Source: Patescibacteria group bacterium (GTDB lineage: Bacteria; Patescibacteriota; Minisyncoccia; Moranbacterales; UBA2206). From it: a DNA stretch of 64,000 nucleotides. The notes under the pieces are model-generated. The model saw only the letters and a list, made by a program, of their open reading frames with translations. It did no database searches and had not been told where the DNA came from. Below, piece by piece: positions 1 to 64,000 of the stretch; position 1 is the stretch's first letter, and the number at the start of each line of letters is the position of its first letter. Made by a program: the position numbers and the translations under genes. The stretch lies in the NCBI GenBank assembly GCA_022709735.1, contig JAKLIG010000001.1:192586-256585 (forward strand). The letters are read 5' to 3'.

Positions 1-2
1 TA

Positions 3-218
3 GTTAAAAATATTGGATTTGATGGAAGTGGTGTTCATTGCAAGAATGGTATGAGCCAAGAAAAAATTAATGATTCTTTTGTTATTGAATCATTTTCTGA
101 CGATGTGGTTATGGACGAGGTTGCAAAAATAGAAATCATTTATTTTTTTAGAAAACAAAACATTTTTTTCAAAAAATTAGCAAGAATAATAAATGAAAAT
201 TTTAGAAAAATATGTTAA
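3..218 (+). CDS. 3' end of an upstream gene (partial, product unknown)
   Basis: Frame-3 ORF open from the window edge to a TAA at about 216-218. It overlaps the start of the next gene, which is typical of the operon packing seen here. No recognisable motif. Confidence 0.25.
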
Positions 219-787
219 AAAAAATTGCTAAACTGATGTATAAAAAAATGTTAACTATAAAATTTTCCCAAAAATGTGTTATTGGGGAAGCTTCGATTTT
301 ACATAAAGAAGCTGAAATTATTAATAATCTCAAAGATAAAAACAAAATTGTTATTGGAAGCAATTCGCATATTAGGGGGCAAATTTTAACTTTTGGGCAT
401 GGTGGTAATATAGAAATAGGGGATTATTGTTATGTAGGTAGGAATACTTATATATGGTCTGGTTTGAATATTAAAATTGGAAATAGAGTTTTGATTTCCC
501 ATAATTGCAATATTTTTGATAATGATACGCATCCGCTGGATGCAGAAAAAAGGCATGTTCAGTTTAAGAATATTATAAATCAAGGTCAGCCAAAAAATAT
601 TAATCTGAATGACAAGGCGGTTGTTATAAAAAATGATGTACTAATTGGCGCAAACGCGATTGTGCTCAAGGGAGTTACAATTGGAGAAGGGGCCGTTGTC
701 GCTGCTGGCAGTGTGGTGGCAAAAGATGTCGAACCATACACTGTAGTTGCTGGCAATCCAGCAAAATTTATTAAAAAAATAAACTAA
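212..787 (+). CDS. Hexapeptide-repeat (left-handed beta-helix) sugar O-acetyltransferase, WbbJ/WcaF/maltose acetyltransferase-like
   Basis: 191 aa. Repeated [LIV]-G-x-x-x-x-I hexapeptides ([64 protein letters not shown]) and a C-terminal VVAGNPAK. Sits in a glycan locus. Confidence 0.8.
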
Positions 788-795
788 AAATTATA

Positions 796-1665
796 ATGAA
801 AAGGATATATTTATTTTTTAATCAGTTTGTAATTTTTAGAAAAATTTTGATTTTGATATATAAAATTTATGGCAAGAAACCTTTCGCGTGGGGGTATGAT
901 CAGTATAAATGGGAATTAATCGGAGACATACTATGTGATAAAGATATGCTGGGTTCTTTTGCGGAAAAAAATCTTCCTGAAAATATTGGAATTGGGATTG
1001 ATGAACGAGTGGTTGAATACGGATGGATTTTTTCAAGTATTGAAGAAAATAAATCAGAAAAGGTTTTAGATGCTGGATCAGTGTTTAATTTTTTAGAGAT
1101 ATTGAATCTAAATTTACTAAAAAATAAAAAATTAACCATTTTTACTTATTATCCAGAAACAGTTAGCTATAATAATAAGCAGGTATCATATGTGTATGGT
1201 GATTTGAGGGGCATGCCATTTAGAGATGAATATTATGATAAAATAATATGTCAATCAACAATAGAGCATGTTGATATGGACAATTCTATTTATGGATATA
1301 AAATTAAAAATTCTGGAAATAAAGTTGTAAAAAATTATGAATATTTAAAAGTAATTGCTGAATTATATAGAATATTGAAAAAAGATGGAATGTTGTTTGT
1401 TACTTTTCCTTTTGGAAAGTTTGAAAATCACGGTTTTTTCCAGCAATTTGATTCAGAAATGCTTGGTCGCATAAAGGAATTTTTAAAAGACAAGGGTGAA
1501 CTGGAAGTTGATTTTTTCAAATATTCAAAAAATGGTTGGAATCTTTGCAAAGAAAATGACTGTGCCGATGTTATTTCACATAATCCACATACTGGCATGG
1601 GCAAGGGGGATGACGGCGCTGCTCATTGCAGGGCGGTATGCTGTATTAAATTTTCAAAAAAATGA
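796..1665 (+). CDS. Class I SAM-dependent methyltransferase-like protein
   Basis: 289 aa. VLDAGSVFNF (motif I-like), acidic patch GDLRGMPFRDEYYDKIICQSTIEHV, LKKDGMLFVTFPFG (motif III-like). The C-terminal tail overlaps the next gene and may be shorter than the ORF call. Confidence 0.5.
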   Translation: MKRIYLFFNQFVIFRKILILIYKIYGKKPFAWGYDQYKWELIGDILCDKDMLGSFAEKNLPENIGIGIDERVVEYGWIFSSIEENKSEKVLDAGSVFNFLEILNLNLLKNKKLTIFTYYPETVSYNNKQVSYVYGDLRGMPFRDEYYDKIICQSTIEHVDMDNSIYGYKIKNSGNKVVKNYEYLKVIAELYRILKKDGMLFVTFPFGKFENHGFFQQFDSEMLGRIKEFLKDKGELEVDFFKYSKNGWNLCKENDCADVISHNPHTGMGKGDDGAAHCRAVCCIKFSKK

Positions 1666-2411
1666 ACTGGGAAGACGCTGTCCAACAATTAAAATCGCAG
1701 AAAGATCAGCAAGAACTTGTGAAAGCTTGTTTTTATGATGATCCACTTATTGATGCTGCAAATAGATATTATGAAAGTACAGAATGGAAAGAGATGCGAA
1801 AATATTTGCCCAGTAAAAAAGGTAGAGTGTTAGATATTGGCGCTGGCAGAGGTATTTCATCTTTTGCATTTGCTAGGGATGGTTGGGATGTGACTGCGCT
1901 AGAACCAGATCCAAGCAATGTTGTAGGCGCTGGAGCAATTAAAAATTTAGCCAAAGAAAATAATTTAAATATAAAGATAGCTGAAAATTGGGGAGAGAGA
2001 TTGCCATTCAATGATGCTGGCTTTGATGTTGTATATCTGCGTCAAGCCTTGCATCATGCAAAAAATCTGGCAGAATTTTGTAGTGAGGCAGGAAGAGTTT
2101 TGAAGTCTGGAGGAATTTTTATCGCTACGCGAGAACATGTAATTTCAAAAAAAGAAGATTTGTCGGTTTTTTTGGAAAAACATCCACTTCATAAACTATA
2201 CGGCGGAGAAAATGCTTTCTTGCTTTCCGAATATAAAAAAGCGATAGAAAATTCTGGTATAAAACTTGAGCATATTTTGAATACTCTCGAGTCGAATATT
2301 AATTTATATCCAAGAAAAAATAAATATATTCCGAAAACAATAGCTAAGTTCTTCGGAAGCTTAATTAAATATCCCGGAATGTTGTATTCATTTATAGGCA
2401 AAAAAATATGA
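1662..2411 (+). CDS. Class I SAM-dependent methyltransferase (Methyltransf_11/25-like)
   Basis: 249 aa. VLDIGAGRGISSFAFA (GxGxG SAM site), FDVVYLRQALHH, LKSGGIFIATRE. ATGA overlap with the upstream gene. Confidence 0.75.
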   Translation: MNWEDAVQQLKSQKDQQELVKACFYDDPLIDAANRYYESTEWKEMRKYLPSKKGRVLDIGAGRGISSFAFARDGWDVTALEPDPSNVVGAGAIKNLAKENNLNIKIAENWGERLPFNDAGFDVVYLRQALHHAKNLAEFCSEAGRVLKSGGIFIATREHVISKKEDLSVFLEKHPLHKLYGGENAFLLSEYKKAIENSGIKLEHILNTLESNINLYPRKNKYIPKTIAKFFGSLIKYPGMLYSFIGKKI

Positions 2412-3340
2412 AAAAGAAAAAGATAGTTTTTATAACAGGCGCCTCTGGATTTATCGGCAAAAATACTGCGCGATATTTTAATGAAAATGGCTGGTATGTT
2501 GTTGGTCTTGGATTGGGGAAATGGACAGAGAAAGAATTTAAAAGTTGGGGAATTGATGAATGGCATCCGGGTTTAATCACAAAAGAATTATTATCAAGTG
2601 TAAAAAAGAAACTCAATTTGATAATTCATTGTGCGGGAGGAGGATCTGTCGGATTTTCAGTAAAACATCCAAAAGAAGATTTTAATATGACCGTTAAAAG
2701 CACTCGCAGCGTCTTGGAATTTATGCGAAGCAATTGCCCTAATGCAAGACTAATTTATCCTTCCAGCGCTGCGGTATACGGACAAAAGAAAGATTTGCCG
2801 ATAAAAGAGAGTGATATTCTTGCTCCTGTCTCCCCATATGGTCTTCATAAAAAAATGGCTGAAGAGCTTTGCAAGGATTATTCAAGAAAATATAGCGCCA
2901 ATATTTCAATCGTTAGATTTTTTTCAGTATATGGACCAGGTTTGCAAAAACAGTTGCTTTGGGATGCTTCTTGCAAAATTTACAGTGATGAAAATAAAAT
3001 AAAATTTTTTGGAACTGGCTTGGAAAAAAGAGACTGGATTTATATTTCTGATGTTGTAGAACTATTTTTTATTCTTGCTAAATCAAAAAACAAATTTGAA
3101 ATAGTAAATGGCGGATCAGGTTTAGGGATAACTATAAAAGATGTGTTAGCTAAACTTTTAGCAGAATTTCAAAAAAATAAAGAAATTGTTTTTAATAATA
3201 TTTCAAAGGAAGGGGATCCCGAATTCTATACTGCAGATATTGAAAAAGTTAAAAAAACTGGTTGGAGACCAAGAATTTCTCTTGAAGACGGTATAAAAAA
3301 ATATGTAATTAAATTTAAAGAATATCAAGAAAATGGTTAG
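2408..3340 (+). CDS. NAD-dependent sugar epimerase/dehydratase (extended SDR family)
   Basis: 310 aa. N-terminal Rossmann FITGASGFIGKN, catalytic region PYGLHKKMAEELC (YxxxK). ATGA overlaps with both neighbours. Confidence 0.8.
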   Translation: MKKKKIVFITGASGFIGKNTARYFNENGWYVVGLGLGKWTEKEFKSWGIDEWHPGLITKELLSSVKKKLNLIIHCAGGGSVGFSVKHPKEDFNMTVKSTRSVLEFMRSNCPNARLIYPSSAAVYGQKKDLPIKESDILAPVSPYGLHKKMAEELCKDYSRKYSANISIVRFFSVYGPGLQKQLLWDASCKIYSDENKIKFFGTGLEKRDWIYISDVVELFFILAKSKNKFEIVNGGSGLGITIKDVLAKLLAEFQKNKEIVFNNISKEGDPEFYTADIEKVKKTGWRPRISLEDGIKKYVIKFKEYQENG

Positions 3341-4502
3341 AATAGGGATTATTATTTCTACTTCCGAGGGGTGGATGGGAGGAATTAATTATATGAAAAA
3401 TCTGCTTCGAGCAGCTTCTTCTATCGGCGGTAAAAAAATTGAATTTGTTCTGTTTTTTGGGGAAAAGTCAGATAGGGATGTGGTCGCCTCTTTTGAAGGT
3501 TTCGGGGAAATCATAAGAACTCCAATTTTGGACAATTCTAACGCGCAAGGAGTTTTTAATATTTTATCTTGGAGGTTTTTTGGCGGAAGTTTCATGATGA
3601 ATCAAGAATTTGAAAAAGCTAAAATTGACATTGTTTCCCACTCTCGTATTTTTTTGAAAAATAGAAAATATAAAATAATAAATTGGATCCCGGATTTTCA
3701 GCATTTCCATATGCCAAAGATGTTTTCTTATGCGGAAAATATGTATAGAAATTATCTTTTCAAGGCTTATGTAAAAAATAGTAATGCAGTAATTTTGAGC
3801 AGTAATGACGCGTTAAATGATTACAAGAAACTTTATCCCAAATATATAGATAAAGCGCATGTTTTGCAATTTGTTTCACAGCCGAACGAAAAAATATATG
3901 GAATAAAAGGCACAAAACAGATTGAAGAAAAATATAAATTTTCTGGAAAATTTTTCTATCTTCCGAACCAATTCTGGAAACATAAAAATCACATGATAGT
4001 GCTGAAAGCTCTGAGCCTGTTAAAAAAAGAAGGAAAAGATATCCTAGTTTTATGTACTGGCCATGCCGGTGATTATCGCAACAAGAATCATTTTGAAAAT
4101 ATTTTGCGGTATGTAAAAGAAAATAATATTGAAAATAATGTGAAATTTCTGGGGCTTATTGATTATCTGGATGTTATGACCCTAATGCGTCACTGCATAT
4201 CGATTATTAATCCATCCTTATTTGAAGGTTGGAGTTCAACTGTTGAAGAAGCCAAAAGCGTCGGTAAAAATATGATTCTTTCAAATTTAAATGTTCACAA
4301 GGAACAAAATCCGCCAAACTCTATTTATTTCGATCCGCACAATGAAAAAGAGCTTGCGGATAAGCTCTGGAAAAAATGGCAGGAAAGTGAAGGCGGTCCG
4401 GATTTTGATCTTGAAGAAATTGCCAGAAAAAATATTGAAACAAGAACTAAAAATTTCGGAAACACATACCAGAACATCGTGTTGAATGTTCTGAAAAAAT
4501 AA
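3333..4502 (+). CDS. Glycosyltransferase, GT4-type (GT-B fold)
   Basis: 389 aa. C-terminal EX7E-type motif FEGWSSTVEEAKSVGKNMILSN, as in GT4 retaining transferases. Confidence 0.7.
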   Translation: MVRIGIIISTSEGWMGGINYMKNLLRAASSIGGKKIEFVLFFGEKSDRDVVASFEGFGEIIRTPILDNSNAQGVFNILSWRFFGGSFMMNQEFEKAKIDIVSHSRIFLKNRKYKIINWIPDFQHFHMPKMFSYAENMYRNYLFKAYVKNSNAVILSSNDALNDYKKLYPKYIDKAHVLQFVSQPNEKIYGIKGTKQIEEKYKFSGKFFYLPNQFWKHKNHMIVLKALSLLKKEGKDILVLCTGHAGDYRNKNHFENILRYVKENNIENNVKFLGLIDYLDVMTLMRHCISIINPSLFEGWSSTVEEAKSVGKNMILSNLNVHKEQNPPNSIYFDPHNEKELADKLWKKWQESEGGPDFDLEEIARKNIETRTKNFGNTYQNIVLNVLKK

Positions 4503-4507
4503 ATTGA

Positions 4508-5281
4508 TTATTTTCTTAAAAGTTGCATTAATTGATAAATCGTCACAATTTTCCAATAATTTATGTAATGCAAAGCAACACTTAATTTATTTTTATTTCC
4601 ATATTTTTTGGCTAATCGCAGTTCATCTTGGAACTGCTTTTTATTTACACCACCGCTCTTGCTATCTGTATGATAGCGAAAATTTGCCAAATAGTCATCA
4701 AGAACCCCAGTATCGTATTTTTGTCCGATTCTGAGCCAAAACTCATAATCCATGCAATAATGCTCATTTTCATTTAAAAAACCTATTTTGGAGTGGATTT
4801 CACGCTTCCAGAAGGTGGCTGGTTGAGAGATAAAATTCTCGCTAAGCAGTTTTTGGTAGCTATATTTTCTAAGAAGCCAATTTTTATAGACCGTTATGGG
4901 TTTTCTAATTTCCTGGTCGCTTTCATCGATTATTTTGCATTTTCCATAAACCCACTTTGTTTCTGGATTTTTTTGAAAAAAATTAGCCACTTTTTTTAGC
5001 GTATTAGGTTCATAAGTATCATCAGAATTAAGATAAGCGACAATGTCGCCAGTGGCGATCTTCAATCCTTTGTTTATCGCATCGGATTGGCCGTTGTCTT
5101 TTTCCGATTTCCAAATTATTCGATCAGAATATTTTTTGAGAATTTCAATCGTTCCGTCAGTTGATCCGCCGTCCATAATAATATATTCAAGATTGGGGTA
5201 ATTTTGATCAAGCACACTCAAGAGGGTCTTTTCAATGAAAGTGGCTTGATTATATGATGGAGTGATGATGGAAATTTTCAT
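4508..5281 (-). CDS. Glycosyltransferase family 2 (GT-A fold)
   Basis: 257 aa. ISIITPSYNQATFIEKTLLSVLDQNYPNLEYIIMDGGSTDGT and a downstream DxD-like LNSDD. Confidence 0.85.
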   Translation of the reverse strand: MKISIITPSYNQATFIEKTLLSVLDQNYPNLEYIIMDGGSTDGTIEILKKYSDRIIWKSEKDNGQSDAINKGLKIATGDIVAYLNSDDTYEPNTLKKVANFFQKNPETKWVYGKCKIIDESDQEIRKPITVYKNWLLRKYSYQKLLSENFISQPATFWKREIHSKIGFLNENEHYCMDYEFWLRIGQKYDTGVLDDYLANFRYHTDSKSGGVNKKQFQDELRLAKKYGNKNKLSVALHYINYWKIVTIYQLMQLLRK

Positions 5282-5287
5282 AGTTTA

Positions 5288-6970
5288 TTATTTTTCAATC
5301 CAAAACATCGTCGGCTCATTATTTTTATTTAAATCTATGCGCAAATTTTTGTTAAGCTGGGGGGTGCACAAGGATGGCCCATCGAAACACTGATCTCCTT
5401 TTCTGGGGACATAAATAATTATTTGATCCATGATTTTCTCTTCAATCAATTCTACATTTTTAATTTTATTAATATCGTGCATTTCTTTAAAACTGATATT
5501 ATTTTTATAAATAAGTGTTAAGGTAATCATTAAGCATACAACTGTTAAAAAATATTTAATGTTTTTTTCTTTGCTGATAAAATTATATATTCCGTAACTT
5601 ATTAAAATTCCGAAAAGAGAAAATAAATAGCCATATCCAAATCTCGGATTTGGTGCAGAAAAAAACCAAAACAAACAACCAATTAATGGAAAGGGGAGGA
5701 CAAATAAAAGAATATTTAAATCTTTTTTCTTTTTTAAAATAAAGCAAATAGCCATAACTAAAATTCCGACAATGGCCGTATATATCAAAACTTTATCATT
5801 GGCAATATTGTGAAGCCATGAATTTAGCCAATCCCAATTGCCCAAAACTTTATCTGGATTATCTTTGGGCTTTCTTGCCCAGCTTTTTACCCAGTTAGCA
5901 ATATTAGTAGCTTCATTAATCGAGACACCCCACTTGAAATTAAAATGTCCAAAAGTTGAAGGAAAAACGAGATATCCAGAGGAAATGATTCCTCTTATCG
6001 AATAAGGAATCCCTGCGATCAGCAAAATTATGCTAGCAAATATAAGCTTGGAATTATTTAGATTTTCTAAGGTTGATCCGATTTTTTTTTTCAATTTATT
6101 TCCAAAGATAAGGTGTGAAAACAAAATTAAAAAAATTCCAGCAAAATATGGAATTGCTGATAATTTTATAGTAACCGCATAAAAAGAAATTATAAGTGAA
6201 ACAAAAAGATAATTCACATTTTTTGTTTCAAAACCTTTTATTAATAAAAAAGTAATTAATAATGTTAGCAACATTATGGGAACATCAGGCGAGGGGGATG
6301 AAATAAATTTTGTAAGGCAATACGACCACGGGATAAAAGTTGTGAGAACGAAAACAGAAGAAAAATCTATCTTTTTCCTCCTTATCATTCGTAGTAAAGT
6401 TAGAAAAATTGAAGTTCCGTAAAAGAAAAATAAGATTGCATTTAAAATAAAGAACGGTGATTTTGTGACTAGTCTTAGTGGATAAATAATTGCAGCGTCT
6501 ATGAACCATAAGCTATTAAAACCGAACCTAATATGAAGATTCGCAAGTCCGAAAGGCAATGTAAAATTAGAAATCCAATTTATCATTGGCAGGTGGTATA
6601 ATCCAGTGTCATAAGCCCTCAAATCCATTAAAGACAAAATAGCGCAGTAAAAAAACAAAATTAATACAATTAGAATATTAACCCAGTGGCAAGATGGTAA
6701 TATATTTTTTCGATAAACAAAAAAAAGTATTATTCCAATAAGCAATATAATCGATGAAAAAACTGAGTTTAGCGGAATAAAAAAATTGAAAATTGTTCCA
6801 ATGACAGAAATAATCATTAAGCCTAAAGTTCCATAATATAAAAATTTAAATTCATCATCGATCTCGAAATATTTTAAATATTTTTTTACGAATTCACTTG
6901 CAAAACAACCCAAACCAAGGAGTGAGATTGTCCAGGCGAAAAATGAAAAGATTACGAATAATTGAATCAT
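5288..6970 (-). CDS. Polytopic integral membrane protein (possible glycan polymerase/GT-C-like, unassigned)
   Basis: 560 aa, with at least 10 hydrophobic helices throughout. No soluble catalytic motif recognised. Embedded between GT2 genes. Confidence 0.45.
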   Translation of the reverse strand: MIQLFVIFSFFAWTISLLGLGCFASEFVKKYLKYFEIDDEFKFLYYGTLGLMIISVIGTIFNFFIPLNSVFSSIILLIGIILFFVYRKNILPSCHWVNILIVLILFFYCAILSLMDLRAYDTGLYHLPMINWISNFTLPFGLANLHIRFGFNSLWFIDAAIIYPLRLVTKSPFFILNAILFFFYGTSIFLTLLRMIRRKKIDFSSVFVLTTFIPWSYCLTKFISSPSPDVPIMLLTLLITFLLIKGFETKNVNYLFVSLIISFYAVTIKLSAIPYFAGIFLILFSHLIFGNKLKKKIGSTLENLNNSKLIFASIILLIAGIPYSIRGIISSGYLVFPSTFGHFNFKWGVSINEATNIANWVKSWARKPKDNPDKVLGNWDWLNSWLHNIANDKVLIYTAIVGILVMAICFILKKKKDLNILLFVLPFPLIGCLFWFFSAPNPRFGYGYLFSLFGILISYGIYNFISKEKNIKYFLTVVCLMITLTLIYKNNISFKEMHDINKIKNVELIEEKIMDQIIIYVPRKGDQCFDGPSLCTPQLNKNLRIDLNKNNEPTMFWIEK

Positions 6971-6986
6971 GATAATTTACTTCAGA

Positions 6987-8672
6987 TTATTTCTTAGCTT
7001 TTCCATATATATTCATAAAAAACTCAAAATATCCTAGTTTAATATTTTCTTGTTTATATCCGATTTTCATAAGCATTTCGGTTAGTCTTTTGTGCGTATA
7101 TTGGTCTTTGTGCTCATCAATTTCTTCTTTGCTCACCAAGCCAATTTTAGACATAAATCTTAAGATGTTTTCTGTCCACTTCGCGGGCGTGGTAAAAATA
7201 AACACTCCTTTGGGTTTTAAAACTCTTCGGATTTCGCTTAGAACGGACGGCAAATTTTCCGGATACAGGTGTTCAATGGTGGCCAGCATAGTTATTGTCT
7301 CAAAAGTGTTATCTGCAAAAGGCAATTTTTCTTTTTCAATGTCAGCTTCAAAAATGTTAATATTTTTATGCTTCGCGTTTTTTTCTTTTAAATTTTTTTC
7401 AATTCCAAATTTTTCCTTAAATTTTATGAAAGACAGAAAAAAAGGAAAAGTGCCACAACCAATATCCAAAATTTTTCCATCTCTAAGTTCTCGCGAAATC
7501 AAGGAGGAAGCCATGAGGGCTCTTTTTTTTGAAAGGAATTTTTCTAGAATTCCGTTTCCTCGGGTAACCTTCGTTTTTTCTCTAAACACCAATTTATCAT
7601 AAGCTAAATAGTTCATAACAATTAATAAAATAATGCCTATGGCGGTATTTATTTTATAACCAACTCCAAGATTGGCTAACAGATAAAATATAAATATTCT
7701 GGATATAATTGTTATGGCGTTAATGACATGGAAATAAACAATTTTATTTAGAAAACTAATAAAATTTTCAAATTTTTGTCTCCAAGTTATGAATGAATGC
7801 AAAAAGAAGGCCACAAGTGTCGCTAGCTCAATACTTATAATATTGGCAACATTTTCCTTGAAAATGGAATTAAATTGAAAAAGCTCTACCAAAATATACA
7901 TGAAGAGAAATTGGGAAAGAGCTACAAGAGTCCCATTTATTCCATATTTAATAAAAGAAGCAAATCCATGATTATTATATTTAAATATGCACCATAAAGC
8001 TCTTGTTCCATCTTTCCAGCCAATTTTTTTTCCTTCATTGTAGGTTCGTCCATAATAAGATATGCCGACTTCATAAAGTCTCACATTTTTGGTTCGCGAT
8101 AATTCTCCGACTTTGGCGGTTATTTCCGGTTCAAATCCAAAGCGATTTTCTTCTATGGTTATCTGATCGAGTACTTCCTTGCGAAAAATTTTATAACAAG
8201 TTTCCATGTCCGTTAGATTCAAATCGGAAAAAGCATTGGAAAGCAATGTTAAAAATTTATTCATCATTGTGTGCCAAAAGTACAAAATTCTATGTGATTG
8301 TCCGCCGACAAAACGTGATCCGAAAACCACATCCGCCTTATTGTCTAAAATAGGTTTTAATAATTTTGAATATTCATTAGGATCATATTCCAAATCTGCA
8401 TCCTGTATGATTACGAAATCTCCAGTTGTTTTTTTAAACCCCGTATTAAGGGCTCCGCCCTTTCCCATATTTTTTTCATGGAAAAAAATATTAATTCCCG
8501 GATCATTTATATTTTTTAATATTTTTTGAGTGCCATCTTTTGAGCAATCATCCACTAAGATTATCTCGCGCTCTGTAATTTCTGCTGGCAAGGAAACGTT
8601 TTTTACAATTTTGATAATTTCTAAAATAGTGTTCTTTTCGTTGTATACTGGAATGACAATTGATAATTTCAT
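6987..8672 (-). CDS. Tri-domain fusion: GT2 (DPM1/ArnC-like) + GtrA-like 4-TM module + C-terminal class I SAM methyltransferase
   Basis: 561 aa. N-terminus LSIVIPVYNEKNTILEIIKIV...ILVDDCSKDGT...IIQDADLEYDP (GT2 DxD). Middle section has 4 TM helices (GtrA-like, LANLGVGYKINTAIGIILLIVMNYLAYDKLVF). C-terminus ILDIGCGTFPFF ... LKPKGVFIFTTP (SAM-MT motifs I and post-III). Confidence 0.7.
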   Translation of the reverse strand: MKLSIVIPVYNEKNTILEIIKIVKNVSLPAEITEREIILVDDCSKDGTQKILKNINDPGINIFFHEKNMGKGGALNTGFKKTTGDFVIIQDADLEYDPNEYSKLLKPILDNKADVVFGSRFVGGQSHRILYFWHTMMNKFLTLLSNAFSDLNLTDMETCYKIFRKEVLDQITIEENRFGFEPEITAKVGELSRTKNVRLYEVGISYYGRTYNEGKKIGWKDGTRALWCIFKYNNHGFASFIKYGINGTLVALSQFLFMYILVELFQFNSIFKENVANIISIELATLVAFFLHSFITWRQKFENFISFLNKIVYFHVINAITIISRIFIFYLLANLGVGYKINTAIGIILLIVMNYLAYDKLVFREKTKVTRGNGILEKFLSKKRALMASSLISRELRDGKILDIGCGTFPFFLSFIKFKEKFGIEKNLKEKNAKHKNINIFEADIEKEKLPFADNTFETITMLATIEHLYPENLPSVLSEIRRVLKPKGVFIFTTPAKWTENILRFMSKIGLVSKEEIDEHKDQYTHKRLTEMLMKIGYKQENIKLGYFEFFMNIYGKAKK

Positions 8673-8693
8673 ATTTTTAATAATTTTCTTATA

Positions 8694-9626
8694 TTACTTT
8701 AACTCTCTAAAATATTTTATCGTTTTAAGCAAGCCTTCTGTTAAATCGGTCTGTGGTTTCCAATTTAACTTTTCTTTAGCAAGTTTTATGTCGGGCTGGC
8801 GTTGCCTAGGATCATCTTGTGGTAAATCTTTATAAACAATTTTGCTTATACTTTCTGGAATCATTTCTAATATTTTTTCAGCTAATTCTTTAATAGTGAA
8901 TTCATCAGGATTCCCAATATTTACTGGACCAATAAAATTTTCTTTGTTATTCATCATTTTTGTCATGCCGTCAATAAGATCATCAATATATTGGAAACTT
9001 CTTGTTTGCGATCCATCGCCATAGATTGTAATATCTTTGTTTTTTAGTGCTTGGACAATGAAATTTGAAACAACTCTCCCGTCATCCGGATGCATATTTG
9101 GTCCATAAGTATTAAAAATTCTAATTACTCTTATATCAACTTTGTTTTGTCGATAATAATCAAAAAATAATGTTTCAGCGCAACGCTTTCCTTCATCGTA
9201 GCAAGAACGAATTCCAATGGGGTTAACTCGTCCCCAATACGATTCCACTTGCGGATGGATTTCTGGATCTCCATAAATTTCTGAGGTTGAAGCTTGGAGA
9301 ATTCTTGCTTTAGTTCTTTTTGCTAACCCAAGCATATTAATTGCTCCATGAACGGAAGTTTTTGTTGTTTGCACCGGATCGAATTGATAATGAATAGGAG
9401 AGGCAGGGCAAGCTAAATTGTATATTTGATCAACTTCTACATATAAAGGAAAGGTTACATCATGACGCAGAAGTTCGAATTTTTTATTGTCCATCAAGCC
9501 TAAGATATTATCTTTCGTGCCTGTAAAAAAATTATCCAAACATAAAACATCATGCCCATCATCGAGAAGTCTTTTGCAAAGATGCGAACCAATGAAGCCA
9601 GCACCTCCAGTCACTAAAATTTTCAT
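8694..9626 (-). CDS. UDP-glucuronate decarboxylase (UDP-xylose synthase)
   Basis: 310 aa. [39 protein letters not shown], the characteristic NFFTG signature of UXS/ArnA-decarboxylase-type SDRs, plus YDEGKR (YxxxK). Confidence 0.85.
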
Positions 9627-9639
9627 AAATTTATTTTTT

Positions 9640-10566
9640 TTACTTATTTTTTAAAAACCACTGATATGTCTTTTTAATTCCTTCTTTCAAATTTGTTTTA
9701 TGCTTCCAGCCAGTAGAATGCAACCTCGAAACATCTAATAGTTTTTTGGGTGTTCCATCAGGTTTTGTTTTGTCATTAACTATTTTTCCTTTAAAGCCAA
9801 CAATTTTTTTTATAATTTCAGCAAGATTCTCAATTGTAATGTCTTTTCCGGTGCCTATATTTATAATTTCACTACTGTTGTATTTTTTCATAAGATGCAC
9901 GCACGCATCGGCGAGATCATCAACATAAAGAAATTCCCGCATAGCTTTTCCTGTGCCCCAGATGACAACTTTCTTTTTATTTTTCACTTTTGCATCATGG
10001 AATTTTCTAAGAAGTGCAGGAAGTACATGTGAAGATTCTAAGTCGAAATTATCATTTGGGCCATATAGATTTGTCGGCATTACGCAAATATAATTTGTTC
10101 CGTATTGTTTGTTATATGATTGGCACATTTTTATGCCGGCGATTTTTGCGATTGCATATGCATCGTTTGTTTTTTCAAGTGGGCCAGTTAGGAAATAGTT
10201 TTCTTTTATGGGTTGCACTGAATCGCGTGGATATATGCAAGAACTTCCCAGAAACAGAAGTTTCTTTACTTTATTTACATAAGCGTTGCTGATTACATTA
10301 TTTTGAACTTCTAAATTTTGATATATAAAATCAGCCGGACAATCATTATTTGCTTTTATGCCTCCAACTTTAGCAGCTGCAAGAAAAACATATTCTGGCT
10401 TTTCTGTTTTGAAAAAAATTGCAGTTGCGGATTGATTGGTTAAATCCAATTCTTTGAATGTTCGAAATATTAGATTTTTATATCCAAGTTTTAGAAGTTT
10501 TCTTGTAATTGCGCTTCCGACGAGACCCTTGTGGCCGGCGATATAGATCTTGGAATTTTTTTCCAT
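9640..10566 (-). CDS. fcl: GDP-L-fucose synthase (GDP-4-keto-6-deoxymannose 3,5-epimerase/4-reductase)
   Basis: 308 aa. [20 protein letters not shown]-terminus. Overall colinearity with WcaG/Fcl. Immediately downstream of gmd with a 1-nt overlap. Confidence 0.85.
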
Positions 10567-11609
10567 TATAATTTTTTATAGATTCCTTCTTTTTTTAAAT
10601 CTGCTTCGAGCATTATTTTTACAAGTTTTTTGAAAGTTGTTTTTGGTTTCCAATCGAGCTTTTTTCTGGCTTTTGTCGGATCACCGAGAAGAACATCAAC
10701 TTCAGCTGGTCTAAAATAGCGGTGATCTATACGGATAAGTACCTTTTTTGTTTTTTTATCATAACCAACTTCCTTTAGTCCCTCTCCCTTCCAAGCAAAA
10801 TCAATACCAACTAGCTTCATACATTCTTCAATAAATTCTCGAACGCTATGATTTTCACCAGTAGCTAAAATGTAGTCTTCTGGATATTTTTGCTGAAGTA
10901 TTTTCCACATCCCTTCCACATAATCTTTGGCATAGCCCCAATCGCGTTTAGCGTCAAGATTTCCAAGATAAATGCAATTATGTTTTCCTGAAATTATGCG
11001 AGCGAGTCCCCGCGTTATTTTTCGAGTAACAAATGTTTCTCCGCGTCTAGGAGATTCATGATTGAAAAGAATTCCATTACAGGCAAACATATTGTAGCTT
11101 TCTCGATAGTTAACTGTTATCCAATAGGCATAAAGTTTGGCAACGCCATAGGGCGAGCGAGGATAGAAAGGGGTAGTTTCCTTTTGTGGTATTTCCTGAA
11201 CTTTTCCATAAAGTTCACTACTAGAGGCTTGATAGAATTTTGTTTTTATATGAGAATCTTTAATGGCATCAAGAATGCGAAGTGTTCCTATGCCATCAAC
11301 ATCAGCGGTATATTCCGGAATATCAAAACTTACTCGCACATGACTCTGCGCGCCGAGGTGATATATTTCATGAGGTTTAATTTTTTCCAATAGGCGCGTG
11401 ATATTACTGCTGTCAGAAAGATCTCCATGATGCAGAAAAAAATTGATTCCGTTAATTTTAGGATTGGAATGCAAATGATCAATCCTCCCGGTATTAAATG
11501 AACTCGAGCGTCTTATGATGCCATGAACTTCATAACCTTTTTTCAAAAGAAATTCTGCCAAATATGAACCGTCTTGCCCGGTGATTCCGGTGATAAGTGC
11601 TTTTTTCAT
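10566..11609 (-). CDS. gmd: GDP-mannose 4,6-dehydratase
   Basis: 347 aa. [46 protein letters not shown] is the canonical Gmd N-terminus. [10 protein letters not shown] (YxxxK). Confidence 0.92.
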
Positions 11610-11962
11610 TCTTTTTCATTTAAGTTAGTTATTTTTTTAAGTGCATCTTTTCTGGTCAAAATTGACATACTTTGTTCGAGTCTTTCGATTGCATTTAAAA
11701 GTTTGAAAATAATAAGAAAAATCAAGAGAAAGCCAACTAAAATTACTGCGTTGATATTGCCTTCAATTCCAATAAATTTTGCTAAGCTTATGCTGATTTT
11801 TGGATAAATTACAATTGCAATCATTCCGCCCCAAACAAAAATCCTTGCTAAGAGTTTTGAAAATGTTTGTTGTTTTTGTTTTTTAAAGAAACGATCAAAA
11901 CCCTGATAAATCATCAGGGCAGAAATAATGACAATGGCAATTTGGTAGAGATGAATGTTCAT
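11606..11962 (-). CDS. DUF2304-family small membrane protein (typical partner of GT2 genes)
   Basis: 118 aa, 3 TM helices. C-terminal amphipathic [21 protein letters not shown] overlap with gmd. Confidence 0.6.
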
Positions 11963-11969
11963 AAAAATA

Positions 11970-12058
11970 AGTTAAAAAGTCTATCAAGTCCGTAAAGTCT
12001 ATAAAGTTAAGAAAAAAGATTCTCTCGGACTTTATGGACTTTCAAACTTTAAGGACTT
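11970..12058. repeat. Palindromic 'aagtc(c)gtaaagt' repeat element ('empty' copy of the inverted repeats that flank the four-helix-bundle gene)
   Basis: atcaagtccgtaaagtctataaagtt .. 17-nt spacer .. cggactttatggactttcaaactttaaggactt. The right half is the reverse complement of the left-half motif family. Same word family as 15788-15833 and 16182-16240. Confidence 0.6.
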
Positions 12059-12743
12059 AGCTAATTATATTCCAAATCATTTTATATAGAGTTTTTAAGC
12101 CGTTTAGAAAACTTTGTTTTTGAACTTTTCCCATTGAATACTCAGTATAGCGCACAGTAATGGGAATCTCCTTATATTTTAGTTTATATTTTTTGATTTC
12201 GCGGATAACCTCACTGTCATATTCATATCTGTCAGAACGAGTGTTAATAACTTTGACAGCGTGTCTGGAATAAGCGCGGAAACCGGACTGGGAATCAGTG
12301 ACCCAAAGACCATAAAAATACCAAGTAAAAAAATTTCCAATTTTATTGGCTAAAATTTTATGGTATGGCATGCCTTTTGAATTAAGCAATCTTGTGCCAA
12401 GGACTACATCAAACTTATCAAATTCAATTGGTTTGGTCAATTTAGAGATATCAGTTGGATCATGCTGGCCGTCGCCGTCCATTGTAACAATAATATCTGC
12501 GTCTAAAATTTTGGCGGCTTCAATGCCAGTTTTGGTGGCAGCTCCCTTTCCACGGTTCAAGCGATGACGAAAAACTGAATTCCCAAGAATTTCTTGGGCT
12601 TTTGAAAAAGTGTTGTCAGTGCTTCCATCATCAATCACAATTATATTTTCATAACCGGATTTTTTAATATCACCAATAACTTCCTGGATAATTTTTTCTT
12701 CGTTCAAAGCCGGTATGACGATGAAGATTTTTTTGTGTTCCAT
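12057..12743 (-). CDS. Glycosyltransferase family 2, DPM1-like soluble type (polyprenyl-phosphate sugar synthase-like)
   Basis: 228 aa. IFIVIPALNEEKIIQEVIGDIKKSGYENIIVIDDGSTDNT, MDGDGQHDP (DxD). Confidence 0.85.
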   Translation of the reverse strand: MEHKKIFIVIPALNEEKIIQEVIGDIKKSGYENIIVIDDGSTDNTFSKAQEILGNSVFRHRLNRGKGAATKTGIEAAKILDADIIVTMDGDGQHDPTDISKLTKPIEFDKFDVVLGTRLLNSKGMPYHKILANKIGNFFTWYFYGLWVTDSQSGFRAYSRHAVKVINTRSDRYEYDSEVIREIKKYKLKYKEIPITVRYTEYSMGKVQKQSFLNGLKTLYKMIWNIIS

Positions 12744-12749
12744 AAAATT

Positions 12750-13244
12750 TTATTGTTGTTCCAATAAATCTTCGGTCACTCGATTTTTGCAGGATGACTT
12801 TATTTTTGAGTCGGAAATCAAAGCGCAAATTTTCAAATCAGTTTTTGCAATAGCTTGATTTTTAAGGCAGTAATCTTTGTCAGTTCCTGCTTTATTTTCA
12901 CAATTCTCGCCGTCTTCTGCCGGAATCAAATTGCAAATGTCTTGGCAATATTTCAAATTGCTGATGCTATCTTTGAAATTCTCACAGTTGTTATCACAAT
13001 CTTTAGCCGAAATATTGCTAGTTTCTCCGCTTTCATCAATTTCATTTTTTGTTTCATCTGGTTTATTTACTATTTCATCTTCTGTTTTATCTATTTCATT
13101 ATTTGAATCACTATTATTTATAATAGTCACATTCGATTTTTGATCTTTGCTTTCAAGGTAGCGATTTTTTATTATCGGGTAAGCGAAATAGGATAAAATT
13201 CCGAGAGCAATCAGAAATAAAATTATTATAATTTTATTGAGCAT
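12750..13244 (-). CDS. N-terminally anchored, acidic Cys-rich small protein (unknown function)
   Basis: 164 aa. Single N-terminal TM/signal anchor, low-complexity D/E/N-rich linker, and 10 Cys in the C-terminal 80 aa (CDNNCEN...CQDICN...CENK..C..C..C). Confidence 0.4.
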   Translation of the reverse strand: MLNKIIIILFLIALGILSYFAYPIIKNRYLESKDQKSNVTIINNSDSNNEIDKTEDEIVNKPDETKNEIDESGETSNISAKDCDNNCENFKDSISNLKYCQDICNLIPAEDGENCENKAGTDKDYCLKNQAIAKTDLKICALISDSKIKSSCKNRVTEDLLEQQ

Positions 13245-13254
13245 AGGAAATTAT

Positions 13255-14730
13255 TTAATACATTTTACTAAGGGATATTTTGGAGTAATAATATTTAAGT
13301 ATTGCATCATATTTTTTCTTATATTTACTGCCGGCTAATTTGAGAGATCCATTAGCAACCAAGCCCACCATATGATTTCCAGCTGCTTCGAGCTGTTTGG
13401 TGTTCATTGTTGAATGTTTTCCATATGGGTCTTTGACTGATTTGCACCAAGGATAATCATCCGAACCCCAGCGCTCCTCAAAGCTTCTGGTTTTCCCATC
13501 ACTCCAAGAACTATAGGGAGTCAAGGCTATTTCATCTTTGTATTTAACAATAACCCCTCTGGTTTGGTTAGTGGCTTCTTTGATGTTGGGATATTTTTTT
13601 TCCCATTCGTAGCCCCGGTAAATTTGCGAACCAGAATCGCTTTTTATGGTAAATCCGTATTTCAAATATTTAGTTGCGTATTTGTTATACCAATAACCAT
13701 ATGTTCTGAAAATTACAGTCATTACCTTAGTATGTTCGAATGGACCGGTTCCGGTAGTTTCTCCCATTCCCCAAGTATATTGTTCTATTGGAAGAGTGTT
13801 GATAACCCAAATTTCTTTGCTGGTATTGTTATATTTTAATTTTATTTTTCCGCGGTATTCATTGTAGGATGAATTTGGGCGATGAAGATTGAAAATAAGA
13901 TTGAAATTATCACCATCCTTAGCTTCAAAACCAACCTCCTTATCCATTATTTTGCTGGCAATTGAATTATAAATTCGAAGCTTTTCATCGCCGTCATATT
14001 TAACTTTGGTTGTTGTGTTGGCTAAAACTTCAGCAATTTTATTTCCGTTTTTGTCTGTTATTATATAATCTTTATTTGAATCTATTTTGAAAGACTCTTC
14101 TTTCAAATCGTTTTTGGTATAACTCCAAAGGCCGACACTTATTTCTGGACCGTAAGCTAGTCGGCAGGTGGAATTGTCTGTTGATACATTAGCTTTTTCT
14201 TTTGGAACCCAAAATATTTCTCCTCGATATGTCCAATTCGCATCAGTGAGGATGCAATTTTTTTCGCCCAAACTAGAAGTATAAAAATATTTTTTAGTGC
14301 CGGATTGTTCGGTGGCATAAATTGGAGTCGCGCCATCCTGATTTTTGCCAAAAACATAAAAAGCAATGCCGTCGTATTGCCATGTTTTTCTGGATTTTTT
14401 AGACTTGACGAAATTATTTTTTTCCGCTTCGGAAGTTAAATAATAGTAGTAACCTTGTTTTTTATTTTTTATTTTATAAATTGGCACGGTTCCATTTTTT
14501 TGAGTGGCATAGGCCTGCCAAGGAGAGCCTTCGTCCTTCCATTTAACACTGTCTTTGAGTAAATTATTTTTTTCTGTTTCGGAAATGGTGAGATAACGAT
14601 AAGAATAAGTCTTGTTCCAAAGCGCGTAAACCGGCGATGGATTTATGATTATTTCTTCAGCTGATGCAATAGGGATAAGTAGGGTCCCCAAAAAACTTAC
14701 TAGCACAAAAAAAACGGTTATTTTTTTCAT
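13255..14730 (-). CDS. Secreted SpoIID/LytB-domain protein with three N-terminal ~45-aa cell-surface repeats
   Basis: 491 aa. Signal peptide MKKITVFFVLVSFLGTLLIPIASA. Three repeats of the form P-[IV]-Y..x..[YF]-[YF]-Y-T-S..E-K-N...W...G-[IE]-[AF]-[FY]-V. The C-terminal half has SpoIID-like motifs (TIEQYTWGMGE..., TRGVIVKYKDEIALTPYSSWSDGKTRSFEERWG). Confidence 0.6.
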   Translation of the reverse strand: MKKITVFFVLVSFLGTLLIPIASAEEIIINPSPVYALWNKTYSYRYLTISETEKNNLLKDSVKWKDEGSPWQAYATQKNGTVPIYKIKNKKQGYYYYLTSEAEKNNFVKSKKSRKTWQYDGIAFYVFGKNQDGATPIYATEQSGTKKYFYTSSLGEKNCILTDANWTYRGEIFWVPKEKANVSTDNSTCRLAYGPEISVGLWSYTKNDLKEESFKIDSNKDYIITDKNGNKIAEVLANTTTKVKYDGDEKLRIYNSIASKIMDKEVGFEAKDGDNFNLIFNLHRPNSSYNEYRGKIKLKYNNTSKEIWVINTLPIEQYTWGMGETTGTGPFEHTKVMTVIFRTYGYWYNKYATKYLKYGFTIKSDSGSQIYRGYEWEKKYPNIKEATNQTRGVIVKYKDEIALTPYSSWSDGKTRSFEERWGSDDYPWCKSVKDPYGKHSTMNTKQLEAAGNHMVGLVANGSLKLAGSKYKKKYDAILKYYYSKISLSKMY

Positions 14731-14858
14731 TTTTTGTTTGATTAATTTTATAACTTATTATAACATTTTTTTGCAAACGCTTCAAATTCTTGGGGTATTG
14801 CTTATTTCGAGTATTTTTATTACAATAAATATGATTTTAATTTCTTATATTTATATTT

Positions 14859-15794
14859 ATGAATGGAAAACTGGATTTGTCAGTTATAGTTCCTCTATAC
14901 AATGAAGAGGGGAATGTTCGCGAGCTTCATCGAAAGATAAAAGAAGCTTGCGAAAAATTAGGAAGAAGTTTTGAAATTATTTTTATCGACGACGGTTCTC
15001 GCGATAAAACAGTGGAAAATTGCGCTGGTCTTTCTCCGTTAAAGCTTATTACCTTTCGTCGCAATTTCGGCCAGACGGCTGCTTTTGATGCCGGAGTGAA
15101 AAATTCGCTCGGAGAAATTATTGTGATGATGGACGGTGATTTGCAAAATGATCCAGCTGACATTTCTCTTCTTCTTGCAGAAATGGAAAAAGGTTTTGAC
15201 ATTATCGCTGGTTGGAGATGGCAAAGAAAAGATTCATTTAGCAAGAAGTTTTTTTCGCGAGGAGCTAATCTGCTTCGAAAAATTTTAATTCAAGACAAAA
15301 TTCATGACAGCGGATGTTCACTCAAGGCTTATAAACGCGAATGCTTTCATGATTTGGATCTTTTTGGCGAAATGCACCGATTTATTCCGGCTCTTTTGGA
15401 GCTTCAGGGGTATAAAGTCGGGGAAGTGAAAGTTTCGCATTATCCCAGGGTTCATGGAGTGACAAAATATAATTGGAAAAGAGCAATCAAGGGTTTTGTT
15501 GATATGATTTCTATTTGGTTTTGGCGAAAATATGCCAATCGTCCTCTGCATCTTTTTGGCGGATTAGGAATTGTTTTTTCAATAGTTGGATTTATTATTT
15601 TGGCTTGGATGGCAGTGGAAAAAATTATGGGCGGATCAATCGCGGAAAAAATCTGGCCACTTATCGGCGTGTTCTTCATAATGATTGGTATCCAACTTTT
15701 CGTTTTTGGACTTCTGGCAGATATTCTAATTAAAAATTATTACAAAAGCCAAAATCGAATGAATTATTCAATAAAAGAAATAAAAGAGTCGTAA
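14859..15794 (+). CDS. Polyprenyl-phosphate glycosyltransferase, GT2 (ArnC/GtrB/DPM synthase type, 2 C-terminal TM)
   Basis: 311 aa. LSVIVPLYNEEGNVRELHRKI...IIFIDDGSRDKT...GQTAAFDAGV...MMDGDLQNDP. Two C-terminal hydrophobic helices. Confidence 0.88.
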   Translation: MNGKLDLSVIVPLYNEEGNVRELHRKIKEACEKLGRSFEIIFIDDGSRDKTVENCAGLSPLKLITFRRNFGQTAAFDAGVKNSLGEIIVMMDGDLQNDPADISLLLAEMEKGFDIIAGWRWQRKDSFSKKFFSRGANLLRKILIQDKIHDSGCSLKAYKRECFHDLDLFGEMHRFIPALLELQGYKVGEVKVSHYPRVHGVTKYNWKRAIKGFVDMISIWFWRKYANRPLHLFGGLGIVFSIVGFIILAWMAVEKIMGGSIAEKIWPLIGVFFIMIGIQLFVFGLLADILIKNYYKSQNRMNYSIKEIKES

Positions 15795-15833
15795 AGTCTG
15801 TCGAGTCCATCAAGTCATCAAGTCGTAAAGTTT
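15788..15833. repeat. Left inverted-repeat arm flanking the four-helix-bundle gene
   Basis: gtcgtaaagtctgtcgagtccatcaagtcatcaagtcgtaaagttt. Internal direct repeat gtcgtaaagt x2. Matches the left half of the 11970-12058 element and the reverse complement of 16182-16240. Confidence 0.55.
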
Positions 15834-16181
15834 ATGGTGATACAAAAATTTGAAGATATAATTGCTTGGCAAAAATCAAAACAAATAACTATATCAATTT
15901 ACAGAGAGTTTAAATTTAACAAAGATTTTTCTTTTAAAGATCAAATTCAAAGAGCATCTGTTTCCATAATGAATAATATAGCCGAAGGTTTTGAAAGAAG
16001 AGGAGACAAGGAATTAAAAAAGTTTTTATTTATAGTTAAGGGATCCTGCGGAGAAGTAAGATCTATGCTATATTTAGCGTTGGAGTTAGAATATATTGAT
16101 AAAATTAAGTTCAATATTTTTTATAATGATTCCTTGGAAATTTCAAAGATGCTTTCAGGGTTTATTAAAAAATTAAATTAA
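15834..16181 (+). CDS. Four-helix-bundle protein ('23S rRNA intervening-sequence protein' family, TIGR02436-like)
   Basis: 115 aa. IIAWQKSKQITISIYREFKF...DQIQRASVSIMNNIAEGFERRG.KE...FLFIVKGSCGEVRSMLYLALEL is the hallmark sequence of this family. Confidence 0.85.
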   Translation: MVIQKFEDIIAWQKSKQITISIYREFKFNKDFSFKDQIQRASVSIMNNIAEGFERRGDKELKKFLFIVKGSCGEVRSMLYLALELEYIDKIKFNIFYNDSLEISKMLSGFIKKLN

Positions 16182-16240
16182 GTCAAGATCTGTAACTAAA
16201 CTTTATAAACTTTACAGACTTTAAAGACTTTTAACTACGC
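16182..16240. repeat. Right inverted-repeat arm flanking the four-helix-bundle gene
   Basis: Reverse complement reads ...aagtctttaaagtctgtaaagtttataaagtttag..., sharing 'taaagtctgt' and 'gtaaagtttat' words with the left arm. Confidence 0.55.
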
Positions 16241-16241
16241 T

Positions 16242-17579
16242 ATGCGCATTGCAATCATTGGAACGGGCTATGTTGGTTCAGTGACGGGGGCGTGTTTTGC
16301 GGAAATGGGCAACATTGTAATCTGCGTGGACAACAACACGGATAAAATTGCCAAGTTTAACGAAGGGAAAGCGCCTCTTCACGAAAAAGGACTGGACGAA
16401 TTAATTGAAAAAAATTTGAAAAATAAAACCCTTTTTTATACGACTGATTTTGAAAAAGCAGTCAAGGAAAGCGATATAATTTTTATCGCTGTTGGTACTC
16501 CGCCTAATGAAGATGGAAGCGCTGATCTTAGCCATGTCATAACAGTAGCGCGTTCTGTTGGTGAAAAAATGGATCACCCCTTGGTTATTGTCGACAAGTC
16601 TACTGTGCCTGTCGGAACCGCTGAAATGGTCAAGGAAACTATTGCTGAAGAATTGAAGAAGCGAGGAGAGAAAATAGAGTTTTATGTTGTAAGTAACCCG
16701 GAATTTCTGGCTCAAGGAACGGCAGTCAAGGATTTTATGGAGCCTAGCCGAGTTGTGGTGGGCGCAGATAGCGAGAAAGTCCTAGAGACCATGAAAGAGC
16801 TGTACGCGCCTTTTATGCGCCGCGAGGGCCGTTTTTTTGCGATGGATCCCAAAACTGCCGAAATGGTGAAGTATGCTTCTAATTGTTTTTTAGCCGCTAA
16901 AATTTCGGTTAATAATGAATTGGCGAATATTTGCTCCCGCATTGGAGCTGATTTCGATTTGGTTCGAAAAGCGATGGGTGCTGATCCTCGAATTGGCGAA
17001 CCTTTTATGTATGCCGGTCCGGGGTTCGGTGGCAGTTGTTTTCCAAAAGATGTAAGAGCGCTTATAAAAATTGCCAAGGATAGCGATTATAAAGCGGAAA
17101 TGTTTTTGCAAACACTGGATACCAATGAAAAGCAAAAACATGTTTTAGCTGATATGCTTTTAGCGCAACTCGGAGAAGATTTGAGTGGAAAAAATTTTTG
17201 CGTTTGGGGATTAGCTTTCAAGGCTGGTACGGATGATATGCGGGAATCTTCCGCGCTCACAATTATTAATAAATTAATTTCAAAAGGTGCGCTTATTAAA
17301 GCTTATGATCCGGAAGCAATGCAAATGGCAAAGACGCCGGAATATTTTGGTGATAATTCAGCGATAAATTATTTTGAAAATAAATATGATGCTTTGGACG
17401 ACAGTGACGCATTGCTCATCATTACAGAATGGAAAGATTTTCGCACCCCGGATTTTTCGGAAATAAAAAAGCGATTGAAACAACCATTGATTTTTGACGG
17501 CCGTCTTTTGTATGATCCCAAAAAAATGCAGGAACTTGGTTTTAAATATCATTCAATCGGACGATCGTCCAAAAAATAA
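16242..17579 (+). CDS. ugd: UDP-glucose 6-dehydrogenase
   Basis: 445 aa. MRIAIIGTGYVGSVTGACFAEMGN.V.CVD, GFGGSCFPKDV (catalytic Cys region). The gene is visibly GC-richer than its neighbours. Confidence 0.92.
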   Translation: MRIAIIGTGYVGSVTGACFAEMGNIVICVDNNTDKIAKFNEGKAPLHEKGLDELIEKNLKNKTLFYTTDFEKAVKESDIIFIAVGTPPNEDGSADLSHVITVARSVGEKMDHPLVIVDKSTVPVGTAEMVKETIAEELKKRGEKIEFYVVSNPEFLAQGTAVKDFMEPSRVVVGADSEKVLETMKELYAPFMRREGRFFAMDPKTAEMVKYASNCFLAAKISVNNELANICSRIGADFDLVRKAMGADPRIGEPFMYAGPGFGGSCFPKDVRALIKIAKDSDYKAEMFLQTLDTNEKQKHVLADMLLAQLGEDLSGKNFCVWGLAFKAGTDDMRESSALTIINKLISKGALIKAYDPEAMQMAKTPEYFGDNSAINYFENKYDALDDSDALLIITEWKDFRTPDFSEIKKRLKQPLIFDGRLLYDPKKMQELGFKYHSIGRSSKK

Positions 17580-17582
17580 AAT

Positions 17583-18566
17583 ATGAAAAATAAAATACTT
17601 AATAAGGCTAAGAAAATTAAGGAAATTGTTTCAAGAAATAGAAAAAAATTAGAAATAACATTCTTGGTTTTTCTGATTGCAATTGCTATTTCAATTTTCA
17701 GTTTCAGCCCCTTGCGAAAAAATATTTCCGGTTTTATTTTGAAAAAGGCTTGTCTAAAATCAGCTCAAAATATTCCCGATGATTCATTAGGGGAAGAATA
17801 TATTGAAGATAATTCTGTAAAAAAAATGCCAGATCTTGTTATTGGAGCAATGGCTGATTTGCATGCAGAATCCAGAACATATGAGATGATCAGTACTTTT
17901 ACTAAAAAAGTACAAGAACGATTAGAAGAGGAAGGGAAAGCAGATTTTATAATTGAGTTAGGAGATTTTATAGAAAATAGAAACAAGTATGGGAAGGGTA
18001 TGAAAAAACAACCAAGAGAAGAAGGCCTAGCAGAATGGAAAAAAGCCGACTCAAGTTTTTTAGGATATACTCCTCGCTATCATGTAGTTGGAAATCATGA
18101 GATGTTCAGTTTTTTTAAAAATGATTACGAAGAACTAATTGGTCTTAATAGTTATTATTCCTTTTTGGTTAAGGGATATCAAATTATAGTTTTGGATTCA
18201 AATTACAACTTATTTTCTGGGCGAGATGTTGAGCTCAACAATGAAGAGGAGGGCGCTTATGCGGGAGCTATTCCCAAAGAAGAAATGCAATGGCTAGAAG
18301 AAAGGCTCAAGGAAGAAGATAAAAATATTATTTTTGTTCACCATCCCTTGTATAGTGTAAAAAAGAGCGTTGAAATCGAAAATTTACTTAAAAAATATAA
18401 CAAAAAGATAGTTTTAATTGCGAGCGGGCATAAGCATAAAACTAGAAGCCTTACTTTTGCAGGCATTGATTATATCGATATGCCCTCCCTGGAACTCCAA
18501 AAACAATATGCAATTATAAGCATAAAAGGAAAAAAATCTGAGGTTGAATTTTTGAATTTGCAATAA
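17583..18566 (+). CDS. Membrane-anchored calcineurin-like metallophosphoesterase
   Basis: 327 aa. N-terminal TM (LEITFLVFLIAIAISIFSF). MPE motifs ADLHAE, LGDFIEN, VVGNHE, FVHHPLY, SGHKH. Confidence 0.75.
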   Translation: MKNKILNKAKKIKEIVSRNRKKLEITFLVFLIAIAISIFSFSPLRKNISGFILKKACLKSAQNIPDDSLGEEYIEDNSVKKMPDLVIGAMADLHAESRTYEMISTFTKKVQERLEEEGKADFIIELGDFIENRNKYGKGMKKQPREEGLAEWKKADSSFLGYTPRYHVVGNHEMFSFFKNDYEELIGLNSYYSFLVKGYQIIVLDSNYNLFSGRDVELNNEEEGAYAGAIPKEEMQWLEERLKEEDKNIIFVHHPLYSVKKSVEIENLLKKYNKKIVLIASGHKHKTRSLTFAGIDYIDMPSLELQKQYAIISIKGKKSEVEFLNLQ

Positions 18567-18572
18567 AAAATT

Positions 18573-20654
18573 ATGAGAATTTTGATTTTAAATTATGAAT
18601 ATCCGCCACTCGGCGGGGGAGCGGGAAATGCTACTTTTTATATGCTCAAGGAATTTTCGAAAATTCCCGATTTTTATGTTAGTCTTGTGACTTCATCAGC
18701 AGACAAAGAATATCATCTAGAAAAAATAGGGGAGAATATAGAAATTCATAAATTGCCAATTGGAAAAAATAATAATGATATGCACTTTCAAACCAATAAG
18801 GATTTGCTTGTTTATTCTTGGAAAGCCTATTGGTTTTCGAAAAAACTCGCTAGGGAGAAAGAATTTGATGTAGCGCTGGCATTTTTTGGAATTCCTTGCG
18901 GATGCATTGCGAAAAAATTAGGCTTACCCTATATTGTCAGTCTTCGCGGAAGCGATGTGCCTTTTTACAATGAACGCTTTCATTTTTTGGATAAACTCTT
19001 TTTCAAATTTATGAGTAGGGGAATATGGAAAGAAGCGCAAAAAGTTGTGGCGCTAAGCAAGGATCTTGCCTTTCTTGCAAAAAAAACATCGCCTAATCAA
19101 GAAATAACAGTGGTGCGAAATGGCATAAATACAAGTGAATTTTATCCAAGCGAAGAAGCATTGAAAAATGAAAAAACTTTCAATATTCTTTTTGTGGGGA
19201 GATTGATTGAAAGAAAAGGAGCGATATATATGCTGGAAGCCTTCAAGAGCTTATCTAAAAAATATGAAAATATCAGACTGCTAATTGCCGGCGAAGGGCC
19301 ACTTCTGGAAAAATATAAGAAATTCGCCAGAGATAATAATTTATCAGAAAAAATTATTTTTCTTGGTATTGTGAATCATAATGAAATTGCAAAAATTTAT
19401 CAAAAATCGCATGTTTTTATTTTGCCGTCCCTAAATGAAGCCTTGGGAAATGTAACGCAAGAAGCGCTGGCTTCAGGCCTTCCAATCATCACGACTGACA
19501 CTGGAGCGGCCGAGTTAATCGACGAAAACGGATTTATCATCAGGAAAAAATCTTCGCAAGATATTTCAGATTGTCTTGAAAAAGTTATAAACAATGAAAA
19601 TCTGCGCCAAGAAATGTCAAAAAAAAGTCGCGAAGCGGCCGAAAAAATGTCTTGGAGTGAAGTCGCCAGGCGGTATGTGGAAATATTAAAAAAGGCATCT
19701 GTAAAAAAAGAAAAACCGGGGAAAAATAATAAATTAAAATTAATTTTCAAGCTTATTGCAACCGCTATTTTTCTTGTTTGGATTTTTTTCAAAATTGATT
19801 GGCCGGAAGTTCTGGTCTATTTTGAAAAACTGGATATCTGGTGGATGTTTGCCTTTGTGGTAATTTATGCCGGCGGAACATTGATTTCTTCATATAAATG
19901 GAAACTCTTGGCAGATTTTAAGGGAATTAATCTTAAATTTTGGGAAATTTTCAAAATTTATCTGACTGGCGCTTTTATAAATAATTTTTTTCCTTCTATC
20001 ATTGGGGGAGATACCTATCGTTCCTATACTTTGGGCAAAGCAGGAAATAAAAAATATTTAGAAGCCACTTCAACTGTTTTTGCCGATAGGCTTATTGGTT
20101 TTGCCGGAGTGATGCTTCTAATCATTGTTTTTAGTTTGCTTGATTTGAGCGCGGTTTTTGAAAATCATGTTCTTTTAGTTGCTAATTTGGCGATAATTGC
20201 TTTTTTTGCAATCAATTTTTTTCTCGTAGCTATCAGAAAAATCCCAATTTGGGATTTTGTGAAAAAGTTTATTCCGGAAAAAATAATAGGACTTATCCGT
20301 GAGATACGCTTCTACCAACAGCATAAAATTCTCATTAAAACCTTGTTTTTAGGAGCGGCTTTTAATTTTTTCGGAGTCGGACTAGCTTCTTGGATGCTTT
20401 TTCTTGATCTGCATATTCCGATAAGTTTCATTGATTTTATGATTGCCATTTCTATTGTTAGTATCGTTTCTTCTGTTCCAGTGAGTATTGGAAATATCGG
20501 CATCAAAGAGTGGGCTTTTATTACTTTTTTTGGGATTTTTGGAGTGAATGGTGAAGCGGCAATTTCCATTGCCATTTTTGGAAGATTTTTGCAAATGATT
20601 GTCAGTTTTTTTGCGATACCGTTTTACTTAAAAGAAAAAAATAAAAAAATATGA
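18573..20654 (+). CDS. GT4 glycosyltransferase fused to a C-terminal UPF0104 / MprF-like (lysyl-PG synthase TM-type) flippase-like domain
   Basis: 693 aa. N-terminal 370 aa is GT4 (MRILILNYEYPPLGGGAGN; EX7E region LNEALGNVTQEALASGLPIITTD). C-terminal about 300 aa has 7-8 TM helices with FINNFFPSIIGGDTYRSYTLGK, characteristic of the UPF0104 family. Confidence 0.7.
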   Translation: MRILILNYEYPPLGGGAGNATFYMLKEFSKIPDFYVSLVTSSADKEYHLEKIGENIEIHKLPIGKNNNDMHFQTNKDLLVYSWKAYWFSKKLAREKEFDVALAFFGIPCGCIAKKLGLPYIVSLRGSDVPFYNERFHFLDKLFFKFMSRGIWKEAQKVVALSKDLAFLAKKTSPNQEITVVRNGINTSEFYPSEEALKNEKTFNILFVGRLIERKGAIYMLEAFKSLSKKYENIRLLIAGEGPLLEKYKKFARDNNLSEKIIFLGIVNHNEIAKIYQKSHVFILPSLNEALGNVTQEALASGLPIITTDTGAAELIDENGFIIRKKSSQDISDCLEKVINNENLRQEMSKKSREAAEKMSWSEVARRYVEILKKASVKKEKPGKNNKLKLIFKLIATAIFLVWIFFKIDWPEVLVYFEKLDIWWMFAFVVIYAGGTLISSYKWKLLADFKGINLKFWEIFKIYLTGAFINNFFPSIIGGDTYRSYTLGKAGNKKYLEATSTVFADRLIGFAGVMLLIIVFSLLDLSAVFENHVLLVANLAIIAFFAINFFLVAIRKIPIWDFVKKFIPEKIIGLIREIRFYQQHKILIKTLFLGAAFNFFGVGLASWMLFLDLHIPISFIDFMIAISIVSIVSSVPVSIGNIGIKEWAFITFFGIFGVNGEAAISIAIFGRFLQMIVSFFAIPFYLKEKNKKI

Positions 20655-21592
20655 AAAAAATATCTATAATAATTCCTGCATACAATGAAGAAAAAAATAT
20701 TATTCCTATCTATAAAGAAATTGCAAAGGCATTTGATATATTAGAAGCGGGTTATATTCATGAGATATTTTTTATCAATGATGGAAGTGTTGATACTACG
20801 GCAGGTGAAATAAAAAAGTTGGTTCAAAAGGATAAAATGGTCAAGTATATAGAATTTTCTCGAAATTTTGGGAAAGAAATGGCAACTTCTGCAGGATTAA
20901 ATCATTGTTCCGGGGATGCTTGTATTATGATTGATGCTGATTCGCAACATCCAGCTGAACTTATTTCTGAATTTATCAAAAAATGGGAACAAGGGTTTGA
21001 AGTGGTAATTGGTGTTAGAAAAAAAAGCAAGAGTGATAGCTGGCCCAAAAAATTAGGATCGCAAATTTTCTATAAAATATTAAATAAAATTTCAGATATT
21101 GAAGTTGTTCCCGGTTCGACAGATTTTCGCCTATTGGATCGAAAGGTAATCAATGAATTTAATCGTTTTACAGAAACCAATCGGATGACCAGGGGTCTAA
21201 TCGACTGGCTTGGATTCAAAAGAAGTTTTATTTATTTCGAAGCCGATGATCGGCTTAATGGAACGGCTAACTATGGATTTTGGGAGCTGGTTAAATTGGC
21301 TATGGTTGGTTTTGTATCGCTTAGTTTTTTCCCATTAAAGCTGGCGGGATATTTTGGTGTTCTGATTTCTTCTCTCTCTGGTATTGCAGGGCTGTATATT
21401 CTTATTGGAAAATATATCTTTCATTTGAAATTTGCTTCTACTTTTTCTGATGCTGAAAATCTTGCTATTTTTATTGTATTTTTAGTTGGAATAATATTGA
21501 CATTTTTAGGGCTAATTTCTCTCTATATAGCTAATATCCACAGCGAAGTTGTTAATCGACCGATGTATGTTGTCAGAGAAAAGGAAATTTAA
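20651..21592 (+). CDS. Polyprenyl-phosphate glycosyltransferase, GT2 (ArnC/GtrB type, C-terminal TMs)
   Basis: 313 aa. ISIIIPAYNEEKNIIPIYKEI...FFINDGSVDTT...MIDADSQHP. Two C-terminal TM helices. ATGA overlap with the upstream gene. Confidence 0.88.
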   Translation: MKKISIIIPAYNEEKNIIPIYKEIAKAFDILEAGYIHEIFFINDGSVDTTAGEIKKLVQKDKMVKYIEFSRNFGKEMATSAGLNHCSGDACIMIDADSQHPAELISEFIKKWEQGFEVVIGVRKKSKSDSWPKKLGSQIFYKILNKISDIEVVPGSTDFRLLDRKVINEFNRFTETNRMTRGLIDWLGFKRSFIYFEADDRLNGTANYGFWELVKLAMVGFVSLSFFPLKLAGYFGVLISSLSGIAGLYILIGKYIFHLKFASTFSDAENLAIFIVFLVGIILTFLGLISLYIANIHSEVVNRPMYVVREKEI

Positions 21593-21605
21593 TTTTTTAT
21601 TTTTT

Positions 21606-23453
21606 TCATTCTGCTTTGTATATTTTTATAAAATTATCCGGCCGGCCATCAATATAAAATTCCCAAACCGGATTATTTGCTTCGTAGTATTTTTTTAATG
21701 GAACATATTTATTTTTGCAAATGCTTTTATAGTGATTGCACCAATAATCATACATTGATTTGCCATGCTGAGAAATAACATAATAATCAATAGGATCCCA
21801 TTCTTTTTTTAATATATATCTTCGATAAGTTTTCCCCTTAAAAAACTTAGAAAAACCAGTATAATCCGGAAAAACTACTAATTTTTCTGCGTTAGGCAAT
21901 GAATTTAGATATTGTGCTGCTTCATATCCGCCATATCCCCAAGCGCCAGACAAAATATATTTTTCTGGAAGCAGAAAATTAATATAGCTGAAATAAAAAG
22001 GCTTTATTTGCCAAAGACTTACAATGCTTATTGCAATGATAGCAAGTGAAATATATATTTTACTGAACTTTTTTAATTTATCATGAGAAAAAAATTCATA
22101 TAAGCCAAAAGAAGCTAAGATTGAAACCAGCGGATAAAGAATAATACTATAGCGAACTGTTGAGGGAAGATTTTGAGCAACTAAAGCAATATAATAAATT
22201 ATTATAAATAGTGCAATGATAAGTGTGGCAAAATCAATTTTTATTTTTCTAGTACTTTGTTTTATCCAAAAATAGAATAAAGATAGAATAACCAAAGGAG
22301 AAAGAGAAAAAACAAAAGAAAAAAATTGATAGAGGAAATTTTTTATAAGTGAATATTTTTGACTAAAAGCGGATGATCGAGTGGCATACTGCACAATATT
22401 TTCTGGATCTAAAAACAACAATCCGATATTCCAATTTATAATAACTATTGCAAATGTTATTGCCAACAAAAAAGGGACGAGTCTGAAAATATCCATAGTC
22501 CGTTTGGGAAAATAATTTACTGCCTTAATAATAAAGTTGCTATTAAATTTAGTCGCATCAATTATAACGAACAATTGTAAAATAAATATGATTGGAAAGA
22601 TCTTTTTCATTGAGGAATATCCGATTGTATAATCAAAAAATAATTGCTTATCAATAAAAACTGCTGGCATAAAAAAAGAAAAAACAGCCAACGACCCTAA
22701 AACTGTAATTAAATAAAAAAGGGAAATTTTCAATATTTTTTTATGGGCTGGTATTGAAGTTGTTTTCCATTCCGGAATATTTAATAAATAAAAAAGCAAA
22801 GTGGCGAGAAAAAGGAAGGGAAAGAATATAACACTTACAAATTTAGTAAGGAGTGATAAACCAAGAAAAAAAGGAGACAAAAAGATAAATTTCTTTTCCT
22901 CGGTTTTTAGATAAGCTATAAAACTAAGAAGTGTGGCTGTCGAAAACAACCAAAAGAGAGAATCAGGATTAATGATTTGTGAAATTCCTAAGAGTACCGG
23001 GGAAAGAAGCATTAGAGTGAACGACCAAAAAGAAATCCAAAAATTTTTGGTTATTTTTTTTATCAGCCAAAAAATATATAAAATAAACAAGGCGTTAAAA
23101 AACAAAATTGGAAGGCGAAAAACTATAAAAATATCTTGAATTTCGTTCAATAGATCATTTTTATTACCATTGATTTTTTGGATGTGCTTTACTGGATTTT
23201 CTTCCCAAAAAAGACCAATGCCGGAAATTAAAGCAACTGTTATGCCTGGTTTATCGCTAAGAACAGTATTGGCCCAGTTTTCGGGAGCTACTAAGCTATG
23301 CCAGTATTGATGTATTCTATCGTCTAGCCATAAGTGTTCATCAGCTGTTTCAAAATGAGCTAGGTGATAAAAACCAAAAGAAAAATAAATTGCATAAACG
23401 ATTAAAAATAAAAAAGCCAAGACACTCTTTTTCTTAAAATTTATATTTTCCAT
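21606..23453 (-). CDS. GT-C-fold-like polytopic membrane glycosyltransferase (ArnT/PMT-like) with C-terminal extracytoplasmic domain
   Basis: 615 aa. About 11 TM helices. First-loop acidic motif HFETADEHLW (compare the GT-C DE/DD motif). C-terminal 130-aa soluble domain. Confidence 0.5.
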   Translation of the reverse strand: MENINFKKKSVLAFLFLIVYAIYFSFGFYHLAHFETADEHLWLDDRIHQYWHSLVAPENWANTVLSDKPGITVALISGIGLFWEENPVKHIQKINGNKNDLLNEIQDIFIVFRLPILFFNALFILYIFWLIKKITKNFWISFWSFTLMLLSPVLLGISQIINPDSLFWLFSTATLLSFIAYLKTEEKKFIFLSPFFLGLSLLTKFVSVIFFPFLFLATLLFYLLNIPEWKTTSIPAHKKILKISLFYLITVLGSLAVFSFFMPAVFIDKQLFFDYTIGYSSMKKIFPIIFILQLFVIIDATKFNSNFIIKAVNYFPKRTMDIFRLVPFLLAITFAIVIINWNIGLLFLDPENIVQYATRSSAFSQKYSLIKNFLYQFFSFVFSLSPLVILSLFYFWIKQSTRKIKIDFATLIIALFIIIYYIALVAQNLPSTVRYSIILYPLVSILASFGLYEFFSHDKLKKFSKIYISLAIIAISIVSLWQIKPFYFSYINFLLPEKYILSGAWGYGGYEAAQYLNSLPNAEKLVVFPDYTGFSKFFKGKTYRRYILKKEWDPIDYYVISQHGKSMYDYWCNHYKSICKNKYVPLKKYYEANNPVWEFYIDGRPDNFIKIYKAE

Positions 23454-23506
23454 AGTTAATTACTACTATTGATTATATTGAATTTATTGTTTATAATTAT
23501 TTTAGC

Positions 23507-25702
23507 ATGAATATTAGCAAAAGAAAAATAATATGCAGTCTGCTTTTTTTAATTGTGCTTTTGGGCGCATTTTTGCGGTTATATAAAATCGGAGGCGAAG
23601 CTTTTGCTCGTGATGAATTTTTCGATATCAACACTTCCTACGGATATTTCAAAACTGGGGAGTGGCTGGCTTGGGATTTCAATATGAACCAGCCTCTTGA
23701 AGCGGCCTTGCAAAAAGATTATAGCAATACTCGCGCCCAACTTTTCCGCATCCCGTTAGCATTAGCTTATAATTTTATGGAGCCAACCGAAGGTCATGCT
23801 AGGTTGATTAGTGTTTTTTGGGGGATTGTAAGTATTATTGCAATATATTTTATAACCCTATCTTTTACTGGGAATGCCTATGTCGCACTTCTGGCGGCGC
23901 TTCTTGTTGCCATTGGCGAATCGGAGATAATTTTTGGCCGACGACTTCGGATGTATTCTATGTTTTTTCCAATTTATTTGATTTTTTCTTGGTGCGTTTT
24001 TAAGATCTATGAATCTGTCTATAGTGGCAAAGTGATTATTTTTCAAAAAATCTACGATAAATTAAAGATTAATCCAATTTTTATTATTCCGGCGATGATT
24101 GTTGGTTTTGTAAGTTATGAAATTCACGAGCTTACAGTGCATATTGTTTTTACGCTTGTAGCATATTGCTTAATTTTGGCAGCGCTTAATTTCAAAAAAG
24201 AAAAATATTTTCTTAACAAATATACCCTAACACTTTTGGGTGGATTTTTTGGCTTTCTCGTCTTGAAAGTAGCATTTAGCGGACTATATAAGGATTTTGA
24301 TAAAGCTGTTAGTTTTTGGCAGGACAATTATCGGTGCTTTGGATTCTTTTTTACGGATTTTAGATATCTTTCTTTTGGCATATTGCTTTTTTCTTTGGGC
24401 GGACTATTTTTAGCTTTCAAACTCAAGCGCAAAAAAGAAGCGCTGTTTATTTTTCTTTCCGCAGTTGTTCCGCTTTTTTATGCCGTTTTTTCCTGGGTAA
24501 GAGAACCAGCCGCGCGCTATATTTATTTCATTCAATCATTTGGAATTATTTTTTCAGCTTCTGGCATTTATGCCGTTTATTATTTTTTAGCAGAAAGATT
24601 CGAGAATTATAAAAAAATAATTGCTGTGGTAATTTTAATGTCAACTTTTGCGCTACTTGATTTTTCATACATTACAGGCAAAGATAATCTTTATCAACAA
24701 AGAGAAACTTCTAATTTTATCGATTTTCGAAAAGTTTTTGCCGTAGCGAAGGAAAACATGAAACCGGGCGATGTGATGATTACAAGAGCCTATCGCAGTT
24801 TTTATTTTCCAAACTGGAAAGCGAAAGCGTATGATGTGAAAGCTTTGCCCTTAGAAAAACAAAATTGTCAGGAAATATTTGCCAAGATAATTTCCGAAAA
24901 TGAAAGCGGAATAGTAGTTCTGCCAGAGATTGATCATTTGTCAGTTTGTAAAAACGGACGGAAATATTTAGAAGATAATTTAATCAAAATCCCGTCACAA
25001 GTGAGTGGTGTAAATATTTATCGCTGGGATAAAAAAGGATTTCAAATAACAATTGCAACTGATTTGCACGCTGCAATGGGTCCGAAAGAAAAAGATATTT
25101 TTGGCGGAACAAAATGGAAAGAAAAAATGGACTATCTATTGGATAAGTCGAAAAATTCAGAATTTATCGCGATGCTGGGAGATAATATACAATCAAGAGA
25201 CGATCAAAGTTTTGAGGAATTGAAAAAGTATGAGCAAGAGTCGGGCAAAAAATTTATTTGGGTCAATGGAAATCATGATAAGGAGTTGGATCAAAATGGA
25301 GATCGAAGAGGTCTGTATATGAGCGGTCAAAAATATTATTATGTAGATCATAATAATTGGAGAATGATTGTTTTGTATAATCTTAAACAAAATAAAGATA
25401 AGGATTTTGATTGTTGGGAGATTGACAAAGAACAAATGGCTTGGCTGGAATCCACACTAAAAACTGAAAATGATAAGATTGTTTTTATGCATTGCCCTAT
25501 TTTTAGAGATGAGATTAAAAAAGAATTGCGCAAAAAATATTTACCACTGCATGATTTATTTAAAAAATATAATGTAAAATATGTATATGCTGGCCATTGG
25601 CACGAACAAGATATTGAAAAAATTTTTGATGATATTACCTATAGGGTTATTCCGATGATTGATGTTTATGATAAGCGGTATGAAATTTTGCAACTTAAAT
25701 AA
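23507..25702 (+). CDS. GT-C-like polytopic membrane protein fused to C-terminal calcineurin-like metallophosphoesterase (paralog 1 of 3)
   Basis: 731 aa. N-terminal about 400 aa with about 10 TM helices and a loop-1 ARDEFFDINTSYGYFKTGEWLAWDF motif. C-terminus has ITIATDLHA, LGDNIQ, GNHD, FMHCP, GHWHE (MPE motifs). Confidence 0.65.
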   Translation: MNISKRKIICSLLFLIVLLGAFLRLYKIGGEAFARDEFFDINTSYGYFKTGEWLAWDFNMNQPLEAALQKDYSNTRAQLFRIPLALAYNFMEPTEGHARLISVFWGIVSIIAIYFITLSFTGNAYVALLAALLVAIGESEIIFGRRLRMYSMFFPIYLIFSWCVFKIYESVYSGKVIIFQKIYDKLKINPIFIIPAMIVGFVSYEIHELTVHIVFTLVAYCLILAALNFKKEKYFLNKYTLTLLGGFFGFLVLKVAFSGLYKDFDKAVSFWQDNYRCFGFFFTDFRYLSFGILLFSLGGLFLAFKLKRKKEALFIFLSAVVPLFYAVFSWVREPAARYIYFIQSFGIIFSASGIYAVYYFLAERFENYKKIIAVVILMSTFALLDFSYITGKDNLYQQRETSNFIDFRKVFAVAKENMKPGDVMITRAYRSFYFPNWKAKAYDVKALPLEKQNCQEIFAKIISENESGIVVLPEIDHLSVCKNGRKYLEDNLIKIPSQVSGVNIYRWDKKGFQITIATDLHAAMGPKEKDIFGGTKWKEKMDYLLDKSKNSEFIAMLGDNIQSRDDQSFEELKKYEQESGKKFIWVNGNHDKELDQNGDRRGLYMSGQKYYYVDHNNWRMIVLYNLKQNKDKDFDCWEIDKEQMAWLESTLKTENDKIVFMHCPIFRDEIKKELRKKYLPLHDLFKKYNVKYVYAGHWHEQDIEKIFDDITYRVIPMIDVYDKRYEILQLK

Positions 25703-25720
25703 TTAAATTATTTATCCTAT

Positions 25721-27244
25721 ATGAAAAAAATATCCTTGGTTGTGTTATTTATAATTATTTTGCTTGGTGCTGGGCTTAGAATTTATAATTTAGGCGAGAA
25801 ATCTTTTGATCGAGATGAATTTTTTGAGCTGAATTCTTCTTATGGATATTTCAAGACTGGGACTTGGGTAGCATGGGATTTTGGCAATGAGAAACCCTTT
25901 GAGGCGAGTTTGCAAGATAAAACCAGCACAGAACGAGCAGAAATTTATAGATGGCAGATAGCACAACTTTATCGATTTTTTGAACCCTCTGAAACAGTGA
26001 CTCGCTCAATTAGCGCTTTTTGGGGAATAATCAGTATAGCGCTGATTTATTTTGTAACTTTATATTTTACTAAAAATCACGGAATTGCGCTTTTAGCAGC
26101 ATTTCTTACGGCGATTGGCGAATCCGGAATGATTTATAGCCGACGCCTTCGGATGTATTCAATGCTGTTTCCCGCTTATCTTATTTTTTCTTGGTTAGTT
26201 TATAAATTCTATGAAGCTAAGTATGAAGGTAAGAATAAATTATTTGAATTTTTTTCAGATAAATTCAAAGTTAATCTTCTTTATTTCTTACCAGCGCTAA
26301 TTGCAGGGCTTATTAGTTACAATGTCCATATGCTCACGGCGAGTATTGTTGCTACGATAACTGCGTTTTCAATTTTCAGCTGGCTATGGTGGGAAAGAAA
26401 AGAAAAAATAAATAAATATTCCATAACACTAGCCTTGATTTTTATTGCTTATCTTTTTATAAGTCTGATTCCACAATTGGCCAAGTTTTATAAATCCTTT
26501 AAAAAGCAAGTAGAATTGTTCAAATTTAATCCAGATTATTTTATTGATTATTTTACTGATTTTAATTTTTTTATTCTAGGTTTTATTTTGATGATTTTTG
26601 GTGTTTGGTATTTGGCAAAAAAAATGGAAAAGAAAAAAGAAGCCTTGTTTCTTTTTCTTTCTGCTATTGTTCCGCTTATTTTTGCTATTTTTACCTGGGT
26701 AAGATTTCCAGCGCAAAGATACATTTATTTCGTCCAGTCTTTTGGAATAATTCTAATCGCGGTTGGAATTTATGCGGTTCTTTGTTATTTAAATATTTAT
26801 CTTAAAAATAGAAAAATAATTCTAGTACCATTTTTTATTCTAATGCTTATTCTTTTGATTGATTTTTCTTATTTTAAAAAAGAAAATCAAATCTATGCTC
26901 ATACAAAAAATTCATTTTATCCGAACTTTAGAAATATTTTTCCTTATATTTTGAAAAATAAAAAAGAAAGTGATGTTTTCATCACTCGCTCATATCGAAG
27001 TTACTATTGGCTAGGGGACAAAGTGAAAGTTTTCGATTTGCAAGCGCTTCCATTTGAAAAAAAGGATTGTGGAAAAATTGTCAGTGAAGCCATTGTCGAA
27101 AACAAAAGCGGTTGGTTTATTCTGCCTGACATCGACGAAGGATTTATTTGCAAGGAAGGAAGGGACTATCTTGGCAATAATTATAAAAAAATAGAAAATG
27201 AAAATATTCCCAATACTGTTTCAATTTACCGCTGGGGTGAATAA
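25721..27244 (+). CDS. GT-C-like polytopic membrane protein (paralog 2, lacks the phosphoesterase domain)
   Basis: 507 aa. Residue-by-residue paralogy with the N-terminal halves of 23507-25702 and 27251-29389 (DRDEFFELNSSYGYFKTGTWVAWDF, RRLRMYSMLFPAYLIFSW). Ends before the MPE domain. Confidence 0.65.
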   Translation: MKKISLVVLFIIILLGAGLRIYNLGEKSFDRDEFFELNSSYGYFKTGTWVAWDFGNEKPFEASLQDKTSTERAEIYRWQIAQLYRFFEPSETVTRSISAFWGIISIALIYFVTLYFTKNHGIALLAAFLTAIGESGMIYSRRLRMYSMLFPAYLIFSWLVYKFYEAKYEGKNKLFEFFSDKFKVNLLYFLPALIAGLISYNVHMLTASIVATITAFSIFSWLWWERKEKINKYSITLALIFIAYLFISLIPQLAKFYKSFKKQVELFKFNPDYFIDYFTDFNFFILGFILMIFGVWYLAKKMEKKKEALFLFLSAIVPLIFAIFTWVRFPAQRYIYFVQSFGIILIAVGIYAVLCYLNIYLKNRKIILVPFFILMLILLIDFSYFKKENQIYAHTKNSFYPNFRNIFPYILKNKKESDVFITRSYRSYYWLGDKVKVFDLQALPFEKKDCGKIVSEAIVENKSGWFILPDIDEGFICKEGRDYLGNNYKKIENENIPNTVSIYRWGE

Positions 27245-27250
27245 TTTTTT

Positions 27251-29389
27251 ATGAGTAATAAAAAAATCATTATAATTCTTTTGATAATTTTAGCGCTTGG
27301 CGCTTTTTTGCGTTTTTGGAAACTTGACCAACAACCTTTTGTAACGGATGAATTTTTGGATATCAATGCAACTTATGGATATTTCAAAACAGGAGAGTGG
27401 GTGGCATGGGATTTCAATCTTGATCAAGTGAGTGATAATTTGTATGCGCCAAGAGAGGAACGTGCTTGGATTTATCGTGCTCAAGTAGCGCAATTATTCC
27501 ATTTTTTTCCTTTGACGGAAGCAACTGCAAGGTCAGTGAGCGCCTTATGGGGAGTTTTTAGTATAATTATTTTATATTTTGTTTCGACTTATTTTACAAA
27601 AAACAAAACTATCGGGCTTATCTCGGCTTTTCTTTTTGCAGTGAGCATCGCCGGGATAACATTTGACCGGATGCTTCGAATGTACGCCATGTTTTTTCCG
27701 GTTTTTCTTCTTTTTTCTTGGTTTCTTTTTCGATTTTTTGAAGAAGAATATGCGGGTAAGGTCGCAATCATTAAGTTTGTTTGGAATAAATTTGGAATAA
27801 ATTTAAAGTGGTTTTTGCCAGCAACATTTTTTGGACTGCTAAGTTTTCATCTTCATCCGCTCACACTTAATATTGGTGTGGTTTTCGGTGTTTATCTCAT
27901 CATTCAATCCTGTGTGGCTTTTTATCAAAAAAGAACCATATTGAATAAATATACAGCCATTTTATTTTTAACATTACTTGGTTTGATTGCAGCGTATATA
28001 AATAATTCTCAAATATATTCGTTCTATTCCAAAAAAGATCTAATTGCTTTTGATCACGCAAGATGGCGATATTTGCAATCAGTAGCTTCAGATTATATAA
28101 ATGTTTTCTTAGCTTACGGGTTGATTTTTTTCGGTTTTTATGAGCTTAAGAAAAATATCAAAATTCAAAAAGAATCCGTTTGGCTAGTTTGTTGTTTTTT
28201 GGCGATAATTTTTTCAGCCGTATTTTTTTGGAATGAGGTTTTTGGTTTGCGTTTTATTTTCTTTGCGATGTCTTTTGGGATAATTTTGCTTTCAAGCGGA
28301 ATATATTTTTTGGCAGAAAAAAATGGAAAATATTTTCCCGCGTATCAAAAAAAAGTTTTTGTTGGTGTGCTAATGACGGCACTTTTGATTGTTCCAAATT
28401 ATGGTTATTTTTTTTCCAAAGAAAGTCCATATCGAAAAGATGAAACCAAGACTGACTATCGAGCATCTTTCCAATATTTTTTGGATAATAAGAATGAAGA
28501 TGATTCTTTGCTAACGCGAAATTTTCGTAGTTTCTACTACAAAAACGCCAAAGCTAAAATTATCAATAAGGAATGGAACAAAAAAATCAGCTTGGATGAA
28601 TTGAAAAAAATAATGACGGAAAATCCCAGTGGATGGATTGTGACAGGCGATCCAAAAGGGGACATGGAAAAAGACGCTTTGAAATATATAGAAGAAAATT
28701 CACTGGATAAAAAAGAAATTGGCGGAGTTCAAATTTATCATTGGAGTAATAAAGAATTTCAAATAACCATCGCCACTGATTTACACGCTGGGAAAGAGCC
28801 TATAGAAGGAGAAGGCTACGACCCAAGAAAATGGAAAGAAAAACTCGATTATTTAATGGGAAAATCAACCAATTCTAAATTTATAGTAATGGCTGGTGAT
28901 AATCAACAGAGTCCTAATTATGAAATTGCTGATTTACTTAAAGATTACGAAAAACAATCCGGAAAAGATTTTATTTGGGTTAATGGAAATCACGACGGCG
29001 ATATTTATATAAGTAATCAAAAGCATTATTATATAGATTATAATGATTGGAGAATGATTGTTTTATATAATCTTGATCCAAGCGATGATTATGATTGTGC
29101 AAAAGTTGACGAAGAGCAAATGGTTTGGTTGGAATCGATATTGAAAACTGACAAAAAGAAAATTGTTTTTTTGCATTGTCCGGTTTTTAGTAATGGCAAT
29201 GGAAAAAAAGAAGTGCGAGACAGATATAAAGAACTTACGGAGTTATTTAATAATAATAGCGTAGCTTATGTTTATTCTGGGCATTGGCATACTGGTGATT
29301 TTAGGACAAAAATAGATAATGTAGAATATAGGGTTCTTTTGCAGTTGGATTCTTATGGAAATTTTTATGATATTTTAAAACTAGAATAG
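27251..29389 (+). CDS. GT-C-like polytopic membrane protein fused to C-terminal metallophosphoesterase (paralog 3)
   Basis: 712 aa. TDEFLDINATYGYFKTGEWVAWDF. C-terminus has ITIATDLHAG, AGDNQQ, GNHD, FLHCP, GHWHTGD. Confidence 0.65.
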   Translation: MSNKKIIIILLIILALGAFLRFWKLDQQPFVTDEFLDINATYGYFKTGEWVAWDFNLDQVSDNLYAPREERAWIYRAQVAQLFHFFPLTEATARSVSALWGVFSIIILYFVSTYFTKNKTIGLISAFLFAVSIAGITFDRMLRMYAMFFPVFLLFSWFLFRFFEEEYAGKVAIIKFVWNKFGINLKWFLPATFFGLLSFHLHPLTLNIGVVFGVYLIIQSCVAFYQKRTILNKYTAILFLTLLGLIAAYINNSQIYSFYSKKDLIAFDHARWRYLQSVASDYINVFLAYGLIFFGFYELKKNIKIQKESVWLVCCFLAIIFSAVFFWNEVFGLRFIFFAMSFGIILLSSGIYFLAEKNGKYFPAYQKKVFVGVLMTALLIVPNYGYFFSKESPYRKDETKTDYRASFQYFLDNKNEDDSLLTRNFRSFYYKNAKAKIINKEWNKKISLDELKKIMTENPSGWIVTGDPKGDMEKDALKYIEENSLDKKEIGGVQIYHWSNKEFQITIATDLHAGKEPIEGEGYDPRKWKEKLDYLMGKSTNSKFIVMAGDNQQSPNYEIADLLKDYEKQSGKDFIWVNGNHDGDIYISNQKHYYIDYNDWRMIVLYNLDPSDDYDCAKVDEEQMVWLESILKTDKKKIVFLHCPVFSNGNGKKEVRDRYKELTELFNNNSVAYVYSGHWHTGDFRTKIDNVEYRVLLQLDSYGNFYDILKLE

Positions 29390-29390
29390 G

Positions 29391-30422
29391 TTAATATTTT
29401 TTAACACTCACCACCGCTGAATTTCCATTTATTTTTGCAACAGCGACAGATCGCTGATGATAAGCTGAAGGGATATTGTAATTTTTTACTCCGCCAAAAG
29501 TTATCACACCAAGCGTAGCTGGGTGCTTATGTCCGTTGGCAACCATAACAATTCTTTCTTTATTCTTGCTTAGAATTTTTTCAACTTTATTTTTATTAGA
29601 AAGATTCCATAGTGGATGATGGATGAAAATAAGATTTTTTGAACTTTGTTTGAGCTGGGCTTCCAGCCATTCTAGCGCGCCCGAAGTGATTGTTCCGGTG
29701 TAGATGAAGGTATCATCGTGTTTGGCATCAATATGATCTTCTTCGCCTGTATAATTACCATCCAAAACTATAATTTGGTATCCTTTAGCGTTGGCGGTAT
29801 AGCGATTTTTTCGGCCGGTTAAACTGGCAACATTATCTTTGCTCATACTTAAGAGTTCATGATTTCCAACAGTATGATAAGTTGGAAAGGCAGAAAGTAT
29901 GCCACTAGCTTTTCTATAATCAACCTCGGCGTCTTTTTTAGAAATGTATCCCTTAGTAGTTCGGCTTTCAATTAAATCTCCTAAATCTACGATAATATCC
30001 GGCTGCACTTGATTTCGGAAAACCCAGACAGCTGAATTGAGAGAAGAAAATCCATGCGCTTGTCCGGCATGAGCGTCAGCAATAATCCCAACAGTTAGAT
30101 CTGGTCGTGGGGCTTCTTCTTCGGAAGTTTCTTTTTTTGCGGTTTCTTCTGGGACAGTAGCATCTTTATTTGCGTCATTAGTTTTAACTTCTTCTTGGTT
30201 GCTCTCTGGCTTTATTTCTTGCTTTTCATTTTGAGAAGTCGCAATATTTTTTGGCTCCAAAATAATTTCGGCCGGAGCGGTTTTTTGCTCTTCCTGCTTA
30301 ACACCTAAAAATTTTTCAAAACTTTTTGGATATTGGTAGAAGAAAATAAAAGCAAGCACTACTAAGAGTGAAAGAAATGGCAATAAGTGAGATTTTATAG
30401 ATTTCTTTTTTAGCTCGTCCAT
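29391..30422 (-). CDS. Membrane-anchored calcineurin-like metallophosphoesterase with E/K-rich linker
   Basis: 343 aa. N-terminal TM LLPFLSLLVVLAFIFF, about 80-aa low-complexity E/K/T linker, then IIADAHAG, LGDLIE, VGNHE, FIHHPLW, NGHKH. Confidence 0.75.
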   Translation of the reverse strand: MDELKKKSIKSHLLPFLSLLVVLAFIFFYQYPKSFEKFLGVKQEEQKTAPAEIILEPKNIATSQNEKQEIKPESNQEEVKTNDANKDATVPEETAKKETSEEEAPRPDLTVGIIADAHAGQAHGFSSLNSAVWVFRNQVQPDIIVDLGDLIESRTTKGYISKKDAEVDYRKASGILSAFPTYHTVGNHELLSMSKDNVASLTGRKNRYTANAKGYQIIVLDGNYTGEEDHIDAKHDDTFIYTGTITSGALEWLEAQLKQSSKNLIFIHHPLWNLSNKNKVEKILSKNKERIVMVANGHKHPATLGVITFGGVKNYNIPSAYHQRSVAVAKINGNSAVVSVKKY

Positions 30423-30425
30423 AGA

Positions 30426-31889
30426 TTAACTTTTTTTAAATATAATTTTTTTGAAAAAATCAAAATCGTTTTTAGTAAATTCCTTGAGAATAATCAAGGC
30501 AAAGAGATAAACGCCGGAAAGAATAGCTCCCCATAAAATGAAAATCCATTTTTGCGGAGGGAAAAAATATGAAGCAAGGAACATGGCAATTCCTGCTAGA
30601 AGTATTTTTAGAATTTTTTTAATTTCAACAAAACTTCCGAAATATTGAAATGCATAGAGCAATATTATTAAGGTGATTATAACCGAAACAATGGATGTGG
30701 CAGCGGCTGATCCAGAAATTCCGAACCTTGAAATCATGACATAATTCAACCCGGCGTTCAAAATCATTCCAAAAAGCGCAACATACATAGGAATTTTGAC
30801 TTTTCCGGCTCCATTTAGGGCAAAACTGATAATATAAAAAATTGTAAGAAAACCGACACCGGGGGCAAGAATTTGCATTGGGAGAGCGGAATCTGCATAG
30901 CGCGAGCCGAAAAATAATTGAATAAGAGGCGTGGCATAAACAACCATAAGAATTATTATTGGGACTAAAATCATAAACATCAATCTGAAAGTCTGGGTCA
31001 TTATTCTTTTTGCTTCCTCGTGATTATTTTGGGTAATTGCTCTTGAAATTGAAGGAAGCATAACTAAAGTTAGTGCGTAAAATAAATAGTAGGGGATTCG
31101 ACCGACAGTGAGAGAAGCGTTGTAAATTCCAGTCAGATGATCATTGGCGAGCACTCCCTTGACTAAATATAGATCCAAAGAAATCAGAAGCTCATAAAAA
31201 ATCATAAAAAGTGTTACCGGCCAAGCATAATTTATGAGTTTTTTCCAATCAAAAACCTCCTGATTATCTTTGGGAAATTGTCGATCAATAAACAGCCAAT
31301 CGATAAAGAAGGCGGTTAGAAAAACTGTGGCAGGAGAGAGAATATAGCCTATAACCGATCCCTTAAGTCCGAAAAAATAAGCTAGCCCGATGATAAAAAA
31401 TATTTTTGCAAAAGAACGGACGATTTTCAAAGTGGACTGCAAGTTGAAGCGATGAATGCCGATATAGAAATAAAGATAAAAAGAAGCGGCAGCAAAAGAA
31501 GGAATGATTAAAGAGGAAATGCGAAAAAGGGGAGTGAGGGTTGGATCACGCAAAAGAAAAGACAAGACCGGAGCCAAAAGAAAAAAGATTATAGTAATAA
31601 ATCCGATAAGAAAAAACTGCAAAAAAGCCGCCTTTTTTTTGACATTCAGCACTAATCCTGGCTGTTTTTCAAAAAAACCACTAATATATTTGCTCATTGC
31701 TGTTGGAATGCCGTTTCCAATTAGCATTATAATCATTGTGGTGAGCGTAACAATAAGGCCATATCGCCCATAATCAGCCGGACCAAGCATTCTTCCTAGA
31801 AAGGCATGAATAACATAGCCAGAAAAATTAAAAAATATTTCTGCAATAGCAAGCCATAAAATTGATGAAACAACTGATTGTTTCTTCAT
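30426..31889 (-). CDS. Polysaccharide/oligosaccharide flippase, MOP superfamily (Wzx-like)
   Basis: 487 aa, with 12-14 TM helices and typical Wzx organisation. 3-nt gap to the downstream phosphoesterase gene. Confidence 0.65.
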   Translation of the reverse strand: MKKQSVVSSILWLAIAEIFFNFSGYVIHAFLGRMLGPADYGRYGLIVTLTTMIIMLIGNGIPTAMSKYISGFFEKQPGLVLNVKKKAAFLQFFLIGFITIIFFLLAPVLSFLLRDPTLTPLFRISSLIIPSFAAASFYLYFYIGIHRFNLQSTLKIVRSFAKIFFIIGLAYFFGLKGSVIGYILSPATVFLTAFFIDWLFIDRQFPKDNQEVFDWKKLINYAWPVTLFMIFYELLISLDLYLVKGVLANDHLTGIYNASLTVGRIPYYLFYALTLVMLPSISRAITQNNHEEAKRIMTQTFRLMFMILVPIIILMVVYATPLIQLFFGSRYADSALPMQILAPGVGFLTIFYIISFALNGAGKVKIPMYVALFGMILNAGLNYVMISRFGISGSAAATSIVSVIITLIILLYAFQYFGSFVEIKKILKILLAGIAMFLASYFFPPQKWIFILWGAILSGVYLFALIILKEFTKNDFDFFKKIIFKKS

Positions 31890-31895
31890 AGTAAA

Positions 31896-32465
31896 TTAAA
31901 TTAAATTTCTTATTTCTTTGAAAATTTCTTCTTTTTCTTGGTTGCCATCAATTTTTTTCATATTCCAAGAAGAAAATTTTGCGTCATATAATTCTTTTTT
32001 CTTTTGAAGATATTCCATTCCCTGGTCCGGTTTTCTTTCCCGTTGCATTATCATTTCCGGATCAGCGTCAAGATAGACTGCAACGGCTGGTTTTGAAATA
32101 AATTTTTCGCAAGGAATGCGCTTGTCTTTTTTTGAGAGATAATAAATATTTATAATGCTGTCGTAGAAATAGCGGTCGCTTACTAGATAATCAAATTCTT
32201 GTTTCTCTAATTTTTTCAAAAGTCGTTTAAATCTGAATAAATCAATCATTAAAAATATTCTTCGAAGGATAATTTGAAAAAAATTAGCTTTTGCTACGCT
32301 CTTGCTATCGCTGCTTTTCTTTGTAGTGATTTTATTTGCCAAGGAAAATTCAATTGCATGAAAATAAAAAAACTTTTTGTTTTTTGAATTTAAATATTCT
32401 TTCAGTAATTCTATTTGGGTTGATTTTCCGCTGCCGTCAAGTCCGGAAATTGTGATTAGTTTCAT
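31896..32465 (-). CDS. Thymidylate-kinase-like P-loop nucleotide kinase (divergent)
   Basis: 189 aa. P-loop ITISGLDGSGKSTQIELLKEYL. DRY/DRH-like VSDRYFYDS. Tmk-like spacing, but LID/other regions are divergent. Confidence 0.5.
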   Translation of the reverse strand: MKLITISGLDGSGKSTQIELLKEYLNSKNKKFFYFHAIEFSLANKITTKKSSDSKSVAKANFFQIILRRIFLMIDLFRFKRLLKKLEKQEFDYLVSDRYFYDSIINIYYLSKKDKRIPCEKFISKPAVAVYLDADPEMIMQRERKPDQGMEYLQKKKELYDAKFSSWNMKKIDGNQEKEEIFKEIRNLI

Positions 32466-32472
32466 AATTTAA

Positions 32473-33777
32473 TTAATAAGTTAAAATTTCAATTGGTTCT
32501 AATTTTGCTACAAGTTTGATTATTTTATTTTTTTCCATTTCTTTAACTATTTTCTCAGCGTATTCTTTTTGTTTCTCTTTTGGAATACCCAATTCTTTGG
32601 CTTTCCCAATTTCATGATTAGCGGAAAAAAATGTTTCTTCATTTTGATCTGTTCCAACTCCGATATAGGCAATTTCGCTGGCAAAAGGGGAAACTAGCAC
32701 TGGTTCACCAGTTTGGGAAAAAAGCGCGTGAGAGGCCATTTTTGAGGGTCCCAGGGCACGATTAGCGCCATTTCGATGAATAGTGACCTTTCGACCAAAA
32801 TGCATTTCCTCGTCAAAATAAACATGCGGGGCGTCATAAAGAAGTTTAGTCGAAACTGCTCGAGCAAATATTTCTTCCAAGCCCCGATCAATTTCATAAG
32901 TTATCAAAGTTCTATTAGCAAAGCCGTAATTTGAAACAGCACGAAAGGCGGTATCAATATTTTTTTTATCAATCGGAGGAGATATTAATTTAATGAAAAA
33001 TAATATTAAGCGTTGAGAAAAGCTCTTAATAAATCTGGGTGTATAAAGAGATGCGGCATATCTTCCAACGATGCTTGATCCAGTATGCATAAAAAATAAA
33101 TACTGGCCGTTTCTAACTCTTAAAATTTTAGCCGAATTTTCATCTTCGACTGAAGACACTCGCATAAGATGAATAAAATGGCTGGAAGTGGCGCCTAAAA
33201 GTCCAAGTCTAAATTTTGCAATCCAAGAAATAATTTTTGGAATTGCGCCGGAAATTTCTTCTTTGGATATTTTTTTATCTCCAAAAAAATTCCCATGATG
33301 ATAAGTATTTTCAAATTCATTTTTTGTGCGAATTGTGAATTTTTCTTTGAGTGCCATGCTTCCGTGGCGAAAAATGTCAGAAACCATCTCTCCAGAAATT
33401 TTTGTCCCAATGATTTTTTTTGACGGAATATTTTTTTTGAGATTATCGAATAACTTTTTGATATTTTCTGCGGTCATTTCTATGTCATTTAAATCAGTCA
33501 AAACTACTCGCATTCCGCAATTAGGTGCGGCGTCGAGCATTTCCGGCAAAATATTTTCTGATGCCACTACGGAGCCAGTAGGATTTTTTATATTTAGTTT
33601 GGAATGGGCATCACTTAGAATCGCGATATGGTGAAAAATATTTTCATTTTCTCCTATTTTTTCAACTTTTTCCAAAGTGTCATCGCCGGAAAAAGTATTT
33701 TTAGCTGAAAACAAAAAAGCCGGAACCTTCATTTTTCCCGTTTGAAACTTTTTTTTATTCTCAGAAATATTTTCCAT
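32473..33777 (-). CDS. RtcB-family (RNA 3'-phosphate ligase-like) protein, divergent
   Basis: 434 aa. Colinear RtcB motifs: LSDAHSKLNIKNPTGSVVAS (compare PDxHxGxGxxIGxVxA), APNCGMRVV (compare DINCGVRL), GATSSHFIHL (compare GSGNHFLE), FMHTGSSIVGRY (compare HSGSRGLG), SNYGFANRTLI (compare ANYAWANRQ), IHRNGANRA (compare HRKGATRA), SANHEIGKA (compare SxxHGAGR). Several residues at canonical metal/GTP positions are substituted. Confidence 0.55.
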   Translation of the reverse strand: MENISENKKKFQTGKMKVPAFLFSAKNTFSGDDTLEKVEKIGENENIFHHIAILSDAHSKLNIKNPTGSVVASENILPEMLDAAPNCGMRVVLTDLNDIEMTAENIKKLFDNLKKNIPSKKIIGTKISGEMVSDIFRHGSMALKEKFTIRTKNEFENTYHHGNFFGDKKISKEEISGAIPKIISWIAKFRLGLLGATSSHFIHLMRVSSVEDENSAKILRVRNGQYLFFMHTGSSIVGRYAASLYTPRFIKSFSQRLILFFIKLISPPIDKKNIDTAFRAVSNYGFANRTLITYEIDRGLEEIFARAVSTKLLYDAPHVYFDEEMHFGRKVTIHRNGANRALGPSKMASHALFSQTGEPVLVSPFASEIAYIGVGTDQNEETFFSANHEIGKAKELGIPKEKQKEYAEKIVKEMEKNKIIKLVAKLEPIEILTY

Positions 33778-33920
33778 AATATTTAGACTTGCGCGCTTGT
33801 CTCGAAATTACTAAAGCGTAATTTTTATGCTTAAATTAGAATTCTTCTGGTTTACTTAAAATTAATATTTGCAAATAATGCTGGAAATTATTAATTTCTC
33901 GCCAAACATGCAAGTCCTGA

Positions 33921-35057
33921 TCATAGTGTTTTATAAATTTCCTCATAAATCTCGGCAATTTTTCGGATATCAAAATTTTCTTCGCAAAATTTTCTGGCAT
34001 TTTGCCCAATTAAATTTCTTTTTTCGGGATTTTCGTATAAATCCAAAATCGCGTCGACTAATTGTTTGAGGTTATCTTTTTCAATTATAACAGAATTATT
34101 TTTATTTCCCAGCTCTTTTAATATTTCTAAATCAGTTAGAATAACTGGTTTTTCACATGCCATAGCTTCTACAACCGCCAATGGAATGTCAAATTTTCCG
34201 TGCATATTGCTCGCCGGGAACAAGCTTACATCGCATAAATTAAAAACTTCTGGCATAGTGTAGCTTCCATTGTCAAAAAAAGAAACTTTTTCCAGCAGAT
34301 TATTTTCTTTGAGTTTTCCTATGACTTCTTTTTTCTTTTTGGCATCTTTTTCATTCTTAATGCGGACAGCCAGAGCCAATTTAATTTGTGGAATTTTTTC
34401 AGAAACTTCAATAAAGCTATCAATCACCAAATCAATTGCGCCAAGGCGGGTATATTCTCCGGTAAAATTTATCACAAAATCAGAAGGAAGAATATTCTTT
34501 TCTTTCATAAGCGCCGGATCTTTTTCTGTTTTTTTATATTTTTCCAAATCAGTTCCAGGATAAATTCTTTTGACATTTTGAAAACCCAATGAATTTAATT
34601 TATTTTTAGCCCAGTCAGAGTAGGTGATGATGAGATCAGAAAACATCAAATTTCTTATGTCTGTATCCGACCAGAGATCGTCTCTAAGCGCCGCAATAGT
34701 CTGGATAGTTTTAGTTTTTGAAGCGGCAAGAAAATATTTAATCAAAAAAGAATTGAGTTTTGTAGGCGTGAAAAAATAATGATTGATGTCGAATTTTCCC
34801 TTGGTTTTGAATTGAAAAATGAGACAGCGTAATTTTTCAAAAAAGTTAAACTCGGAAACCAGGGAAGTTGTATAAATCGGATGTTGAAAAACATTTTCCG
34901 GTAAATCCGGCAAAATTCCCTTAGTCATTAGGTTAATTTCAAATCCGCTAAGTTTATTTGCAAGATAAAACGCAAAATTTTTAGAACCTTCGTCCCAAGG
35001 TGGAGCAATGGGGCGGGTAACGAGCAATATTTTCTTTTGTAAATTTTCTTGTGTCAT
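33921..35057 (-). CDS. Glycosyltransferase, GT4-type
   Basis: 378 aa. C-terminal EX7E region FPASNMHGKFDIPLAVVEAMACEKPVILTD. Confidence 0.75.
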   Translation of the reverse strand: MTQENLQKKILLVTRPIAPPWDEGSKNFAFYLANKLSGFEINLMTKGILPDLPENVFQHPIYTTSLVSEFNFFEKLRCLIFQFKTKGKFDINHYFFTPTKLNSFLIKYFLAASKTKTIQTIAALRDDLWSDTDIRNLMFSDLIITYSDWAKNKLNSLGFQNVKRIYPGTDLEKYKKTEKDPALMKEKNILPSDFVINFTGEYTRLGAIDLVIDSFIEVSEKIPQIKLALAVRIKNEKDAKKKKEVIGKLKENNLLEKVSFFDNGSYTMPEVFNLCDVSLFPASNMHGKFDIPLAVVEAMACEKPVILTDLEILKELGNKNNSVIIEKDNLKQLVDAILDLYENPEKRNLIGQNARKFCEENFDIRKIAEIYEEIYKTL

Positions 35058-35145
35058 ATTTAGTTTTATTTAAGCTAATTTTTAGCCCAAAGTATTGACA
35101 GAATTAAAAAAATAAATTAAATTTAAAATGTTGTTTTTATTTAAG

Positions 35146-35270
35146 GTGATTTGCGGCTTTTGTCGCCACACCACCACCAAGGGGAGAAGTTAAGGCAAGA
35201 AGGTAGCCACGAGCAATATTACTTGCTTTTATCTTCTCACACGCTTAACTCCTCCTCTTGGAAACTTTTC
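35146..35270 (+). ncRNA. Candidate structured small RNA (GC-rich intergenic element, family unassigned)
   Basis: Intergenic, no ORF. GC content is clearly above the flanks. The nested helices are: a 10-bp helix ccaaggggag (35178-35187) pairing ctcctcttgg (35253-35262) with one G-U; a 1x1 mismatch; a 7-bp helix agttaag/cttaact; a 3x6 internal loop; a 5-bp helix agaag/cttct; and an apical hairpin agcaa-tattac-ttgct. A small upstream hairpin is gcggc-tttt-gtcgc. Possible sigma70-like promoter: ttgaca at about 35096, 17-nt spacer, then taaatt. Confidence 0.4.
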
Positions 35271-35274
35271 TAGA

Positions 35275-35625
35275 TCAAAAATTCTTATATATCTCTTTTT
35301 TCTCATTTCCTGAAATTACCTGAATGGTAATTTTTTTGTCGGATGATAGGCTGAAATTTATTCTTCCTTTTTCTCCTTTCTTGATTTCAAAGGCGCCCTC
35401 TTTAATTTTTTCTTTGTCGGATAAAATAGTCCACTCGAAATTATTTTTGTCCGAATGATTTTCAATTACAAAATCAAAAACATCAGATTTTGGTTCGACA
35501 AAATAAAGCGACCACCAATTCTTGCCAACATTTTCATCGGATTGTTTTTTTTCATTCCAAGACAAAAGGGAAGCACTTAGAAGAAAAGAAAATATAACTG
35601 CCGAAATGATTAATTTATTTTTCAT
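35275..35625 (-). CDS. Small secreted protein (unknown)
   Basis: 116 aa. N-terminal signal/anchor LIISAVIFSFLLSASLLS, then a hydrophilic beta-rich sequence. Confidence 0.4.
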   Translation of the reverse strand: MKNKLIISAVIFSFLLSASLLSWNEKKQSDENVGKNWWSLYFVEPKSDVFDFVIENHSDKNNFEWTILSDKEKIKEGAFEIKKGEKGRINFSLSSDKKITIQVISGNEKKEIYKNF

Positions 35626-35631
35626 AAAAAA

Positions 35632-37563
35632 TTATTTTTTGTAATAAGTTTCAATAAGATTCGAGGAATATATTTTCCAAAAATGTTCGGAATCATTAAA
35701 TTGGGAGCTGTCATAGGCTGGATTGACTACGACAAAATTAATGCCTGTTTCAGTAAAGCATTTTTGAGACCTTGACGATTTAGGTTCGGAAATCATCCAA
35801 AGAGTGCATTGCTCTTTATTCTTAGCGTCGTAGCGAAAGAAAAATCCGCGAGTAAAAGGATAATTATAATCCCGCATCAAAAATACTTTCATCCACGAAT
35901 CAGCCGAAACATAGTTATGATCTTTGAGAATGACATCACTTTTCTCCGTGTGCTCGGCTAAATAGCGCGAAACAGCAAAAGTTTCAATGAATTTTGAATT
36001 GGGTGATTTTGCTTGAATAGATCGGGCTTCAGAAAAAAAACCGCTTGTGGATACATATAATAACAAAATTATAAAAATAATTGCAGACAAATTTTTGTTT
36101 ATATAATATTTATTATTTTTCTTATCAAATAAACATTCAAAAAGAATCCAATTTAGAGCAAAAGCGCCGGACAGAATAAGGGGATAGATGAGATAATTTC
36201 CGATACGGGCGGAAGGAATATCAATATTAAAAAGGGTCGGCTTCCAGGATAAGATAAAAATTGAAAAAAACCAGCCTAAAATTATGGCACTTTGATATTT
36301 TCTTTTTCTTACAAATAGCAAGAAAATTATAACTCCGGCGATTCCGATAGCGGTGCGACTTTCTCCGGCAACAGAAAAAATTTGCTCGAGGCTTAGACCT
36401 GCCTTGGTTGCTCGGGTTGGTTCGCCGATAATTGTTTTCACCGCCTGGTTTTCAACATAGCCCGGTATTTTTACAAAAAATAAAAATAATAAACTAAGAA
36501 ATATAACTGATAATGCAAGCGGAGAAAAAATCAAGGCTAGCCATTTTTTTATTTCCAAAAAAATTTCTTTGCCTGAAAATATTAAGATAAGGAATATGGA
36601 AGAGGCTAATGAGAAAACAAAAAGAAAAGTGCTTAAATGATGAGTATAAGCGAGGCCGAAAGCGCCGAAAATTCCCAAGAAAAAAAGAAGCGCATTTTTT
36701 TCTTGCACAGCGCGCAGGAAAAAATAAAAAATTAAAGGAATGAACAAATTGCCGATAAGGTTTCCAATTACTCCGCCACTTATGAAATTTCCCTGCGAAC
36801 CGGAAAGGGCGAAGAGTGAACCCAAAAGAAACAGGGCGGTTATGGAAATATTTTTTCCATAAGGCAAAAAAGAAAACAATCTTTCCGAGAGAATAAAAAT
36901 AGCCAAAATTCCCATGATATTTATAAGAAACAAAACAAGAGAGGGGAAAGCGGAAACAACATTATTTTTTGAAATAAGCCCAATCGAGGCAAAAATCAGA
37001 TGTTCGCCGATGATAAAATCATCAATCTTGGCTGGTTCACTTATGGAATATGCGCCGTCCTTTTCAATTATGTCAGTTTTTTCATATGTTGGAATTTTTC
37101 CCGTTTCAATTATTTTTTTGGTCCAAAACATATGATGGCCGAGATCAGTACCGGTCGGTGTAATTGTGCCGAAAAGAAAAATAGCGCGGATAAGAATGCT
37201 AAAAACAATAATTAAAATAATAAGGGAGGCTTGTTTTTTGGAATAATCTAGAAGAATGAAATTTTTCTGTTCGTTTTCTTCACTTTTTTTTCTAATTAAA
37301 AAAATGGTATAGCAGATAATAATAAATACAAAAATAGAAATCAAAATAGACGAGGCGTTAAAAATAACCCCAAATCTATCAAGAAGAATAAGCAAAATGT
37401 CAACAATGATTATGCTAAGGCCGAAGGAAATGACAAAACTTTCCAAAGCGGTAAGAACTTTTGATTTTCCAAAAATTGCTAAAAGCAAAAAATACCCCGG
37501 GATAAATAAAACTATCGCGATGGCAAGATAAAATAATATTTGACTATAAATAAAGTTTATCAT
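35632..37563 (-). CDS. Polytopic integral membrane protein with C-terminal soluble domain (possible GT-C-like/arabinosyltransferase-like, unassigned)
   Basis: 643 aa, with more than 12 TM helices. Loop motif TGTDLGHHMFW. C-terminal about 140-aa hydrophilic domain. Confidence 0.4.
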   Translation of the reverse strand: MINFIYSQILFYLAIAIVLFIPGYFLLLAIFGKSKVLTALESFVISFGLSIIIVDILLILLDRFGVIFNASSILISIFVFIIICYTIFLIRKKSEENEQKNFILLDYSKKQASLIILIIVFSILIRAIFLFGTITPTGTDLGHHMFWTKKIIETGKIPTYEKTDIIEKDGAYSISEPAKIDDFIIGEHLIFASIGLISKNNVVSAFPSLVLFLINIMGILAIFILSERLFSFLPYGKNISITALFLLGSLFALSGSQGNFISGGVIGNLIGNLFIPLIFYFFLRAVQEKNALLFFLGIFGAFGLAYTHHLSTFLFVFSLASSIFLILIFSGKEIFLEIKKWLALIFSPLALSVIFLSLLFLFFVKIPGYVENQAVKTIIGEPTRATKAGLSLEQIFSVAGESRTAIGIAGVIIFLLFVRKRKYQSAIILGWFFSIFILSWKPTLFNIDIPSARIGNYLIYPLILSGAFALNWILFECLFDKKNNKYYINKNLSAIIFIILLLYVSTSGFFSEARSIQAKSPNSKFIETFAVSRYLAEHTEKSDVILKDHNYVSADSWMKVFLMRDYNYPFTRGFFFRYDAKNKEQCTLWMISEPKSSRSQKCFTETGINFVVVNPAYDSSQFNDSEHFWKIYSSNLIETYYKK

Positions 37564-37565
37564 TT

Positions 37566-38654
37566 TTATTTAATAACTTTTTCCATTTCTTCCAGATATC
37601 TCTTGGAAATTTTTTCCCAGGTAAAATTTTCTTCTACGAATTTTCCAGCCATTTTTCCAAAGTTTTTAGAAAATTCCGGACCAGCAGAAAAAATAGCATT
37701 TATTTTTTTAATCCATTTTTCAGCATTTTCCGATTCAACTAAAAAACCATTCTTTCCATCTTTAATGGCATCTTGCAATCCTTCCAATCTTGAGGCGATC
37801 ACTGGAATTTTACATGAGGCTGCTTCAATAACAGAAAGCCCGAATCCTTCCATATCGCCAGGAATTTTAATATTTGGCTGAACAAAAAGATCGCAAGTAT
37901 TAAAAAGGGTATTTCTTATTTCATTACTAACATATCCCAGCATCTTTATGCGGTTAGAAAGATTATTTTTTTCTATGGAATTTTTTATATTATTTTTATC
38001 TGCACCGTCTCCAGCAATAACATATAATATATTTTCTGAGAGATTTGGCATTACATTTTCACAAAACCAAGCAACTCCTTTTCTTTTTTCCAATCTTCCG
38101 GAAGTAAGAATTACTTTTTTGTCTCTAGTATCAGCGCCCCAAATTTTGGACAAATCCTCTCGAAAAAAATCTTTCTTGTTTTTTTCAATAAAAAACCCAT
38201 TTGGAATAAAAACGCACTTTTCTTTGGAGATGCCAATTTTTACAGCTTCTTCGATTGTAAAATTTCCAACCATAAAAAGCTTGTCAAGTTTTCCAAGAGA
38301 GGGAATGTTTATGGCTTTATAAATTTTTGGCAAAGTTCCTTCTTTATAAGCAAAAGTAATATCCAGTCCGTGGACGATAGAAAAAAACTTTTTTTTCGGA
38401 TGGAAAAACTTCAAGGCAGCAGCAATCGGCGCCAATACGCCATTTCCAACAAGGCAGGCATCGAAATTCATCATTATAAAAATTGCGCGTATAAAAGTTA
38501 CGGGAATAAAAATTGGCAGCCACCATTTTCCTTTGCCATTAGCGATAATTTTAACCTTGGCAATTTTAGAAAGTCCTTGAGCTAAGTTATAATTTTGATT
38601 TTCTACTCCGCCAATAATTGGAGGATAAGAATGGGATATAAAAAGAATTTTCAT
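37566..38654 (-). CDS. Glycosyltransferase, GT4-type
   Basis: 362 aa. PGDMEGFGLSVIEAASCKIPVIASR (EX7E-type). 2-nt gap to the upstream membrane protein gene. Confidence 0.75.
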   Translation of the reverse strand: MKILFISHSYPPIIGGVENQNYNLAQGLSKIAKVKIIANGKGKWWLPIFIPVTFIRAIFIMMNFDACLVGNGVLAPIAAALKFFHPKKKFFSIVHGLDITFAYKEGTLPKIYKAINIPSLGKLDKLFMVGNFTIEEAVKIGISKEKCVFIPNGFFIEKNKKDFFREDLSKIWGADTRDKKVILTSGRLEKRKGVAWFCENVMPNLSENILYVIAGDGADKNNIKNSIEKNNLSNRIKMLGYVSNEIRNTLFNTCDLFVQPNIKIPGDMEGFGLSVIEAASCKIPVIASRLEGLQDAIKDGKNGFLVESENAEKWIKKINAIFSAGPEFSKNFGKMAGKFVEENFTWEKISKRYLEEMEKVIK

Positions 38655-38735
38655 TTTATAAAGCGACTCGAATAACTCGAATTTTCACCCGAATGTCTCG
38701 AATTCATTCGAATCATTCAAGTGTTCATTCGTAAA
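38655..38735. repeat. Intergenic array of 'tcgaat' hexamer/heptamer direct repeats
   Basis: actcgaataactcgaattttcacccgaatgtctcgaattcattcgaatcattcaag..cattcg. That is five or more copies of (c)tcgaat within 80 nt, between two GT genes on the minus strand. Confidence 0.5.
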
Positions 38736-39725
38736 TTAGGGTCGCTGGTTATTATATTTATCTTTTTTCCATTGATAAAGTAATTCTTCTGTGAGCTGGC
38801 GCGACGATTTTATCATATCAGCGATAAGCGCGAAAACGACAAGTTGAATGCCTAGAATTGTAGAAATAGCGGAAAAAATAATGTAATTTAGATAAGGAGA
38901 AATTTTGAAACTCAAAAAATAATTTACAAGAAAAATAGCAAATCCGATAAATCCAATAGCGAGCAAAAATATCCCCGGCCAGCCAAAAAATTTCAAAGGT
39001 CGGACATCGCGAATGGCTTTTAGAATTATTTTGAAAGAATTACTGATAAATTTGAAAATAGATTTGGTAATTTTAGCTTCGCGGTTGTCAAAATAAGTAA
39101 CAACAATCGGCACCCACTTAAGCTTCAAATTTTTTCCAATAGCGTCAATAATGGTTTCTTGTGTGTAAGTAAAATAAATGTTGGTAAGATTAAGCCGAAG
39201 CATTGCTTCGCGACTATGAGCGCGGAAACCGCAAGTGAGATCATTGGTTTTATAATTTAGAAAAAAACCAATAACAGATGCCGCAAAGCGGTTGAAAAAG
39301 CTTCTGATCCAAGGAATATTTTTGGCTTTGTGTTTTCCAAAGCGATCGGCAATCACCATATCTGCTTCGCCCTTAATCACAGGCGATAGAAGGTCGGGAA
39401 TATCGTTTGCGTCAAATTGCCCGTCAGCGTCGATATTAACCATAAAATCAGCGCCATTTTTAAGTGAACTTTCCACTGCCTGCTTAAAGGAATAAGCTAA
39501 TCTTCGGTTGGGTTTATAGGAAACAACAATATCGGCACCGGAATCCCGAGCAACTTTGGCAGTATTGTCAGTTGAGCCGTCGTCTACAACCTGGATTAAT
39601 TTTTCGGAAATTACCGCGCCTTCTTTGGAATAAAAATCTTGGTCAAAGCTTTTTCTGATTCTTTGAATTGTTTTTCCAAGATCAGCTTCTTCATTGTAGG
39701 CTGGAATGTTTACGATAAGTTTCAT
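38736..39725 (-). CDS. Polyprenyl-phosphate glycosyltransferase, GT2 (ArnC/DPM-like with C-terminal TMs)
   Basis: 329 aa. LIVNIPAYNEEADLGKTIQRI...VVDDGSTDNT...NIDADGQFD. C-terminal TM helices. Confidence 0.85.
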   Translation of the reverse strand: MKLIVNIPAYNEEADLGKTIQRIRKSFDQDFYSKEGAVISEKLIQVVDDGSTDNTAKVARDSGADIVVSYKPNRRLAYSFKQAVESSLKNGADFMVNIDADGQFDANDIPDLLSPVIKGEADMVIADRFGKHKAKNIPWIRSFFNRFAASVIGFFLNYKTNDLTCGFRAHSREAMLRLNLTNIYFTYTQETIIDAIGKNLKLKWVPIVVTYFDNREAKITKSIFKFISNSFKIILKAIRDVRPLKFFGWPGIFLLAIGFIGFAIFLVNYFLSFKISPYLNYIIFSAISTILGIQLVVFALIADMIKSSRQLTEELLYQWKKDKYNNQRP

Positions 39726-39739
39726 GTGGTTTTAAATTG

Positions 39740-39808
39740 TCATGCTGAATTTATTTCAGCATCTACTTGTTAATTTAGAAGATCCTGAATCAAGTTCAGG
39801 ATGACAAA
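39740..39808 (-). terminator. Two tandem hairpins downstream of the 39810-40040 gene (putative terminator/attenuator)
   Basis: atgctgaa-tttat-ttcagcat (about 39742-39762) and atcctgaa-tcaag-ttcaggat (about 39782-39802). No canonical U-tract on the minus strand. Confidence 0.35.
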
Positions 39809-39809
39809 G

Positions 39810-40040
39810 TCATTTTTTCTTAATTATTAATTTTGGGTCTACGCAATTAAAATTGCACTCAACATTATCAACGCCTTTATGAATTGTATTGTTGGCGCAT
39901 TCTTTTATTTTTTCCTCGCATTGATTTTTAGTTTCAGAAAAATAATCTTGATTGACGGCGTAGCCGAAAAAATTCAATACAAAATAAGCGGCCACTAAAA
40001 ACAAAACCAGCCAGATTATTGATTTTATAACACTAAACAT
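39810..40040 (-). CDS. Small N-terminally anchored Cys-rich protein (unknown)
   Basis: 76 aa. TM IIWLVLFLVAAYFVLNFF then 6 Cys (CEEKIKEC...CNFNC). Confidence 0.4.
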   Translation of the reverse strand: MFSVIKSIIWLVLFLVAAYFVLNFFGYAVNQDYFSETKNQCEEKIKECANNTIHKGVDNVECNFNCVDPKLIIKKK

Positions 40041-40161
40041 GAGCTTTTATAGGCTTAAGAATTATACTTAATTCCTAGTTGATTATAGCTTAAAAATAAT
40101 TATTTGGCAAAGTAGTTTTTTATGAGATGACATAAATTGATTTTGCTATTACAATATAAGT

Positions 40162-41385
40162 ATGAAAAACAAAAAGACAATTATTGGAATCAATGCTTCA
40201 TATCTTCGAAAGCCCAATACTGGCATTGGACAAGTCACAGCCAATTTCATAAAAAAATTAGCAAATTCCAAAATTAAGGAAATAGAATTTGTTTTATATT
40301 TGGAAGAAAATTTACCAAAAGATTTCAAATTGCCAAAAAATTTTTCCAAGAAAGTATTTCTGCCGATTTGGAAACGGGATGATTTAATTCGAAAAATATG
40401 GTGGGAAAAATATTCATTACCGAAGAAAGTCAAAAAAGATAAATGTGATATTTTTATTAGTATGTATCAATGCCCGACTGTTTTTAAGACACCGAGTGTC
40501 TTAAATTCAGGACACTCGGTGTCTTTGCGCCATATTATGGTAGTGCACGACATTATTCCCAAGCTTTTTCCTGAATATCTGGATAACTTTAGAAAAAAGA
40601 TATATTGGAATTATACAGAAAAAGGCATAAAAAATACGGATAAAATTATTGCTGTTTCCAAAAAGACGGAAAAGGATTTGATAGCGCATCTTGGAATAAA
40701 TGCGGATAAAATTACAACGAATTATATTGATGTGGACGAAATATACAAAAATGTAGGGGCAGAATCCGCCTCATCGGCGGATAAGCACGGGCAAGCCGTG
40801 CTTAAAAAGTATAAATTAAAACCCGGCTATATTTTTGCCGGTGGGGGATATGAGAAAAGAAAAAATATAGAAAGCGTGGTTAGGGCGTATAAAATTCTTT
40901 TGGAAAAAAATAAAAAGGAACATTTTGTGGAAGAATTTCCGCGCCTTGTGATTTATGGAAAAATTTTGCCAAAAAATTTATCTTTGGCAACGGATGCGCA
41001 AAAATTGGTCAAAGAATTAAATTTAACTAAGCAGGTGCGACTTCTGGGAATGACTCCGCAAAAAGACTTGCCGGCGCTGTTTAAGGGTGCTATTATGTTT
41101 GCTTACCCCTCTTTTTATGAGGGTTTCGGAATGCCAGTTTTGGAGGCCATGAGCGTAGGAACGCCAGTTGTGACTTCCAAAATTTCCTCGCTTCCGGAAG
41201 TTGGTGGAGACAGCGTTCTATATTGTAACCCAAATGATATTTCTGACATTGCGATGGTAATGAAAAATATTTTGACGAATAAAGATTTGCGAGAACAATT
41301 GAAATTTCACGGACGAGAAAAAGCCAAACAATTTTCGTGGGAAAAATTTACAGAGAAGGTTTTGAATATAATTAATGCGATGTAA
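40162..41385 (+). CDS. Glycosyltransferase, GT4-type
   Basis: 407 aa. FAYPSFYEGFGMPVLEAMSVGTPVVTS (EX7E). Confidence 0.8.
   Translation: MKNKKTIIGINASYLRKPNTGIGQVTANFIKKLANSKIKEIEFVLYLEENLPKDFKLPKNFSKKVFLPIWKRDDLIRKIWWEKYSLPKKVKKDKCDIFISMYQCPTVFKTPSVLNSGHSVSLRHIMVVHDIIPKLFPEYLDNFRKKIYWNYTEKGIKNTDKIIAVSKKTEKDLIAHLGINADKITTNYIDVDEIYKNVGAESASSADKHGQAVLKKYKLKPGYIFAGGGYEKRKNIESVVRAYKILLEKNKKEHFVEEFPRLVIYGKILPKNLSLATDAQKLVKELNLTKQVRLLGMTPQKDLPALFKGAIMFAYPSFYEGFGMPVLEAMSVGTPVVTSKISSLPEVGGDSVLYCNPNDISDIAMVMKNILTNKDLREQLKFHGREKAKQFSWEKFTEKVLNIINAM
40486..40526. repeat. Perfect 15-bp inverted repeat (10-nt spacer) embedded in the GT4 coding sequence
   Basis: aagacaccgagtgtc-ttaaattcag-gacactcggtgtctt. 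Noticeably GC-richer than the surrounding CDS. Encodes KTPSVLNSGHSVS in frame. Confidence 0.6.
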
Positions 41386-41400
41386 TTTTACAAAATAAAA

Positions 41401-41440
41401 ATCGGCCCAAGTCTCATAGAATCATGAGATCGAGCCGATT
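41401..41440. terminator. Hairpin between convergent genes (putative bidirectional terminator)
   Basis: atcggc-ccaag-tctcat-agaatc-atgaga-tcgag-gccgat, a nested palindrome between the GT4 gene (+) and the small Cys gene (-). Confidence 0.4.
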
Positions 41441-41451
41441 CGGATATAATT

Positions 41452-41682
41452 TCAAGTTATTCTTACTATTGCTGATAATCTGTCTTCAGGGAGAAGGGAG
41501 AAGATTATAATATTTTCGTGACTCCCGCTAGAACAACATCCTTTTATACTTAATACGTTTTTTAATATGTCGATTATATAACTTTTATTGGTTGTATCTA
41601 CGAAGTGTGACTTCTGGTCAATGTTATAAAGAACTTTTCCCTCGCAACTTGGTTCAGCACAAGGCATTTCTAATTTAATCAT
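41452..41682 (-). CDS. Small Cys-rich protein (unknown)
   Basis: 76 aa. MPCAEPSCEGK ... KGCCSSGSHE, with no TM. The ORF has a plausible start, and an RBS-like aggagg lies upstream on the minus strand (the plus strand shows cctcct at about 41690). Confidence 0.35.
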   Translation of the reverse strand: MIKLEMPCAEPSCEGKVLYNIDQKSHFVDTTNKSYIIDILKNVLSIKGCCSSGSHENIIIFSLLPEDRLSAIVRIT

Positions 41683-41745
41683 TTTTTTCCTCCTTTATTA
41701 TATTATTTTATGATATTTAATTACAACTAAAATTAGAATAATTAG

Positions 41746-43383
41746 ATGATAGCATATTTTACGGATTTTGTTAATACTTTAAACAAACCAAAACATTGGC
41801 TTCTTTTGGCGAATATTTTTTTTGTTTTGTTTTTGATTATTTTAAATAATCTAGGAATTATTCCTCTTCGAATGGGTGATTTTGCTTTTTTCGCAATTTT
41901 ATTTTTAGGCTTTGCGCTGTATCGTCCCGGCTGGGCATTTTTGTTTTTCATTGGAACGATTCCGCTGGAAAATATAAATTTAGCGCCAATGGAACTTGGA
42001 ATTTCAATTCGCCCATATCAATTTATCGGCGCGCTCACAATCACGGCGATTATCATTCGTTTGCTTTCTGGAAAACTAAATTTCAAATTAATTAAATTAA
42101 ATTTTGTAGATTATTTAGTGATTGTTATGATGTTGGCAGGATTTGTAAGCGCGATTGTTGCCAAGATAGAGACGCAATCAATTGCGTCTCTACGGTTGGA
42201 GATAATTTTTGCTACTTTCGTTTTTTTATATTTTCTGGTTCGAAATTACATTCAAAATTCGGAAGATCTCAAAAAAGTTATTCCATTTTTTCTAAGTTCT
42301 TCAGTTATTGTTGTGCTTTATGGTATTTGGCAAAATATTTGGTTTTTGCGAGGATTAAACAGTTTCGAAACAATGCCGGGAAGACCAAATGCAACTTTTA
42401 CCGAAGCAGATTGGTTGGGAATATTTATAATTTTATTTATTTCTGTTTCATATGTCTTAATTTATAGAATTATGAATTATGAATTAAGAATTAAGAAAAT
42501 TGGTTTATTCTTGCTTCTTTCTTCTTCCTTCTTACTTCTTATCTTGACTGTTTCGCGAAGCGCTTGGCTTGGAGTAATAGCAACTACGATTATATTTTTA
42601 TTAATAATTTTTACAAATTTGAGAATCAATCCAAAGAACTTGCCTGCCGGAGAGGCAGGTTGGCAGTGGAAAAAAACTATCCAAATGAAATTGATAATAA
42701 TTCCAGCGTTTATTATTGCAGTTTTGGCAGTTTATATTTTTCATCTGACAAATTTTCAATTATTTAATCGCGTTCAAAGCACAACTTCCGGATTGCAAAA
42801 AATTACAATTTCTTGCAATGTAGGGAACGAAAATTTTCGTTCCTTGCCTAAGGAAATTAATAATGTTTCCGAATTAGAAAAATATAATTGCCGGCATATT
42901 AATTTAGAAGAAATAAATTCTGAAAAAGCGCAAGGTAAATATGTTGCAGAAATTTATCGCAAAGATCCAAATGTTTCTATAAGAAGTGAAATTTATCAAA
43001 AATCCTGGCAAGAAGTTAAAAATCATTGGATTTTGGGCATAGGCTGGGGGAGTATTGGAAAAGTTTTAGGCCAAGACGAGCGAGGCATTAGCTTGAATTC
43101 TTCCAACATATTTCTAGAAGTATGGCTCGGCAGTGGAGTCTTGGGTTTTGCGTCTTTTTTGATCGTAATCGCGTATATATTATTGAGAGCGATAAAAAAT
43201 TATTATTTGTCAAAAGATGATTCAGAGAGGATTATCAGTTTATTGTTAATAGTTTCTTGGTTCGGTATTATTATCGCAAATTTTTTCAACGCCGGAATAT
43301 TCTTGGGATTTTTGTGGGTCTGGCTAGGTATTACGAACTACGAAATTAATACTAAATACGAAAATACGAAAAGTAGCGAATAA
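41746..43383 (+). CDS. O-antigen ligase/polymerase-family membrane protein (WaaL/Wzy_C-like)
   Basis: 545 aa, about 12 TM helices. Periplasmic loop with SRSAWLGVIATT (the R-x-AWLG signature of the Wzy_C/O-antigen ligase family). Confidence 0.65.
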   Translation: MIAYFTDFVNTLNKPKHWLLLANIFFVLFLIILNNLGIIPLRMGDFAFFAILFLGFALYRPGWAFLFFIGTIPLENINLAPMELGISIRPYQFIGALTITAIIIRLLSGKLNFKLIKLNFVDYLVIVMMLAGFVSAIVAKIETQSIASLRLEIIFATFVFLYFLVRNYIQNSEDLKKVIPFFLSSSVIVVLYGIWQNIWFLRGLNSFETMPGRPNATFTEADWLGIFIILFISVSYVLIYRIMNYELRIKKIGLFLLLSSSFLLLILTVSRSAWLGVIATTIIFLLIIFTNLRINPKNLPAGEAGWQWKKTIQMKLIIIPAFIIAVLAVYIFHLTNFQLFNRVQSTTSGLQKITISCNVGNENFRSLPKEINNVSELEKYNCRHINLEEINSEKAQGKYVAEIYRKDPNVSIRSEIYQKSWQEVKNHWILGIGWGSIGKVLGQDERGISLNSSNIFLEVWLGSGVLGFASFLIVIAYILLRAIKNYYLSKDDSERIISLLLIVSWFGIIIANFFNAGIFLGFLWVWLGITNYEINTKYENTKSSE

Positions 43384-43428
43384 AAGTTTCGTATTTCGCT
43401 CATTTCGTAGTTCGTAAATTATAAAAAA

Positions 43429-44589
43429 ATGAAAATCGGAATAGATATAAGACTCATAGGAAAAAAACAAACTGGCAGTGAAGCAGTGTTTTTTAATTTA
43501 ACAAAAAATCTGGCAAAAATTGATAGTGAAAATGAATATAAATTATTTACGGATATAACTGACAAGAATACTTTAAATGAAATTAAAAAAAGTCTGGAAA
43601 TAGAAAATAAAAATAATTTTGAAATAATCTCATTGAAAACCAAAAACAGATTCGGCTGGAATTTTTGGACGCTTCCGAAATATCTTCGAAAAAATCCAGT
43701 GGATTTTTATCTCACACAATATATTACTCCGTGGTTTGTGCCAAAGAAAATCAAGGTCGCAACGATTATTCATGACATTTCTTTCAATTTCTACCCGCAA
43801 TTTATAAAATTTTGGGATTTAATTTTTTTAAAAACACTAATCCCAATAAGTCTTAGGCGAGCTGACAAAATTATTGCGGTCTCAAAATTTACTCAAAGCG
43901 AGATAATAAAATATTATAAAATTAATCCAGAAAAAGTTGATTGGTTCTATAACGCAGTTTCGGAGGATTTTCTAAAACAAGATGTATCAGAAGAAAAAAT
44001 AAAATCAATTAAAGAAAAATATAAATTGCCGGACAAATATATTTTGTATATTGGCACGCTTCAACCGAGAAAAAATATTCCAGCGCTTATTGAAGCTTTT
44101 GTTTTATTGAAAGCAGAACTTAAGGCTTATTCAGAATCGAATGCCATAAAATTGGTTATAGCCGGAGGAAAAGCCCATAATTATGACAAAATGATAGATG
44201 AAGTAATAGAAAAACATAACTTATCGCAGGAAACTATTTTTCCGGGATATATTGCTGAAGAGGATAAGGGGGCCATTATGAAAGGAGCGGAAATTTTTGT
44301 TTCCCCTTCATTTTATGAAGGTTTTGGTGTGCCGATTATCGAAGCAATGTCATTGGGTGTCCCGACAATTATTTCTGATATTCCTCCACATCGGGAAATT
44401 GCTGAAAGCTCTGCTCTTTTTTTCAATCCGCAAATCCCCGGGGAACTTACACAAAAAATCAAAGAAACAATCGGAAGCAAGATTATTAAGGATAATTTAT
44501 CCAGAAATGGAAAGGCGCAAGTTCAAAAATTTTCTTGGGAAAAAAGCGCTCAAAAATTGATAGGAATTTTTTCAAAAAGCACTCATTGA
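43429..44589 (+). CDS. Glycosyltransferase, GT4-type
   Basis: 386 aa. FVSPSFYEGFGVPIIEAMSLGVPTIISD. Confidence 0.8.
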   Translation: MKIGIDIRLIGKKQTGSEAVFFNLTKNLAKIDSENEYKLFTDITDKNTLNEIKKSLEIENKNNFEIISLKTKNRFGWNFWTLPKYLRKNPVDFYLTQYITPWFVPKKIKVATIIHDISFNFYPQFIKFWDLIFLKTLIPISLRRADKIIAVSKFTQSEIIKYYKINPEKVDWFYNAVSEDFLKQDVSEEKIKSIKEKYKLPDKYILYIGTLQPRKNIPALIEAFVLLKAELKAYSESNAIKLVIAGGKAHNYDKMIDEVIEKHNLSQETIFPGYIAEEDKGAIMKGAEIFVSPSFYEGFGVPIIEAMSLGVPTIISDIPPHREIAESSALFFNPQIPGELTQKIKETIGSKIIKDNLSRNGKAQVQKFSWEKSAQKLIGIFSKSTH

Positions 44590-44649
44590 CTAAAAAAGGT
44601 ATTTTAAGTAAGATAAGAATAATTATTAAATTTTAATTTAAACAAAAAC

Positions 44650-45834
44650 ATGGCGTATTTAGGAAACAATTTTGACGCGAGAGAAAAAAATAAAGAGAAG
44701 TTTTATAAAAAGCGATGGTTCAAAATCTTTGTAGTTGTTGTTGTTATTCTGCTTTTGGGTGGAGGAATTTTTGCTTGGAAAACCGGAAGTATATTGAATA
44801 GAATTTCTAAAGGTGGGTTGCTCCAATCGCTGGTTAAAAATATTCCAGGAGTTTCAAACGAACTTAAGGGTGAAAAAGAAGGCAGAATTAATGTTTTGCT
44901 TTTAGGCATGCGAGGAGAAAACATTCCCGGAGGAGGGCTTTTGGCGGATACTATTATAGTTGCCAGTATTAATTCTAAGGAAAATAAGGCTTCTATGATT
45001 TCAATTCCGCGCGACTTGTATGTTAACAATCCAGCTTGGGGAAATAAAACTAAAATTAATGCGGTATATGCGGCTGGTGAAGAAAACGGCAAGAAGCAAG
45101 GACTGGAAGAAATGAAAAAAGTTGCGCAGGAAGTAACTGGGTTGCCAATACATTATGCAGCCAGTATAAATTTTGCTGGTTTCAAACAATTGATTGACGC
45201 AATTGGCGGAATTGAAATAACTCTTGAAAAGCCCTTTGAAGAATCGTTGCAATTTAACGAACCGCATGTTTGTGACAGTCGAGTTTTTACCGTTCCGACT
45301 GGAAAGTTTGAAATTAAAAAAAGAAACGGAAGAATTACTGCGCAATATCCTCTTTGCACCAATCCAAACAAAGAATGTGGAGGAAATTTTAAATTGCCAG
45401 CCGGCAAGCAAACACTCAATGGAGATCAAGCGCTTTGCTATGTGAGATCTCGAGTGACTTCCAGCGATTTCGAAAGAGCCAAAAGGCAACAAATAGTAAT
45501 TCAGTTGGTCAAGGATAAAATGTTAAGCGTTGGAACGCTTACGGATTTTTCAAAAGTGAATGCAATGCTTAATGCTCTGGGAGATAATGTTCGAATGGAT
45601 ATGCAACTTTGGGAAATGCAAAAGGGCTATGAACTTTATAAGACTGCTTCTAATTTGCAAATTTATCAGAGAGTTTTGGAAAACAGCGAGGAAGGTTTGC
45701 TATATAATCCGACTGATATGCCAAAAGAAGTTGGTTATATCCTTTTGCCAATTGGCGGAAATTATGATCGCATTCATGAAATGGCAAAAAATATTTTCAC
45801 TCTTCCAGCCCAGTCGGATATAAAGCCGAAATAG
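44650..45834 (+). CDS. LytR-CpsA-Psr (LCP) family glycopolymer transferase
   Basis: 394 aa. N-terminal TM. RINVLLLGMRGEN...LADTIIVASIN...ASMISIPRDLYV is the canonical LCP core. Confidence 0.85.
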   Translation: MAYLGNNFDAREKNKEKFYKKRWFKIFVVVVVILLLGGGIFAWKTGSILNRISKGGLLQSLVKNIPGVSNELKGEKEGRINVLLLGMRGENIPGGGLLADTIIVASINSKENKASMISIPRDLYVNNPAWGNKTKINAVYAAGEENGKKQGLEEMKKVAQEVTGLPIHYAASINFAGFKQLIDAIGGIEITLEKPFEESLQFNEPHVCDSRVFTVPTGKFEIKKRNGRITAQYPLCTNPNKECGGNFKLPAGKQTLNGDQALCYVRSRVTSSDFERAKRQQIVIQLVKDKMLSVGTLTDFSKVNAMLNALGDNVRMDMQLWEMQKGYELYKTASNLQIYQRVLENSEEGLLYNPTDMPKEVGYILLPIGGNYDRIHEMAKNIFTLPAQSDIKPK

Positions 45835-45853
45835 GCGCAGAGAAAATTAATAT

Positions 45854-46663
45854 ATGGAACTATCCATAATTATTACTAGCTATAAAAACCCCGAGCTTCT
45901 CAAGGTTTGTATTGATTCAATCAAGAATAATCTTGCGTTGGATGGTTTTGAAATAATTGTGGCGGATAGCGCGACGGAAGAAAAAACAGAAATGATGATG
46001 AGGGAGGATTATCCTGAAATAAAATTTATTCCATCCAAGAAGAATATCGGGTTTGGAGCATTAGTGCGCAATGGTTATGAAATTTCCAATGGCAGATATG
46101 TCTTGATTATTAATGGTGATGTTATAATTAAGAAAAACTCCATTGAGAAACTTCTTGAATATATAAAAAACAATTTGAACATTGGAATTGTCGGGCCGAA
46201 GCTTTTGGGTTTTGATGAAAAACTTCAATTCTCTTGTTTTAGATACTATACGCCTTTTACTGTAATTTATCGGCGGACATTTTTAGGAAAACTGAAAATC
46301 GGCCAAAAGCATATAGATAATTTTTTAATGAAAGAATTTGATCATAAAAGTATCCGTGAGGTTGATTGGATCCAGGGCTCAGCTATGCTGACAAGCAGAG
46401 AAGCTATTTCCAAAGTAGGCTTAATAGATCAAAAGTTTAAAATGTATTTTGAAGATGTAGATTGGTGCCGGAGATTTTGGGAAAATAATTACAAAGTAAT
46501 TTATTTTCCGGATTCAGAAATGTATCATTATCATGGACGCGGAAGCGCCGGGAGAAGTGTTATTAAGTCTTTGATTTCCAATTATCTCACTTGGTGGCAT
46601 ATCAAAAGTGCGCTGGTATATTTTTGGAAATATTGGGGGAAACCTCTGCCAAAACATAACTAG
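45854..46663 (+). CDS. Glycosyltransferase family 2
   Basis: 269 aa. LSIIITSYKNPELLKVCIDSI, IVADSATEE, INGDV (DxD-like). Confidence 0.75.
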   Translation: MELSIIITSYKNPELLKVCIDSIKNNLALDGFEIIVADSATEEKTEMMMREDYPEIKFIPSKKNIGFGALVRNGYEISNGRYVLIINGDVIIKKNSIEKLLEYIKNNLNIGIVGPKLLGFDEKLQFSCFRYYTPFTVIYRRTFLGKLKIGQKHIDNFLMKEFDHKSIREVDWIQGSAMLTSREAISKVGLIDQKFKMYFEDVDWCRRFWENNYKVIYFPDSEMYHYHGRGSAGRSVIKSLISNYLTWWHIKSALVYFWKYWGKPLPKHN

Positions 46664-46674
46664 GAAAATTTATT

Positions 46675-47991
46675 ATGGATCAAGAAAATTTTAAGGAAGA
46701 AATAAATAAGGAAATATCAGAAGATAAAGAAAAGCAAGAAAAAGAAAATCTGGAGAAAAATCTCCGGCTTTTTAAAAAGTATTCTATTTTTTTAGTTTTT
46801 ATTTTTCTTTTCGTCGGCAGTTTTTACTGGGGTTATAAAAAAGGCCAAAATAGCATTCTTTCAGAAAATAAAAAAGTTTCCCTAGAAACAGCCATCGTTG
46901 AAAATAAAATATCATCGCAAAATGAGAAAGTTGATTTTTCTCTTTTTTGGAAAGTGTGGGATCTCCTCAAGGAAAAACATGTTGACAAGGATAAATTAGA
47001 CGCGCAAAAAATGGTCTACGGAGCGATTAATGGAATGCTTTCTTCAACTGGCGATCCTTATTCGAGTTTTCTTGATCCCAAAGAAAGCAAGGCTCTTTCT
47101 GAAGATATTTCTGGATCGTTTGATGGAATAGGCGCGGAGCTAGGAATAAAGGATGAAATTTTGACGATAATTGCTCCGCTAGATGGTTCTCCGGCGCAAA
47201 AAGCTGGGCTTCGCTCGGGTGATAAAATTTTGAAAATTGACGAAAAATCATCGCTGGATTTGACAATTGATCAAGCGGTGGATCTTATACGAGGGAAAAA
47301 GGGGACTTCAGTCAAGCTTACAATTCTTCATGAAGGCGACCAAGAAACTATTGATATTTCGATAGTTAGAGAAACAATAAAATTAGACAGCGCCAAAGTT
47401 GAATTTAAGGACGACGGAATTGCTTATTTTAGAATAATTAAATTTTCTGACGATGTTGATGTGCAATTTAATGTTGCTATGAATAAGATAATTTCTGCCA
47501 AAAGCAAAGGAATAATTTTAGATCTTCGCGACAATCCCGGCGGACTTTTAGATAAGTCGGTAGTAGTGGCTAGCAGGCTGATTCCAAAAGGTAAAATTGT
47601 TGTTTCGGAAGAAGATAGTAGCGGGAAAAAAGAAAATCTTTATACGACCGGCGGAGATAAATTAAGTTCAATTCCAACTGTGGTGCTGATAAACGGTGGA
47701 AGCGCCAGCGCCTCGGAAATTTTAGCAGGAGCGCTTCGAGATAATCAGAAAATAACTTTGATTGGAGAAAAAACTTTTGGGAAAGGAAGTGTTCAACAGC
47801 TGATGGATTTGGCTGGCGGATCAAGCGTAAAAATTACCGTGGCCAAATGGCTCACACCAAACGGCGATTATATTATGGACAAAGGAATTTCTCCGGATAT
47901 TGAAGTTAAAATGACTAATGACGATTACAAAAATAAACTTGACCCGCAACTTGACAAAGCGCTGGAAGTGATAAAAGATAAAATTAAATAA
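46675..47991 (+). CDS. ctpA: S41 family carboxy-terminal processing protease with PDZ domain
   Basis: 438 aa. N-terminal TM. PDZ GSPAQKAGLRSGDKILKID. Catalytic region VLINGGSASASEILAGALRD (Ser) and TFGKGSVQ (Lys). Confidence 0.85.
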   Translation: MDQENFKEEINKEISEDKEKQEKENLEKNLRLFKKYSIFLVFIFLFVGSFYWGYKKGQNSILSENKKVSLETAIVENKISSQNEKVDFSLFWKVWDLLKEKHVDKDKLDAQKMVYGAINGMLSSTGDPYSSFLDPKESKALSEDISGSFDGIGAELGIKDEILTIIAPLDGSPAQKAGLRSGDKILKIDEKSSLDLTIDQAVDLIRGKKGTSVKLTILHEGDQETIDISIVRETIKLDSAKVEFKDDGIAYFRIIKFSDDVDVQFNVAMNKIISAKSKGIILDLRDNPGGLLDKSVVVASRLIPKGKIVVSEEDSSGKKENLYTTGGDKLSSIPTVVLINGGSASASEILAGALRDNQKITLIGEKTFGKGSVQQLMDLAGGSSVKITVAKWLTPNGDYIMDKGISPDIEVKMTNDDYKNKLDPQLDKALEVIKDKIK

Positions 47992-47995
47992 ATTT

Positions 47996-48436
47996 ATGAA
48001 AATAATTTTACTCCAAGACATAAAAAATTTAGGCAAAAAAGGAGATGTAAAAGAAGTGGCGGAAGGATATGCCCAGAATTTTTTGATGCCAAAAAAACTA
48101 GCGGAAATTGCGACTGAAGGCGCTATAAAAAAAGCTGAGATTCAGAAGGAAAAAGAAAAAAGCGCCAAAATGGCAGAGATGGAAGAACTGAAAAATCTTG
48201 CGAATAAACTAAAAAACAAGAAAATCAGCATATCTGCCAAGGAAAAAGGCGGAAAGCTTTTTGGGTCAATAACCGCCAAGAATATCGAGGCAGAACTAAA
48301 AAAAGAAGGCTTGAATATTTTACCTTCTTCAATTATAATTAAGGAGGCGATAAAGAAAGTTGGTGAATATGAAATCGAGATAAAATTATCGGAAGAAATC
48401 AAAGAAAAAATTAGAGTGGAAATTAAAGGGGCATAA
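47996..48436 (+). CDS. rplI: 50S ribosomal protein L9
   Basis: 146 aa. MKIILLQDIKNLGKKGDVKEVAEGYAQNFLMPKKLA is the canonical L9 N-domain. Confidence 0.92.
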   Translation: MKIILLQDIKNLGKKGDVKEVAEGYAQNFLMPKKLAEIATEGAIKKAEIQKEKEKSAKMAEMEELKNLANKLKNKKISISAKEKGGKLFGSITAKNIEAELKKEGLNILPSSIIIKEAIKKVGEYEIEIKLSEEIKEKIRVEIKGA

Positions 48437-48465
48437 TTTTCAAAAAGCAATTTTAATAAATTATT

Positions 48466-48492
48466 TGGGGGTCGCGATTTCGCGACTTTTAT
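48466..48492 (+). terminator. Rho-independent terminator after rplI
   Basis: gggggtcgcga-ttt-cgcgac followed by ttttat. Perfect 7-bp GC-rich stem. Confidence 0.7.
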
Positions 48493-48496
48493 AATT

Positions 48497-50137
48497 ATGA
48501 AAAACAGAAAATATATTTTTGTTGTTGGGGGAGTGATGAGTGGAGTGGGGAAGGGTATAACAACTTCGGCGATCGGTGCAATTCTTCAAGCGCGTGGATT
48601 TAATGTGACAGCATTAAAAATTGATCCATATATCAATGTGGACGCTGGCACAATGAATCCAACGGAACACGGCGAAGTTTTTGTTTTGGATGACGGTGAT
48701 GAAACCGATCAAGACATGGGAAATTATGAAAGATTCTTAAATATCACGCTCTCTCGCAATAATTATATGACAACCGGCCGAGTTTATGAGTCGGTCATTC
48801 ATCGTGAGCGCAATTTGGAATATAACGGAAAATGCGTTCAGGTTGTACCGCATATTCCACTGGAAGTTCTCGATCGAATTGAAAAAGCTTCCAATAAAGT
48901 CAAGTCTGATATCACAGTCGTCGAAATCGGCGGAACCGTCGGAGAATATGAGAACATTCTTTTTTTGGAAGCCATTCGTCTTTTAAAAATAAAAAAGCCG
49001 GAAGATGTCATCACTGTTATGGTGAGCTATTTGCCGATTCCTTCTAAAATTGGAGAAATGAAGACCAAGCCAACCCAGCATGCAGTCAGAACCTTAAATG
49101 GAACTGGAATTCAACCGGATTTTATTATCGCTCGCAGTGAAACTTTTTTGGACAAAAGACGCAAAGAAAAAATTGCTATGTTTTGCAATGTTCCAGAACG
49201 GTATGTAATTTCCGCTCCGGATATTGAAAGTATTTATGAAGTGCCGATAAATTTTGAACGCGATGATTTGAGCCGATTGATTCTCAAAAAACTCGGGCTT
49301 AGTTATAAGAAAACGGATTTAAAAAAATGGTATAATCTTGTGGAGAATATTAAAAATCCCAAAGGAAAAGTTAAAATTGGAATTGTGGGAAAATATTTCG
49401 GAACAGGAGATTTTGTGTTGTCCGATGCCTATATAAGCGTCATTGAAGCTGTGAGACACGCTTGTTATAAGAATAAAGTTAAGCCGGAGATAGATTGGAT
49501 AAACAGTGAATCTTTTGAAAAAGAACCGGAAAAATTGGAGGAACTTAAGAATTATGACGGTGTAATTATTCCAGGAGGATTTGGTTCACGCGGAATTGAA
49601 GGCAAGATAAAAGTAATAGAATTTTTGCGAACCAATAAAATTCCATTTTTTGGGCTTTGTTATGGAATGCAACTCGCTGTTGTTGAATATGCTAGAAATA
49701 TTTTGGGACTCAAAGACGCGAATACTACTGAAATAGACCGAAAAACAAAAAATCCGGTCATTGATATTATACCGGAGCAAAAGAAAAATTTGGAAGACAA
49801 AAATTATGGAGCGACGATGAGGCTTGGTGCTTATCCGGCCGTTCTCAAAAAAGGAACGATAGCGCAGGAAGCTTATGGGAAGAATAAAATTTCCGAGAGG
49901 CATAGACATCGCTGGGAAGTCAATCCGGAGTATATTTCAAAATTGGAAAAAGCCGGTCTGATTTTTTCTGGAATTTCGCCGGATCGAAAACTTATGGAAA
50001 TTACCGAGCTTCCAAAAAACATTCACCCGTTTTTTCTTGGAGTGCAATTTCATCCGGAATTTAAATCCAATCCGATCGATTCACATCCTTTATTTTTTGA
50101 ATTTGTAAAAGCGAGCTACGCGCGAAATAAAAAATAG
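48497..50137 (+). CDS. pyrG: CTP synthase
   Basis: 546 aa. KYIFVVGGVMSGVGKGI N-terminus. Glutamine amidotransferase domain GLCYGMQLAV, HPEF. Confidence 0.95.
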   Translation: MKNRKYIFVVGGVMSGVGKGITTSAIGAILQARGFNVTALKIDPYINVDAGTMNPTEHGEVFVLDDGDETDQDMGNYERFLNITLSRNNYMTTGRVYESVIHRERNLEYNGKCVQVVPHIPLEVLDRIEKASNKVKSDITVVEIGGTVGEYENILFLEAIRLLKIKKPEDVITVMVSYLPIPSKIGEMKTKPTQHAVRTLNGTGIQPDFIIARSETFLDKRRKEKIAMFCNVPERYVISAPDIESIYEVPINFERDDLSRLILKKLGLSYKKTDLKKWYNLVENIKNPKGKVKIGIVGKYFGTGDFVLSDAYISVIEAVRHACYKNKVKPEIDWINSESFEKEPEKLEELKNYDGVIIPGGFGSRGIEGKIKVIEFLRTNKIPFFGLCYGMQLAVVEYARNILGLKDANTTEIDRKTKNPVIDIIPEQKKNLEDKNYGATMRLGAYPAVLKKGTIAQEAYGKNKISERHRHRWEVNPEYISKLEKAGLIFSGISPDRKLMEITELPKNIHPFFLGVQFHPEFKSNPIDSHPLFFEFVKASYARNKK

Positions 50138-50154
50138 TTTAAAACTTTAGGAAT

Positions 50155-50188
50155 AAAAAACGAGCCTTTAATCTGGTTCGTTTTTTTA
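50155..50188. terminator. Bidirectional terminator between convergent pyrG and rpmA
   Basis: aaaaaacgagcc-tttaatct-ggttcgttttttt. The stem is flanked by an A-tract and a T-tract. Confidence 0.65.
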
Positions 50189-50219
50189 GTTGATATTCGT
50201 TGTATTGTATTTTTCGCGT

Positions 50220-50492
50220 CTATTCCACTGAAACAAATTTCTTTTCAATCATTTTTCCGGTAAAGCGTCTGATTTTTTTAGAAGTAAATTTTACCACGCC
50301 TTCTTTCATAGCAAAGAGCGTGTCGTCTTCTCCGCGTTTAACATTTTTTCCGGGTCCGTATTTTGTTCCTCTTTGGCGAACGATAATTTGCCCTGGTTTT
50401 ACTTTTTCTCCAGCAAATTTTTTAACTCCTAATCTTTTGGAAATTGAATCGCGTCCAAGTTGGGTAGAGCCACCGGCTTTTCTGTGTGCCAT
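50220..50492 (-). CDS. rpmA: 50S ribosomal protein L27
   Basis: 90 aa. [29 protein letters not shown]...[16 protein letters not shown]. Confidence 0.95.
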
Positions 50493-50552
50493 ATGTTTAA
50501 GCTGTTATATTATTGAATTATTACTAAATAATCTTACTTTATTTATGATATA

Positions 50553-50981
50553 ATGTCAACAGCTATGAGTGAAAATACGCTAAAAACAAAAACTAAGGAT
50601 TTTTGGCAGAAATATGAATATAAAATAATTCTTTTTTTAGGGTTTATTTTAGTCGCGACAATTTCGTTTGAAGCAGGGATTTTAAAAAGCCAAGGAATGG
50701 AGCAAAACCCGCTGATTATCGAAAAACCGGCTGTGGATAACTCTAGCGGACAAAAGTCTCCAGAAGGCCAAAATTTGCCTTCTGAAGCGAAAAATACCTC
50801 TGATAATGCAAATGCACTAGCTTCAAACTGTGCCTTTTTAGGCTCAAAAAATTCTAATAAATATCATCTACCGACCTGCCGTTATGCTAAGAATATAAAT
50901 CCGAAAAATGTAGTTTGCTTTTCTGATGAAAATCAGGCAAAATCAAAAGGGTATCTGCCGGATAAAAATTGTATTAAATAA
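50553..50981 (+). CDS. Anchored protein with C-terminal Cys4 'KYH-x-P-x-C ... GY-x-P-x-x-C' metal-binding-like domain
   Basis: 142 aa. TM IILFLGFILVATISF, S/N/Q-rich linker, then CAFLGSKNSNKYHLPTCRYAKNINPKNVVCFSDENQAKSKGYLPDKNC. Confidence 0.45.
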   Translation: MSTAMSENTLKTKTKDFWQKYEYKIILFLGFILVATISFEAGILKSQGMEQNPLIIEKPAVDNSSGQKSPEGQNLPSEAKNTSDNANALASNCAFLGSKNSNKYHLPTCRYAKNINPKNVVCFSDENQAKSKGYLPDKNCIK

Positions 50982-50984
50982 AAT

Positions 50985-51686
50985 ATGAAAAATAATATTA
51001 TCGTAATTTCTCTTGGAGGATCGCTAATTGTTCCGAAACAAATTGATTGGCAATTTTTGAAAAAATTCCGGGAGCTCATAATCTCTGAAATTGCAAAAGG
51101 AAAAAGATTTGCCATCATTACTGGCGGGGGATATACTTGTCGGGAATATCAGCAAGCTGCTACAAAAGTTACCAACCTTACAAAGGATGACAGAGATTGG
51201 CTAGGGATTCACACGAGCCGATTAAATGCTCATCTTATCAAAACAATTTTCAGGAAATATGCTAATCCGAGAATTAATAAAAATCCGCGGACCAAAGAAG
51301 ATTTGACGAAAAGTTTTTCAAAGGGCGAGGGAATTATGGTCGCAGCCGGCTGGCGTCCAGGTTGGTCAACGGATTATGTTGCTACAATTATTGCGGAAAG
51401 GCTTGGCGCAAAAAAACTGATCAATCTTTCTAATATCAAATACGCTTGCGACAAGGATCCGAAAAAACATAAAGACGCAAAAATAATCAAAGAAATTAAC
51501 TGGAAAAATTTTCGGAAAATTGTTGGCAATGTTTGGGATCCGGGAATGAATCTGCCCTTTGATCCAGTGGCTTCAAAACTCGCCGAAAAAATAAATCTGG
51601 AAGTTATCATCACTGAAGGCAAAAATATTGAGAATTTGAGAAATATTTTGGAAGAAAAAAAGTTTTTAGGGACGGTAATAAAATAA
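50985..51686 (+). CDS. pyrH: UMP kinase, archaeal-type (amino-acid-kinase fold)
   Basis: 233 aa. IIVISLGGSLIVP, IITGGGYTCREYQQAA, GIHTSRLNAHLI, AGWRPGWSTDYVATIIAE and DPVASKLAEKINLEVIIT align colinearly with archaeal PyrH. Confidence 0.75.
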   Translation: MKNNIIVISLGGSLIVPKQIDWQFLKKFRELIISEIAKGKRFAIITGGGYTCREYQQAATKVTNLTKDDRDWLGIHTSRLNAHLIKTIFRKYANPRINKNPRTKEDLTKSFSKGEGIMVAAGWRPGWSTDYVATIIAERLGAKKLINLSNIKYACDKDPKKHKDAKIIKEINWKNFRKIVGNVWDPGMNLPFDPVASKLAEKINLEVIITEGKNIENLRNILEEKKFLGTVIK

Positions 51687-51786
51687 TAAAAAGATTATTT
51701 GATTTGACAGTCTTTTTTTATTTTGCTTGAATGTAATACTAATGAGCATATAAACAATAATTGTCTAAATAACAAAAGGAGAAATC

Positions 51787-51972
51787 ATGAAAGCTAAAAT
51801 TAGAGAAGTTTTCAAGGAATACGTAGAAACTGCAACCGAACTCACTCTTTATCGATCGAACGCTATGGATCCTGCTTATTATAACAGAGCTAGGGTCGAA
51901 AAGCTTACTGTTCGGCATAAGGAGCTGAGTGACTTACTGTCTAATTGCGAAACGGAAATTGAACTTTTATAA
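51787..51972 (+). CDS. Small hypothetical protein
   Basis: 61 aa. Strong RBS aaaggag 5 nt before the ATG. Upstream ttgaca-like -35. Followed by a hairpin terminator. Confidence 0.45.
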   Translation: MKAKIREVFKEYVETATELTLYRSNAMDPAYYNRARVEKLTVRHKELSDLLSNCETEIELL

Positions 51973-52005
51973 ATGATTTTTTGAAAATTCAAGAAATTAA
52001 TTCTT

Positions 52006-52038
52006 AAGGCATCCAGTTGGAAACTGCGTATGCCTTTT
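52006..52038. terminator. Hairpin terminator between convergent genes
   Basis: aaggcat-ccagttggaaactgcgt-atgcctttt. Confidence 0.55.
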
Positions 52039-52041
52039 AAA

Positions 52042-52491
52042 TTACTTAAATTCTATTTTATTATACTTCAACAAAAAATAAATCAAAAAATAAAAAACTA
52101 AGGCGATTGCGCCGGCGGTGATGACGAAGCCGATAATGAGGGGTAAAAGCAAATCGAGAAAAATAATTTTGCTAAAAAAGAACTTGAGGCCAAGGTGATA
52201 TGTTGCGTGAAAATTATTTATTAAATCCTTAGCATTAGTTTTAAAAATAAAAGCGCCAACTCCAGCAGAAAAAGGCAAAACTAAAATCGTCATCCACATA
52301 TTAGTGGCTAAAACCCCAGCAGTTGCAGAAAGCCGATTTAGACGAAAAATTGATGCTAGAATAAGGGTTGTGAGCACGCCTTCTCCTGGAGTAATGCCCA
52401 AAAAAATTCCTAACGCTGCGCCACCGGCAATTTTGTGGGGCGTGTCATTAATAAGAAAGAATTGTTTGAGGAAGGTTTTGAGTTGGTGCAT
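52042..52491 (-). CDS. DUF2062-like small membrane protein
   Basis: 149 aa. IAGGAALGIFLGITPGEG glycine-rich N-terminal motif plus 3-4 TM helices. Confidence 0.45.
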   Translation of the reverse strand: MHQLKTFLKQFFLINDTPHKIAGGAALGIFLGITPGEGVLTTLILASIFRLNRLSATAGVLATNMWMTILVLPFSAGVGAFIFKTNAKDLINNFHATYHLGLKFFFSKIIFLDLLLPLIIGFVITAGAIALVFYFLIYFLLKYNKIEFK

Positions 52492-52505
52492 ATTGTTTAA
52501 TATCT

Positions 52506-52532
52506 GTCATTGCGAGCGTAGCGAAGCAATCT
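52506..52532. repeat. Half-copy of the 'gtcattgcgagcg(t/a)agcgaagcaatct' palindromic repeat
   Basis: gtcattgcgagcgtagcgaagcaatct immediately 3' of the GIY-YIG gene. Matches the left half of the 52828-52891 element at 26/27 positions. Confidence 0.7.
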
Positions 52533-52536
52533 TATT

Positions 52537-52818
52537 TTAAAAAGTTAATTCTTTAAATTCAGGATTAATGCTTTTAATTAAATCGATTTTCTTTTGCCTC
52601 GAACCTGCTTTAATTTTCTTTTCAGCCATTAAAGCATAATTAATATTTTCAAAACATTCAGCAAATACCAACTTATCAACATTATATTTCTGTGTAAAAC
52701 CTTTAATTATTTTGCTTTTGTGTTCTTCTATTCTTCTGAATAAATTGCTAGTAACCCCCGTATATAAAACTGTGTTTCTTTTATTGGTCATTATATAAAT
52801 CCAGTATTGTTTTGACAT
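52537..52818 (-). CDS. GIY-YIG nuclease-family protein (COG2827-like)
   Basis: MSKQYWIYIMTNKRNTVLYTGVTSNLFRRIEEHK (GIY..YTG/YIG and R..EH motifs). Start reassigned to the internal ATG at about 52818, because the longer ORF (to 52887) is translation of the upstream palindrome (..SRLLRFARNDK..). Confidence 0.7.
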   Translation of the reverse strand: MSKQYWIYIMTNKRNTVLYTGVTSNLFRRIEEHKSKIIKGFTQKYNVDKLVFAECFENINYALMAEKKIKAGSRQKKIDLIKSINPEFKELTF

Positions 52819-52827
52819 TATATTTTT

Positions 52828-52891
52828 GTCATTGCGAGCGAAGCGAAGCAATCTCGAGATTGCCACGGTCGCTACGCTCCCTCGCAATGAC
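52828..52891. repeat. 64-nt compound palindromic element immediately upstream of the GIY-YIG gene
   Basis: gtcattgcgagcgaagcgaagcaatctcgagattgccacggtcgctacgctccctcgcaatgac. Outer arms gtcattgcgag/ctcgcaatgac and inner palindrome gcaatctcgagattgc. Confidence 0.75.
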
Positions 52892-52894
52892 AGG

Positions 52895-54019
52895 TTACTT
52901 TTTTTTCACGCTTAAGCTTTTAGTTTCTTTGTCTACAACTTTAGCTTTTTCAATTTCTTTGCGAGCGGAAAAAGGCAAAACGCCCAAAATATTTCGAAGC
53001 GCAATTCCATCAATCTTCAAGATATCTTCCCAATGATTCAGTGGCTCCAAAACTTCACGCAGTTTTTTTTCATCGTATTTATAAGTTTTTCTAAGCGTTT
53101 TGGCAATGACGCCTTGCGGGCCAAAAACCCTTTCCACGCCTTCCTGATCCATATAATTCAAAATATTTTCCTGAAGTTTTCCAAGACGGTCTTTAGTAAT
53201 ATTCATGGCTGACTTGAGATCAATATATTCTGAAATGGCACTATTAACTTCATCCGTATCAATGTGTCGCAGTTCTTTGAATTTATGCTTCCACATCGGA
53301 CAGCGATTTTGATATCCGCACCAGTCGCAAAGAGGTGACATTGTCGGTTCAAATTCGCTAGATTCAATTAATTTTATTGTGTCCAGAAAAAGTTGTTCGC
53401 TTTGTTTCAGTTGCTCCAAAGTTCTAGTAGCAGAAAGTTTTACGCCGTGCTTTAGAAAATATAAGCTAACTTTTATCTTGTCTAGATTTTCAATTTCTTT
53501 GGGATAATTAGAAAGAAAAGCCTTGAGATATACAGAAAGCTGGATATCATTATCCACTTTTTCTTGCGTTGGCATTTTTTTGGTGGTTTTATAGTCAATA
53601 ATTTCAAAGCCGTCTTTCGTTCGGTCAATGCGATCAATAATTCCAGAAATAATGTGCTTATCATCATCGCGACCGATTTCGATTTGAAAGCGCGATTCTA
53701 AATTTACAATATTAAAATCAGCCGGATTATTTTTCTCAAAATAATCCTGAATAATTTTCACTCCCTGTGAAAAAGCGGCTCGTTCTTCGTCCGGTGAATC
53801 AAAAACTGCCGGATTCCAAGAATTGGAAAAATGTTCCATGGCCTGGTCCAAGGTAGGGGAGAGAATGCCCGGAGTGTGGATAAATTTCATTGTTTCGTGC
53901 AGGGTCGAGCCAAAAACCGCCTCCTTGGATTTAGGAACCTTAAGCTGGTCAATATTTTGAAATTTATATTTCAGCGGGCAATTTCGATATGTATCGTAGG
54001 CGCTATATGATATACGCAT
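52895..54019 (-). CDS. PD-(D/E)XK nuclease superfamily protein with Cas4/AddB-type Cys4 (Fe-S) cluster
   Basis: 374 aa. N-terminal C (YRNCPLKYKF), GSTLHE, GIIDRID...EIIDYKTTKK (D..ExK), QLSVY, and CDWCGYQNRC (C-x2-C-x5-C). Extra about 130-aa C-terminal extension. Confidence 0.65.
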   Translation of the reverse strand: MRISYSAYDTYRNCPLKYKFQNIDQLKVPKSKEAVFGSTLHETMKFIHTPGILSPTLDQAMEHFSNSWNPAVFDSPDEERAAFSQGVKIIQDYFEKNNPADFNIVNLESRFQIEIGRDDDKHIISGIIDRIDRTKDGFEIIDYKTTKKMPTQEKVDNDIQLSVYLKAFLSNYPKEIENLDKIKVSLYFLKHGVKLSATRTLEQLKQSEQLFLDTIKLIESSEFEPTMSPLCDWCGYQNRCPMWKHKFKELRHIDTDEVNSAISEYIDLKSAMNITKDRLGKLQENILNYMDQEGVERVFGPQGVIAKTLRKTYKYDEKKLREVLEPLNHWEDILKIDGIALRNILGVLPFSARKEIEKAKVVDKETKSLSVKKK

Positions 54020-54070
54020 AAAGTTATTATAACATTCTTGACAGATTATTTCAAAAGAGATAAACTGAAA

Positions 54071-54088
54071 GCATACTAAAATAGTATG
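54071..54088. promoter_or_regulatory. Candidate Rrf2/IscR-type operator palindrome in the rrf2-iscSU promoter
   Basis: catacta-aaa-tagtatg, a 7-bp perfect inverted repeat about 10-25 nt upstream of the Rrf2 start. ttgaca at about 54038 upstream. Confidence 0.4.
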
Positions 54089-54096
54089 ATTAATAT

Positions 54097-54486
54097 ATGT
54101 TGAATTTTTCTACAAAAGGGGAGTATGGGCTTCGGGCGGTAGTCAACCTGGCTCGCAGTTACCCTAAGATCAAAAATATCAAAGCAATATCCATAGAAGA
54201 AAATATTTCCGCTAAATATCTGGAACGATTAATCGGAGAACTTCGAAAAAATAATTTAGTCAAAAGTATCAAAGGAAAAAATGGCGGATATGTTTTAGCA
54301 AGAAAGCCGAGAGAAATTTCAGCAGGGGAAGTGATTGAAGTTATGGAAGGACAGATGACTTCCAAATGCAATGGAACGCACTGCGCTCATATGAAAGATT
54401 GTGCTTCCAGTGTTGTATGGATAAAGCTGGGTGAGCAGATTAAAAAAACTTTATATGGGATTAAATTAAGCGAATTAATAAAATAA
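54097..54486 (+). CDS. Rrf2-family transcriptional regulator (IscR-like)
   Basis: 129 aa. MLNFSTKGEYGLRAVVNLA wHTH N-terminus. Three Cys CNGTHCAHMKDC for a possible Fe-S ligand set. Confidence 0.85.
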   Translation: MLNFSTKGEYGLRAVVNLARSYPKIKNIKAISIEENISAKYLERLIGELRKNNLVKSIKGKNGGYVLARKPREISAGEVIEVMEGQMTSKCNGTHCAHMKDCASSVVWIKLGEQIKKTLYGIKLSELIK

Positions 54487-54489
54487 TTT

Positions 54490-55683
54490 ATGCATAGGAT
54501 ATATTTAGATAATGCGGCGACTACGCCGGTGGATAAAAAAGTATTTGAGGAGATGAAACCGTATTTTAGTGATAATTTTGGCAATGCGTCATCTATACAT
54601 AATTTTGGAAGAAACGCTAGCGAGGCAGTGGAAAAAGCGAGAAAACAAGTCGCAGATTTTTTTGGCGCTGATTCAGGCGAAATCATTTTTACCAGCGGAG
54701 CAACAGAATCAAATAACTTAGCCATAAAGGGAATTGTCAAAGCGCATTATAAAAAAGAAAAAGCTAAACCGCATATAATCACGACTGCTTTTGAGCATCA
54801 TTGCGTGCTGAATGCTGTAAAAAATTTAGAAAAAGAAAATTTAATCGAGGCAACTTATATAAAACCTGAAAGAGACGGGGTTATTAATATTCTTGATATA
54901 AAAAAGGCGATCAGACCAAATACAATTTTAGTTTCTGTTATGTATGTGAACAATGAAATCGGAACAGTCCAGCCAATAAAAGGAATAAGCCAAATGCTAA
55001 AAAAATATAATTCAAATATAATTTTTCATACGGACGCGACGCAAGCGGTGAATTATTTTGATTGCAATGTCAAAAAATTAGGCGTGGATTTGATGAGTAT
55101 GTCGGCGCATAAAATTTATGGGCCAAAGGGAGTAGGGGCTTTGTATGTCAAAAAAGGCCTTAATATAGCCAAAATACAGGATGGCGGAGAACAGGAAAGG
55201 GGTTTGCGAGCTGGAACGCTGAATGTGCCGGGAATTGTGGGACTTGGAGTGGCTATGGCAGGAATTAGGAATTATGAATCAGGAATTAGGAAAATAAAAT
55301 CGCTTCGCGATTATTTAATAAAAAGAGTTTTGAGAGAAATTCCGAATTCAAAATTAAATGGATCAAAAATAAAACGATCACCTAATAATGTTAATTTTAG
55401 TTTTCCAGGCGTAGAAGGGGAAAGTCTGATTATGATGCTGGATGCTGATGGAATTTCTGCTTCAACCGGTTCGGCTTGTTCGTCAGGAACACTTGAGCCG
55501 TCGCATGTTCTTCTTTCGATAGGCTCGAAGCCCGAAGAAGCGCATAGTTCGCTCCGTATAACTTTGGGCAAATATACTACAAAAAAAGAAATTGATTATA
55601 CTATAGGCGTACTTAAAGAATCTATAAATAAATTAAGAAAAATTTCAGGCAATGTTTTAAGTGATTATTATAAGCTTAAATAA
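54490..55683 (+). CDS. iscS: Cysteine desulfurase (IscS/NifS class)
   Basis: 397 aa. IYLDNAATTPVD, SAHKIYGPKGVGALYV (PLP-Lys), SSGSACSSG (active-site Cys loop). Confidence 0.92.
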   Translation: MHRIYLDNAATTPVDKKVFEEMKPYFSDNFGNASSIHNFGRNASEAVEKARKQVADFFGADSGEIIFTSGATESNNLAIKGIVKAHYKKEKAKPHIITTAFEHHCVLNAVKNLEKENLIEATYIKPERDGVINILDIKKAIRPNTILVSVMYVNNEIGTVQPIKGISQMLKKYNSNIIFHTDATQAVNYFDCNVKKLGVDLMSMSAHKIYGPKGVGALYVKKGLNIAKIQDGGEQERGLRAGTLNVPGIVGLGVAMAGIRNYESGIRKIKSLRDYLIKRVLREIPNSKLNGSKIKRSPNNVNFSFPGVEGESLIMMLDADGISASTGSACSSGTLEPSHVLLSIGSKPEEAHSSLRITLGKYTTKKEIDYTIGVLKESINKLRKISGNVLSDYYKLK

Positions 55684-55789
55684 TTTTTCAATTATCAATT
55701 TACAATTTTCAATCAATTTTCAATTATTAAAATTTAAAATTAATACTTCGCTGAAAATTGATAATTGTAAATTGAAAATTATATTATAT

Positions 55790-56173
55790 ATGTATTCAAA
55801 AAAAGTCATTGAACATTTTACTAAGCCTCATAATCAAGGAACAATAAAAAGCCCTGACGGCGTTGGTATTGTTGGCAATCCGGTATGCGGAGATTTGATG
55901 AAAATTTATATTAAAATTAAAAAGGAAAAGAAAAATGAAATTATAAAAGATATTAAATTTGAAACATTGGGCTGTGCTAGCGCGATTGCGACATCTTCTA
56001 TGATTACTGACCTTGCCAAAGGGAAGACGGTAGGGGAAGCCCTCAAGATTACCAGAAACGATGTGGCAGAAGCGCTGGAAGGTTTGCCACCGATAAAAAT
56101 GCATTGTTCAAATTTAGCGGCCGACGGATTGCATGAGGCGATAAAGGATTACCAAAAAAGAATTAGGAATTAG
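55790..56173 (+). CDS. iscU: Fe-S cluster assembly scaffold IscU/NifU-like
   Basis: MYSKKVIEHFTKPHNQG...GNPVCGDLMKIY...LGCASAIATS...MHCSNLA (three conserved Cys plus His). Start moved to the internal ATG at about 55790. The longer ORF from 55661 runs through an AT-rich repeat region. Confidence 0.88.
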   Translation: MYSKKVIEHFTKPHNQGTIKSPDGVGIVGNPVCGDLMKIYIKIKKEKKNEIIKDIKFETLGCASAIATSSMITDLAKGKTVGEALKITRNDVAEALEGLPPIKMHCSNLAADGLHEAIKDYQKRIRN

Positions 56174-56193
56174 GAAGCAGGAATTATGAATAA

Positions 56194-56228
56194 TAAAAAA
56201 ACGTTCAAATTGTGATTGAGCGTTTTCT
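56194..56228 (+). terminator. Putative terminator after iscU
   Basis: aaaaaaacgttca-aattgtgat-tgagcgttttct. Confidence 0.45.
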
Positions 56229-56357
56229 ATTTAAAGGGGAGCGGCTGGACTGGAATATTTAGAGTGTCGCACAATGATACTTATACGACGCTGTATATCA
56301 TTTAAGGCTTGTTTGAAGCAGTGCCTATTAGATACATCAATGTATCCTAAAACAAAT

Positions 56358-56397
56358 AAAAACAGCTCTCAAGTCAATTTTGAAAGCTGTTTTTTGA
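56358..56397. terminator. Bidirectional hairpin terminator downstream of the 1032-aa gene
   Basis: aaaaacagct-ctcaagtcaattttgaa-agctgtttttt. Confidence 0.6.
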
Positions 56398-56434
56398 AAA
56401 ATAAAATAATTTTATAAAATATTTTTTATTTTAT

Positions 56435-59400
56435 TTATTTTTTAACAAAATCCATGAACGCTCTATATTTTGGCGCTTCAGATGCGGGCTGATCCATATA
56501 TTCTAAAATTCCCCAATAGCCATATTGGTTGAAAGCGTTTATAAATTCAAAATTCATAAATATCCCTCCCCCATTGTCGAACCACCAGTTAAAATATTTT
56601 TTATATAAATCATACATTCTGGAATCTTTATTGGCTGCAGTAAATGTCGTGGACAGTGTGTCATTGTCTGCAATAAGACTCTGTCCCCCTTCGTAAGCGA
56701 TTAAATCGAGTTTATATGTATCGGCTAAATTTTTATGTTTAACTCTTCGGGGCTCCAAATATTCGCTGATATTTTTTTCCATCAGTGAAAAAAGTTCATT
56801 AACAGTTACGGAAGTGGAATAAGTTTTATTTTTTCCTTCTCCTGCGCTAAAATATGGAGCAACTGCCAAGGCCTCAACTTGGATTTTATCAGGATTGATA
56901 TCTGAATTATCATAAGCTTTCATTCTTTGTTCGGCATGCCAGAACAATCCGAATTGGCTGGAGATAACATTTATGACTCTGTCATCCCCCAATTCGTTTT
57001 CAAATACTTTGAATATTTCCAATGCTCTTTTGGTGTAAAAAGCATCCATCGGACCAATTTTACTGGCCACTATTTTACTATCCGTTTCTCCCATATATCG
57101 GGCATAAGTTGTCTGATGCCAAAAACCGGGAGCGGTGTTCCAAATTTCATTGGAATATTCGATATACACTTTCTTCCCGGATTTTAGTCGACTTTTGATT
57201 AATTTTGCCATTTCTCGGACATATTCATTATCTGCCAAATGAGGAACGCAAAACCATGCATCAGCCTCTGTTTTATTGGTGAAATCAATCAAATCTTCCA
57301 TCGGAACTCCTGGTTCAATGATTGATTGCCAACTTAAATTATTATATCCCTTGACGCTTAATAATTTAAGTTTAGCATCCACTCTTAAGTCCAAATAAAA
57401 ACTAGAGTCATCTATTTTTTCAATTTCCAAGCCGTATGCACTGTCAAAATTCTTTTCTTTTTGGGCGCCAGTTTCATCAATATAGGAAACACTCAAGGCG
57501 TAATTCGGTTTTAAATTTATTCTCTGTCCAGTTTCTAATTTGTGGGGAGCTTGAGCGGTTATTTTCAGGACATGTTCTTTTTTAAGCATTTTTTCTCCAG
57601 TATTTGCCAGCGATACATTAGCAGAACTTCCTTCAATAATTTTTTTCCAACTTCGATTAATTTTATCAGGCGTATTCCTGTCTTCCCAGCGCACAATATT
57701 TTGTCCATTGGTTTTTTGTTCGCCCATAAAACGAAAAGCTTTTGCTCCTTTCGCTAATTCAAAAACCTTTGGATAAAATCGATCAGCCTCTTCGTATCCA
57801 GGAATAATTAATCTGATATTTCTGACCGGATTGTTTTCGTCCGATTTCAACACATATAAATAAATGCCGGTTTTGTCTGAATTATCAATAGACACGGAAT
57901 TTTTAACGCCTCCTTGAGTGAAAATACTTTCCTTGCTCGCATTTCTGATTCTAATCTCCCCTGCTCCATCAAAAATCAAAGTATAATTTCCCGAAGGATA
58001 ATGCGATTGAGTGCTGGAAAAAACATGTACTCCTAGATGATAATCTTGCCCATTATATTGATAGGGAATTTTTTCAGTCGGATAGCCGTTTTCATTTAAT
58101 TTTGGAAGCGGAATTGTTCCCTTGGTATTTGAGTGAGTGATGGCTTTATCCGGATTATATTTAGTTGTGTAATAAACATCCCAAGGATAACTGGTCATTT
58201 CCATTGCATTTGGAGAGGTTATTCCGGTATCGTAATATTTGGATCCTATGTCGATATTTAATCCCATGCCCTGGCTCTTTGCATCAATGCTTATCGGAGT
58301 AGTATCACTAGGGATATTTACAGCGGGGATATTATCGTTTAAAACCGGTTCATTTATTAAAGTTGTGTCTGTATCCAAAATCGGAATATTATTATCAATC
58401 GGTTCGCCGATTAAAGTTGCATCTATATTTGAAGCATCCTTTTCTTCTGTGGGTAGGATTTTTTTAGTAAAGCTATAAGTATTTTCAAACTTATTATTCT
58501 CCGGATCAATTGCTTTTTCCAATTTAGCAATTTTACTGTTGAAATCAACTATTTTTGCTTGATTTTCTTCAATTGTTTTTTTAAAATCAGCTATTTTTTT
58601 GTCCCGTTTTTCTTTGGTATCCGTGTTTTCTAATTTAGTCTTAAGCTCATCAACTTTTTTCTGAAATTCTTCCCTATCTTGTTTAATATTGACTAATTGT
58701 TCATTTTCTGTTTTTGCTATTTTTGCATCCAAGTTTGCTACTTTGGCTTGGTTTTTTTCAATTGATAATGTTACATTCGCAATCCGATCGGCAGAAGCAT
58801 TTTTGGCTGTTAAATCAGCTAATTTTGCCTTAAACTCATCAACTTTTTTTTGAAAATCATCCCTGGTTTTTTTGAGCGTGACTAATTGTTCATTTTCTAT
58901 CGCGGCTATTCTTTTATCAATTTCTACTATTTTAGCTTGAGCTTTTTCAAGCTCACTTTTTATTCCGGCAGCTACTTTCTCTAATTCTTCCGGACTGTTT
59001 TTCAGATTTAATTCAATTAGCGTAGCGTTATATCCATCAACATTTTTTTGCAAAGAATCCCTTTTTTTTATATGATTAGCCAATAGCTCTGCATTTTTTC
59101 CGCCATCATCAGCTGTTCCATATATTTTTAAATATTGGTTTTGTTCGGCTAAAAAAGTTAGTTTTGTTTTTTCTTGAGATTTTTTTGTTAGATCAATTGT
59201 CTGTTCTTCTCCTCCTTGCCATTGAAATTTAGCAGAGTTAACATATTTTCCGCATCTTATAGCTACGGATTTTTTTTTATCAAATGATCCTCCTGATGGA
59301 TCCGCAATACATTGATTGTCGGGTACGGCAATACTTGCTTTGGAAAAAAGACTCCACTCGGCTGATACTGACCAAATTATGGCGGCAGCAGCGCCAGAAA

Positions 59401-59533
59401 TGAAAGCTAAGGCAAAAACGCCTTGCCATGTTTTTATTTCTGTTTTCTTGATGAAGACATATGTTTTTGTCCACCAAGAATATGTTTTTTGGGCAGAAAC
59501 ATCAATTGGGCGAAGTTTTTTTTGCGTATCCAT
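56435..59533 (-). CDS. Large anchored surface protein: N-terminal TM, coiled-coil repeat region, C-terminal possible clan GH-A-like glycoside hydrolase domain
   Basis: 1032 aa. TM at residues about 37-60. Residues about 150-340 are heptad-rich, with repeated blocks (..NEQLV.LK..RDDFQKKVDEFKAKL.. three times). The C-terminal about 450 aa contains YIEYSNEIWN (NE acid/base-like) and IAYEGGQS (nucleophile-like). Confidence 0.5.
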   Translation of the reverse strand: MDTQKKLRPIDVSAQKTYSWWTKTYVFIKKTEIKTWQGVFALAFISGAAAAIIWSVSAEWSLFSKASIAVPDNQCIADPSGGSFDKKKSVAIRCGKYVNSAKFQWQGGEEQTIDLTKKSQEKTKLTFLAEQNQYLKIYGTADDGGKNAELLANHIKKRDSLQKNVDGYNATLIELNLKNSPEELEKVAAGIKSELEKAQAKIVEIDKRIAAIENEQLVTLKKTRDDFQKKVDEFKAKLADLTAKNASADRIANVTLSIEKNQAKVANLDAKIAKTENEQLVNIKQDREEFQKKVDELKTKLENTDTKEKRDKKIADFKKTIEENQAKIVDFNSKIAKLEKAIDPENNKFENTYSFTKKILPTEEKDASNIDATLIGEPIDNNIPILDTDTTLINEPVLNDNIPAVNIPSDTTPISIDAKSQGMGLNIDIGSKYYDTGITSPNAMEMTSYPWDVYYTTKYNPDKAITHSNTKGTIPLPKLNENGYPTEKIPYQYNGQDYHLGVHVFSSTQSHYPSGNYTLIFDGAGEIRIRNASKESIFTQGGVKNSVSIDNSDKTGIYLYVLKSDENNPVRNIRLIIPGYEEADRFYPKVFELAKGAKAFRFMGEQKTNGQNIVRWEDRNTPDKINRSWKKIIEGSSANVSLANTGEKMLKKEHVLKITAQAPHKLETGQRINLKPNYALSVSYIDETGAQKEKNFDSAYGLEIEKIDDSSFYLDLRVDAKLKLLSVKGYNNLSWQSIIEPGVPMEDLIDFTNKTEADAWFCVPHLADNEYVREMAKLIKSRLKSGKKVYIEYSNEIWNTAPGFWHQTTYARYMGETDSKIVASKIGPMDAFYTKRALEIFKVFENELGDDRVINVISSQFGLFWHAEQRMKAYDNSDINPDKIQVEALAVAPYFSAGEGKNKTYSTSVTVNELFSLMEKNISEYLEPRRVKHKNLADTYKLDLIAYEGGQSLIADNDTLSTTFTAANKDSRMYDLYKKYFNWWFDNGGGIFMNFEFINAFNQYGYWGILEYMDQPASEAPKYRAFMDFVKK

Positions 59534-59539
59534 TTTTTT

Positions 59540-59986
59540 TTATATTAATTTAATAATGTCTGCCTGAGTTACTATGCCGGCCAAACTCATATCCTTGTTG
59601 ATTACCGGAAAGGTGAAAAAATGTTTTTCTTTTATTATTTTTATCATTTCATCAGTTTCCGAATCGGGCTCCAAAGTGACGCATTCTGCCGTCATTATAT
59701 CACCCGCCGTCGAATTCACAAGTTTCTCAATTTCTTCTTTTTTTTCTTTATTTAGATCGCCTGAAATTTTTGTTTCTTTCAGAAAATTTATATAGGAAGG
59801 CAGATATAAATCCGGAAGGCTGTTTACAAAAAAATCCGTTTCTGTAACTATGCCGGCCAATTGGCCGTTTTTCAAAATTGGAATTCCATGAATCCTGTTT
59901 TTTGTCATAAGCTCGGCGATTTTTGAAATTTTGTCGCTTATGTCAGCGGTAATAACTTCTTTTGTCATTATTTCTTTTATTTTCAT
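59540..59986 (-). CDS. CBS-domain pair protein
   Basis: 148 aa. Two CBS motifs (..HGIPIL.NGQLAGIVTETD.. and ..FTFPVINKDMSLAGIVTQADI..). Confidence 0.8.
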   Translation of the reverse strand: MKIKEIMTKEVITADISDKISKIAELMTKNRIHGIPILKNGQLAGIVTETDFFVNSLPDLYLPSYINFLKETKISGDLNKEKKEEIEKLVNSTAGDIMTAECVTLEPDSETDEMIKIIKEKHFFTFPVINKDMSLAGIVTQADIIKLI

Positions 59987-60009
59987 AATATAATAATAAA
60001 TTAATTAGT

Positions 60010-61296
60010 TTATTTCAGATATTTTGTCGGATTAATTGAAGCGCCGACCGGAATCATAAGGCCTTTGACATATTTTGACTGTGCAGTCTCGAAACTTTTT
60101 GAAGTGAAAACAGAAAAATGAAGATGCGGACCGGTTGAATTTCCTGTGTTTCCGCTTTTTCCGATTTTGTCGCCAGTTTTAACTTGGCTACCTTTGGATA
60201 CTGATTGGCTACTAAGATGTCCGTATAATGTGGTTAGTCCATCGCCATGATCAATCGCAATCCATTTTCCATAAGCATACTTCCCATTATTTCCGGTTCC
60301 GACAACTTTTCCCCCTTTAACTGCAAAAATATTATTTCCTACACTAACTCCATAATCGATTCCGTTATGAGGCTTTCCTCCATAGGCTCCTTTTTTAGCA
60401 TAAGAAGTCATGCCGTATCCTTGAGTAACTCGCACAGAAGAAACAGGATAGTTAAAATACCCTCCCTTGGCGGCCGGAACCTTGCTGTAGTCAACTGATT
60501 TCCCGGATTCCAAATTATATATTTCATTTTCGATGTCGGATAATAATTTTTCATATCTTTCTTTTTCCGCCTTGGTTTGAGCGAGAAGAATTTCCTTCTG
60601 GTTTTCGCTTAATTGTAGTTTATCTTTTTCATCTTCAAGTTTTCCTTTTAAATTAATACTTTGATCCAAAGAATTCTGAAGTTCCTGCTGGTCATTAAAT
60701 AATTCTTTTTGAGATGATTTCATTTCTTCTAAAAGATCGGAAATTTTAGTTCCAGATTGCCCGATATAATCTGTTTGCCCAAAAGGATTCAGAATATTTT
60801 TATTCAAGACAACTATTTCTAAAATCCCCTGTTGATCATAATCATAGTAGGACTGGATTAGCCCGGAAAGTATTTTCTTTTGATTGGAAATTTCTTTTTC
60901 TTTTTGCTCGATATCTTTTTCTAGGGAACTGATTTTTTCAGAAAGAGTTTCAATACCTTTGGCGGTTTCTCTAAGAGTTTTTTGATTTTCACTTTGTTGG
61001 CTGTTTATGTAATTTAGCTGATTGTTGAGAATTCCTTGCTGTTTTATTTTTGTTTCTATTATTTTTTCATAAGCGTCAGCTTTTTTGCAATTTTCTTCGC
61101 ATTTATCTCTAGCGTCCTTATCAGTCAGATAAACATCCTGGCATTTATCAGTGCAATCGCTGGCTATTACACTTTTAGAAAATAAAAAAATTGCGATAAA
61201 AATAATCGGTATTAAAAATAATAATTTTTCCGCCAGAGGCGCCCTGCCTGCCGGCAGGCAGGGATCAGCCTTTGGCTGAAATTTTTTTTCTATCAT
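60010..61296 (-). CDS. M23-family peptidoglycan metalloendopeptidase with N-terminal TM and coiled-coil (EnvC-like architecture)
   Basis: 428 aa. C-terminus has HNGIDYGVSVGNNIFAVKGGKVV...GHLS...GNTGNSTGPHLHFSV (HxxxD ... HxH). The central about 200 aa is coiled-coil. The true start may lie downstream of the GC palindrome at 61242-61263. Confidence 0.8.
   Translation of the reverse strand: MIEKKFQPKADPCLPAGRAPLAEKLLFLIPIIFIAIFLFSKSVIASDCTDKCQDVYLTDKDARDKCEENCKKADAYEKIIETKIKQQGILNNQLNYINSQQSENQKTLRETAKGIETLSEKISSLEKDIEQKEKEISNQKKILSGLIQSYYDYDQQGILEIVVLNKNILNPFGQTDYIGQSGTKISDLLEEMKSSQKELFNDQQELQNSLDQSINLKGKLEDEKDKLQLSENQKEILLAQTKAEKERYEKLLSDIENEIYNLESGKSVDYSKVPAAKGGYFNYPVSSVRVTQGYGMTSYAKKGAYGGKPHNGIDYGVSVGNNIFAVKGGKVVGTGNNGKYAYGKWIAIDHGDGLTTLYGHLSSQSVSKGSQVKTGDKIGKSGNTGNSTGPHLHFSVFTSKSFETAQSKYVKGLMIPVGASINPTKYLK
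61242..61263. repeat. Perfect 22-nt GC-rich palindrome (ccctgcctgccggcaggcaggg)
   Basis: Self-complementary over 22 nt, flanked by ggcgcc/cgccagagg. Extremely GC-rich for this genome. Lies 38 nt downstream of the gltX stop, within the annotated 5' end of the M23 peptidase ORF. Confidence 0.7.
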
Positions 61297-61300
61297 TTTT

Positions 61301-62755
61301 TTATATTTTTTCGATGGCTGTTTTAATTCTTTTTAAGCTTTCCTCTTTGCCTAAAACCCAAGCGCATTCAAACGGCGAGGGTGATTTTTTTTCTCCGGTA
61401 AGAGACGCGCGAAGTGGCCAAAGTAGCTCACCTCTATTTTCTCCAGCTGATTCCATAAGAATTTTTTCTAAGTTTTCGCGATTCCAATCGGTTTCTGAAA
61501 TATTTTCCAAAACTGCTTTCGATTTTTCCAAAGATTCTTTTAGTTTTTCATCCGATATATCTTTCCATCTTAATAATTCTTTATCATAATTTATTTCTTC
61601 AAAAAAGAACTTATTGCTCTCCCCTATTTCAGATAATTTAGTAAGTCGTTCGCGTTCGATCAATAGAACTTTTTTAATATATTCTTCTGATTTATTTTCT
61701 TTTATAAATTCCAACGAACGCTCATATAAATCATCTAGCGAGATTTTCTTTATCCACTGCGAATTTATCCAATCTAGTTTTTTGATGTCAAAAACTGCGC
61801 CAGCTTTGTGGACATGCGACAAATCAAATTTTTGAATTAATTCCGAAAGTGTAAAAATTTCTTGCGTTTCCCCTTCTCCTGGATTCCAGCCCAAAAGCGC
61901 GACAAAATTTATGAGTGCTTCTTTCAGATAGCCTTTTTTTATATAATCTTCGACAGCAACATCGCCTTGTCGTTTGGAAAGTTTTGATTTGTCAGTGTTC
62001 AAAAGAAGCGGTAGATGAGCCACGGCTGGAATTTCCCAGCCAAAATTTTCATATAATTGAATATATTTAGGCGTGCTGGAAACATATTCTTCCCCGCGAA
62101 AAATATGGGATATCTCCATTAAGTGATCATCAATCACATTGGCAAAATTATAAGTTGGATAACCGTCTGATTTGAGAAGAATTTGGTCGTCCAATAGATC
62201 ATTTTTTATGCTAACTTTTCCTCGGATTAGGTCATTAAATTCCGTAAAACCCTGCGTGTTTATTTTTTGCCGAATAACATATTTTTCTCCACTTTCCAAT
62301 CTTTTTTTAATTTCTTCAGAAGATAATTTCAAACAGCATTGATCATACATCGGCGCTTGCTTTTGCGCCAACTGATTTTGGCGCATTTCTTCCAATCTTT
62401 CCGGCGTGCAAAAACAATAGTAAGCTTTTCCGCTCCCTAGTAATTGCTCGGCATATTTTTTGTAAATTTCTAATCTTTTGGACTGCGTATAAGGACCAAA
62501 ATTTCCCTTTTCAATAGCTTTTCCATTTTCCATATAAACACCTTCGGCATATTCAAACCCTGCCCAGTTTATGATGCTTATCAATTTTTCCAAGGCGTCT
62601 TCAACCTGTCTTTTCTGGTCAGTGTCTTCGATGCGCAAGATAAAATCCCCGCCAGATTTTTTGGCGAAAAGATAAGTATAAAGAGCCGTGCGAAAATTTC
62701 CCACATGCATATATCCGGTTGGCGACGGCGCAAATCTAACGCGAATTTTGTTCAT
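61301..62755 (-). CDS. gltX: Glutamate--tRNA ligase
   Basis: 484 aa. RVRFAPSPTGYMHVGNFRTALYTYLFAKK (HIGH-region variant). KLSKRQG (KMSKS). Confidence 0.95.
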   Translation of the reverse strand: MNKIRVRFAPSPTGYMHVGNFRTALYTYLFAKKSGGDFILRIEDTDQKRQVEDALEKLISIINWAGFEYAEGVYMENGKAIEKGNFGPYTQSKRLEIYKKYAEQLLGSGKAYYCFCTPERLEEMRQNQLAQKQAPMYDQCCLKLSSEEIKKRLESGEKYVIRQKINTQGFTEFNDLIRGKVSIKNDLLDDQILLKSDGYPTYNFANVIDDHLMEISHIFRGEEYVSSTPKYIQLYENFGWEIPAVAHLPLLLNTDKSKLSKRQGDVAVEDYIKKGYLKEALINFVALLGWNPGEGETQEIFTLSELIQKFDLSHVHKAGAVFDIKKLDWINSQWIKKISLDDLYERSLEFIKENKSEEYIKKVLLIERERLTKLSEIGESNKFFFEEINYDKELLRWKDISDEKLKESLEKSKAVLENISETDWNRENLEKILMESAGENRGELLWPLRASLTGEKKSPSPFECAWVLGKEESLKRIKTAIEKI

Positions 62756-62763
62756 ATATTTTT

Positions 62764-63153
62764 TTAATAATTTCCTTTGCCTGGGATAATATTTCGAATT
62801 CCTCCTTTTGGGTTTTCAACATCTCCTTTATAACGAGGTATGATATGAATATGAAGATGATGAATTGTTCTGCCTGCTAGTTCCCCGTCGTTTATTCCTA
62901 CATTAAAGTCATCCGGATTATATTTATTAGTTATTATTTTTCTAGTCTCTTTTATTATCTCATACATTTTTAATAATTCTTCCTTATTTAAATCAAAAAA
63001 TGAAATTATATGTTTTTTAGGGATAATTTCTGCATGTCCTTTAGCAACAGGAAAATTATCCCATCTAGAATAAAATAATTCATTTTCTATAATTATTTTA
63101 TGTTTTTCTTTGTTATTCCGATCACAAAATAAACAATATTTTTTTTCTTGCAT
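62764..63153 (-). CDS. HIT-family (histidine triad) hydrolase
   Basis: 129 aa. HHLHIHIIPR histidine triad. N-terminal CLFC. Confidence 0.85.
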   Translation of the reverse strand: MQEKKYCLFCDRNNKEKHKIIIENELFYSRWDNFPVAKGHAEIIPKKHIISFFDLNKEELLKMYEIIKETRKIITNKYNPDDFNVGINDGELAGRTIHHLHIHIIPRYKGDVENPKGGIRNIIPGKGNY

Positions 63154-63159
63154 AAAACT

Positions 63160-63759
63160 CTATAAACTTTTTAATTTTTCTACAATTTCTGGAAATTCTT
63201 TGAGCATGAAATGACCCTTGTCTTCAAAAATTATTTTTTCCGCTTTTGGCAGAGCTTTTGCATATTTTTCTAATTCAGAAAAAGGAACTTCTGGATCATC
63301 CTTGGAATGATAAAGGAAAATTTTATCCGCTTGACGTGAAAAATTTTCTAGTGATTCCGGCAAAGCGAAATCCCCTAGATAATTATCGCTATGTGGAGCA
63401 GCGACTAAAAAAGCCGCTTTTATTTTTACTGGGAAATTATTTTCTGATAAATATTTTGCTAAAAATATTCCTCCCAACGATCCTCCAATCAAAATTACCC
63501 TGTCTTTCAGAAATGGAAAAAACTTTTCAAACCAAATTTTCCATTCAGAATATTTGGCATTGTGATAATTTTCCATTTGAGGATAAATTATTTCATAATC
63601 TTTGCCTAATTTTTCTTGTAAATAATCTTTCCAGCCGCCATGCTTAATCTTATCTAAATTGATTGGATAATTTTTTATATATTCAAGATAATCTTCATAG
63701 GTTCTATGGACATCTCCTCCATGAACAACAAAAATTTGCTGGGTCATAAAATTATGCAA
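63160..63759 (-). CDS. Alpha/beta-hydrolase fold serine hydrolase (YdeN/RBBP9-like)
   Basis: 199 aa. LIGGSLGG (GxSxG nucleophile elbow). C-terminal KGHF (His). Confidence 0.65.
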   Translation of the reverse strand: MHNFMTQQIFVVHGGDVHRTYEDYLEYIKNYPINLDKIKHGGWKDYLQEKLGKDYEIIYPQMENYHNAKYSEWKIWFEKFFPFLKDRVILIGGSLGGIFLAKYLSENNFPVKIKAAFLVAAPHSDNYLGDFALPESLENFSRQADKIFLYHSKDDPEVPFSELEKYAKALPKAEKIIFEDKGHFMLKEFPEIVEKLKSL

Positions 63760-64000
63760 TTTCTTTTTCTTCCTTCTCTTTCTTGATAAATTTCCAGTGA
63801 ATGAGTAATATTGGCAGGGCGATTATTACCATTGTTAGCGAATCAATAAGATTATTTTGTCTGGCTGGCACGATGCATTTGTCGCCTGACTGATTTTCTT
63901 TCCAATTGTCATAATCCTTGAGAAGTGCGTCAATCTGTACTTTTTGATCTGCTGTCGCTCCTTCTTTTGAAATAGCGCAGGCTACTGGCGGTTGCTGGTT
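63752..64000 (-). CDS. 3' portion of a gene running off the window (C-terminal TM helix. Product unknown)
   Basis: The minus-strand frame is open to the window edge. Ends ...LTMVIIALPILLIHWKFIKKEKEEKEIA-stop. Overlaps the downstream hydrolase start by 8 nt. Confidence 0.3.
   Translation of the reverse strand, partial: NQQPPVACAISKEGATADQKVQIDALLKDYDNWKENQSGDKCIVPARQNNLIDSLTMVIIALPILLIHWKFIKKEKEEKEIA

Follow-up and report, generated by a model that had tools for sequence, protein, structure and literature searches.

Why should a small four-helix-bundle gene lie between two sets of inverted repeats, in the gap between two host genes of a Patescibacteria group bacterium? To our knowledge, few small genes of unexplained role are as common in Patescibacteria, Bacteroidota and cyanobacteria as those of the PF05635 'four helix bundle / S23p' family and those called GxxExxY. 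ORF-bearing rRNA intervening sequences (IVSs) have been called selfish since 1993, and we know of no mechanism for them; nor do we know of an accepted function for the intergenic heptamer repeats (STRR, GGGAATC, TAACTGA). An earlier note on the 64,000-nucleotide stretch of DNA analysed here (the window) proposed that one such gene is the cargo of a small MITE-like vehicle, and that an empty copy of the vehicle lies elsewhere in the same window. We find that the gene and its repeats very likely belong to a family of cassettes that turns over between related genomes.

The filled site and its ORF-less counterpart

The cargo gene and its arms fill an intergenic gap completely. Everything between the stop codon of a GT2 glycosyltransferase gene and the start codon of ugd is taken up by the arms and the PF05635 gene, in the same orientation as both flanking genes (Table 1); neighbouring genes in the window encode glycosyltransferases, Ugd and a metallophosphatase. 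Each arm is a tandem array of 7–9-nt units (AAAGTY) and not a unique inverted repeat. The left arm (AGTCGTAAAGTCTGTCGAGTCCATCAAGTCATCAAGTCGTAAAGTTT) has AGTC as its outer terminus and abuts the ATG of the cargo gene at its inner end. The right arm (AAACTTTATAAACTTTACAGACTTTAAAGACTTTTAACT), with four ACTTT units, has the outer terminus TTTTAACT, 5 nt ahead of the ugd ATG, and the cassette as a whole runs 5'-AGTC ... AACT-3'. The last codons and TAA stop of the GT2 gene (GAGTCGTAA) continue into the first repeat unit, and in each left arm the first unit and the stop codon of the preceding gene overlap; the GT2 C-terminal GAGTCATAA is also found at empty junctions, for example in L095. AGTCGTAAAGT is present twice, and GTAAAGTTTAT and ATAAACTTTAC are 100% complementary. 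The repeat-bracketed gene described in the earlier note is real, all of its repeat words are present, and the right arm is, as claimed, the reverse complement of the left-arm motif family.

Table 1. Features of the filled site and of the ORF-less copy, in window coordinates
Feature	Position	Strand	Remarks
GT2 glycosyltransferase, 311 aa	14859..15794	+	upstream host gene
Left arm	15787..15833	+	about 5 tandem 8–9-nt units, core AAGT(C/T)
Cargo gene, 115-aa four-helix-bundle protein	15834..16181	+	Avd-like, PF05635 / TIGR02436
Inner spacer, cargo stop codon to right array	16182..16196	+	GTCAAGATCTGTAAC
Right arm	16197..16236	+	4 units ACTTT(A/T)NNN, reverse complement of left-arm words
UDP-glucose 6-dehydrogenase (ugd)	16242..17579	+	downstream host gene
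ORF-less copy, upstream arm in host-gene sense	12026..12059	-	TAAGTCCTTAAAGTTTGAAAGTCCATAAAGTCCG
ORF-less copy, spacer (loop)	12009..12025	-	17 nt; small inner stem in predicted fold
ORF-less copy, downstream arm	11970..12008	-	AACTTTATAGACTTTACGGACTTGATAGACTTTTTAACT; 7 nt ahead of DUF2304 ATG

The cargo protein is a relative of Avd. It matches PF05635 (E = 2.8e-32), TIGR02436 (E = 2.2e-31), PDB entry 2GSC (E = 4e-9) and the PHROG 'Avd protein of DGR' (E = 1e-4), and has a pI of 9.3, with conserved NIAEG and GS..E positions; a member of another four-helix-bundle subfamily, 4HB-B, matches bAvd-like (PF22296, E = 2e-9). Avd itself is a pentameric, basic four-helix bundle and an accessory protein of DGRs (PMC10053308). 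Fold and family are homologous in the two proteins. The cassette, however, lacks the reverse transcriptase and the template and variable repeats that a DGR has nearby, and the 5 kb around it hold no transposase, integrase or reverse transcriptase. Outside DGRs no binding or cleavage activity of PF05635 proteins is known, and their PDB entries come only from structural genomics. Phage relatives of the gene were found neither in a scan of IMG/VR nor by tblastn against GenBank phages. A defence system was also considered, and PADLOC gave no match for the four-helix bundle.

The cargo gene is under purifying selection (dN/dS 0.08–0.15, pS 0.64–0.76), and its product is 65–82% identical to those of the copies at the orthologous site. 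The cassette at 15787–16236 is thus old at its present site, and a resident copy can persist for long under purifying selection. All contigs that encode the identical protein also carry identical arms.

The second set of arms encloses no gene. On the + strand it consists of five AAGT units (11970–12008), a 17-nt spacer and four ACTT units (12026–12058) in the 94-nt gap between a GT2 stop codon and the DUF2304 ATG, where the earlier note had placed it. Here, too, the stop codon of the upstream gene, a 228-aa GT2, is part of the first unit of the upstream arm. On the - strand, its host-gene direction, the downstream arm of the copy matches the right arm of the filled site in each successive unit (36/42 identical; score 52, shuffle maximum 32). 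Its folding energy is -28.9 kcal/mol (z = -5.5). The orthologous hairpin in L183 is identical to it at 87/93 positions, including the entire loop, whereas the third codon positions of the flanking GT2 genes are only 58% identical. The copy is therefore not the excision scar that had been suggested; it is either constrained or was recently exchanged.

Recurrence of the arrays

Oriented arrays accompany this gene family at large. Of 80 homologues, drawn from Patescibacteria, Bacteroidota, Spirochaetota and further phyla, 70 are bracketed in the same way, and inverted arms are thus a general companion of the four-helix-bundle genes, as had been supposed. Across the 80 homologues AAGT occurs 4.8 times per 100 nt upstream and ACTT 3.9 times downstream, against a background of 0.47–0.49, and the roughly 10-fold enrichment is specific to orientation. 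Units are spaced by 7 (96 cases), 8 (41) or 9 nt (105). A scan that presupposed no word recovered 64 paired arrays, and none in shuffled sequence; the only genes ever enclosed by arrays at the inspected loci are PF05635 or GxxExxY. The Nostoc, Riemerella and Anabaena plasmid copies are flanked by GGGAAAA, TCAAGGTT and AGGTGAC arrays, and in Anabaena sp. 90 a four-helix-bundle gene lies between cas6 and cas4.

The 'filled' and 'empty' forms distinguished in the earlier note also recur. Inner distances between arms are bimodal, with 11 at 13–103 nt and 45 at 335–420 nt, and two-arm hairpins without an ORF are common among the loci. Arms and gene duplicate as one unit: in one MAG, the similarity between the two copies L011 and L034 extends from AGTCGAAAGT to ...ACTTTTAACTAATTTATAT and no further, and that between L046a and L046b likewise stops at the outer ends of the arms. 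Cassettes are co-directional with the upstream gene in 70/73 loci and with the downstream gene in 68/76. The hairpins occupy gaps between co-directional genes, inside operons and directly ahead of start codons; one solo hairpin stands directly upstream of an RNase III gene (L052). No universal 16S or 23S motif adjoins any cassette locus. In L009 a 23S gene lies about 1 kb off, on the other strand and not around the cargo gene.

These observations dispose of one alternative. Generic AT-rich terminator or attenuator hairpins, or chance resemblance, might have been suspected, given that the sequence is AT-rich and can fold. Intrinsic terminators, however, combine a G+C-rich stem with a T-run, whereas these arms have an AT-rich sequence and lead into a start codon, and a consensus scan found no terminator-like site in or beside them, no promoter-like site within them and no T-run after them. 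Hairpins that lie inside operons and immediately before start codons are equally at odds with termination. As for chance, AAGTCNNNNAAGTC has four matches in the window where 0.03 are expected, and chains of at least three AAGT or ACTT at 8–10-nt spacing are confined, in 64 kb, to the four arms (0.32 in shuffles). Chance expectations, word enrichment and the consensus scan together have already refuted this reading, which retains a negligible probability. A known RNA family was likewise sought: Rfam, at E values up to 1, has no match on the arms, and the sole match below E = 0.1, Bacilli-1 (26.8 bits against a cut-off of 55.6), falls inside the start of the ORF.

The arrays are also not readily explained as simple repeats born of slippage. 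Heptamers might arise spontaneously in AT-rich intergenic DNA, their association with small genes being a side effect of shared tolerance. Unit numbers do shift fast between orthologous copies (5, about 10, 5 and 11 at one site), and several groups of bacteria have an excess of heptamer repeats (PMC4692102, PMC4679880). Slippage would not, however, orient the words and pair them as reverse complements around a gene in 70 of 80 loci or keep the same word across phyla and saturated divergence, and shuffled sequence gave no paired arrays. We consider it strongly disfavoured. Over all arrays, unit numbers range from 3 to 25, which excludes a fixed number fitting a pentamer.

Turnover at two junctions and a word for each cargo

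Relatives of the window genome carry different things at the same junction. Among 80 orthologous loci, the GT2|ugd junction may be empty, with gaps of 2–31 nt (L129, L128, L095, L099 and others), hold a solo AAAGT hairpin (L086, L132, L147) or hold a cassette of the window's own subfamily, 4HB-A (window, L081, L083, L035, L145). It may also hold a 4HB-B gene with CATGAAR arrays (L085, L090, L125, L130) or a GxxExxY gene, of the PD-(D/E)XK type, with GCNAAT / TACGAAT arrays (L105, L121, L122, L118). On the GT2 tree the states are dispersed among the tips, for example (window,(L086,(L085,L084))). The GT2|DUF2304 junction is empty in L180 (10 nt), carries the solo AAAGT hairpin in the window and L183, and is filled in L182 by a 4HB-C gene with TTTTCAAY arrays. 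Such states, with alternative cassettes in relatives, imply that cassettes are gained, lost and replaced. We infer insertion at the DNA level from genome comparison only. The idea of a mobile vehicle gains from both results: arms and ORF duplicate together, and both junctions occur empty, with a solo hairpin and filled.

Each cargo lineage has its own word. Flanks of 4HB-A genes contain, per 100 nt, 4.98 AAGT, 0.13 CATG and 0.15 GCNAAT; those of 4HB-B genes 0.25, 2.75 and 0.38; and those of GxxExxY genes 0.09, 0.18 and 5.27. Word families follow the cargo lineage across phyla, and the gene, which the earlier note treated as cargo, is therefore probably not the passive cargo of a generic vehicle. 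An association of cargo and word would also arise if arms and gene were simply linked in a single lineage of elements. GxxExxY cassettes are also found at atpD|atpC and hydrogenase|hypA; their product has a nuclease fold (PF13366, E = 1e-27) and weak similarity to Cas4.

Could the arrays be the ends of a classical non-autonomous element, MITE- or REPIN-like, mobilized by a transposase encoded elsewhere, such as a RAYT or IS200-type Y1 enzyme, with the four-helix-bundle gene riding along? The inverted arms are terminal, with defined ends (AGTY...RACT), and ORF-less two-arm copies exist. RAYT genes are flanked by REPs in a similar layout. As in REPIN/RAYT systems, a single small gene lies between inverted repeat copies and the same repeats form gene-less inverted doublets in intergenic gaps; like MITEs, the cassettes are small and intergenic. 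The differences are considerable. RAYT is a Y1 HUH (IS200-like) transposase and the cassette cargo a four-helix bundle; the cassette gene is multi-copy with several subfamilies, unlike RAYT; REP is one palindrome and the cassette arms are word arrays. The cassettes also depart from MITEs, since their arms are tandem arrays, their filled form carries a conserved gene, and the inspected loci revealed no target-site duplication or transposase-bearing autonomous partner. The borders of L011/L034 and L046a/b showed no target-site duplication, and neither did filled-versus-empty junctions, where spacers are too divergent for a base-exact insertion point, and no conserved target sequence was seen at these paralogue borders or junctions. 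Nor is there a transposase in the neighbourhood of the window cassette or of any inspected locus. A host-encoded enzyme would not explain word families that track the cargo across phyla, and two unrelated cargo folds share the one architecture. The MITE-like description stands for its terminal inverted arms and falters on the duplication and the transposase partner; we think an element of this kind unlikely.

Spread of the homing type is another possibility. The cargo protein would mark or cut junctions that lack a cassette, and recombination would copy the cassette into them, as for the free-standing homing endonuclease genes that lie between conserved genes of phages. The GxxExxY member would be a PD-(D/E)XK nuclease, and an occupied site would be shielded or defined by its arrays. 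The nuclease fold of GxxExxY suits this reading, as do the different small genes at one junction of conserved genes in close relatives, and a target-site duplication is not expected. The seg and mob genes of T-even phages share these traits, being small genes that differ between relatives at the same junction, with no target duplication. Unlike the cassettes, they are phage-borne and have neither repeat arms nor ORF-less forms; the cassettes lie on chromosomes in many phyla. Homing does not predict ORF-less hairpins, the cassettes occupy many unrelated junctions with no common target sequence, and the four-helix bundle has no nuclease motif, its known relatives (Avd) being cofactors. Homing therefore seems improbable.

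Pairing, similar known systems and a proposed mechanism

The arms can pair, and pairing is not the whole story. In the predicted minimum free energy fold of the window element the arms pair with each other, with a duplex energy of -36.9 kcal/mol; typical values are -37 kcal/mol for a locus's own arms, -30 for arms of another locus and -25 for unrelated sequence. Over 76 loci the arms match, in the median, along 34.5 nt with 87% identity. There is no G·U signature of an RNA stem: sense and antisense duplexes have energies of -37.1 and -38.4 kcal/mol (p = 0.12), 81 transitions fit G·U pairing in the sense strand and 107 in the antisense strand, and transversions dominate. With no bias to the sense strand in either measure, the arms are not explained by RNA pairing alone, and we rejected a stem acting only in RNA. 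Moreover, some arrays flank genes in the same direction (L012; DUF2304 in L081) and cannot pair. Each cargo lineage keeps its word despite saturated synonymous sites, which, given the missing G·U bias, marks the arms as sequence-specific, DNA-symmetric repeats and not generic terminators; together with the symmetry of the arms at the DNA level, it makes it most likely that the arrays are read sequence-specifically.

The same results bear on whether the hairpins serve only the host. Like REP or STRR they might be mRNA stabilizers or processing sites that the host retains, with small genes merely surviving inside, no DNA mobility, and presence and absence reflecting loss. Three observations agree with this: the hairpins fill gaps between co-directional genes, one precedes an RNase III gene, and the solo hairpin, loop included, is far better conserved than the synonymous sites of its neighbours. 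The arms nevertheless lack any G·U or compensatory signature, different words and cargo genes replace each other at one junction in close relatives, paralogous copies share arms and gene with sharp borders, and many relatives have no hairpin at all at the same junction. A purely host-serving role is thus a minority possibility.

Among the closest known systems are the ORF-bearing IVSs of 23S rRNA. In Coxiella, an S23p ORF follows three to four tandem GACAGAT heptamers, variable in number, and the arms form a 28-bp stem that is cut by RNase III; ORF-bearing 23S IVSs are regarded as selfish and have no transposase (PMC4990558). Like the window cassette, these IVSs (Leptospira, Coxiella burnetii) encode a PF05635 protein, enclose its gene in a stem of complementary termini, and begin with an arm of short tandem repeats that vary in number (GACAGAT three to four times in Coxiella). 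They differ in location, lying in helix 25 or 45 of 23S rRNA instead of between GT2 and ugd. Their gene is decaying, whereas that of the window cassette is under purifying selection, and the ORF-less copies and alternative cargo (GxxExxY) are features of the cassette family, not of 23S IVSs.

Intergenic heptamer repeats resemble the arms in a different way. They include the cyanobacterial STRR, GGGAATC of Xanthomonas (70–75 convergent pairs) and TAACTGA of Beggiatoaceae, and their function is unknown (PMC4692102, PMC4679880). Both they and the cassette arms are tandem intergenic words of the 7-nt class, often just ahead of start codons and often in inverted pairs, and their length varies between close relatives; the STRR definition (units of some 7 nt in intergenic tandem, with a copy number that differs between relatives) includes the cassette arms. 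Cassette arrays are tied to a gene family; four-helix-bundle or S23p genes have no occurrence in the two papers (PMC4692102, PMC4679880). One of the Xanthomonas repeats, #15 in the supplementary table, extends over the beginning of XCC0516, which encodes the crystallized S23p pentamer 2GSC, and this overlap suggests a link between heptamer repeats and S23p genes. The arrays beside the Nostoc, Riemerella and Anabaena plasmid copies point the same way.

Integron cassettes are also promoter-less, co-oriented small genes with imperfect hairpins between them. They have a single 3' attC, an IntI integrase and attI, whereas the cassettes described here have arms on both sides, no integrase in their loci and, by informal comparison, words unrelated to attC core sites; unlike integron cassettes, they are found in housekeeping operons such as atpD|atpC.

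We propose, with rather better than even confidence, that the element is a promoter-less, transposase-less intercistronic cassette built like an ORF-bearing 23S rRNA IVS. A member of this widespread family is a gene of 115–130 aa between inward-facing tandem arrays of one 7–9-nt word; in the window it is the Avd-like gene with the word AAAGTY, and 11970–12059 is the ORF-less form of the same arms. The cassette would be transcribed by read-through out of the host operon, and its arms may form, by pairing, a stem of about 35 bp with the gene enclosed in its loop, as in the ORF-bearing IVSs; cutting of the stem by an RNase III-type activity would, by analogy, render the insertion harmless to its neighbours. 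We give expression by read-through with an IVS-like stem slightly less than an even chance. Sequence-specific reading of the arrays would most plausibly be the work of the multimeric cargo protein, in the service of propagation or self-control; that the protein reads its own arrays is a more tentative proposal.

A broader view is possible, and we hold it to be doubtful, if attractive. PF05635 and GxxExxY genes with their word arrays might be an unrecognized class of transposase-less mobile mini-cassettes, in which a small multimeric protein recognizes the words that flank its own gene and ORF-less hairpins are non-autonomous derivatives. The 23S IVSs, the heptamer repeats (cyanobacterial STRR, Xanthomonas GGGAATC pairs) and the 'four helix bundle' genes that occur scattered and in multiple copies in Patescibacteria, Bacteroidota and cyanobacteria would then belong to a single system, each showing one side of it. 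In the literature on PF05635, S23p, TIGR02436, GxxExxY and STRR we found no link between such genes and flanking arrays outside rRNA.

The findings give these small genes, the IVSs and the heptamer repeats a common anatomy that can be tested: a gene with cognate word arrays and defined termini, one junction that may be filled, ORF-less or empty, and a cargo-to-word code. They also matter for annotation: cassettes interrupt operons, atpD|atpC among them, and do no harm there, and the 3' end of a host gene can be overwritten by an array. Finally, the model suggests direct experiments in culturable hosts, namely Nostoc, Anabaena, Riemerella and Xanthomonas.

Cassette and ORF-less copy in the window

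The window (G+C 33.7%) carries a four-helix-bundle gene set between two inward-facing tandem word arrays, here called arms; the whole cassette lies between a GT2 gene and ugd. Its product matches PF05635 (23S_rRNA_IVP, E 2.8e-32) and TIGR02436 ('four helix bundle protein', E 2.2e-31); among its relatives, structures exist only for two pentamers from structural genomics, 2GSC and 2RLD. The repeats first noticed around this gene and at a second site are real. The motif AAGTCNNNNAAGTC has four matches in the window against 0.03 expected, and chains of at least three units are confined, across the 64 kb, to the four arms at these two sites (shuffles, 0.32). Chance does not account for them.

Features of the cassette and related sites in the window
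Feature	Position	Strand	Description
GT2 gene upstream	14859..15794	+	last codons and TAA stop contain the left-arm start
Left arm	15787-15833	+	AGTCGTAAAGTCTGTCGAGTCCATCAAGTCATCAAGTCGTAAAGTTT; 8-9-nt tandem units, core AAGT(C/T)
Four-helix-bundle ORF	15834..16181	+	115 aa, basic, pI 9.3
Right arm	16197-16236	+	AAACTTTATAAACTTTACAGACTTTAAAGACTTTTAACT; 8-9-nt tandem units, core the reverse complement of AAGT(C/T)
ugd downstream	ATG at 16242	+	5 nt past right-arm end
ORF-less copy	11970-12059	host genes -	5 AAGT units, 17-nt spacer, 4 ACTT units
DUF2304 gene	11606-11962	-	118-aa reading, ATG 7 nt after hairpin
Second array hairpin	55684-55782		left TTTTCAAT TATCAAT TTACAAT TTTCAAT; right GAAAATTGATAATTGTAAATTGAAAATT
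Cysteine desulfurase-like gene	54490..55683		before second hairpin
NifU-like gene	ATG at 55790		after second hairpin

DUF2304 and a 228-aa GT2 gene, which are both minus-strand genes, are separated by 94 nt; the ORF-less copy lies in this gap and has a predicted fold of -28.9 kcal/mol (z = -5.5). In host-gene orientation, it can be aligned with the filled copy's right arm, each unit against its counterpart (36/42 bases, score 52, shuffle maximum 32). The earlier note had allowed that it might be an excision scar. However, it is identical at 87 of 93 positions, loop included, to the AAAGT hairpin at the same junction in L183 (L-numbers denote comparison loci from other genomes and metagenomes), while the flanking GT2 DNA is 79.6% identical and its third positions 57.6%. 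This comparison points to a hairpin that is either strongly constrained or else recently exchanged, not to a decaying scar. Public gene calls give DUF2304 a later start and 102 aa; relatives of 113-118 aa span the 118-aa reading.

The window protein is 82%, 78%, 70% and 65% identical to copies at the orthologous site, where GT2 itself is 77% identical in L081 and L083. With synonymous sites at saturation (pS 0.64-0.76), dN/dS is 0.08-0.15, so the protein is maintained; judged by this divergence, the cassette is old at the GT2-ugd site. The left arm has 5, about 10, 5 and 11 units at that site: unit number shifts quickly and the word stays constant.

Occurrence across phyla

Scanning a single genome for each species gave 80 homologue loci (proteins 58-75% identical), which belong to Patescibacteria, Bacteroidota, Spirochaetota, Omnitrophota, Neomarinimicrobiota and other phyla. 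Their 100-nt upstream flanks, 7.8 kb in all, contain AAGT 373 times (4.8 per 100 nt; background 0.49), and their 100-nt downstream flanks, 7.9 kb in all, contain ACTT 307 times (background 0.47 per 100 nt). Indeed, 70 of the 80 loci have at least two units upstream and at least two downstream. The units, of types YATAAAGTY and GAAAGTY, are spaced 7, 8 or 9 nt apart. The cassettes end in 5'-AGTY ... RACTA-3', with the right end 3-10 nt ahead of the next start codon, and the arms occupy gaps of median 55 nt upstream and 47 nt downstream. Gene orientation matches the upstream neighbour at 70/73 loci and the downstream neighbour at 68/76.

A word-free scan (any 5-mer chained at least three times at 7-10-nt spacing, then a reverse-complement chain within 700 nt) found 64 elements in the homologue loci and the window, against zero in shuffled sequence. 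The inner arm-to-arm distance is bimodal, with 11 elements in the range 13-103 nt and 45 in the range 335-420 nt, so the ORF-less and ORF-bearing forms are discrete states. The core of the original idea, a defined inverted-repeat frame with filled and ORF-less states for these scattered genes, is upheld and much extended. Typically, an ORF-less hairpin occupies the space between neighbouring genes of like direction. One (L052, 2111-2213) is immediately flanked by a NusB-NUDIX gene and by rnc, the RNase III gene; it may resemble the autoregulation of RNase III through a hairpin in its own leader, or be coincidence. Same-direction AAAGT arrays also occur, around DUF2304 in L081 (2830-2890 and 3273-3344) and around the four-helix-bundle gene in L012 (2817-2998 and 3355-3488; 25 and 18 units). 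Pairing is impossible in both, so the arrays are not always hairpin-paired. Some copies of the window-type subfamily (4HB-A) have other words: L060 has CACTGTCCCCTGAG repeats, on the downstream side only, and L063 has AGTACTAAGTTCCCAGTCCCCAGT, which includes CCCCAGT, the cyanobacterial STRR1 unit.

Arms and gene are duplicated together. L011 and L034, a pair of copies from a single MAG, are similar only over the span AGTCGAAAGT ... GGACTTTTAACTAATTTATAT and unrelated outside it; two copies 1.6 kb apart in L046 are likewise similar only from arm end to arm end. The earlier note had called the element MITE-like, which is not supported: no target-site duplication is visible at the borders of these copies, and no transposase, integrase or reverse transcriptase was seen near cassettes in the window or the inspected loci.

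Junction turnover and cargo-specific words

Orthologues of the 311-aa GT2 (64-89% identity) were compared at 80 metagenome loci; ugd comes next at most of these loci, as in the window. The interval from GT2 stop to ugd ATG takes six kinds of state among them.

States of the GT2-ugd interval
State	Loci
Repeat-free, 2-31 nt	L129 ('TAA ac ATG'), L128, L095, L099, L103, L092, L146, L124, L098
ORF-less AAAGT hairpin	L086 (GT2 83%), L132, L147
AAAGT cassette	window, L081/82, L083, L035, L145
Four-helix-bundle gene 32-36% identical to the window's (TIGR02436 E 3e-28), CATGAAR / YTTCATG arrays	L085 (GT2 88%), L090, L125, L130
GxxExxY / PF13366 PD-(D/E)XK gene (TIGR04256 E 3e-27), GCNAAT / TACGAAT arrays and complements	L105, L121, L122, L118
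ORF-less or one-armed arrays of CATGAAR- or GCNAAT-type words	L084, L087-L091, L140

The states are distributed over scattered tips of the GT2 tree, as in (window,(L086,(L085,L084))) and (L130,L145). The GT2-DUF2304 junction varies too: L180 (GT2 88%) has only 10 nt ('TAA aattaaaaaa ATG'), L183 its AAAGT hairpin, L081 a one-directional AAAGT array, and L182 (GCA_049303905.1, Moraniibacteriota; 901-1500) a PF05635 gene (122 aa) that belongs to a third subfamily (4HB-C) and lies between TTTTCAAY / RTTGAAAA arrays. The varied states at both junctions indicate gain, loss and replacement of cassettes at fixed gene junctions. In L089 (3421-3510) a CATGAAR array on the left meets an ATTCGTA array on the right with no gene between, a chimeric junction that looks like the remnants of two cassette families. 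After the GT2 stop in L090 and L130, CATGGAACAT units encode the N-terminus (MEHKT / MEHGT) of the CATGAAR-flanked protein (4HB-B). In L085 and L090 the final GT2 codons are themselves array units (CATGAAGCATAA / CATGAAACCTAA), so that the array provides a new C-terminus and stop codon.

Word frequency per 100 nt of flank, by cargo class
Cargo	n	AAGT/ACTT	CATG	GCNAAT-type
4HB-A	83	4.98	0.13	0.15
4HB-B (including an L150 copy at another locus)	5	0.25	2.75	0.38
GxxExxY (including the L173 atpD-atpC and L172 junctions)	7	0.09	0.18	5.27
Background		0.46	0.23	0.26

Because each cargo class has a word of its own, a reading of the gene as passive cargo is not supported. The L173 cassette (GCA_900206355.1, 1156-1650; ATGCCAAT / ATGCGAAT arrays) separates the ATP synthase beta and epsilon genes; cassettes are therefore tolerated inside essential operons. 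A further GxxExxY copy (protein P0137) occupies a NiFe-hydrogenase-hypA junction. Among distant family members in cultured organisms the array rule holds with yet other words: GGGAAAA / TTTTCCC on a plasmid of Nostoc sp. ATCC 53789, TCAAGGTT / AACCTTGA in Riemerella anatipestifer, and AGGTGAC / GTCACCT heptamers in Anabaena sp. 90 pANA02 (L169, NC_019429.1 44265-44633), where the gene separates cas6 from cas4 in a type I-D CRISPR-Cas operon. Downstream of this last copy, the array falls inside cas4 as annotated, in its 5' part. In the window, the second hairpin has the word of the arrays around the 4HB-C genes of L182 and L150, and is thus probably an ORF-less member of that third cassette family.

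Possible mechanism and relation to known elements

We have established the anatomy of the element and its generality, and have shown that arms and gene duplicate as one, that junctions turn over, that the protein is under purifying selection and that the words are cargo-specific. The arms are true inverted repeats (median 34.5 nt, 87% identity), with duplex energies of -37 kcal/mol for a locus's own arms, -30 with arms of other loci and -25 with unrelated sequence. Several accounts of them were rejected. A consensus scan found no terminator- or promoter-like sites in the arms, which disposes of the terminator hairpins set as a check in the earlier note, and Rfam gave no match to a known RNA family. 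Nor is RNA pairing the sole account, the duplex being -37.1 kcal/mol in sense and -38.4 in antisense (p = 0.12). Transition mismatches number 81 of the sense-RNA G·U type and 107 of the antisense type, with 258 transversions.

The cassette gene would be expressed by read-through from the host operon, because co-orientation is fixed, promoter-like sites are absent and the arms abut the neighbours' stop and start codons. By analogy with ORF-bearing 23S rRNA intervening sequences (IVS), the arms may pair into a stem that encloses the gene in its loop. The arrays would also be read sequence-specifically, since the word is kept within each cargo lineage, despite saturated divergence and across phyla, is DNA-symmetric and differs between lineages. 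The most economical reader would be the cargo protein itself, PF05635 being a basic Avd-like pentamer and GxxExxY a nuclease-fold protein. We regard this step as tentative and somewhat doubtful, because plain arm-gene linkage within element lineages would yield the same cargo-word table.

In the Coxiella IVS, the S23p ORF is preceded by three to four GACAGAT heptamers, variable in number, and RNase III cleaves a terminal stem of 28 bp (PMC4990558). The cassette would share the gene-in-loop stem design of such elements, but the window element sits between protein-coding genes instead. PF05635 is, per the literature, the Avd family. Intergenic heptamer repeats whose function the literature leaves unexplained include the cyanobacterial STRR, the GGGAATC heptamers of Xanthomonas (70-75 convergent pairs) and the TAACTGA heptamers of Beggiatoaceae, cyanobacteria and Bacteroidetes; the papers on these three make no mention of four-helix-bundle or S23p genes. 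In Xanthomonas campestris ATCC 33913, GGGAATC array #15 (622956-622983, GGGAATCGGGAGTGGAGAATCGGGAATC) is 6 nt away from bccP (XCC0517) and extends over the start of XCC0516 (PMC4692102 supplement), an overlap left without comment by the authors (PMC4692102). The XCC0516 product, an S23p four-helix-bundle protein, has been crystallised and is the pentamer PDB 2GSC. Our search of literature outside the subscription journals turned up no paper describing cassettes outside rRNA in which arrays flank a PF05635 or a GxxExxY gene.

We class the element as an IVS-type S23p element between protein-coding genes, one of a wider group in which GxxExxY genes are carried too. Three long-standing puzzles are brought together by the finding and can now be tested in culturable organisms.

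Follow-up and report, generated by a model that had tools for sequence, protein, structure and literature searches.

A divergent RtcB-family protein held in a conserved surface-glycan assembly operon of Candidatus Moranbacteria, with a possible role outside RNA repair

All characterised RtcB proteins act on nucleic acids (PMC10630183), which raises the question of what a gene of this family is doing on the minus strand of a Patescibacteria genome between a glycosyltransferase gene and the genes of a kinase-like protein and a flippase. The locus lies in a 64-kb stretch of DNA, the whole of which was analysed and is called here the window. An earlier sequence-only reading of the window had offered two explanations, namely a nucleotidyl/phosphoryl transferase repurposed for glycan assembly, partnered with a nucleotide kinase, and an RNA-repair cassette that had hitch-hiked into the operon. 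As described below, in Candidatus Moranbacteria RtcB is a fixed, apparently single-copy part of a conserved surface-glycan assembly operon, and the subfamily is one specific to bacteria of the Candidate Phyla Radiation (CPR).

The features of the locus are listed in Table 1. The placement of the 434-aa and 189-aa reading frames and of their flippase and GT4 neighbours was verified, and both genes were confirmed to sit inside a minus-strand glycan operon, with GT2, GT4 and flippase genes around them. The gaps of 3-7 nt that had been given for this arrangement hold between the RtcB and kinase-like genes (7 nt) and between the kinase-like and flippase genes (6 nt), and 3 nt separate the flippase from the metallophosphoesterase; they do not hold between GT4b and RtcB, where the gap is 143 nt and a scan of the spacer found no terminator-like site. 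The best promoter-like match for the run was found near the GT2 gene, at 40082-40110 (-), and is a consensus match only. Overall the scan was uninformative: promoter-like sites numbered 53 (41.9 +/- 5.6 expected), and there were fewer terminator-like sites than expected. The tRNA and Rfam scans of the 64-kb window found nothing, and the GC content of the RtcB/kinase-like region is the same as that of its flanks. The top NCBIfam matches of the GT2 protein are the AglJ and polyprenyl-phosphate hexosyltransferase models, the 116-aa protein has no significant family match, and the metallophosphoesterase gene was found in the closest related loci only. A MOP flippase, glycosyltransferases and a Wzy_C-type polymerase/ligase, by which Wzx/Wzy-type assembly is recognised, are all encoded in the window. 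A Pfam scan of all window ORFs with 120 aa or more found no initiating phosphoglycosyltransferase of the Bac_transf or MraY/WecA type, and such an enzyme may be encoded elsewhere in the genome.

Table 1. Genes and RtcB motif segments of the locus, with positions in the window.
Feature	Position	Strand	Basis
GT2 with membrane helices at the C-terminus, first gene of the run	38736..39725	-	Pfam, NCBIfam
GT4a, 362-aa GT4 glycosyltransferase	37566..38654	-	Pfam
643-aa polytopic membrane protein (DUF6541/DUF1616), kept in the cluster	35632..37563	-	Pfam
116-aa small protein, N-terminal hydrophobic segment, kept in the cluster	35275..35625	-	ORF list
GT4b, 378-aa GT4 glycosyltransferase, upstream of RtcB	33921..35057	-	Pfam
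143-nt spacer, GT4b to RtcB	33778..33920	-	ORF coordinates
434-aa RtcB-family protein, SHF / HEIGK clade (derived)	32473..33777	-	ORF list, Pfam, PDB, AF2, Foldseek
DAAPNCGMR (residues 82-90; Asp82, Ala84, Cys87)	33508..33534	-	alignments
SSHFIH (residues 198-203; His200)	33169..33186	-	alignments
HTGSS (residues 231-235; His231)	33073..33087	-	alignments
SANHEIGK (residues 385-392; His388)	32602..32625	-	alignments
189-aa thymidylate-kinase-fold P-loop protein	31896..32465	-	ORF list, Pfam, PDB alignment, AF2, Foldseek
487-aa MOP-superfamily (Wzx/MurJ/SpoVB-like) flippase	30426..31889	-	Pfam
343-aa membrane-anchored calcineurin-like metallophosphoesterase, last gene of the minus-strand run	29391..30422	-	Pfam
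Wzy_C	41746-43383		Pfam
LCP	44650-45834		Pfam

Although divergent, the 434-aa protein is a genuine member of the RtcB family. It scores 146.2 bits against the Pfam RtcB model PF01139 (cut-off 27, E 2e-42) over residues 41-420 and matches P. horikoshii (Pho) RtcB in the PDB (E 4e-27), and its AlphaFold (AF2) model, with a pLDDT of 92.7, gave significant Foldseek matches solely to RtcB structures (TM 0.77-0.83; 4dwq, TM 0.83, E 3e-31). The family assignment made from the sequence therefore stands, and the finding that had been named as fatal to it, a placement outside the RtcB family in profile searches, is the opposite of what the Pfam score indicates. The protein falls short of the NCBIfam RtcB equivalog level, with 42.8 bits against a cut-off of 407 for NF007153 and 29.2 against 271.8 for TIGR03073. 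It is 23% identical to the characterised enzymes (P. horikoshii PH1602, E. coli RtcB and human RTCB), with which it shares the fold (TM 0.8), the Cys/His/His ligands of metal M1, the M2 histidine, the nucleophile histidine and the order of all sequence motifs. Each motif of the ordered set that had been claimed was located (DAH at residues 56-58, NYGFANR at 283-289, HRNGANRA at 334-341, and those in Table 1), and the substitutions of HGAGR by HEIGK and of H(S/T)GSRG by HTGSSIVG are real.

The residues of the active site were compared with those of P. horikoshii RtcB, for which both the metal ligands and the guanine contacts (Glu206 to N1/N2 and Lys480 to O6) have been assigned (PMC9745838). 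All three M1 ligands, Pho Cys98, His234 and His329, are kept as C87, H231 and H318, Cys98 being the bridging metal ligand; the M2 ligand His203 is kept as His200, and the nucleophile His404 as H388. These five residues, together with D82, H58, R335 and N336, are invariant in 61 sequences that cover both of the clades described below. The position aligned with the M2 ligand Asp95 is Ala84, with the invariant Asp82 lying two residues upstream, and the resulting D-x-x-x-N-C pattern is common to many other bacterial RtcBs in a wider representative set. The earlier statement that canonical metal- and GTP-binding residues are substituted is thus correct for the GTP contacts, which are replaced, but not for the metal ligands C87, H200, H231 and H318, and Asp82 may stand in for Asp95.

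Pho Arg238, which contacts phosphodiesters, and Gln194, Arg190 and Asn202 have been described as contacts of the 5'-OH strand (PMC8051266). The family as a whole is without Arg238 and Gln194, and also without Lys480 and Asn330, the latter a contact of the gamma-phosphate. The clade of the window protein additionally lacks Asn202, Glu206, Gly405/Ala406 and an aligned equivalent of Tyr451, and the segment equivalent to Pho 409-440, including Arg412, is deleted just after SANHEIGK. In the 434-aa protein itself the triphosphate contacts Asn202 and Asn330 are replaced by Ser199 and Val319, Glu206 by His, Lys480 by Thr and Arg238 by Ser; Gln194 falls in a 4-residue deletion, and the GAGR that follows the nucleophile histidine has become EIGK. 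Unlike the characterised enzymes, the window clade therefore has none of the guanine contacts Glu206, Lys480 and Tyr451 and neither of these two triphosphate contacts, and position 206 is H, S, Y, K, T or C among its members. An Arg aligned with Pho Arg190 is invariant in the family according to the HMMER alignment, which MAFFT does not reproduce. The change of Asp95 to Ala and the loss of Arg238 were considered as signs of recruitment to glycan assembly and were downweighted, because both are also seen in many bacterial RtcBs of the wider representative set outside glycan contexts. Because the residues that grip GTP and RNA are lost in the window copy, its function is probably not RNA repair.

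Two clades of RtcB can be distinguished in Candidatus Moranbacteria. The majority clade (e.g. P0030, P0038 and P0070) consists of proteins of about 497 aa that are annotated as "RtcB family protein" and have near-canonical nucleotide motifs, and no other protein of the cluster is as well conserved in this clade as RtcB (64% mean identity). The window protein, which belongs to the minority clade marked by SHF, HEIGK and two deletions, is the positional ortholog of these longer proteins in the same operon, with a GT4 gene upstream and the kinase-like and flippase genes downstream. Both forms have the DxAPNCGMR loop and have lost Arg238, Lys480 and Asn330, whereas NHFxD, P-S-S-M, HGTG[RK], the Tyr451 equivalent and the two segments that the window protein has lost are retained in the 497-aa clade only. 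The window copy represents a minority form, derived within a larger and more canonical-looking family. The ratio of the identity to the window clade over the within-clade value is 0.63 for RtcB, against 0.86-1.08 for seven neighbouring genes, and the fast evolution on the branch leading to the window clade is thus limited to RtcB. Conservation inside the derived clade is similar for RtcB and its neighbours (66-74%), and the motifs S-H-F, H-E-[IL]-G-K and A-P-F are kept among members down to 44-49% identity. As these new motifs are conserved, the pocket would have been remodelled rather than decayed.

The survey of the gene neighbourhood covered 79 non-redundant loci of Candidatus Moranbacteria, taken from GTDB species representatives; the 80 loci retained are each from a different genome. 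The gene order GT2, GT4, DUF6541 membrane protein, small protein, GT4, RtcB, Tmk-fold P-loop protein and MOP flippase was found around RtcB orthologs of 35-76% identity. The adjacency of GT4b and RtcB is not due to chance, since GT4b lies directly upstream of RtcB in all 74 testable loci, the kinase-like gene lies downstream of RtcB in 56 of 64, and the kinase-like gene has the flippase gene immediately after it in 55 of 59. In about half of the related loci the estimated gap between GT4b and RtcB is 60 nt or less, some of the gene calls abut or overlap, and in one lineage only, represented by five member sequences, the two genes form a single ORF of 886 aa. The sequence-only reading had asked whether orthologs keep the GT4/flippase neighbourhood, and across about 80 species-level genomes they do; random adjacency, with orthologs confined to non-glycan contexts, is contradicted by the survey. 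Its pairing of RtcB with the kinase as partners needs revision, in that the two genes do not act as a single cassette: RtcB is tied to the GT4 gene and the kinase-like gene to the flippase. The kinase-like gene is sometimes several kb away from RtcB and stays with the flippase when so separated, and the kinase-like and flippase gene calls overlap in some relatives. The RNA-repair partners Archease, RtcA, PrfH and Ro were absent from every locus examined, and a literature search for RtcB linked to thymidylate kinase, glycosyltransferases or polysaccharide biosynthesis returned nothing relevant. The conserved gene order is suggestive of a shared function rather than proof of one, because CPR genomes keep functionally mixed operons.

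The 189-aa protein has the fold that had been proposed for it. It matches Pfam Thymidylate_kin (PF02223) over its full length with 45.7 bits (cut-off 27), its alignment with T. maritima Tmk is full-length, at 26% identity, and the best 50 PDB matches found by Foldseek for its AF2 model (pLDDT 89.6) are all thymidylate kinases, with TM values of about 0.7 and 18-26% identity. Moreover, the P-loop GLDGSGKST with its Asp, the D97-R98-Y99 (DRY) motif and the LID arginine R142 are invariant in the family, and the length is that of Tmk. These similarities would also be expected of a housekeeping dTMP kinase that is divergent in the way CPR proteins are, with no particular connection to RtcB or to glycans. 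In accordance with such an assignment, the JGI name of the family is "dTMP kinase", and no second tmk was found by tblastn with T. maritima Tmk in 1.67 Mb of Moranbacteria sequence, which consists of the cluster flanks only. On the other hand, the score against the TIGR00041 equivalog is 51 bits, under the cut-off of 83.25, and the NCBI name is "hypothetical protein". The REPGGT loop is replaced by F35-H36-A-I-E-F, and the AYQ of the S-x-A-Y-Q that follows DRY is replaced by D102...N106-I; F35-H36, D102 and N106 are all family-invariant. REPGGT and S-x-A-Y-Q are the dTMP-site motifs of Tmk. The helix at residues 60-88 is longer than in Tmk and is very hydrophobic and basic, and the gene is coupled to that of the flippase. 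We therefore regard the housekeeping assignment as rather unlikely, and the 189-aa protein is probably not the housekeeping dTMP kinase.

Our preferred reading, to which we give slightly less than an even chance, is that an RtcB-type nucleotidyl/phosphoryl-transfer enzyme, with a two-metal site and an active-site histidine, was recruited to glycan assembly, with a phosphate ester other than RNA as its substrate. In this scheme an NTP would donate a nucleotidyl (or phosphoryl) group to the histidine, from which the group would be transferred to a phosphomonoester carried by a sugar, lipid or glycan intermediate. The product, NDP-linked and pyrophosphate-activated, would then serve the adjacent GT4 or, alternatively, be resolved to give a phosphodiester. 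The flippase-coupled Tmk-fold protein would most likely supply or recycle a phosphorylated or nucleotide partner. The window copy retains its histidine and metal centre, with the guanine and triphosphate contacts replaced and two surface segments deleted; because the pocket is replaced, the nucleotide specificity or the need for GTP would have changed. The more specific proposition, that the GT4-locked enzyme carries RtcB chemistry outside nucleic-acid metabolism by nucleotidylating a sugar, lipid or glycan phosphomonoester, with an NDP-activated donor or a phosphodiester link of a surface polymer as the outcome, and that the HEIGK clade has switched its nucleotide or its substrate, is put forward only tentatively and may well prove wrong.

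We know of no RtcB that has been shown to use a substrate other than a nucleic acid. The RtcB paralog RtcB3 of Myxococcus xanthus reportedly caps the 5'-phosphate ends of DNA and RNA; it would be a precedent for GMP transfer by an RtcB paralog to phosphomonoesters besides the 3'-phosphate of RNA, but its substrate is still a nucleic acid, unlike the glycan-pathway phosphate ester proposed here. In F420 synthesis, CofC and CofD act by guanylylation of a phosphomonoester followed by transfer of the phospho-group to a hydroxyl with release of GMP. This resembles steps 2 and 3 of RtcB on a small molecule, by analogy only, and the window contains neither a CofC nor a CofD gene. In a sister CPR clade, the conserved upstream neighbour of RtcB encodes a CofD-family protein of the YvcK/GlmR subtype, which is not an F420 enzyme, so that RtcB is paired there with a YvcK/GlmR-type protein and not with RNA-repair genes. 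YvcK/GlmR is described as a UDP-sugar-binding protein (PMC5482804).

The same RtcB could still be an enzyme that joins or caps RNA or DNA ends, with a housekeeping or stress role, and merely reside among unrelated envelope genes in an operon of long standing, as is seen in streamlined CPR genomes. The intact fold, metal ligands and nucleophile histidine are what such an enzyme would need, the majority clade keeps NHFxD, HGTG[RK] and the Tyr451 equivalent, an invariant Arg is aligned to Pho Arg190 by HMMER, other bacterial RtcBs are likewise without Arg238, and the precedent of every characterised RtcB (PMC10630183) is on its side. Against it, one particular GT4 is linked to RtcB in 74 of 74 loci, the gene calls of some loci abut or overlap and one lineage has a fusion, the repair partners Archease, RtcA, PrfH and Ro are missing from all loci examined (neither Archease nor RtcA accompanies the window gene, set against the characterised RtcBs), and Lys480, Arg238 and Gln194 are absent, the window clade being without any guanine contact. 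On balance we consider a nucleic-acid enzyme unlikely; if the protein is still an RNA ligase, these proteins would be natural variants for the study of GTP and substrate recognition by RtcB.

It is improbable that, once its GTP pocket had decayed, RtcB of the window clade ceased to be an enzyme and was kept for a structural or regulatory function, for instance in partnership with the adjacent GT4, with the histidines holding a structural metal site. A burst of change specific to RtcB (0.63 versus 0.86-1.08), the loss of all guanine and two triphosphate contacts with position 206 unconstrained in the clade, and the two deletions could all be read in this way, as could the related representative P0248 of the derived group, which has Tyr at the position of the nucleophile histidine and has also lost the equivalent of His203. 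Nevertheless, C87, H200, H231, H318 and H388 are invariant in all clade members that were examined with their gene context, the new S-H-F, H-E-[IL]-G-K and A-P-F motifs are held down to 44-49% identity, and the conservation within the clade equals that of the neighbouring enzymes.

That RtcB and the kinase form a mobile RNA-repair cassette recently inserted by chance into the glycan operon, a notion to which the 7-nt gap in the window and the P-loop polynucleotide kinases that accompany RNA ligases in known repair systems lend some appeal, is effectively refuted by the synteny survey, as the arrangement, with protein identities of 35-76%, is common to about 80 species-level genomes, the GC content does not differ from that of the flanks, the kinase-like gene goes with the flippase and not with RtcB when the two are apart, and PADLOC found no link to a defence system (no match for RtcB and weak P-loop matches only for the kinase-like protein). 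The hitch-hiking alternative of the sequence-only reading is therefore very unlikely.

A whole bacterial lineage thus keeps an RtcB gene joined to one glycosyltransferase in a surface-glycan operon, with the RNA-strand and guanine contacts missing, and in one sub-lineage the nucleotide pocket appears remodelled around a metal centre that is kept. If the preferred reading of recruitment to glycan assembly is true, and a phosphate ester of the glycan pathway is the substrate, the known chemistry of the RtcB fold would widen to its first substrate that is not a nucleic acid. It would also mean a new route to activated sugars or to phosphodiester-linked glycans, a new form of phosphate activation in envelope biosynthesis, and an entry point to the biology of the CPR cell surface, about which very little is known.

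Two observations on individual sequences should also be mentioned. An apparently truncated RtcB in locus L014 was rejected as a case of decay, the frame break lying in a long contig and being probably a sequencing error. The loss of the nucleophile histidine in P0248 fits catalytic decay as well as a new function.

At the family level the protein is an RtcB, as the sequence-only reading had proposed. It scores 146 bits against the Pfam RtcB profile (cut-off 27) and aligns over residues 15-394 with Pyrococcus horikoshii RtcB (Pho; E 4e-27), and RtcB structures are the sole significant PDB matches (TM ~0.8) of its AlphaFold model (pLDDT 92.7). The NCBI equivalog cut-offs are not reached; its database label, like the name of a 100% identical protein in a public collection, is 'RtcB family protein', nothing more specific. 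Pho residues were mapped from alignments after their numbering had been checked against literature positions. The suspected substitution of GTP-binding residues was confirmed in the alignment to Pho at the Glu206, Lys480, Asn202 and Asn330 positions. A similar suspicion about metal residues did not hold for Cys98, His234, His329 and His203, which are all kept; at the Asp95 position the alignment has Ala, with an invariant Asp (Asp82) close by. The D-x-x-x-N-C arrangement around Asp82 is also present in many other bacterial RtcBs.

Pho RtcB residues, their roles (PMC9745838, PMC8051266) and their counterparts in the window protein
Pho residue	Role	Window protein
Cys98, His234, His329	M1 metal ligands	C87, H231, H318, kept
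His203	M2 metal ligand	H200, kept
His404	nucleophile	H388, kept
Asp65, His67	conserved D-x-H motif	D56, H58, kept
Asp95	M2 metal ligand	aligned Ala84; invariant Asp82 two residues upstream
Asn202	alpha-beta bridging oxygen and 5'-OH	Ser
Glu206	guanine N1/N2	His
Lys480	guanine O6	Thr
Asn330	gamma-phosphate	Val
Arg238	first two phosphodiesters, 5'-OH strand	Ser
Gln194	5'-OH strand	within 4-residue deletion
Gly405-Ala406	directly after nucleophile	Glu-Ile
409-440 including Arg412	segment after nucleophile	deleted

The gene lies in a run of nine minus-strand genes, from 39725 down to 29391, whose intergenic gaps are, in gene order, 81, 2, 6, 217, 143, 7, 6 and 3 nt. The gaps of 3-7 nt originally claimed are thus correct for the three junctions downstream of RtcB; the GT4 glycosyltransferase gene upstream of it (GT4b) is 143 nt away, and a scan of this spacer found no terminator-like site. 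The GC content of the window is uniform along its length (~33%), and tRNA and Rfam scans of the 64 kb gave no match.

The neighbourhood was surveyed in one genome per GTDB species (80 loci in 80 assemblies, nearly all labelled Moranbacteria or Parcubacteria), with counts from tblastn searches with the window's proteins over 79 non-redundant loci. Gene-context look-ups showed the order (UDP-glucose dehydrogenase, small ORF), GT2, GT4, DUF6541, small protein, GT4, RtcB, Tmk-like, MOP flippase for members of each of the two RtcB clades described below, and orthologs keep the GT4/flippase context. In all 74 loci with sufficient upstream sequence, RtcB is immediately preceded by a co-oriented GT4b, at an estimated median gap of ~55 nt (<=10 nt in 12 loci). 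The Tmk-like gene is downstream of RtcB in 56/64 loci, <=300 nt away in 36 of these, and is directly followed by the flippase gene in 55/59. Where extra genes part RtcB from the Tmk-like gene (L024, L049, L062 and L076), the latter remains beside the flippase gene. The cluster is thus built of two close pairs, GT4b-RtcB and Tmk-like-flippase, rather than of an RtcB-kinase cassette. In one lineage (P0389, L053:8855-11485) a continuous 886-aa ORF without an intervening stop encodes GT4b and RtcB together; it is also represented by a five-member protein cluster in a public collection, and its closest relatives, 88% identical, are unfused. Some genomes have additional genes within the cluster: RtcB and the Tmk-like gene flank a 23S_rRNA_IVP-family gene (L006:9556-9936), and GT4a, the other GT4 gene, and DUF6541 flank an HD-domain gene (L105:2191-2838).

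Protein searches separated two RtcB clades. Members of the window's clade (430-490 aa, 48-76% identity to the window protein) carry the motifs S-H-F, A-P-F and H-E-[IL]-G-K, whereas the far larger majority clade (~497 aa, 38-44% identity) has N-H-F-x-D, P-S-S-M and H-G-T-G-[RK], and two additional segments. Of the cluster proteins of the majority clade, RtcB is the most conserved. As shown in the table below, fast change on the branch to the window's clade is limited to RtcB among the cluster proteins, and the copy in the window represents a derived state of the family.

Features of the window, with conservation of the cluster proteins (reference, majority-clade locus L028; ratio, identity in the window's clade / majority clade)
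Feature	Position	Strand	Majority-clade mean identity	Ratio
GT2, AglJ / polyprenyl-phosphate hexosyltransferase-like	38736-39725	-	63%	1.01
GT4a	37566-38654	-	50.9%	0.86
DUF6541/DUF1616 membrane protein, 643 aa	35632-37563	-	47.2%	0.86
Small protein, 116 aa	35275-35625	-	40.1%	0.99
GT4b	33921-35057	-	53%	1.05
RtcB homolog, 434 aa	32473-33777	-	64%	0.63 (falls to 40%)
Tmk-fold protein, 189 aa	31896-32465	-	51.5%	1.08
MOP flippase	30426-31889	-	59%	0.90
Metallophosphoesterase (calcineurin-like)	29391-30422	-		
Calcineurin-like domain	27251-29389			
Calcineurin-like domain	23507-25702			
Calcineurin-like domain	17583-18566			
Wzy_C protein, glycan island	41746-43383			
LCP protein, glycan island	44650-45834			
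GT2/GtrA-like/methyltransferase protein, 561 aa	6987-8672			
ORF, 560 aa	5288-6970			
ORF, 507 aa	25721-27244			
ORF, 1032 aa	56435-59533			

Inside the derived clade RtcB shows 66-74% identity to the window protein, about the conservation of GT4b and DUF6541 and above that of the Tmk-like protein. Conservation of the new motifs, and the invariance of C87, H200, H231, H318, H388, D82, H58, R335 and N336 in 61 sequences from both clades, suggest for the derived RtcB a rebuilt active site that is under selection rather than a gene in decay. An intermediate of 489 aa in the same operon (P0065, L106:8001-9470) has SHF and HEIGK without the two deletions, which suggests that the motif switch preceded the deletions. 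On a long contig from one genome of the HEIGK clade (L014:10001-11306) the gene is split over two frames near position 10990; sequencing error is the probable cause and real decay the alternative. The family is a small and isolated one: a search of 1.84 billion representative proteins with the window protein returned only 681 matches at E <= 0.001, of which 30 reached E <= 1e-30.

The nearest RtcBs outside the family (L086, 240-2853; L087, 6154-8645; and 17 metagenome loci, L088-L104) form a sister clade within the Candidate Phyla Radiation (CPR) with 61-67% identity among themselves, the motifs HGAGK, GNHFLD and DTAPNCG, and neither Arg238 nor Lys480. None of these loci has the glycan-operon neighbours. 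In 13 of the ~15 loci with upstream sequence, RtcB is immediately preceded by a co-oriented CofD-family gene of the YvcK/GlmR type (TIGR01826, 272 bits; cut-off 196). YvcK/GlmR is a UDP-sugar-binding protein linked with the supply of cell-wall precursors (PMC5482804, among others). Given the glycan operon in one CPR lineage and this gene in the other, the subfamily neighbours nucleotide-sugar/envelope genes in both, not RNA-repair genes. EF-P and a PEGA-domain protein are encoded downstream of the sister-clade RtcB on the opposite strand.

Canonical RtcB transfers GMP onto its histidine and then to a 3'-phosphate, giving R-O-P-P-G, after which attack by a 5'-OH yields the phosphodiester and releases GMP (PMC9745838, PMC8051266). 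In the family described here the metal centre and the histidine are kept, and the residues for the 5'-OH polynucleotide and guanine O6 are absent. Together with the glycosyltransferase linkage and the strong selection, this makes it simplest to assume RtcB-type chemistry on a glycan-pathway phosphate ester, a reading which we put forward tentatively, at somewhat under an even chance. Such chemistry would yield either an NDP-linked donor that GT4b could use or a phosphodiester link, and in the window's clade the nucleotide or the substrate would have changed. The CofC/CofD steps of F420 synthesis apply the same two-step chemistry to a small-molecule substrate and would be the analogue of such a role; an RtcB paralog reportedly caps 5'-phosphates, so that the fold would be able to use other phosphomonoesters. 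It is less probable that the protein, with its metal centre and histidine intact but Arg238 and Gln194 gone, is still a nucleic-acid enzyme resident in a mixed operon. That the derived form is an inactive partner protein is less probable again: its conserved motifs and the invariant catalytic residues speak against this, and a more distant relative of the HEIGK group speaks for it. This relative (P0248, 501 aa), which may be a pseudoenzyme, has Tyr for the nucleophile His (YEIGK); its counterparts of His203, Asp65 and His67 are lost as well and those of Cys98, His234 and His329 kept, so loss of catalysis does happen somewhere in the group. The synteny survey of 79 loci all but excludes recent hitch-hiking of an RNA-repair cassette, also considered in the sequence-only reading.

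A literature search found no paper tying RtcB to glycan clusters, Tmk-like kinases or CPR bacteria. The fold family is known, but the context is conserved and unprecedented and the nucleotide pocket is rebuilt. An RtcB acting on a non-nucleic-acid substrate would be the first of its kind; we consider this rather unlikely.

The neighbouring kinase-like protein has the Tmk fold, all 50 best PDB matches of its model being thymidylate kinases, and retains an Asp-bearing P-loop, the DRY motif and a LID Arg. The REPGGT loop and AYQ motif, which shape the dTMP site of canonical Tmk enzymes, are replaced by family-invariant F35-H36, D102 and N106; the dTMP-kinase equivalog score is 51 bits against a cut-off of 83.25, and NCBI names family members 'hypothetical protein'. 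No second tmk was found in the 1.67 Mb of cluster flanks searched, and that this gene is the housekeeping tmk is a serious, though less likely, alternative. Its rate is unchanged on the branch where RtcB accelerated, which argues against a function closely matched to RtcB's nucleotide. Residues 60-88 (window 32202-32288; ANFFQIILRRIFLMIDLFRFKRLLKKLEK) form a long, strongly hydrophobic and basic helix with family-invariant R68, D75, R78 and F79, which may be a membrane-facing or lipid-substrate surface, as would fit the coupling to the flippase gene.

A single large envelope and glycan island takes up the window's first 46 kb (1-46663), with GDP-mannose 4,6-dehydratase, epimerases, many GT2 and GT4 genes and PMT-like proteins. 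Among its ORFs of at least 120 aa no initiating phosphoglycosyltransferase of the Bac_transf or MraY/WecA type was found, yet the island has a flippase, Wzy_C and LCP. Its four calcineurin-like metallophosphoesterase domains, two of them the C-terminal part of polytopic membrane proteins of 712-731 aa, are an unusually high density for a glycan locus. In the 561-aa protein a single chain carries a GT2 and a GtrA-like membrane domain, with a methyltransferase domain at the C terminus. The three large ORFs of 560, 507 and 1032 aa gave no Pfam match; the 507-aa one is similar to the N-terminal membrane part of the adjacent 712-aa protein.

Follow-up and report, generated by a model that had tools for sequence, protein, structure and literature searches.

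The window, by which we mean the whole 64-kb stretch of DNA analysed here, belongs to a 326-kb contig of a metagenome-assembled genome of Candidatus Moranbacteria (CPR/Patescibacteria). It contains a minus-strand cell-envelope glycosylation operon, p643-p116-GT-RtcB, in which the genes p116 and GT are separated by a 217-nt gap (35058-35274) that holds a GC-rich, strongly folding element. The GC content of 35150-35249 is 0.47, compared with 0.19-0.36 in the neighbouring 100-nt windows (about 0.30 locally), in agreement with the preliminary description of this locus, which had singled the element out for its base composition. The same description had called the gap free of ORFs. The gap and its minus-strand flanks were confirmed, but two ORFs lie within it, one of 40 aa starting from a TTG (35151-35273) and one of 21 aa starting from an ATG, neither of which is preceded by a Shine-Dalgarno sequence. 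The features of the locus are collected in Table 1. Taken together with the relatives described below, they make the locus a plausible, lineage-specific candidate for a small RNA that belongs to no known family.

Table 1. Features of the p116/GT junction and of the genes around it (positions in the window)
Feature	Position	Strand	Remarks
p643	35632-37563	-	643-aa DUF6541/DUF1616 membrane protein
p116	35275-35625	-	116-aa secreted protein without family; stop codon at 35275-35277
3' tail AAACTTTTCT	35262-35271	+	weak U-tract, offset from the stem by 4 nt; next to the p116 stop codon
HP1	35177-35261	+	85-nt GC-rich composite hairpin (inverted repeat); main body and presumed terminator stem
HP2	35145-35175	+	small 5' hairpin; GCGGC/GUCGC core closed by GGUG/CACC; -12.4 kcal/mol, z = -3.0
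Predicted transcription start (about 35128-35131) and AU-rich 5' leader	35128-35144	+	start placed from the -10 position
-10 box TAAATT	35118-35123	+	17-nt spacer; 4/6 to TATAAT; TAnnnT columns invariant across lineages
-35 box TTGACA	35095-35100	+	invariant A-TTGACA in 10/10 spacer-bearing lineages
Small palindrome AGCTAATTTTTAGCC	35073-35087		lies in the interval from the GT start codon to the -35 box
GT start codon and N-terminal extension MTQENLQKK	35031-35057	-	diverged copy of the old p116-stop/GT-start junction; right insertion edge
GT	33921-35057	-	378-aa GT4 glycosyltransferase
RtcB	32473-33777	-	next genes: thymidylate kinase, polysaccharide flippase

The structure lies where the preliminary description had placed it, and its stability is strongly non-random. 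HP1 folds on the plus strand with a minimum free energy (MFE) of -36.6 kcal/mol (z = -6.66), and none of 200 dinucleotide shuffles folded as well, which sets it apart from the shuffled background. HP2 is present also in full-length folds. The 143-nt transcript model (35130-35272) reaches -50.1 kcal/mol (z = -6.4), again a value attained by 0 of 200 shuffles, and the element comes fifth when the 100-nt windows of the 64 kb are ordered by stability after correction for GC content. In order, HP1 consists of a 10-bp helix, a 1x1 A/C mismatch, a 7-bp helix, an internal loop, a 9-bp helix, a 4-nt bulge and a 6-bp helix; its 6-nt apical loop (AUAUUA or UAUUAC) is closed by a G-U/A-U stem and is not a GNRA loop. 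Helices of 10, 7 and 5 bp with an apical helix of 5 bp had been read previously. The first two stand, but the 5-bp helix comprises only the strongest pairs of the 9-bp helix, and the apical helix has 6 bp. Likewise, the single 1x1 mismatch is the A/C mismatch seen here, but the count of one G-U pair is too low, as the full HP1 MFE structure contains four. No second copy of HP1 occurs within the 64-kb window.

The G-U pairs had also been taken to be compatible with plus-strand transcription only. This argument fails. HP1 folds equally well on the minus strand (-35.5 kcal/mol, z = -6.26), where the whole element reaches -51.7 kcal/mol. The two strands fold alike because the G-U pair of the plus-strand outer stem becomes a C/A mismatch on the minus strand, while the plus-strand A/C mismatch becomes a G-U pair, and therefore the transcribed strand is unreadable from the fold. 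We rejected strand calls from G-U pairs or from folding energy, which are symmetric in the window and mixed among its relatives.

The promoter-like arrangement upstream of the hairpins, TTGACA-17-TAAATT, is a 10/12 match to consensus. Matches of this quality number 43 over both strands of the window; in 1.5 kb, 6 were found where shuffled sequences gave an expectation of 4.7 +/- 2.1. A 10/12 match in a single sequence is not significant. Elsewhere in this genome, sigma-70-like promoters are placed sensibly at divergent gene starts. A scan of the region for intrinsic terminators called none on either strand. On the minus strand, no U-tract comes after HP1 or HP2, and HP2 is followed by UUAAAUAAAAAC.

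The order p643-p116-GT-RtcB is kept across about 50 Moranbacteria loci, and we compared about 58 syntenic loci in all: 25 from a set with one genome per species, 22 from JGI metagenomes and the rest from exact-protein look-ups. Most relatives have no spacer at this position, the p116 stop and the GT start overlapping as ATGA. The closest relative (84% GT identity) lacks the unit, and so do several sister lineages; the unit is therefore dispensable. In 64 loci, blastn and nhmmer turned up no homologue of the body present in the window, nor did blastn in phages or plasmids; in viral contigs, a degenerate pattern for the hairpin arms gave five single 18-mer matches, none with a second arm, consistent with chance. 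Neither sequence conservation nor covariation of the element was thus seen among relatives, which counts against the candidate as it was originally put forward.

What is shared between relatives is an architecture. Ten distinct lineages carry a spacer of at least 170 nt (170-356 nt) at this junction: the window, L027, L031, L036, L059, L028 (the GT of L029 and L030 is identical, and L018 and L034 are near-identical), L005 (L037 and L048 share its architecture), L025, L054 and L057. On the antisense strand, which corresponds to the plus strand of the window, A-TTGACA followed after 16-17 nt by TAnnnT is invariant in all ten (alignment A1). The -10 box is TATAAT in L031, L036, L059 and L025 and TATTAT in L054 and L057, and a promoter scan of this strand scored 12/12 in L031 and L025 and 11/12 in L057. 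The plus-strand promoter proposed in the preliminary description is thus probably real. An AU-rich leader is followed by structured bodies of 100-320 nt with a GC content of 0.40-0.52, which are unalignable between lineages. Their antisense z-scores range from -4.5 to -8.1 in 9 of the 10 lineages and are more negative than the sense scores in 8 of 10; the between-strand energy difference is mixed, the sense strand being the more stable in four relatives. Within the subfamily of L031, L036 and L059, five pairs change on both sides and still pair, as compensatory changes do. In 9 of the 10 lineages the body closes with a final stem and TTTTT(T)ATTT, immediately next to the p116 stop codon, an arrangement that we read as an intrinsic terminator of the antisense strand.

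The -35 motif can also be read from the other side, as TGTCAA upstream of GT. We rejected TGTCAA as the -35 box of a sense-strand GT promoter because its distances to the GT start codon (0-47 nt across lineages) and to a putative sense -10 box (21-35 nt, by reading of the sequences) are not fixed, whereas on the antisense strand the spacing stays at 16-17 nt. Between the -35 box and GT, a palindrome of the GGCTnATATnAGCC type stands at the place that matches the small palindrome of the window in L031, L036, L059, L027 and L025; in the relatives it overlaps a TATAAG located 7 nt before the ATG. This suggests that the palindrome at 35073-35087 may be a near-leaderless GT promoter (its -10 region), an operator shared by divergent promoters, or both.

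The window copy looks the weakest of the ten, with a -10 box that matches in 4 of 6 positions and a tail, AAACTTTTCT, that is not a T-run directly after the stem. Its U-tract is short and offset, and this copy may be partly decayed or in the course of decaying. Even so, the predicted unit has its own putative plus-strand promoter, as expected of an independent small RNA gene.

Other contents of the same junction were seen in related loci. In L022 (1940-2488, antisense), TTGACA-17-TAAACT precedes an AAGGAGG Shine-Dalgarno sequence, two Cys-rich ORFs of 64 and 45 aa, and a terminator adjoins the p116 stop; Pfam gave no significant match for these ORFs (best, FeoB_associated, E = 0.024). Since these small ORFs are led by a Shine-Dalgarno sequence, the slot can house a working antisense gene and promoter. 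The p116/GT junction of a distant relative, L024 (1815-2390, antisense), encodes a predicted membrane protein of 191 aa, for which Pfam returned no significant family. The units of L028 (1145-1464), L018 (2142-2461) and L005 (2187-2461) are, on the antisense strand, candidates for a structured RNA of 275-320 nt (z = -6.7 in L028) in which the stems CCCGAG/CUCGGG and CCCCGAGGG/CCCUCGGG are kept while inner hairpin modules are swapped between two variants; Rfam had no match for this unit.

We favour a plus-strand transcription unit because the promoter is invariant in all ten lineages and an antisense-oriented terminator accompanies it in nine. The plus strand is, on these grounds, the likelier to be transcribed, and the GC-rich hairpin is probably the body and 3' end of a non-coding RNA of about 140 nt that is antisense to the flanking genes. 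The preliminary description had proposed an antisense RNA from the plus strand, and in its choice of strand and of promoter it was probably right, although the reasoning given for both was wrong and the link to SRP RNA that it had aired has to be rejected (see below).

Rho-independent terminators, including bidirectional ones, offer a familiar comparison, as they too consist of a GC-rich stem followed by a T-run, and the last hairpin is of the textbook type in 9 of the 10 lineages. HP1 of the window differs from them in its length of 85 nt, its internal loops and its tail, AAACUUUUCU, and in that it drew no terminator call. Moreover, neither the promoter conserved upstream nor the additional hairpins would be accounted for by a terminator on its own.

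The most serious alternative, which we consider doubtful, is that the hairpin belongs to the p116-GT mRNA as an intercistronic element and works on the gene (minus) strand: it might end or attenuate transcription in a non-canonical way, offer RNase III a processing site, or stabilise the 3' end of the upstream p643-p116 message. The plus-strand promoter would then be incidental. In favour of this, folding is equally good on both strands, HP1 starts only 13 nt past the p116 stop, the sense strand is the more stable in the four relatives mentioned above, and comparable long hairpins are found in the same-strand spacers at 38655-38735, 11963-12056 and 33778-33920. However, neither hairpin is backed by a U-tract on the minus strand and the scan found no terminator there, and most relatives overlap both genes with no spacer at all, so that no such element is required. 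A role on the gene strand would also leave two things unexplained: the invariant antisense pair of TTGACA and -10 box, and the A-tract that, in 9 of 10 lineages, precedes the hairpin when the gene strand is read.

The borders of the spacer bear on its origin. At the left border a remnant of the ancestral GT start survives (in L031, for example, as ...AAATTTATGAAAATAAAAAAC...), and this remnant supplies the A-tract that is the U-tract on the opposite strand. At the right border stands a diverged copy of the final p116 codons, and in junction alignments the MTQENLQKK extension of the window GT corresponds to KNL*/MKK. Because a GT-start relic and a copy of the p116 3' end are found at its borders, the spacer appears to be an insertion into a formerly overlapping junction. 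The insert of L028 is flanked by a 20-nt imperfect direct repeat (16/20 nt identical), and in the window the duplication is weak. On the GT tree, spacer-bearing and spacer-free lineages are interleaved, as expected if spacers were either gained repeatedly or lost repeatedly, and precisely, between the duplicated borders.

Such an origin raises a second alternative, that HP1 is a functionless relic of a palindromic insertion, REP- or MITE-like or produced by a hairpin-generating duplication, at a hot spot. The p116/GT junction has repeatedly taken up unrelated palindromes: a REP-like double hairpin in L013, a perfect 20-bp palindrome in L008, an AT-rich palindrome in L046 and a GC-rich one in L006 and L056. 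The distribution on the GT tree is patchy, duplicated junction sequence flanks the spacer, including the direct repeat of L028, and the window holds a REP-like double hairpin of its own at 39726-39812. HP1 indeed resembles REP/BIME, Correia and RPE elements in being a GC-rich imperfect palindrome within a short spacer of an AT-rich genome, at a site that takes other palindromes in relatives and has duplicated flanks. It differs from them in being single-copy in everything searched (the 64 kb, the fetched loci, phages, plasmids and viral contigs, with chance 18-mers as the only matches) and in being accompanied by a conserved promoter and terminator. The duplicated sequence flanks the whole spacer and not HP1 alone, and no terminal inverted repeats or associated transposase were seen at HP1. 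In all ten lineages, stable GC-rich folds persist within an AT-rich genome, which argues for selection on structure, and conservation of the promoter and terminator contrasts with a body that is saturated with change. We therefore regard a mere relic as improbable.

In L006 (1668-1720) and L056 (1201-1240), the GC-rich palindrome follows the old GT start, ahead of the KKILLV codons, and its translation lengthens GT at the N-terminus; L006 has a perfect 30-nt palindrome, TCCGCCCAAGGCGGA/TCCGCCTTGGGCGGA (MSAQGGSALGGKK...), and L056 a shorter related form that gives MNKSISAQDGKKI.

Long palindromic hairpins recur in the intergenic spacers of the window genome. Long imperfect hairpins fill short same-strand gene spacers at 38655-38735 (z = -4.8) and 11963-12056 (z = -5.0). 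The palindrome at 39726-39812 (TTGTCATGCTGAATTTATTTCAGCATC ... GATCCTGAATCAAGTTCAGGATGACAA, z = -6.0) has the architecture of the insert in the L013 junction and probably belongs to a widespread class of small palindromic repeats. The GT-RtcB spacer (33778-33920), 143 nt long in the window versus 0-70 nt in most relatives, contains a long-range pairing (GGACUUGC...GCAAGUCU, z = -3.4) and may be another lineage-specific insertion. In all, other spacers of the window hold four or more long hairpins (z = -3.4 to -6.0) that lack a conserved antisense promoter, so HP1 could belong to a general class of palindromic insertions. Separately, the 355-nt spacer 51687-52041 holds an unlisted plus-strand ORF of about 62 aa (51780-51970) with a good Shine-Dalgarno sequence (AAAGGAGAAATCATG...); a terminator-like hairpin (AAGGCATCCAGTTGGAAACTGCGTATGCCTTTT) comes after this ORF.

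A coding function for the plus-strand unit is very improbable and can be treated as effectively excluded. The product would be either the 21-aa peptide MLFLFKVICGFCRHTTTKGRS (35128-35193), leaderless and resembling a type I toxin, or the 40-aa protein of the TTG ORF. Both ORFs exist, the ATG at 35128 sits 5 nt past the -10 box, the 21-aa peptide is hydrophobic at its N-terminus and basic at its C-terminus, and the slot of L022 does encode two Cys-rich peptides led by Shine-Dalgarno sequences. Yet both window ORFs cross the GC-rich stems, neither has a Shine-Dalgarno sequence, and no equivalent ORF or peptide is conserved in the other nine lineages with structured bodies; across all ten units, no ORF that is conserved or led by a Shine-Dalgarno sequence was found. 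We rejected the small-ORF readings for want of a Shine-Dalgarno sequence and of counterparts in relatives, and a type I toxin-antitoxin system was set aside for the same two reasons as they apply to the 21-aa ORF.

Known RNA families were searched with the covariance models of Rfam 15, at the gathering threshold and then at a relaxed E <= 10 over 35000-35400. At the gathering score, there were 0 matches in the whole window and none in 19 related loci, and by E-value nothing credible emerged from the spacers of seven relatives. That no Rfam hit was obtained counts, like the missing conservation, against the candidate as it was originally put forward, and agrees with the preliminary description in that no family could be assigned. 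The best sub-threshold matches were SNORA55 on the minus strand (E = 0.14; 18.5 bits, gathering 45) and RsaOG on the plus strand (E = 0.62; 20.7 bits, gathering 50); the others at the relaxed threshold were implausible (eukaryotic snoRNA, miRNA and lncRNA families). ARAGORN found no tRNA or tmRNA. A loose likeness of GAAGGUAGCC to domain IV of SRP RNA had been mentioned earlier. The bacterial small SRP RNA (RF00169) is similar to the element in size (about 85-110 nt) and in its rod-like hairpin, but the element has no covariance match to it at E <= 10, no GNRA tetraloop and no domain IV loops, is not conserved in relatives and is absent from syntenic loci, and we rejected this assignment. That the element is a divergent member of some known family (SRP, 6S, a Y-RNA-like RNA beside RtcB, or a riboswitch or leader of GT) is thus most improbable: its support lies in the SRP likeness, in RtcB being one gene away and in the two sub-threshold matches, against which stand the absence of any Rfam family at gathering score and of any SRP, 6S or Y-RNA match at E <= 10 in 35000-35400 or in the relatives' spacers, the non-GNRA loop, the lack of a Ro/TROVE gene near RtcB, and the absence from close relatives, where a housekeeping RNA or a conserved leader would have to be present.

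We return to the reading that we prefer, a plus-strand non-coding RNA carried by an insertion and acting as a cis-antisense or head-on unit that tunes GT-RtcB; in this full form it is our best explanation, held tentatively at close to even chances. An insertion of about 220 nt carrying the unit would have split a p116/GT pair that formerly overlapped (ATGA). A sigma-70-type promoter, TTGACA-17-TAAATT, would fire on the plus strand, with transcription starting about 7 nt downstream. The transcript, of about 135-145 nt, would run through HP2 and then HP1 and end, with what is probably low efficiency, at the AAACUUUUCU tail next to the p116 stop codon. Selection would hold the promoter, the terminator and a stable GC-rich fold, leaving the sequence free to change. 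Read-through of the operon is plausible because no sense-strand terminator was detected in the spacer, and the RNA, being perfectly complementary to the p116-GT intercistronic spacer of a read-through mRNA, would act in cis, as an antisense RNA or head-on. Cis-antisense pairing or transcription interference may thus uncouple or tune the downstream GT-RtcB relative to p643-p116, and the palindromic hairpin may double as a barrier to transcription in both directions. It counts against this reading that the proposed antisense RNA does not cover the GT ribosome-binding site. As to function, we infer either an antisense RNA directed at the intercistronic spacer or an "operon splitter".

The nearest precedent is GadY, reportedly a cis-encoded antisense small RNA of the gadX-gadW intergenic region of E. 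coli. As in GadY, the gene for a small RNA, equipped with a promoter and a terminator of its own, would lie on the opposite strand between two co-oriented genes of an operon, and its perfect complementarity to the intercistronic mRNA would mean that the sequence need not be conserved for pairing. The two have no sequence relation, and the predicted unit described here sits in a lineage-variable insertion of a CPR host and is missing from many close relatives.

A broader interpretation, speculative and on balance unlikely, is that the p116/GT junction hosts an undescribed type of cassette, with a conserved outward promoter and terminator and hypervariable cargo, that is inserted with target duplication and lost by precise excision, and whose antisense RNA splits a coupled gene pair into two separately controlled units. 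The cargo of the slot is GC-rich and structured in ten lineages and encodes small Cys-rich peptides in L022. The sequence of a cassette antisense RNA would be free to drift because its target is its own complement.

CPR/Patescibacteria have reduced genomes and few recognisable regulators, and a full-text literature search found no studies of small RNAs in these bacteria. A promoter and a terminator that are kept over ten lineages while the body between them is replaced are a concrete candidate for RNA-based control in such cells, which would also be a case of control by transcription interference inside a cell-surface glycosylation operon. If the cassette interpretation were true, the junction would be the first defined regulatory RNA locus in CPR bacteria and would come with a mechanism of operon remodelling. 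Should the RNA prove not to be expressed, the locus would still be a clean example of a hot spot for palindrome insertion, and it illustrates how an operon can be rewired by insertion at an overlapping gene junction.
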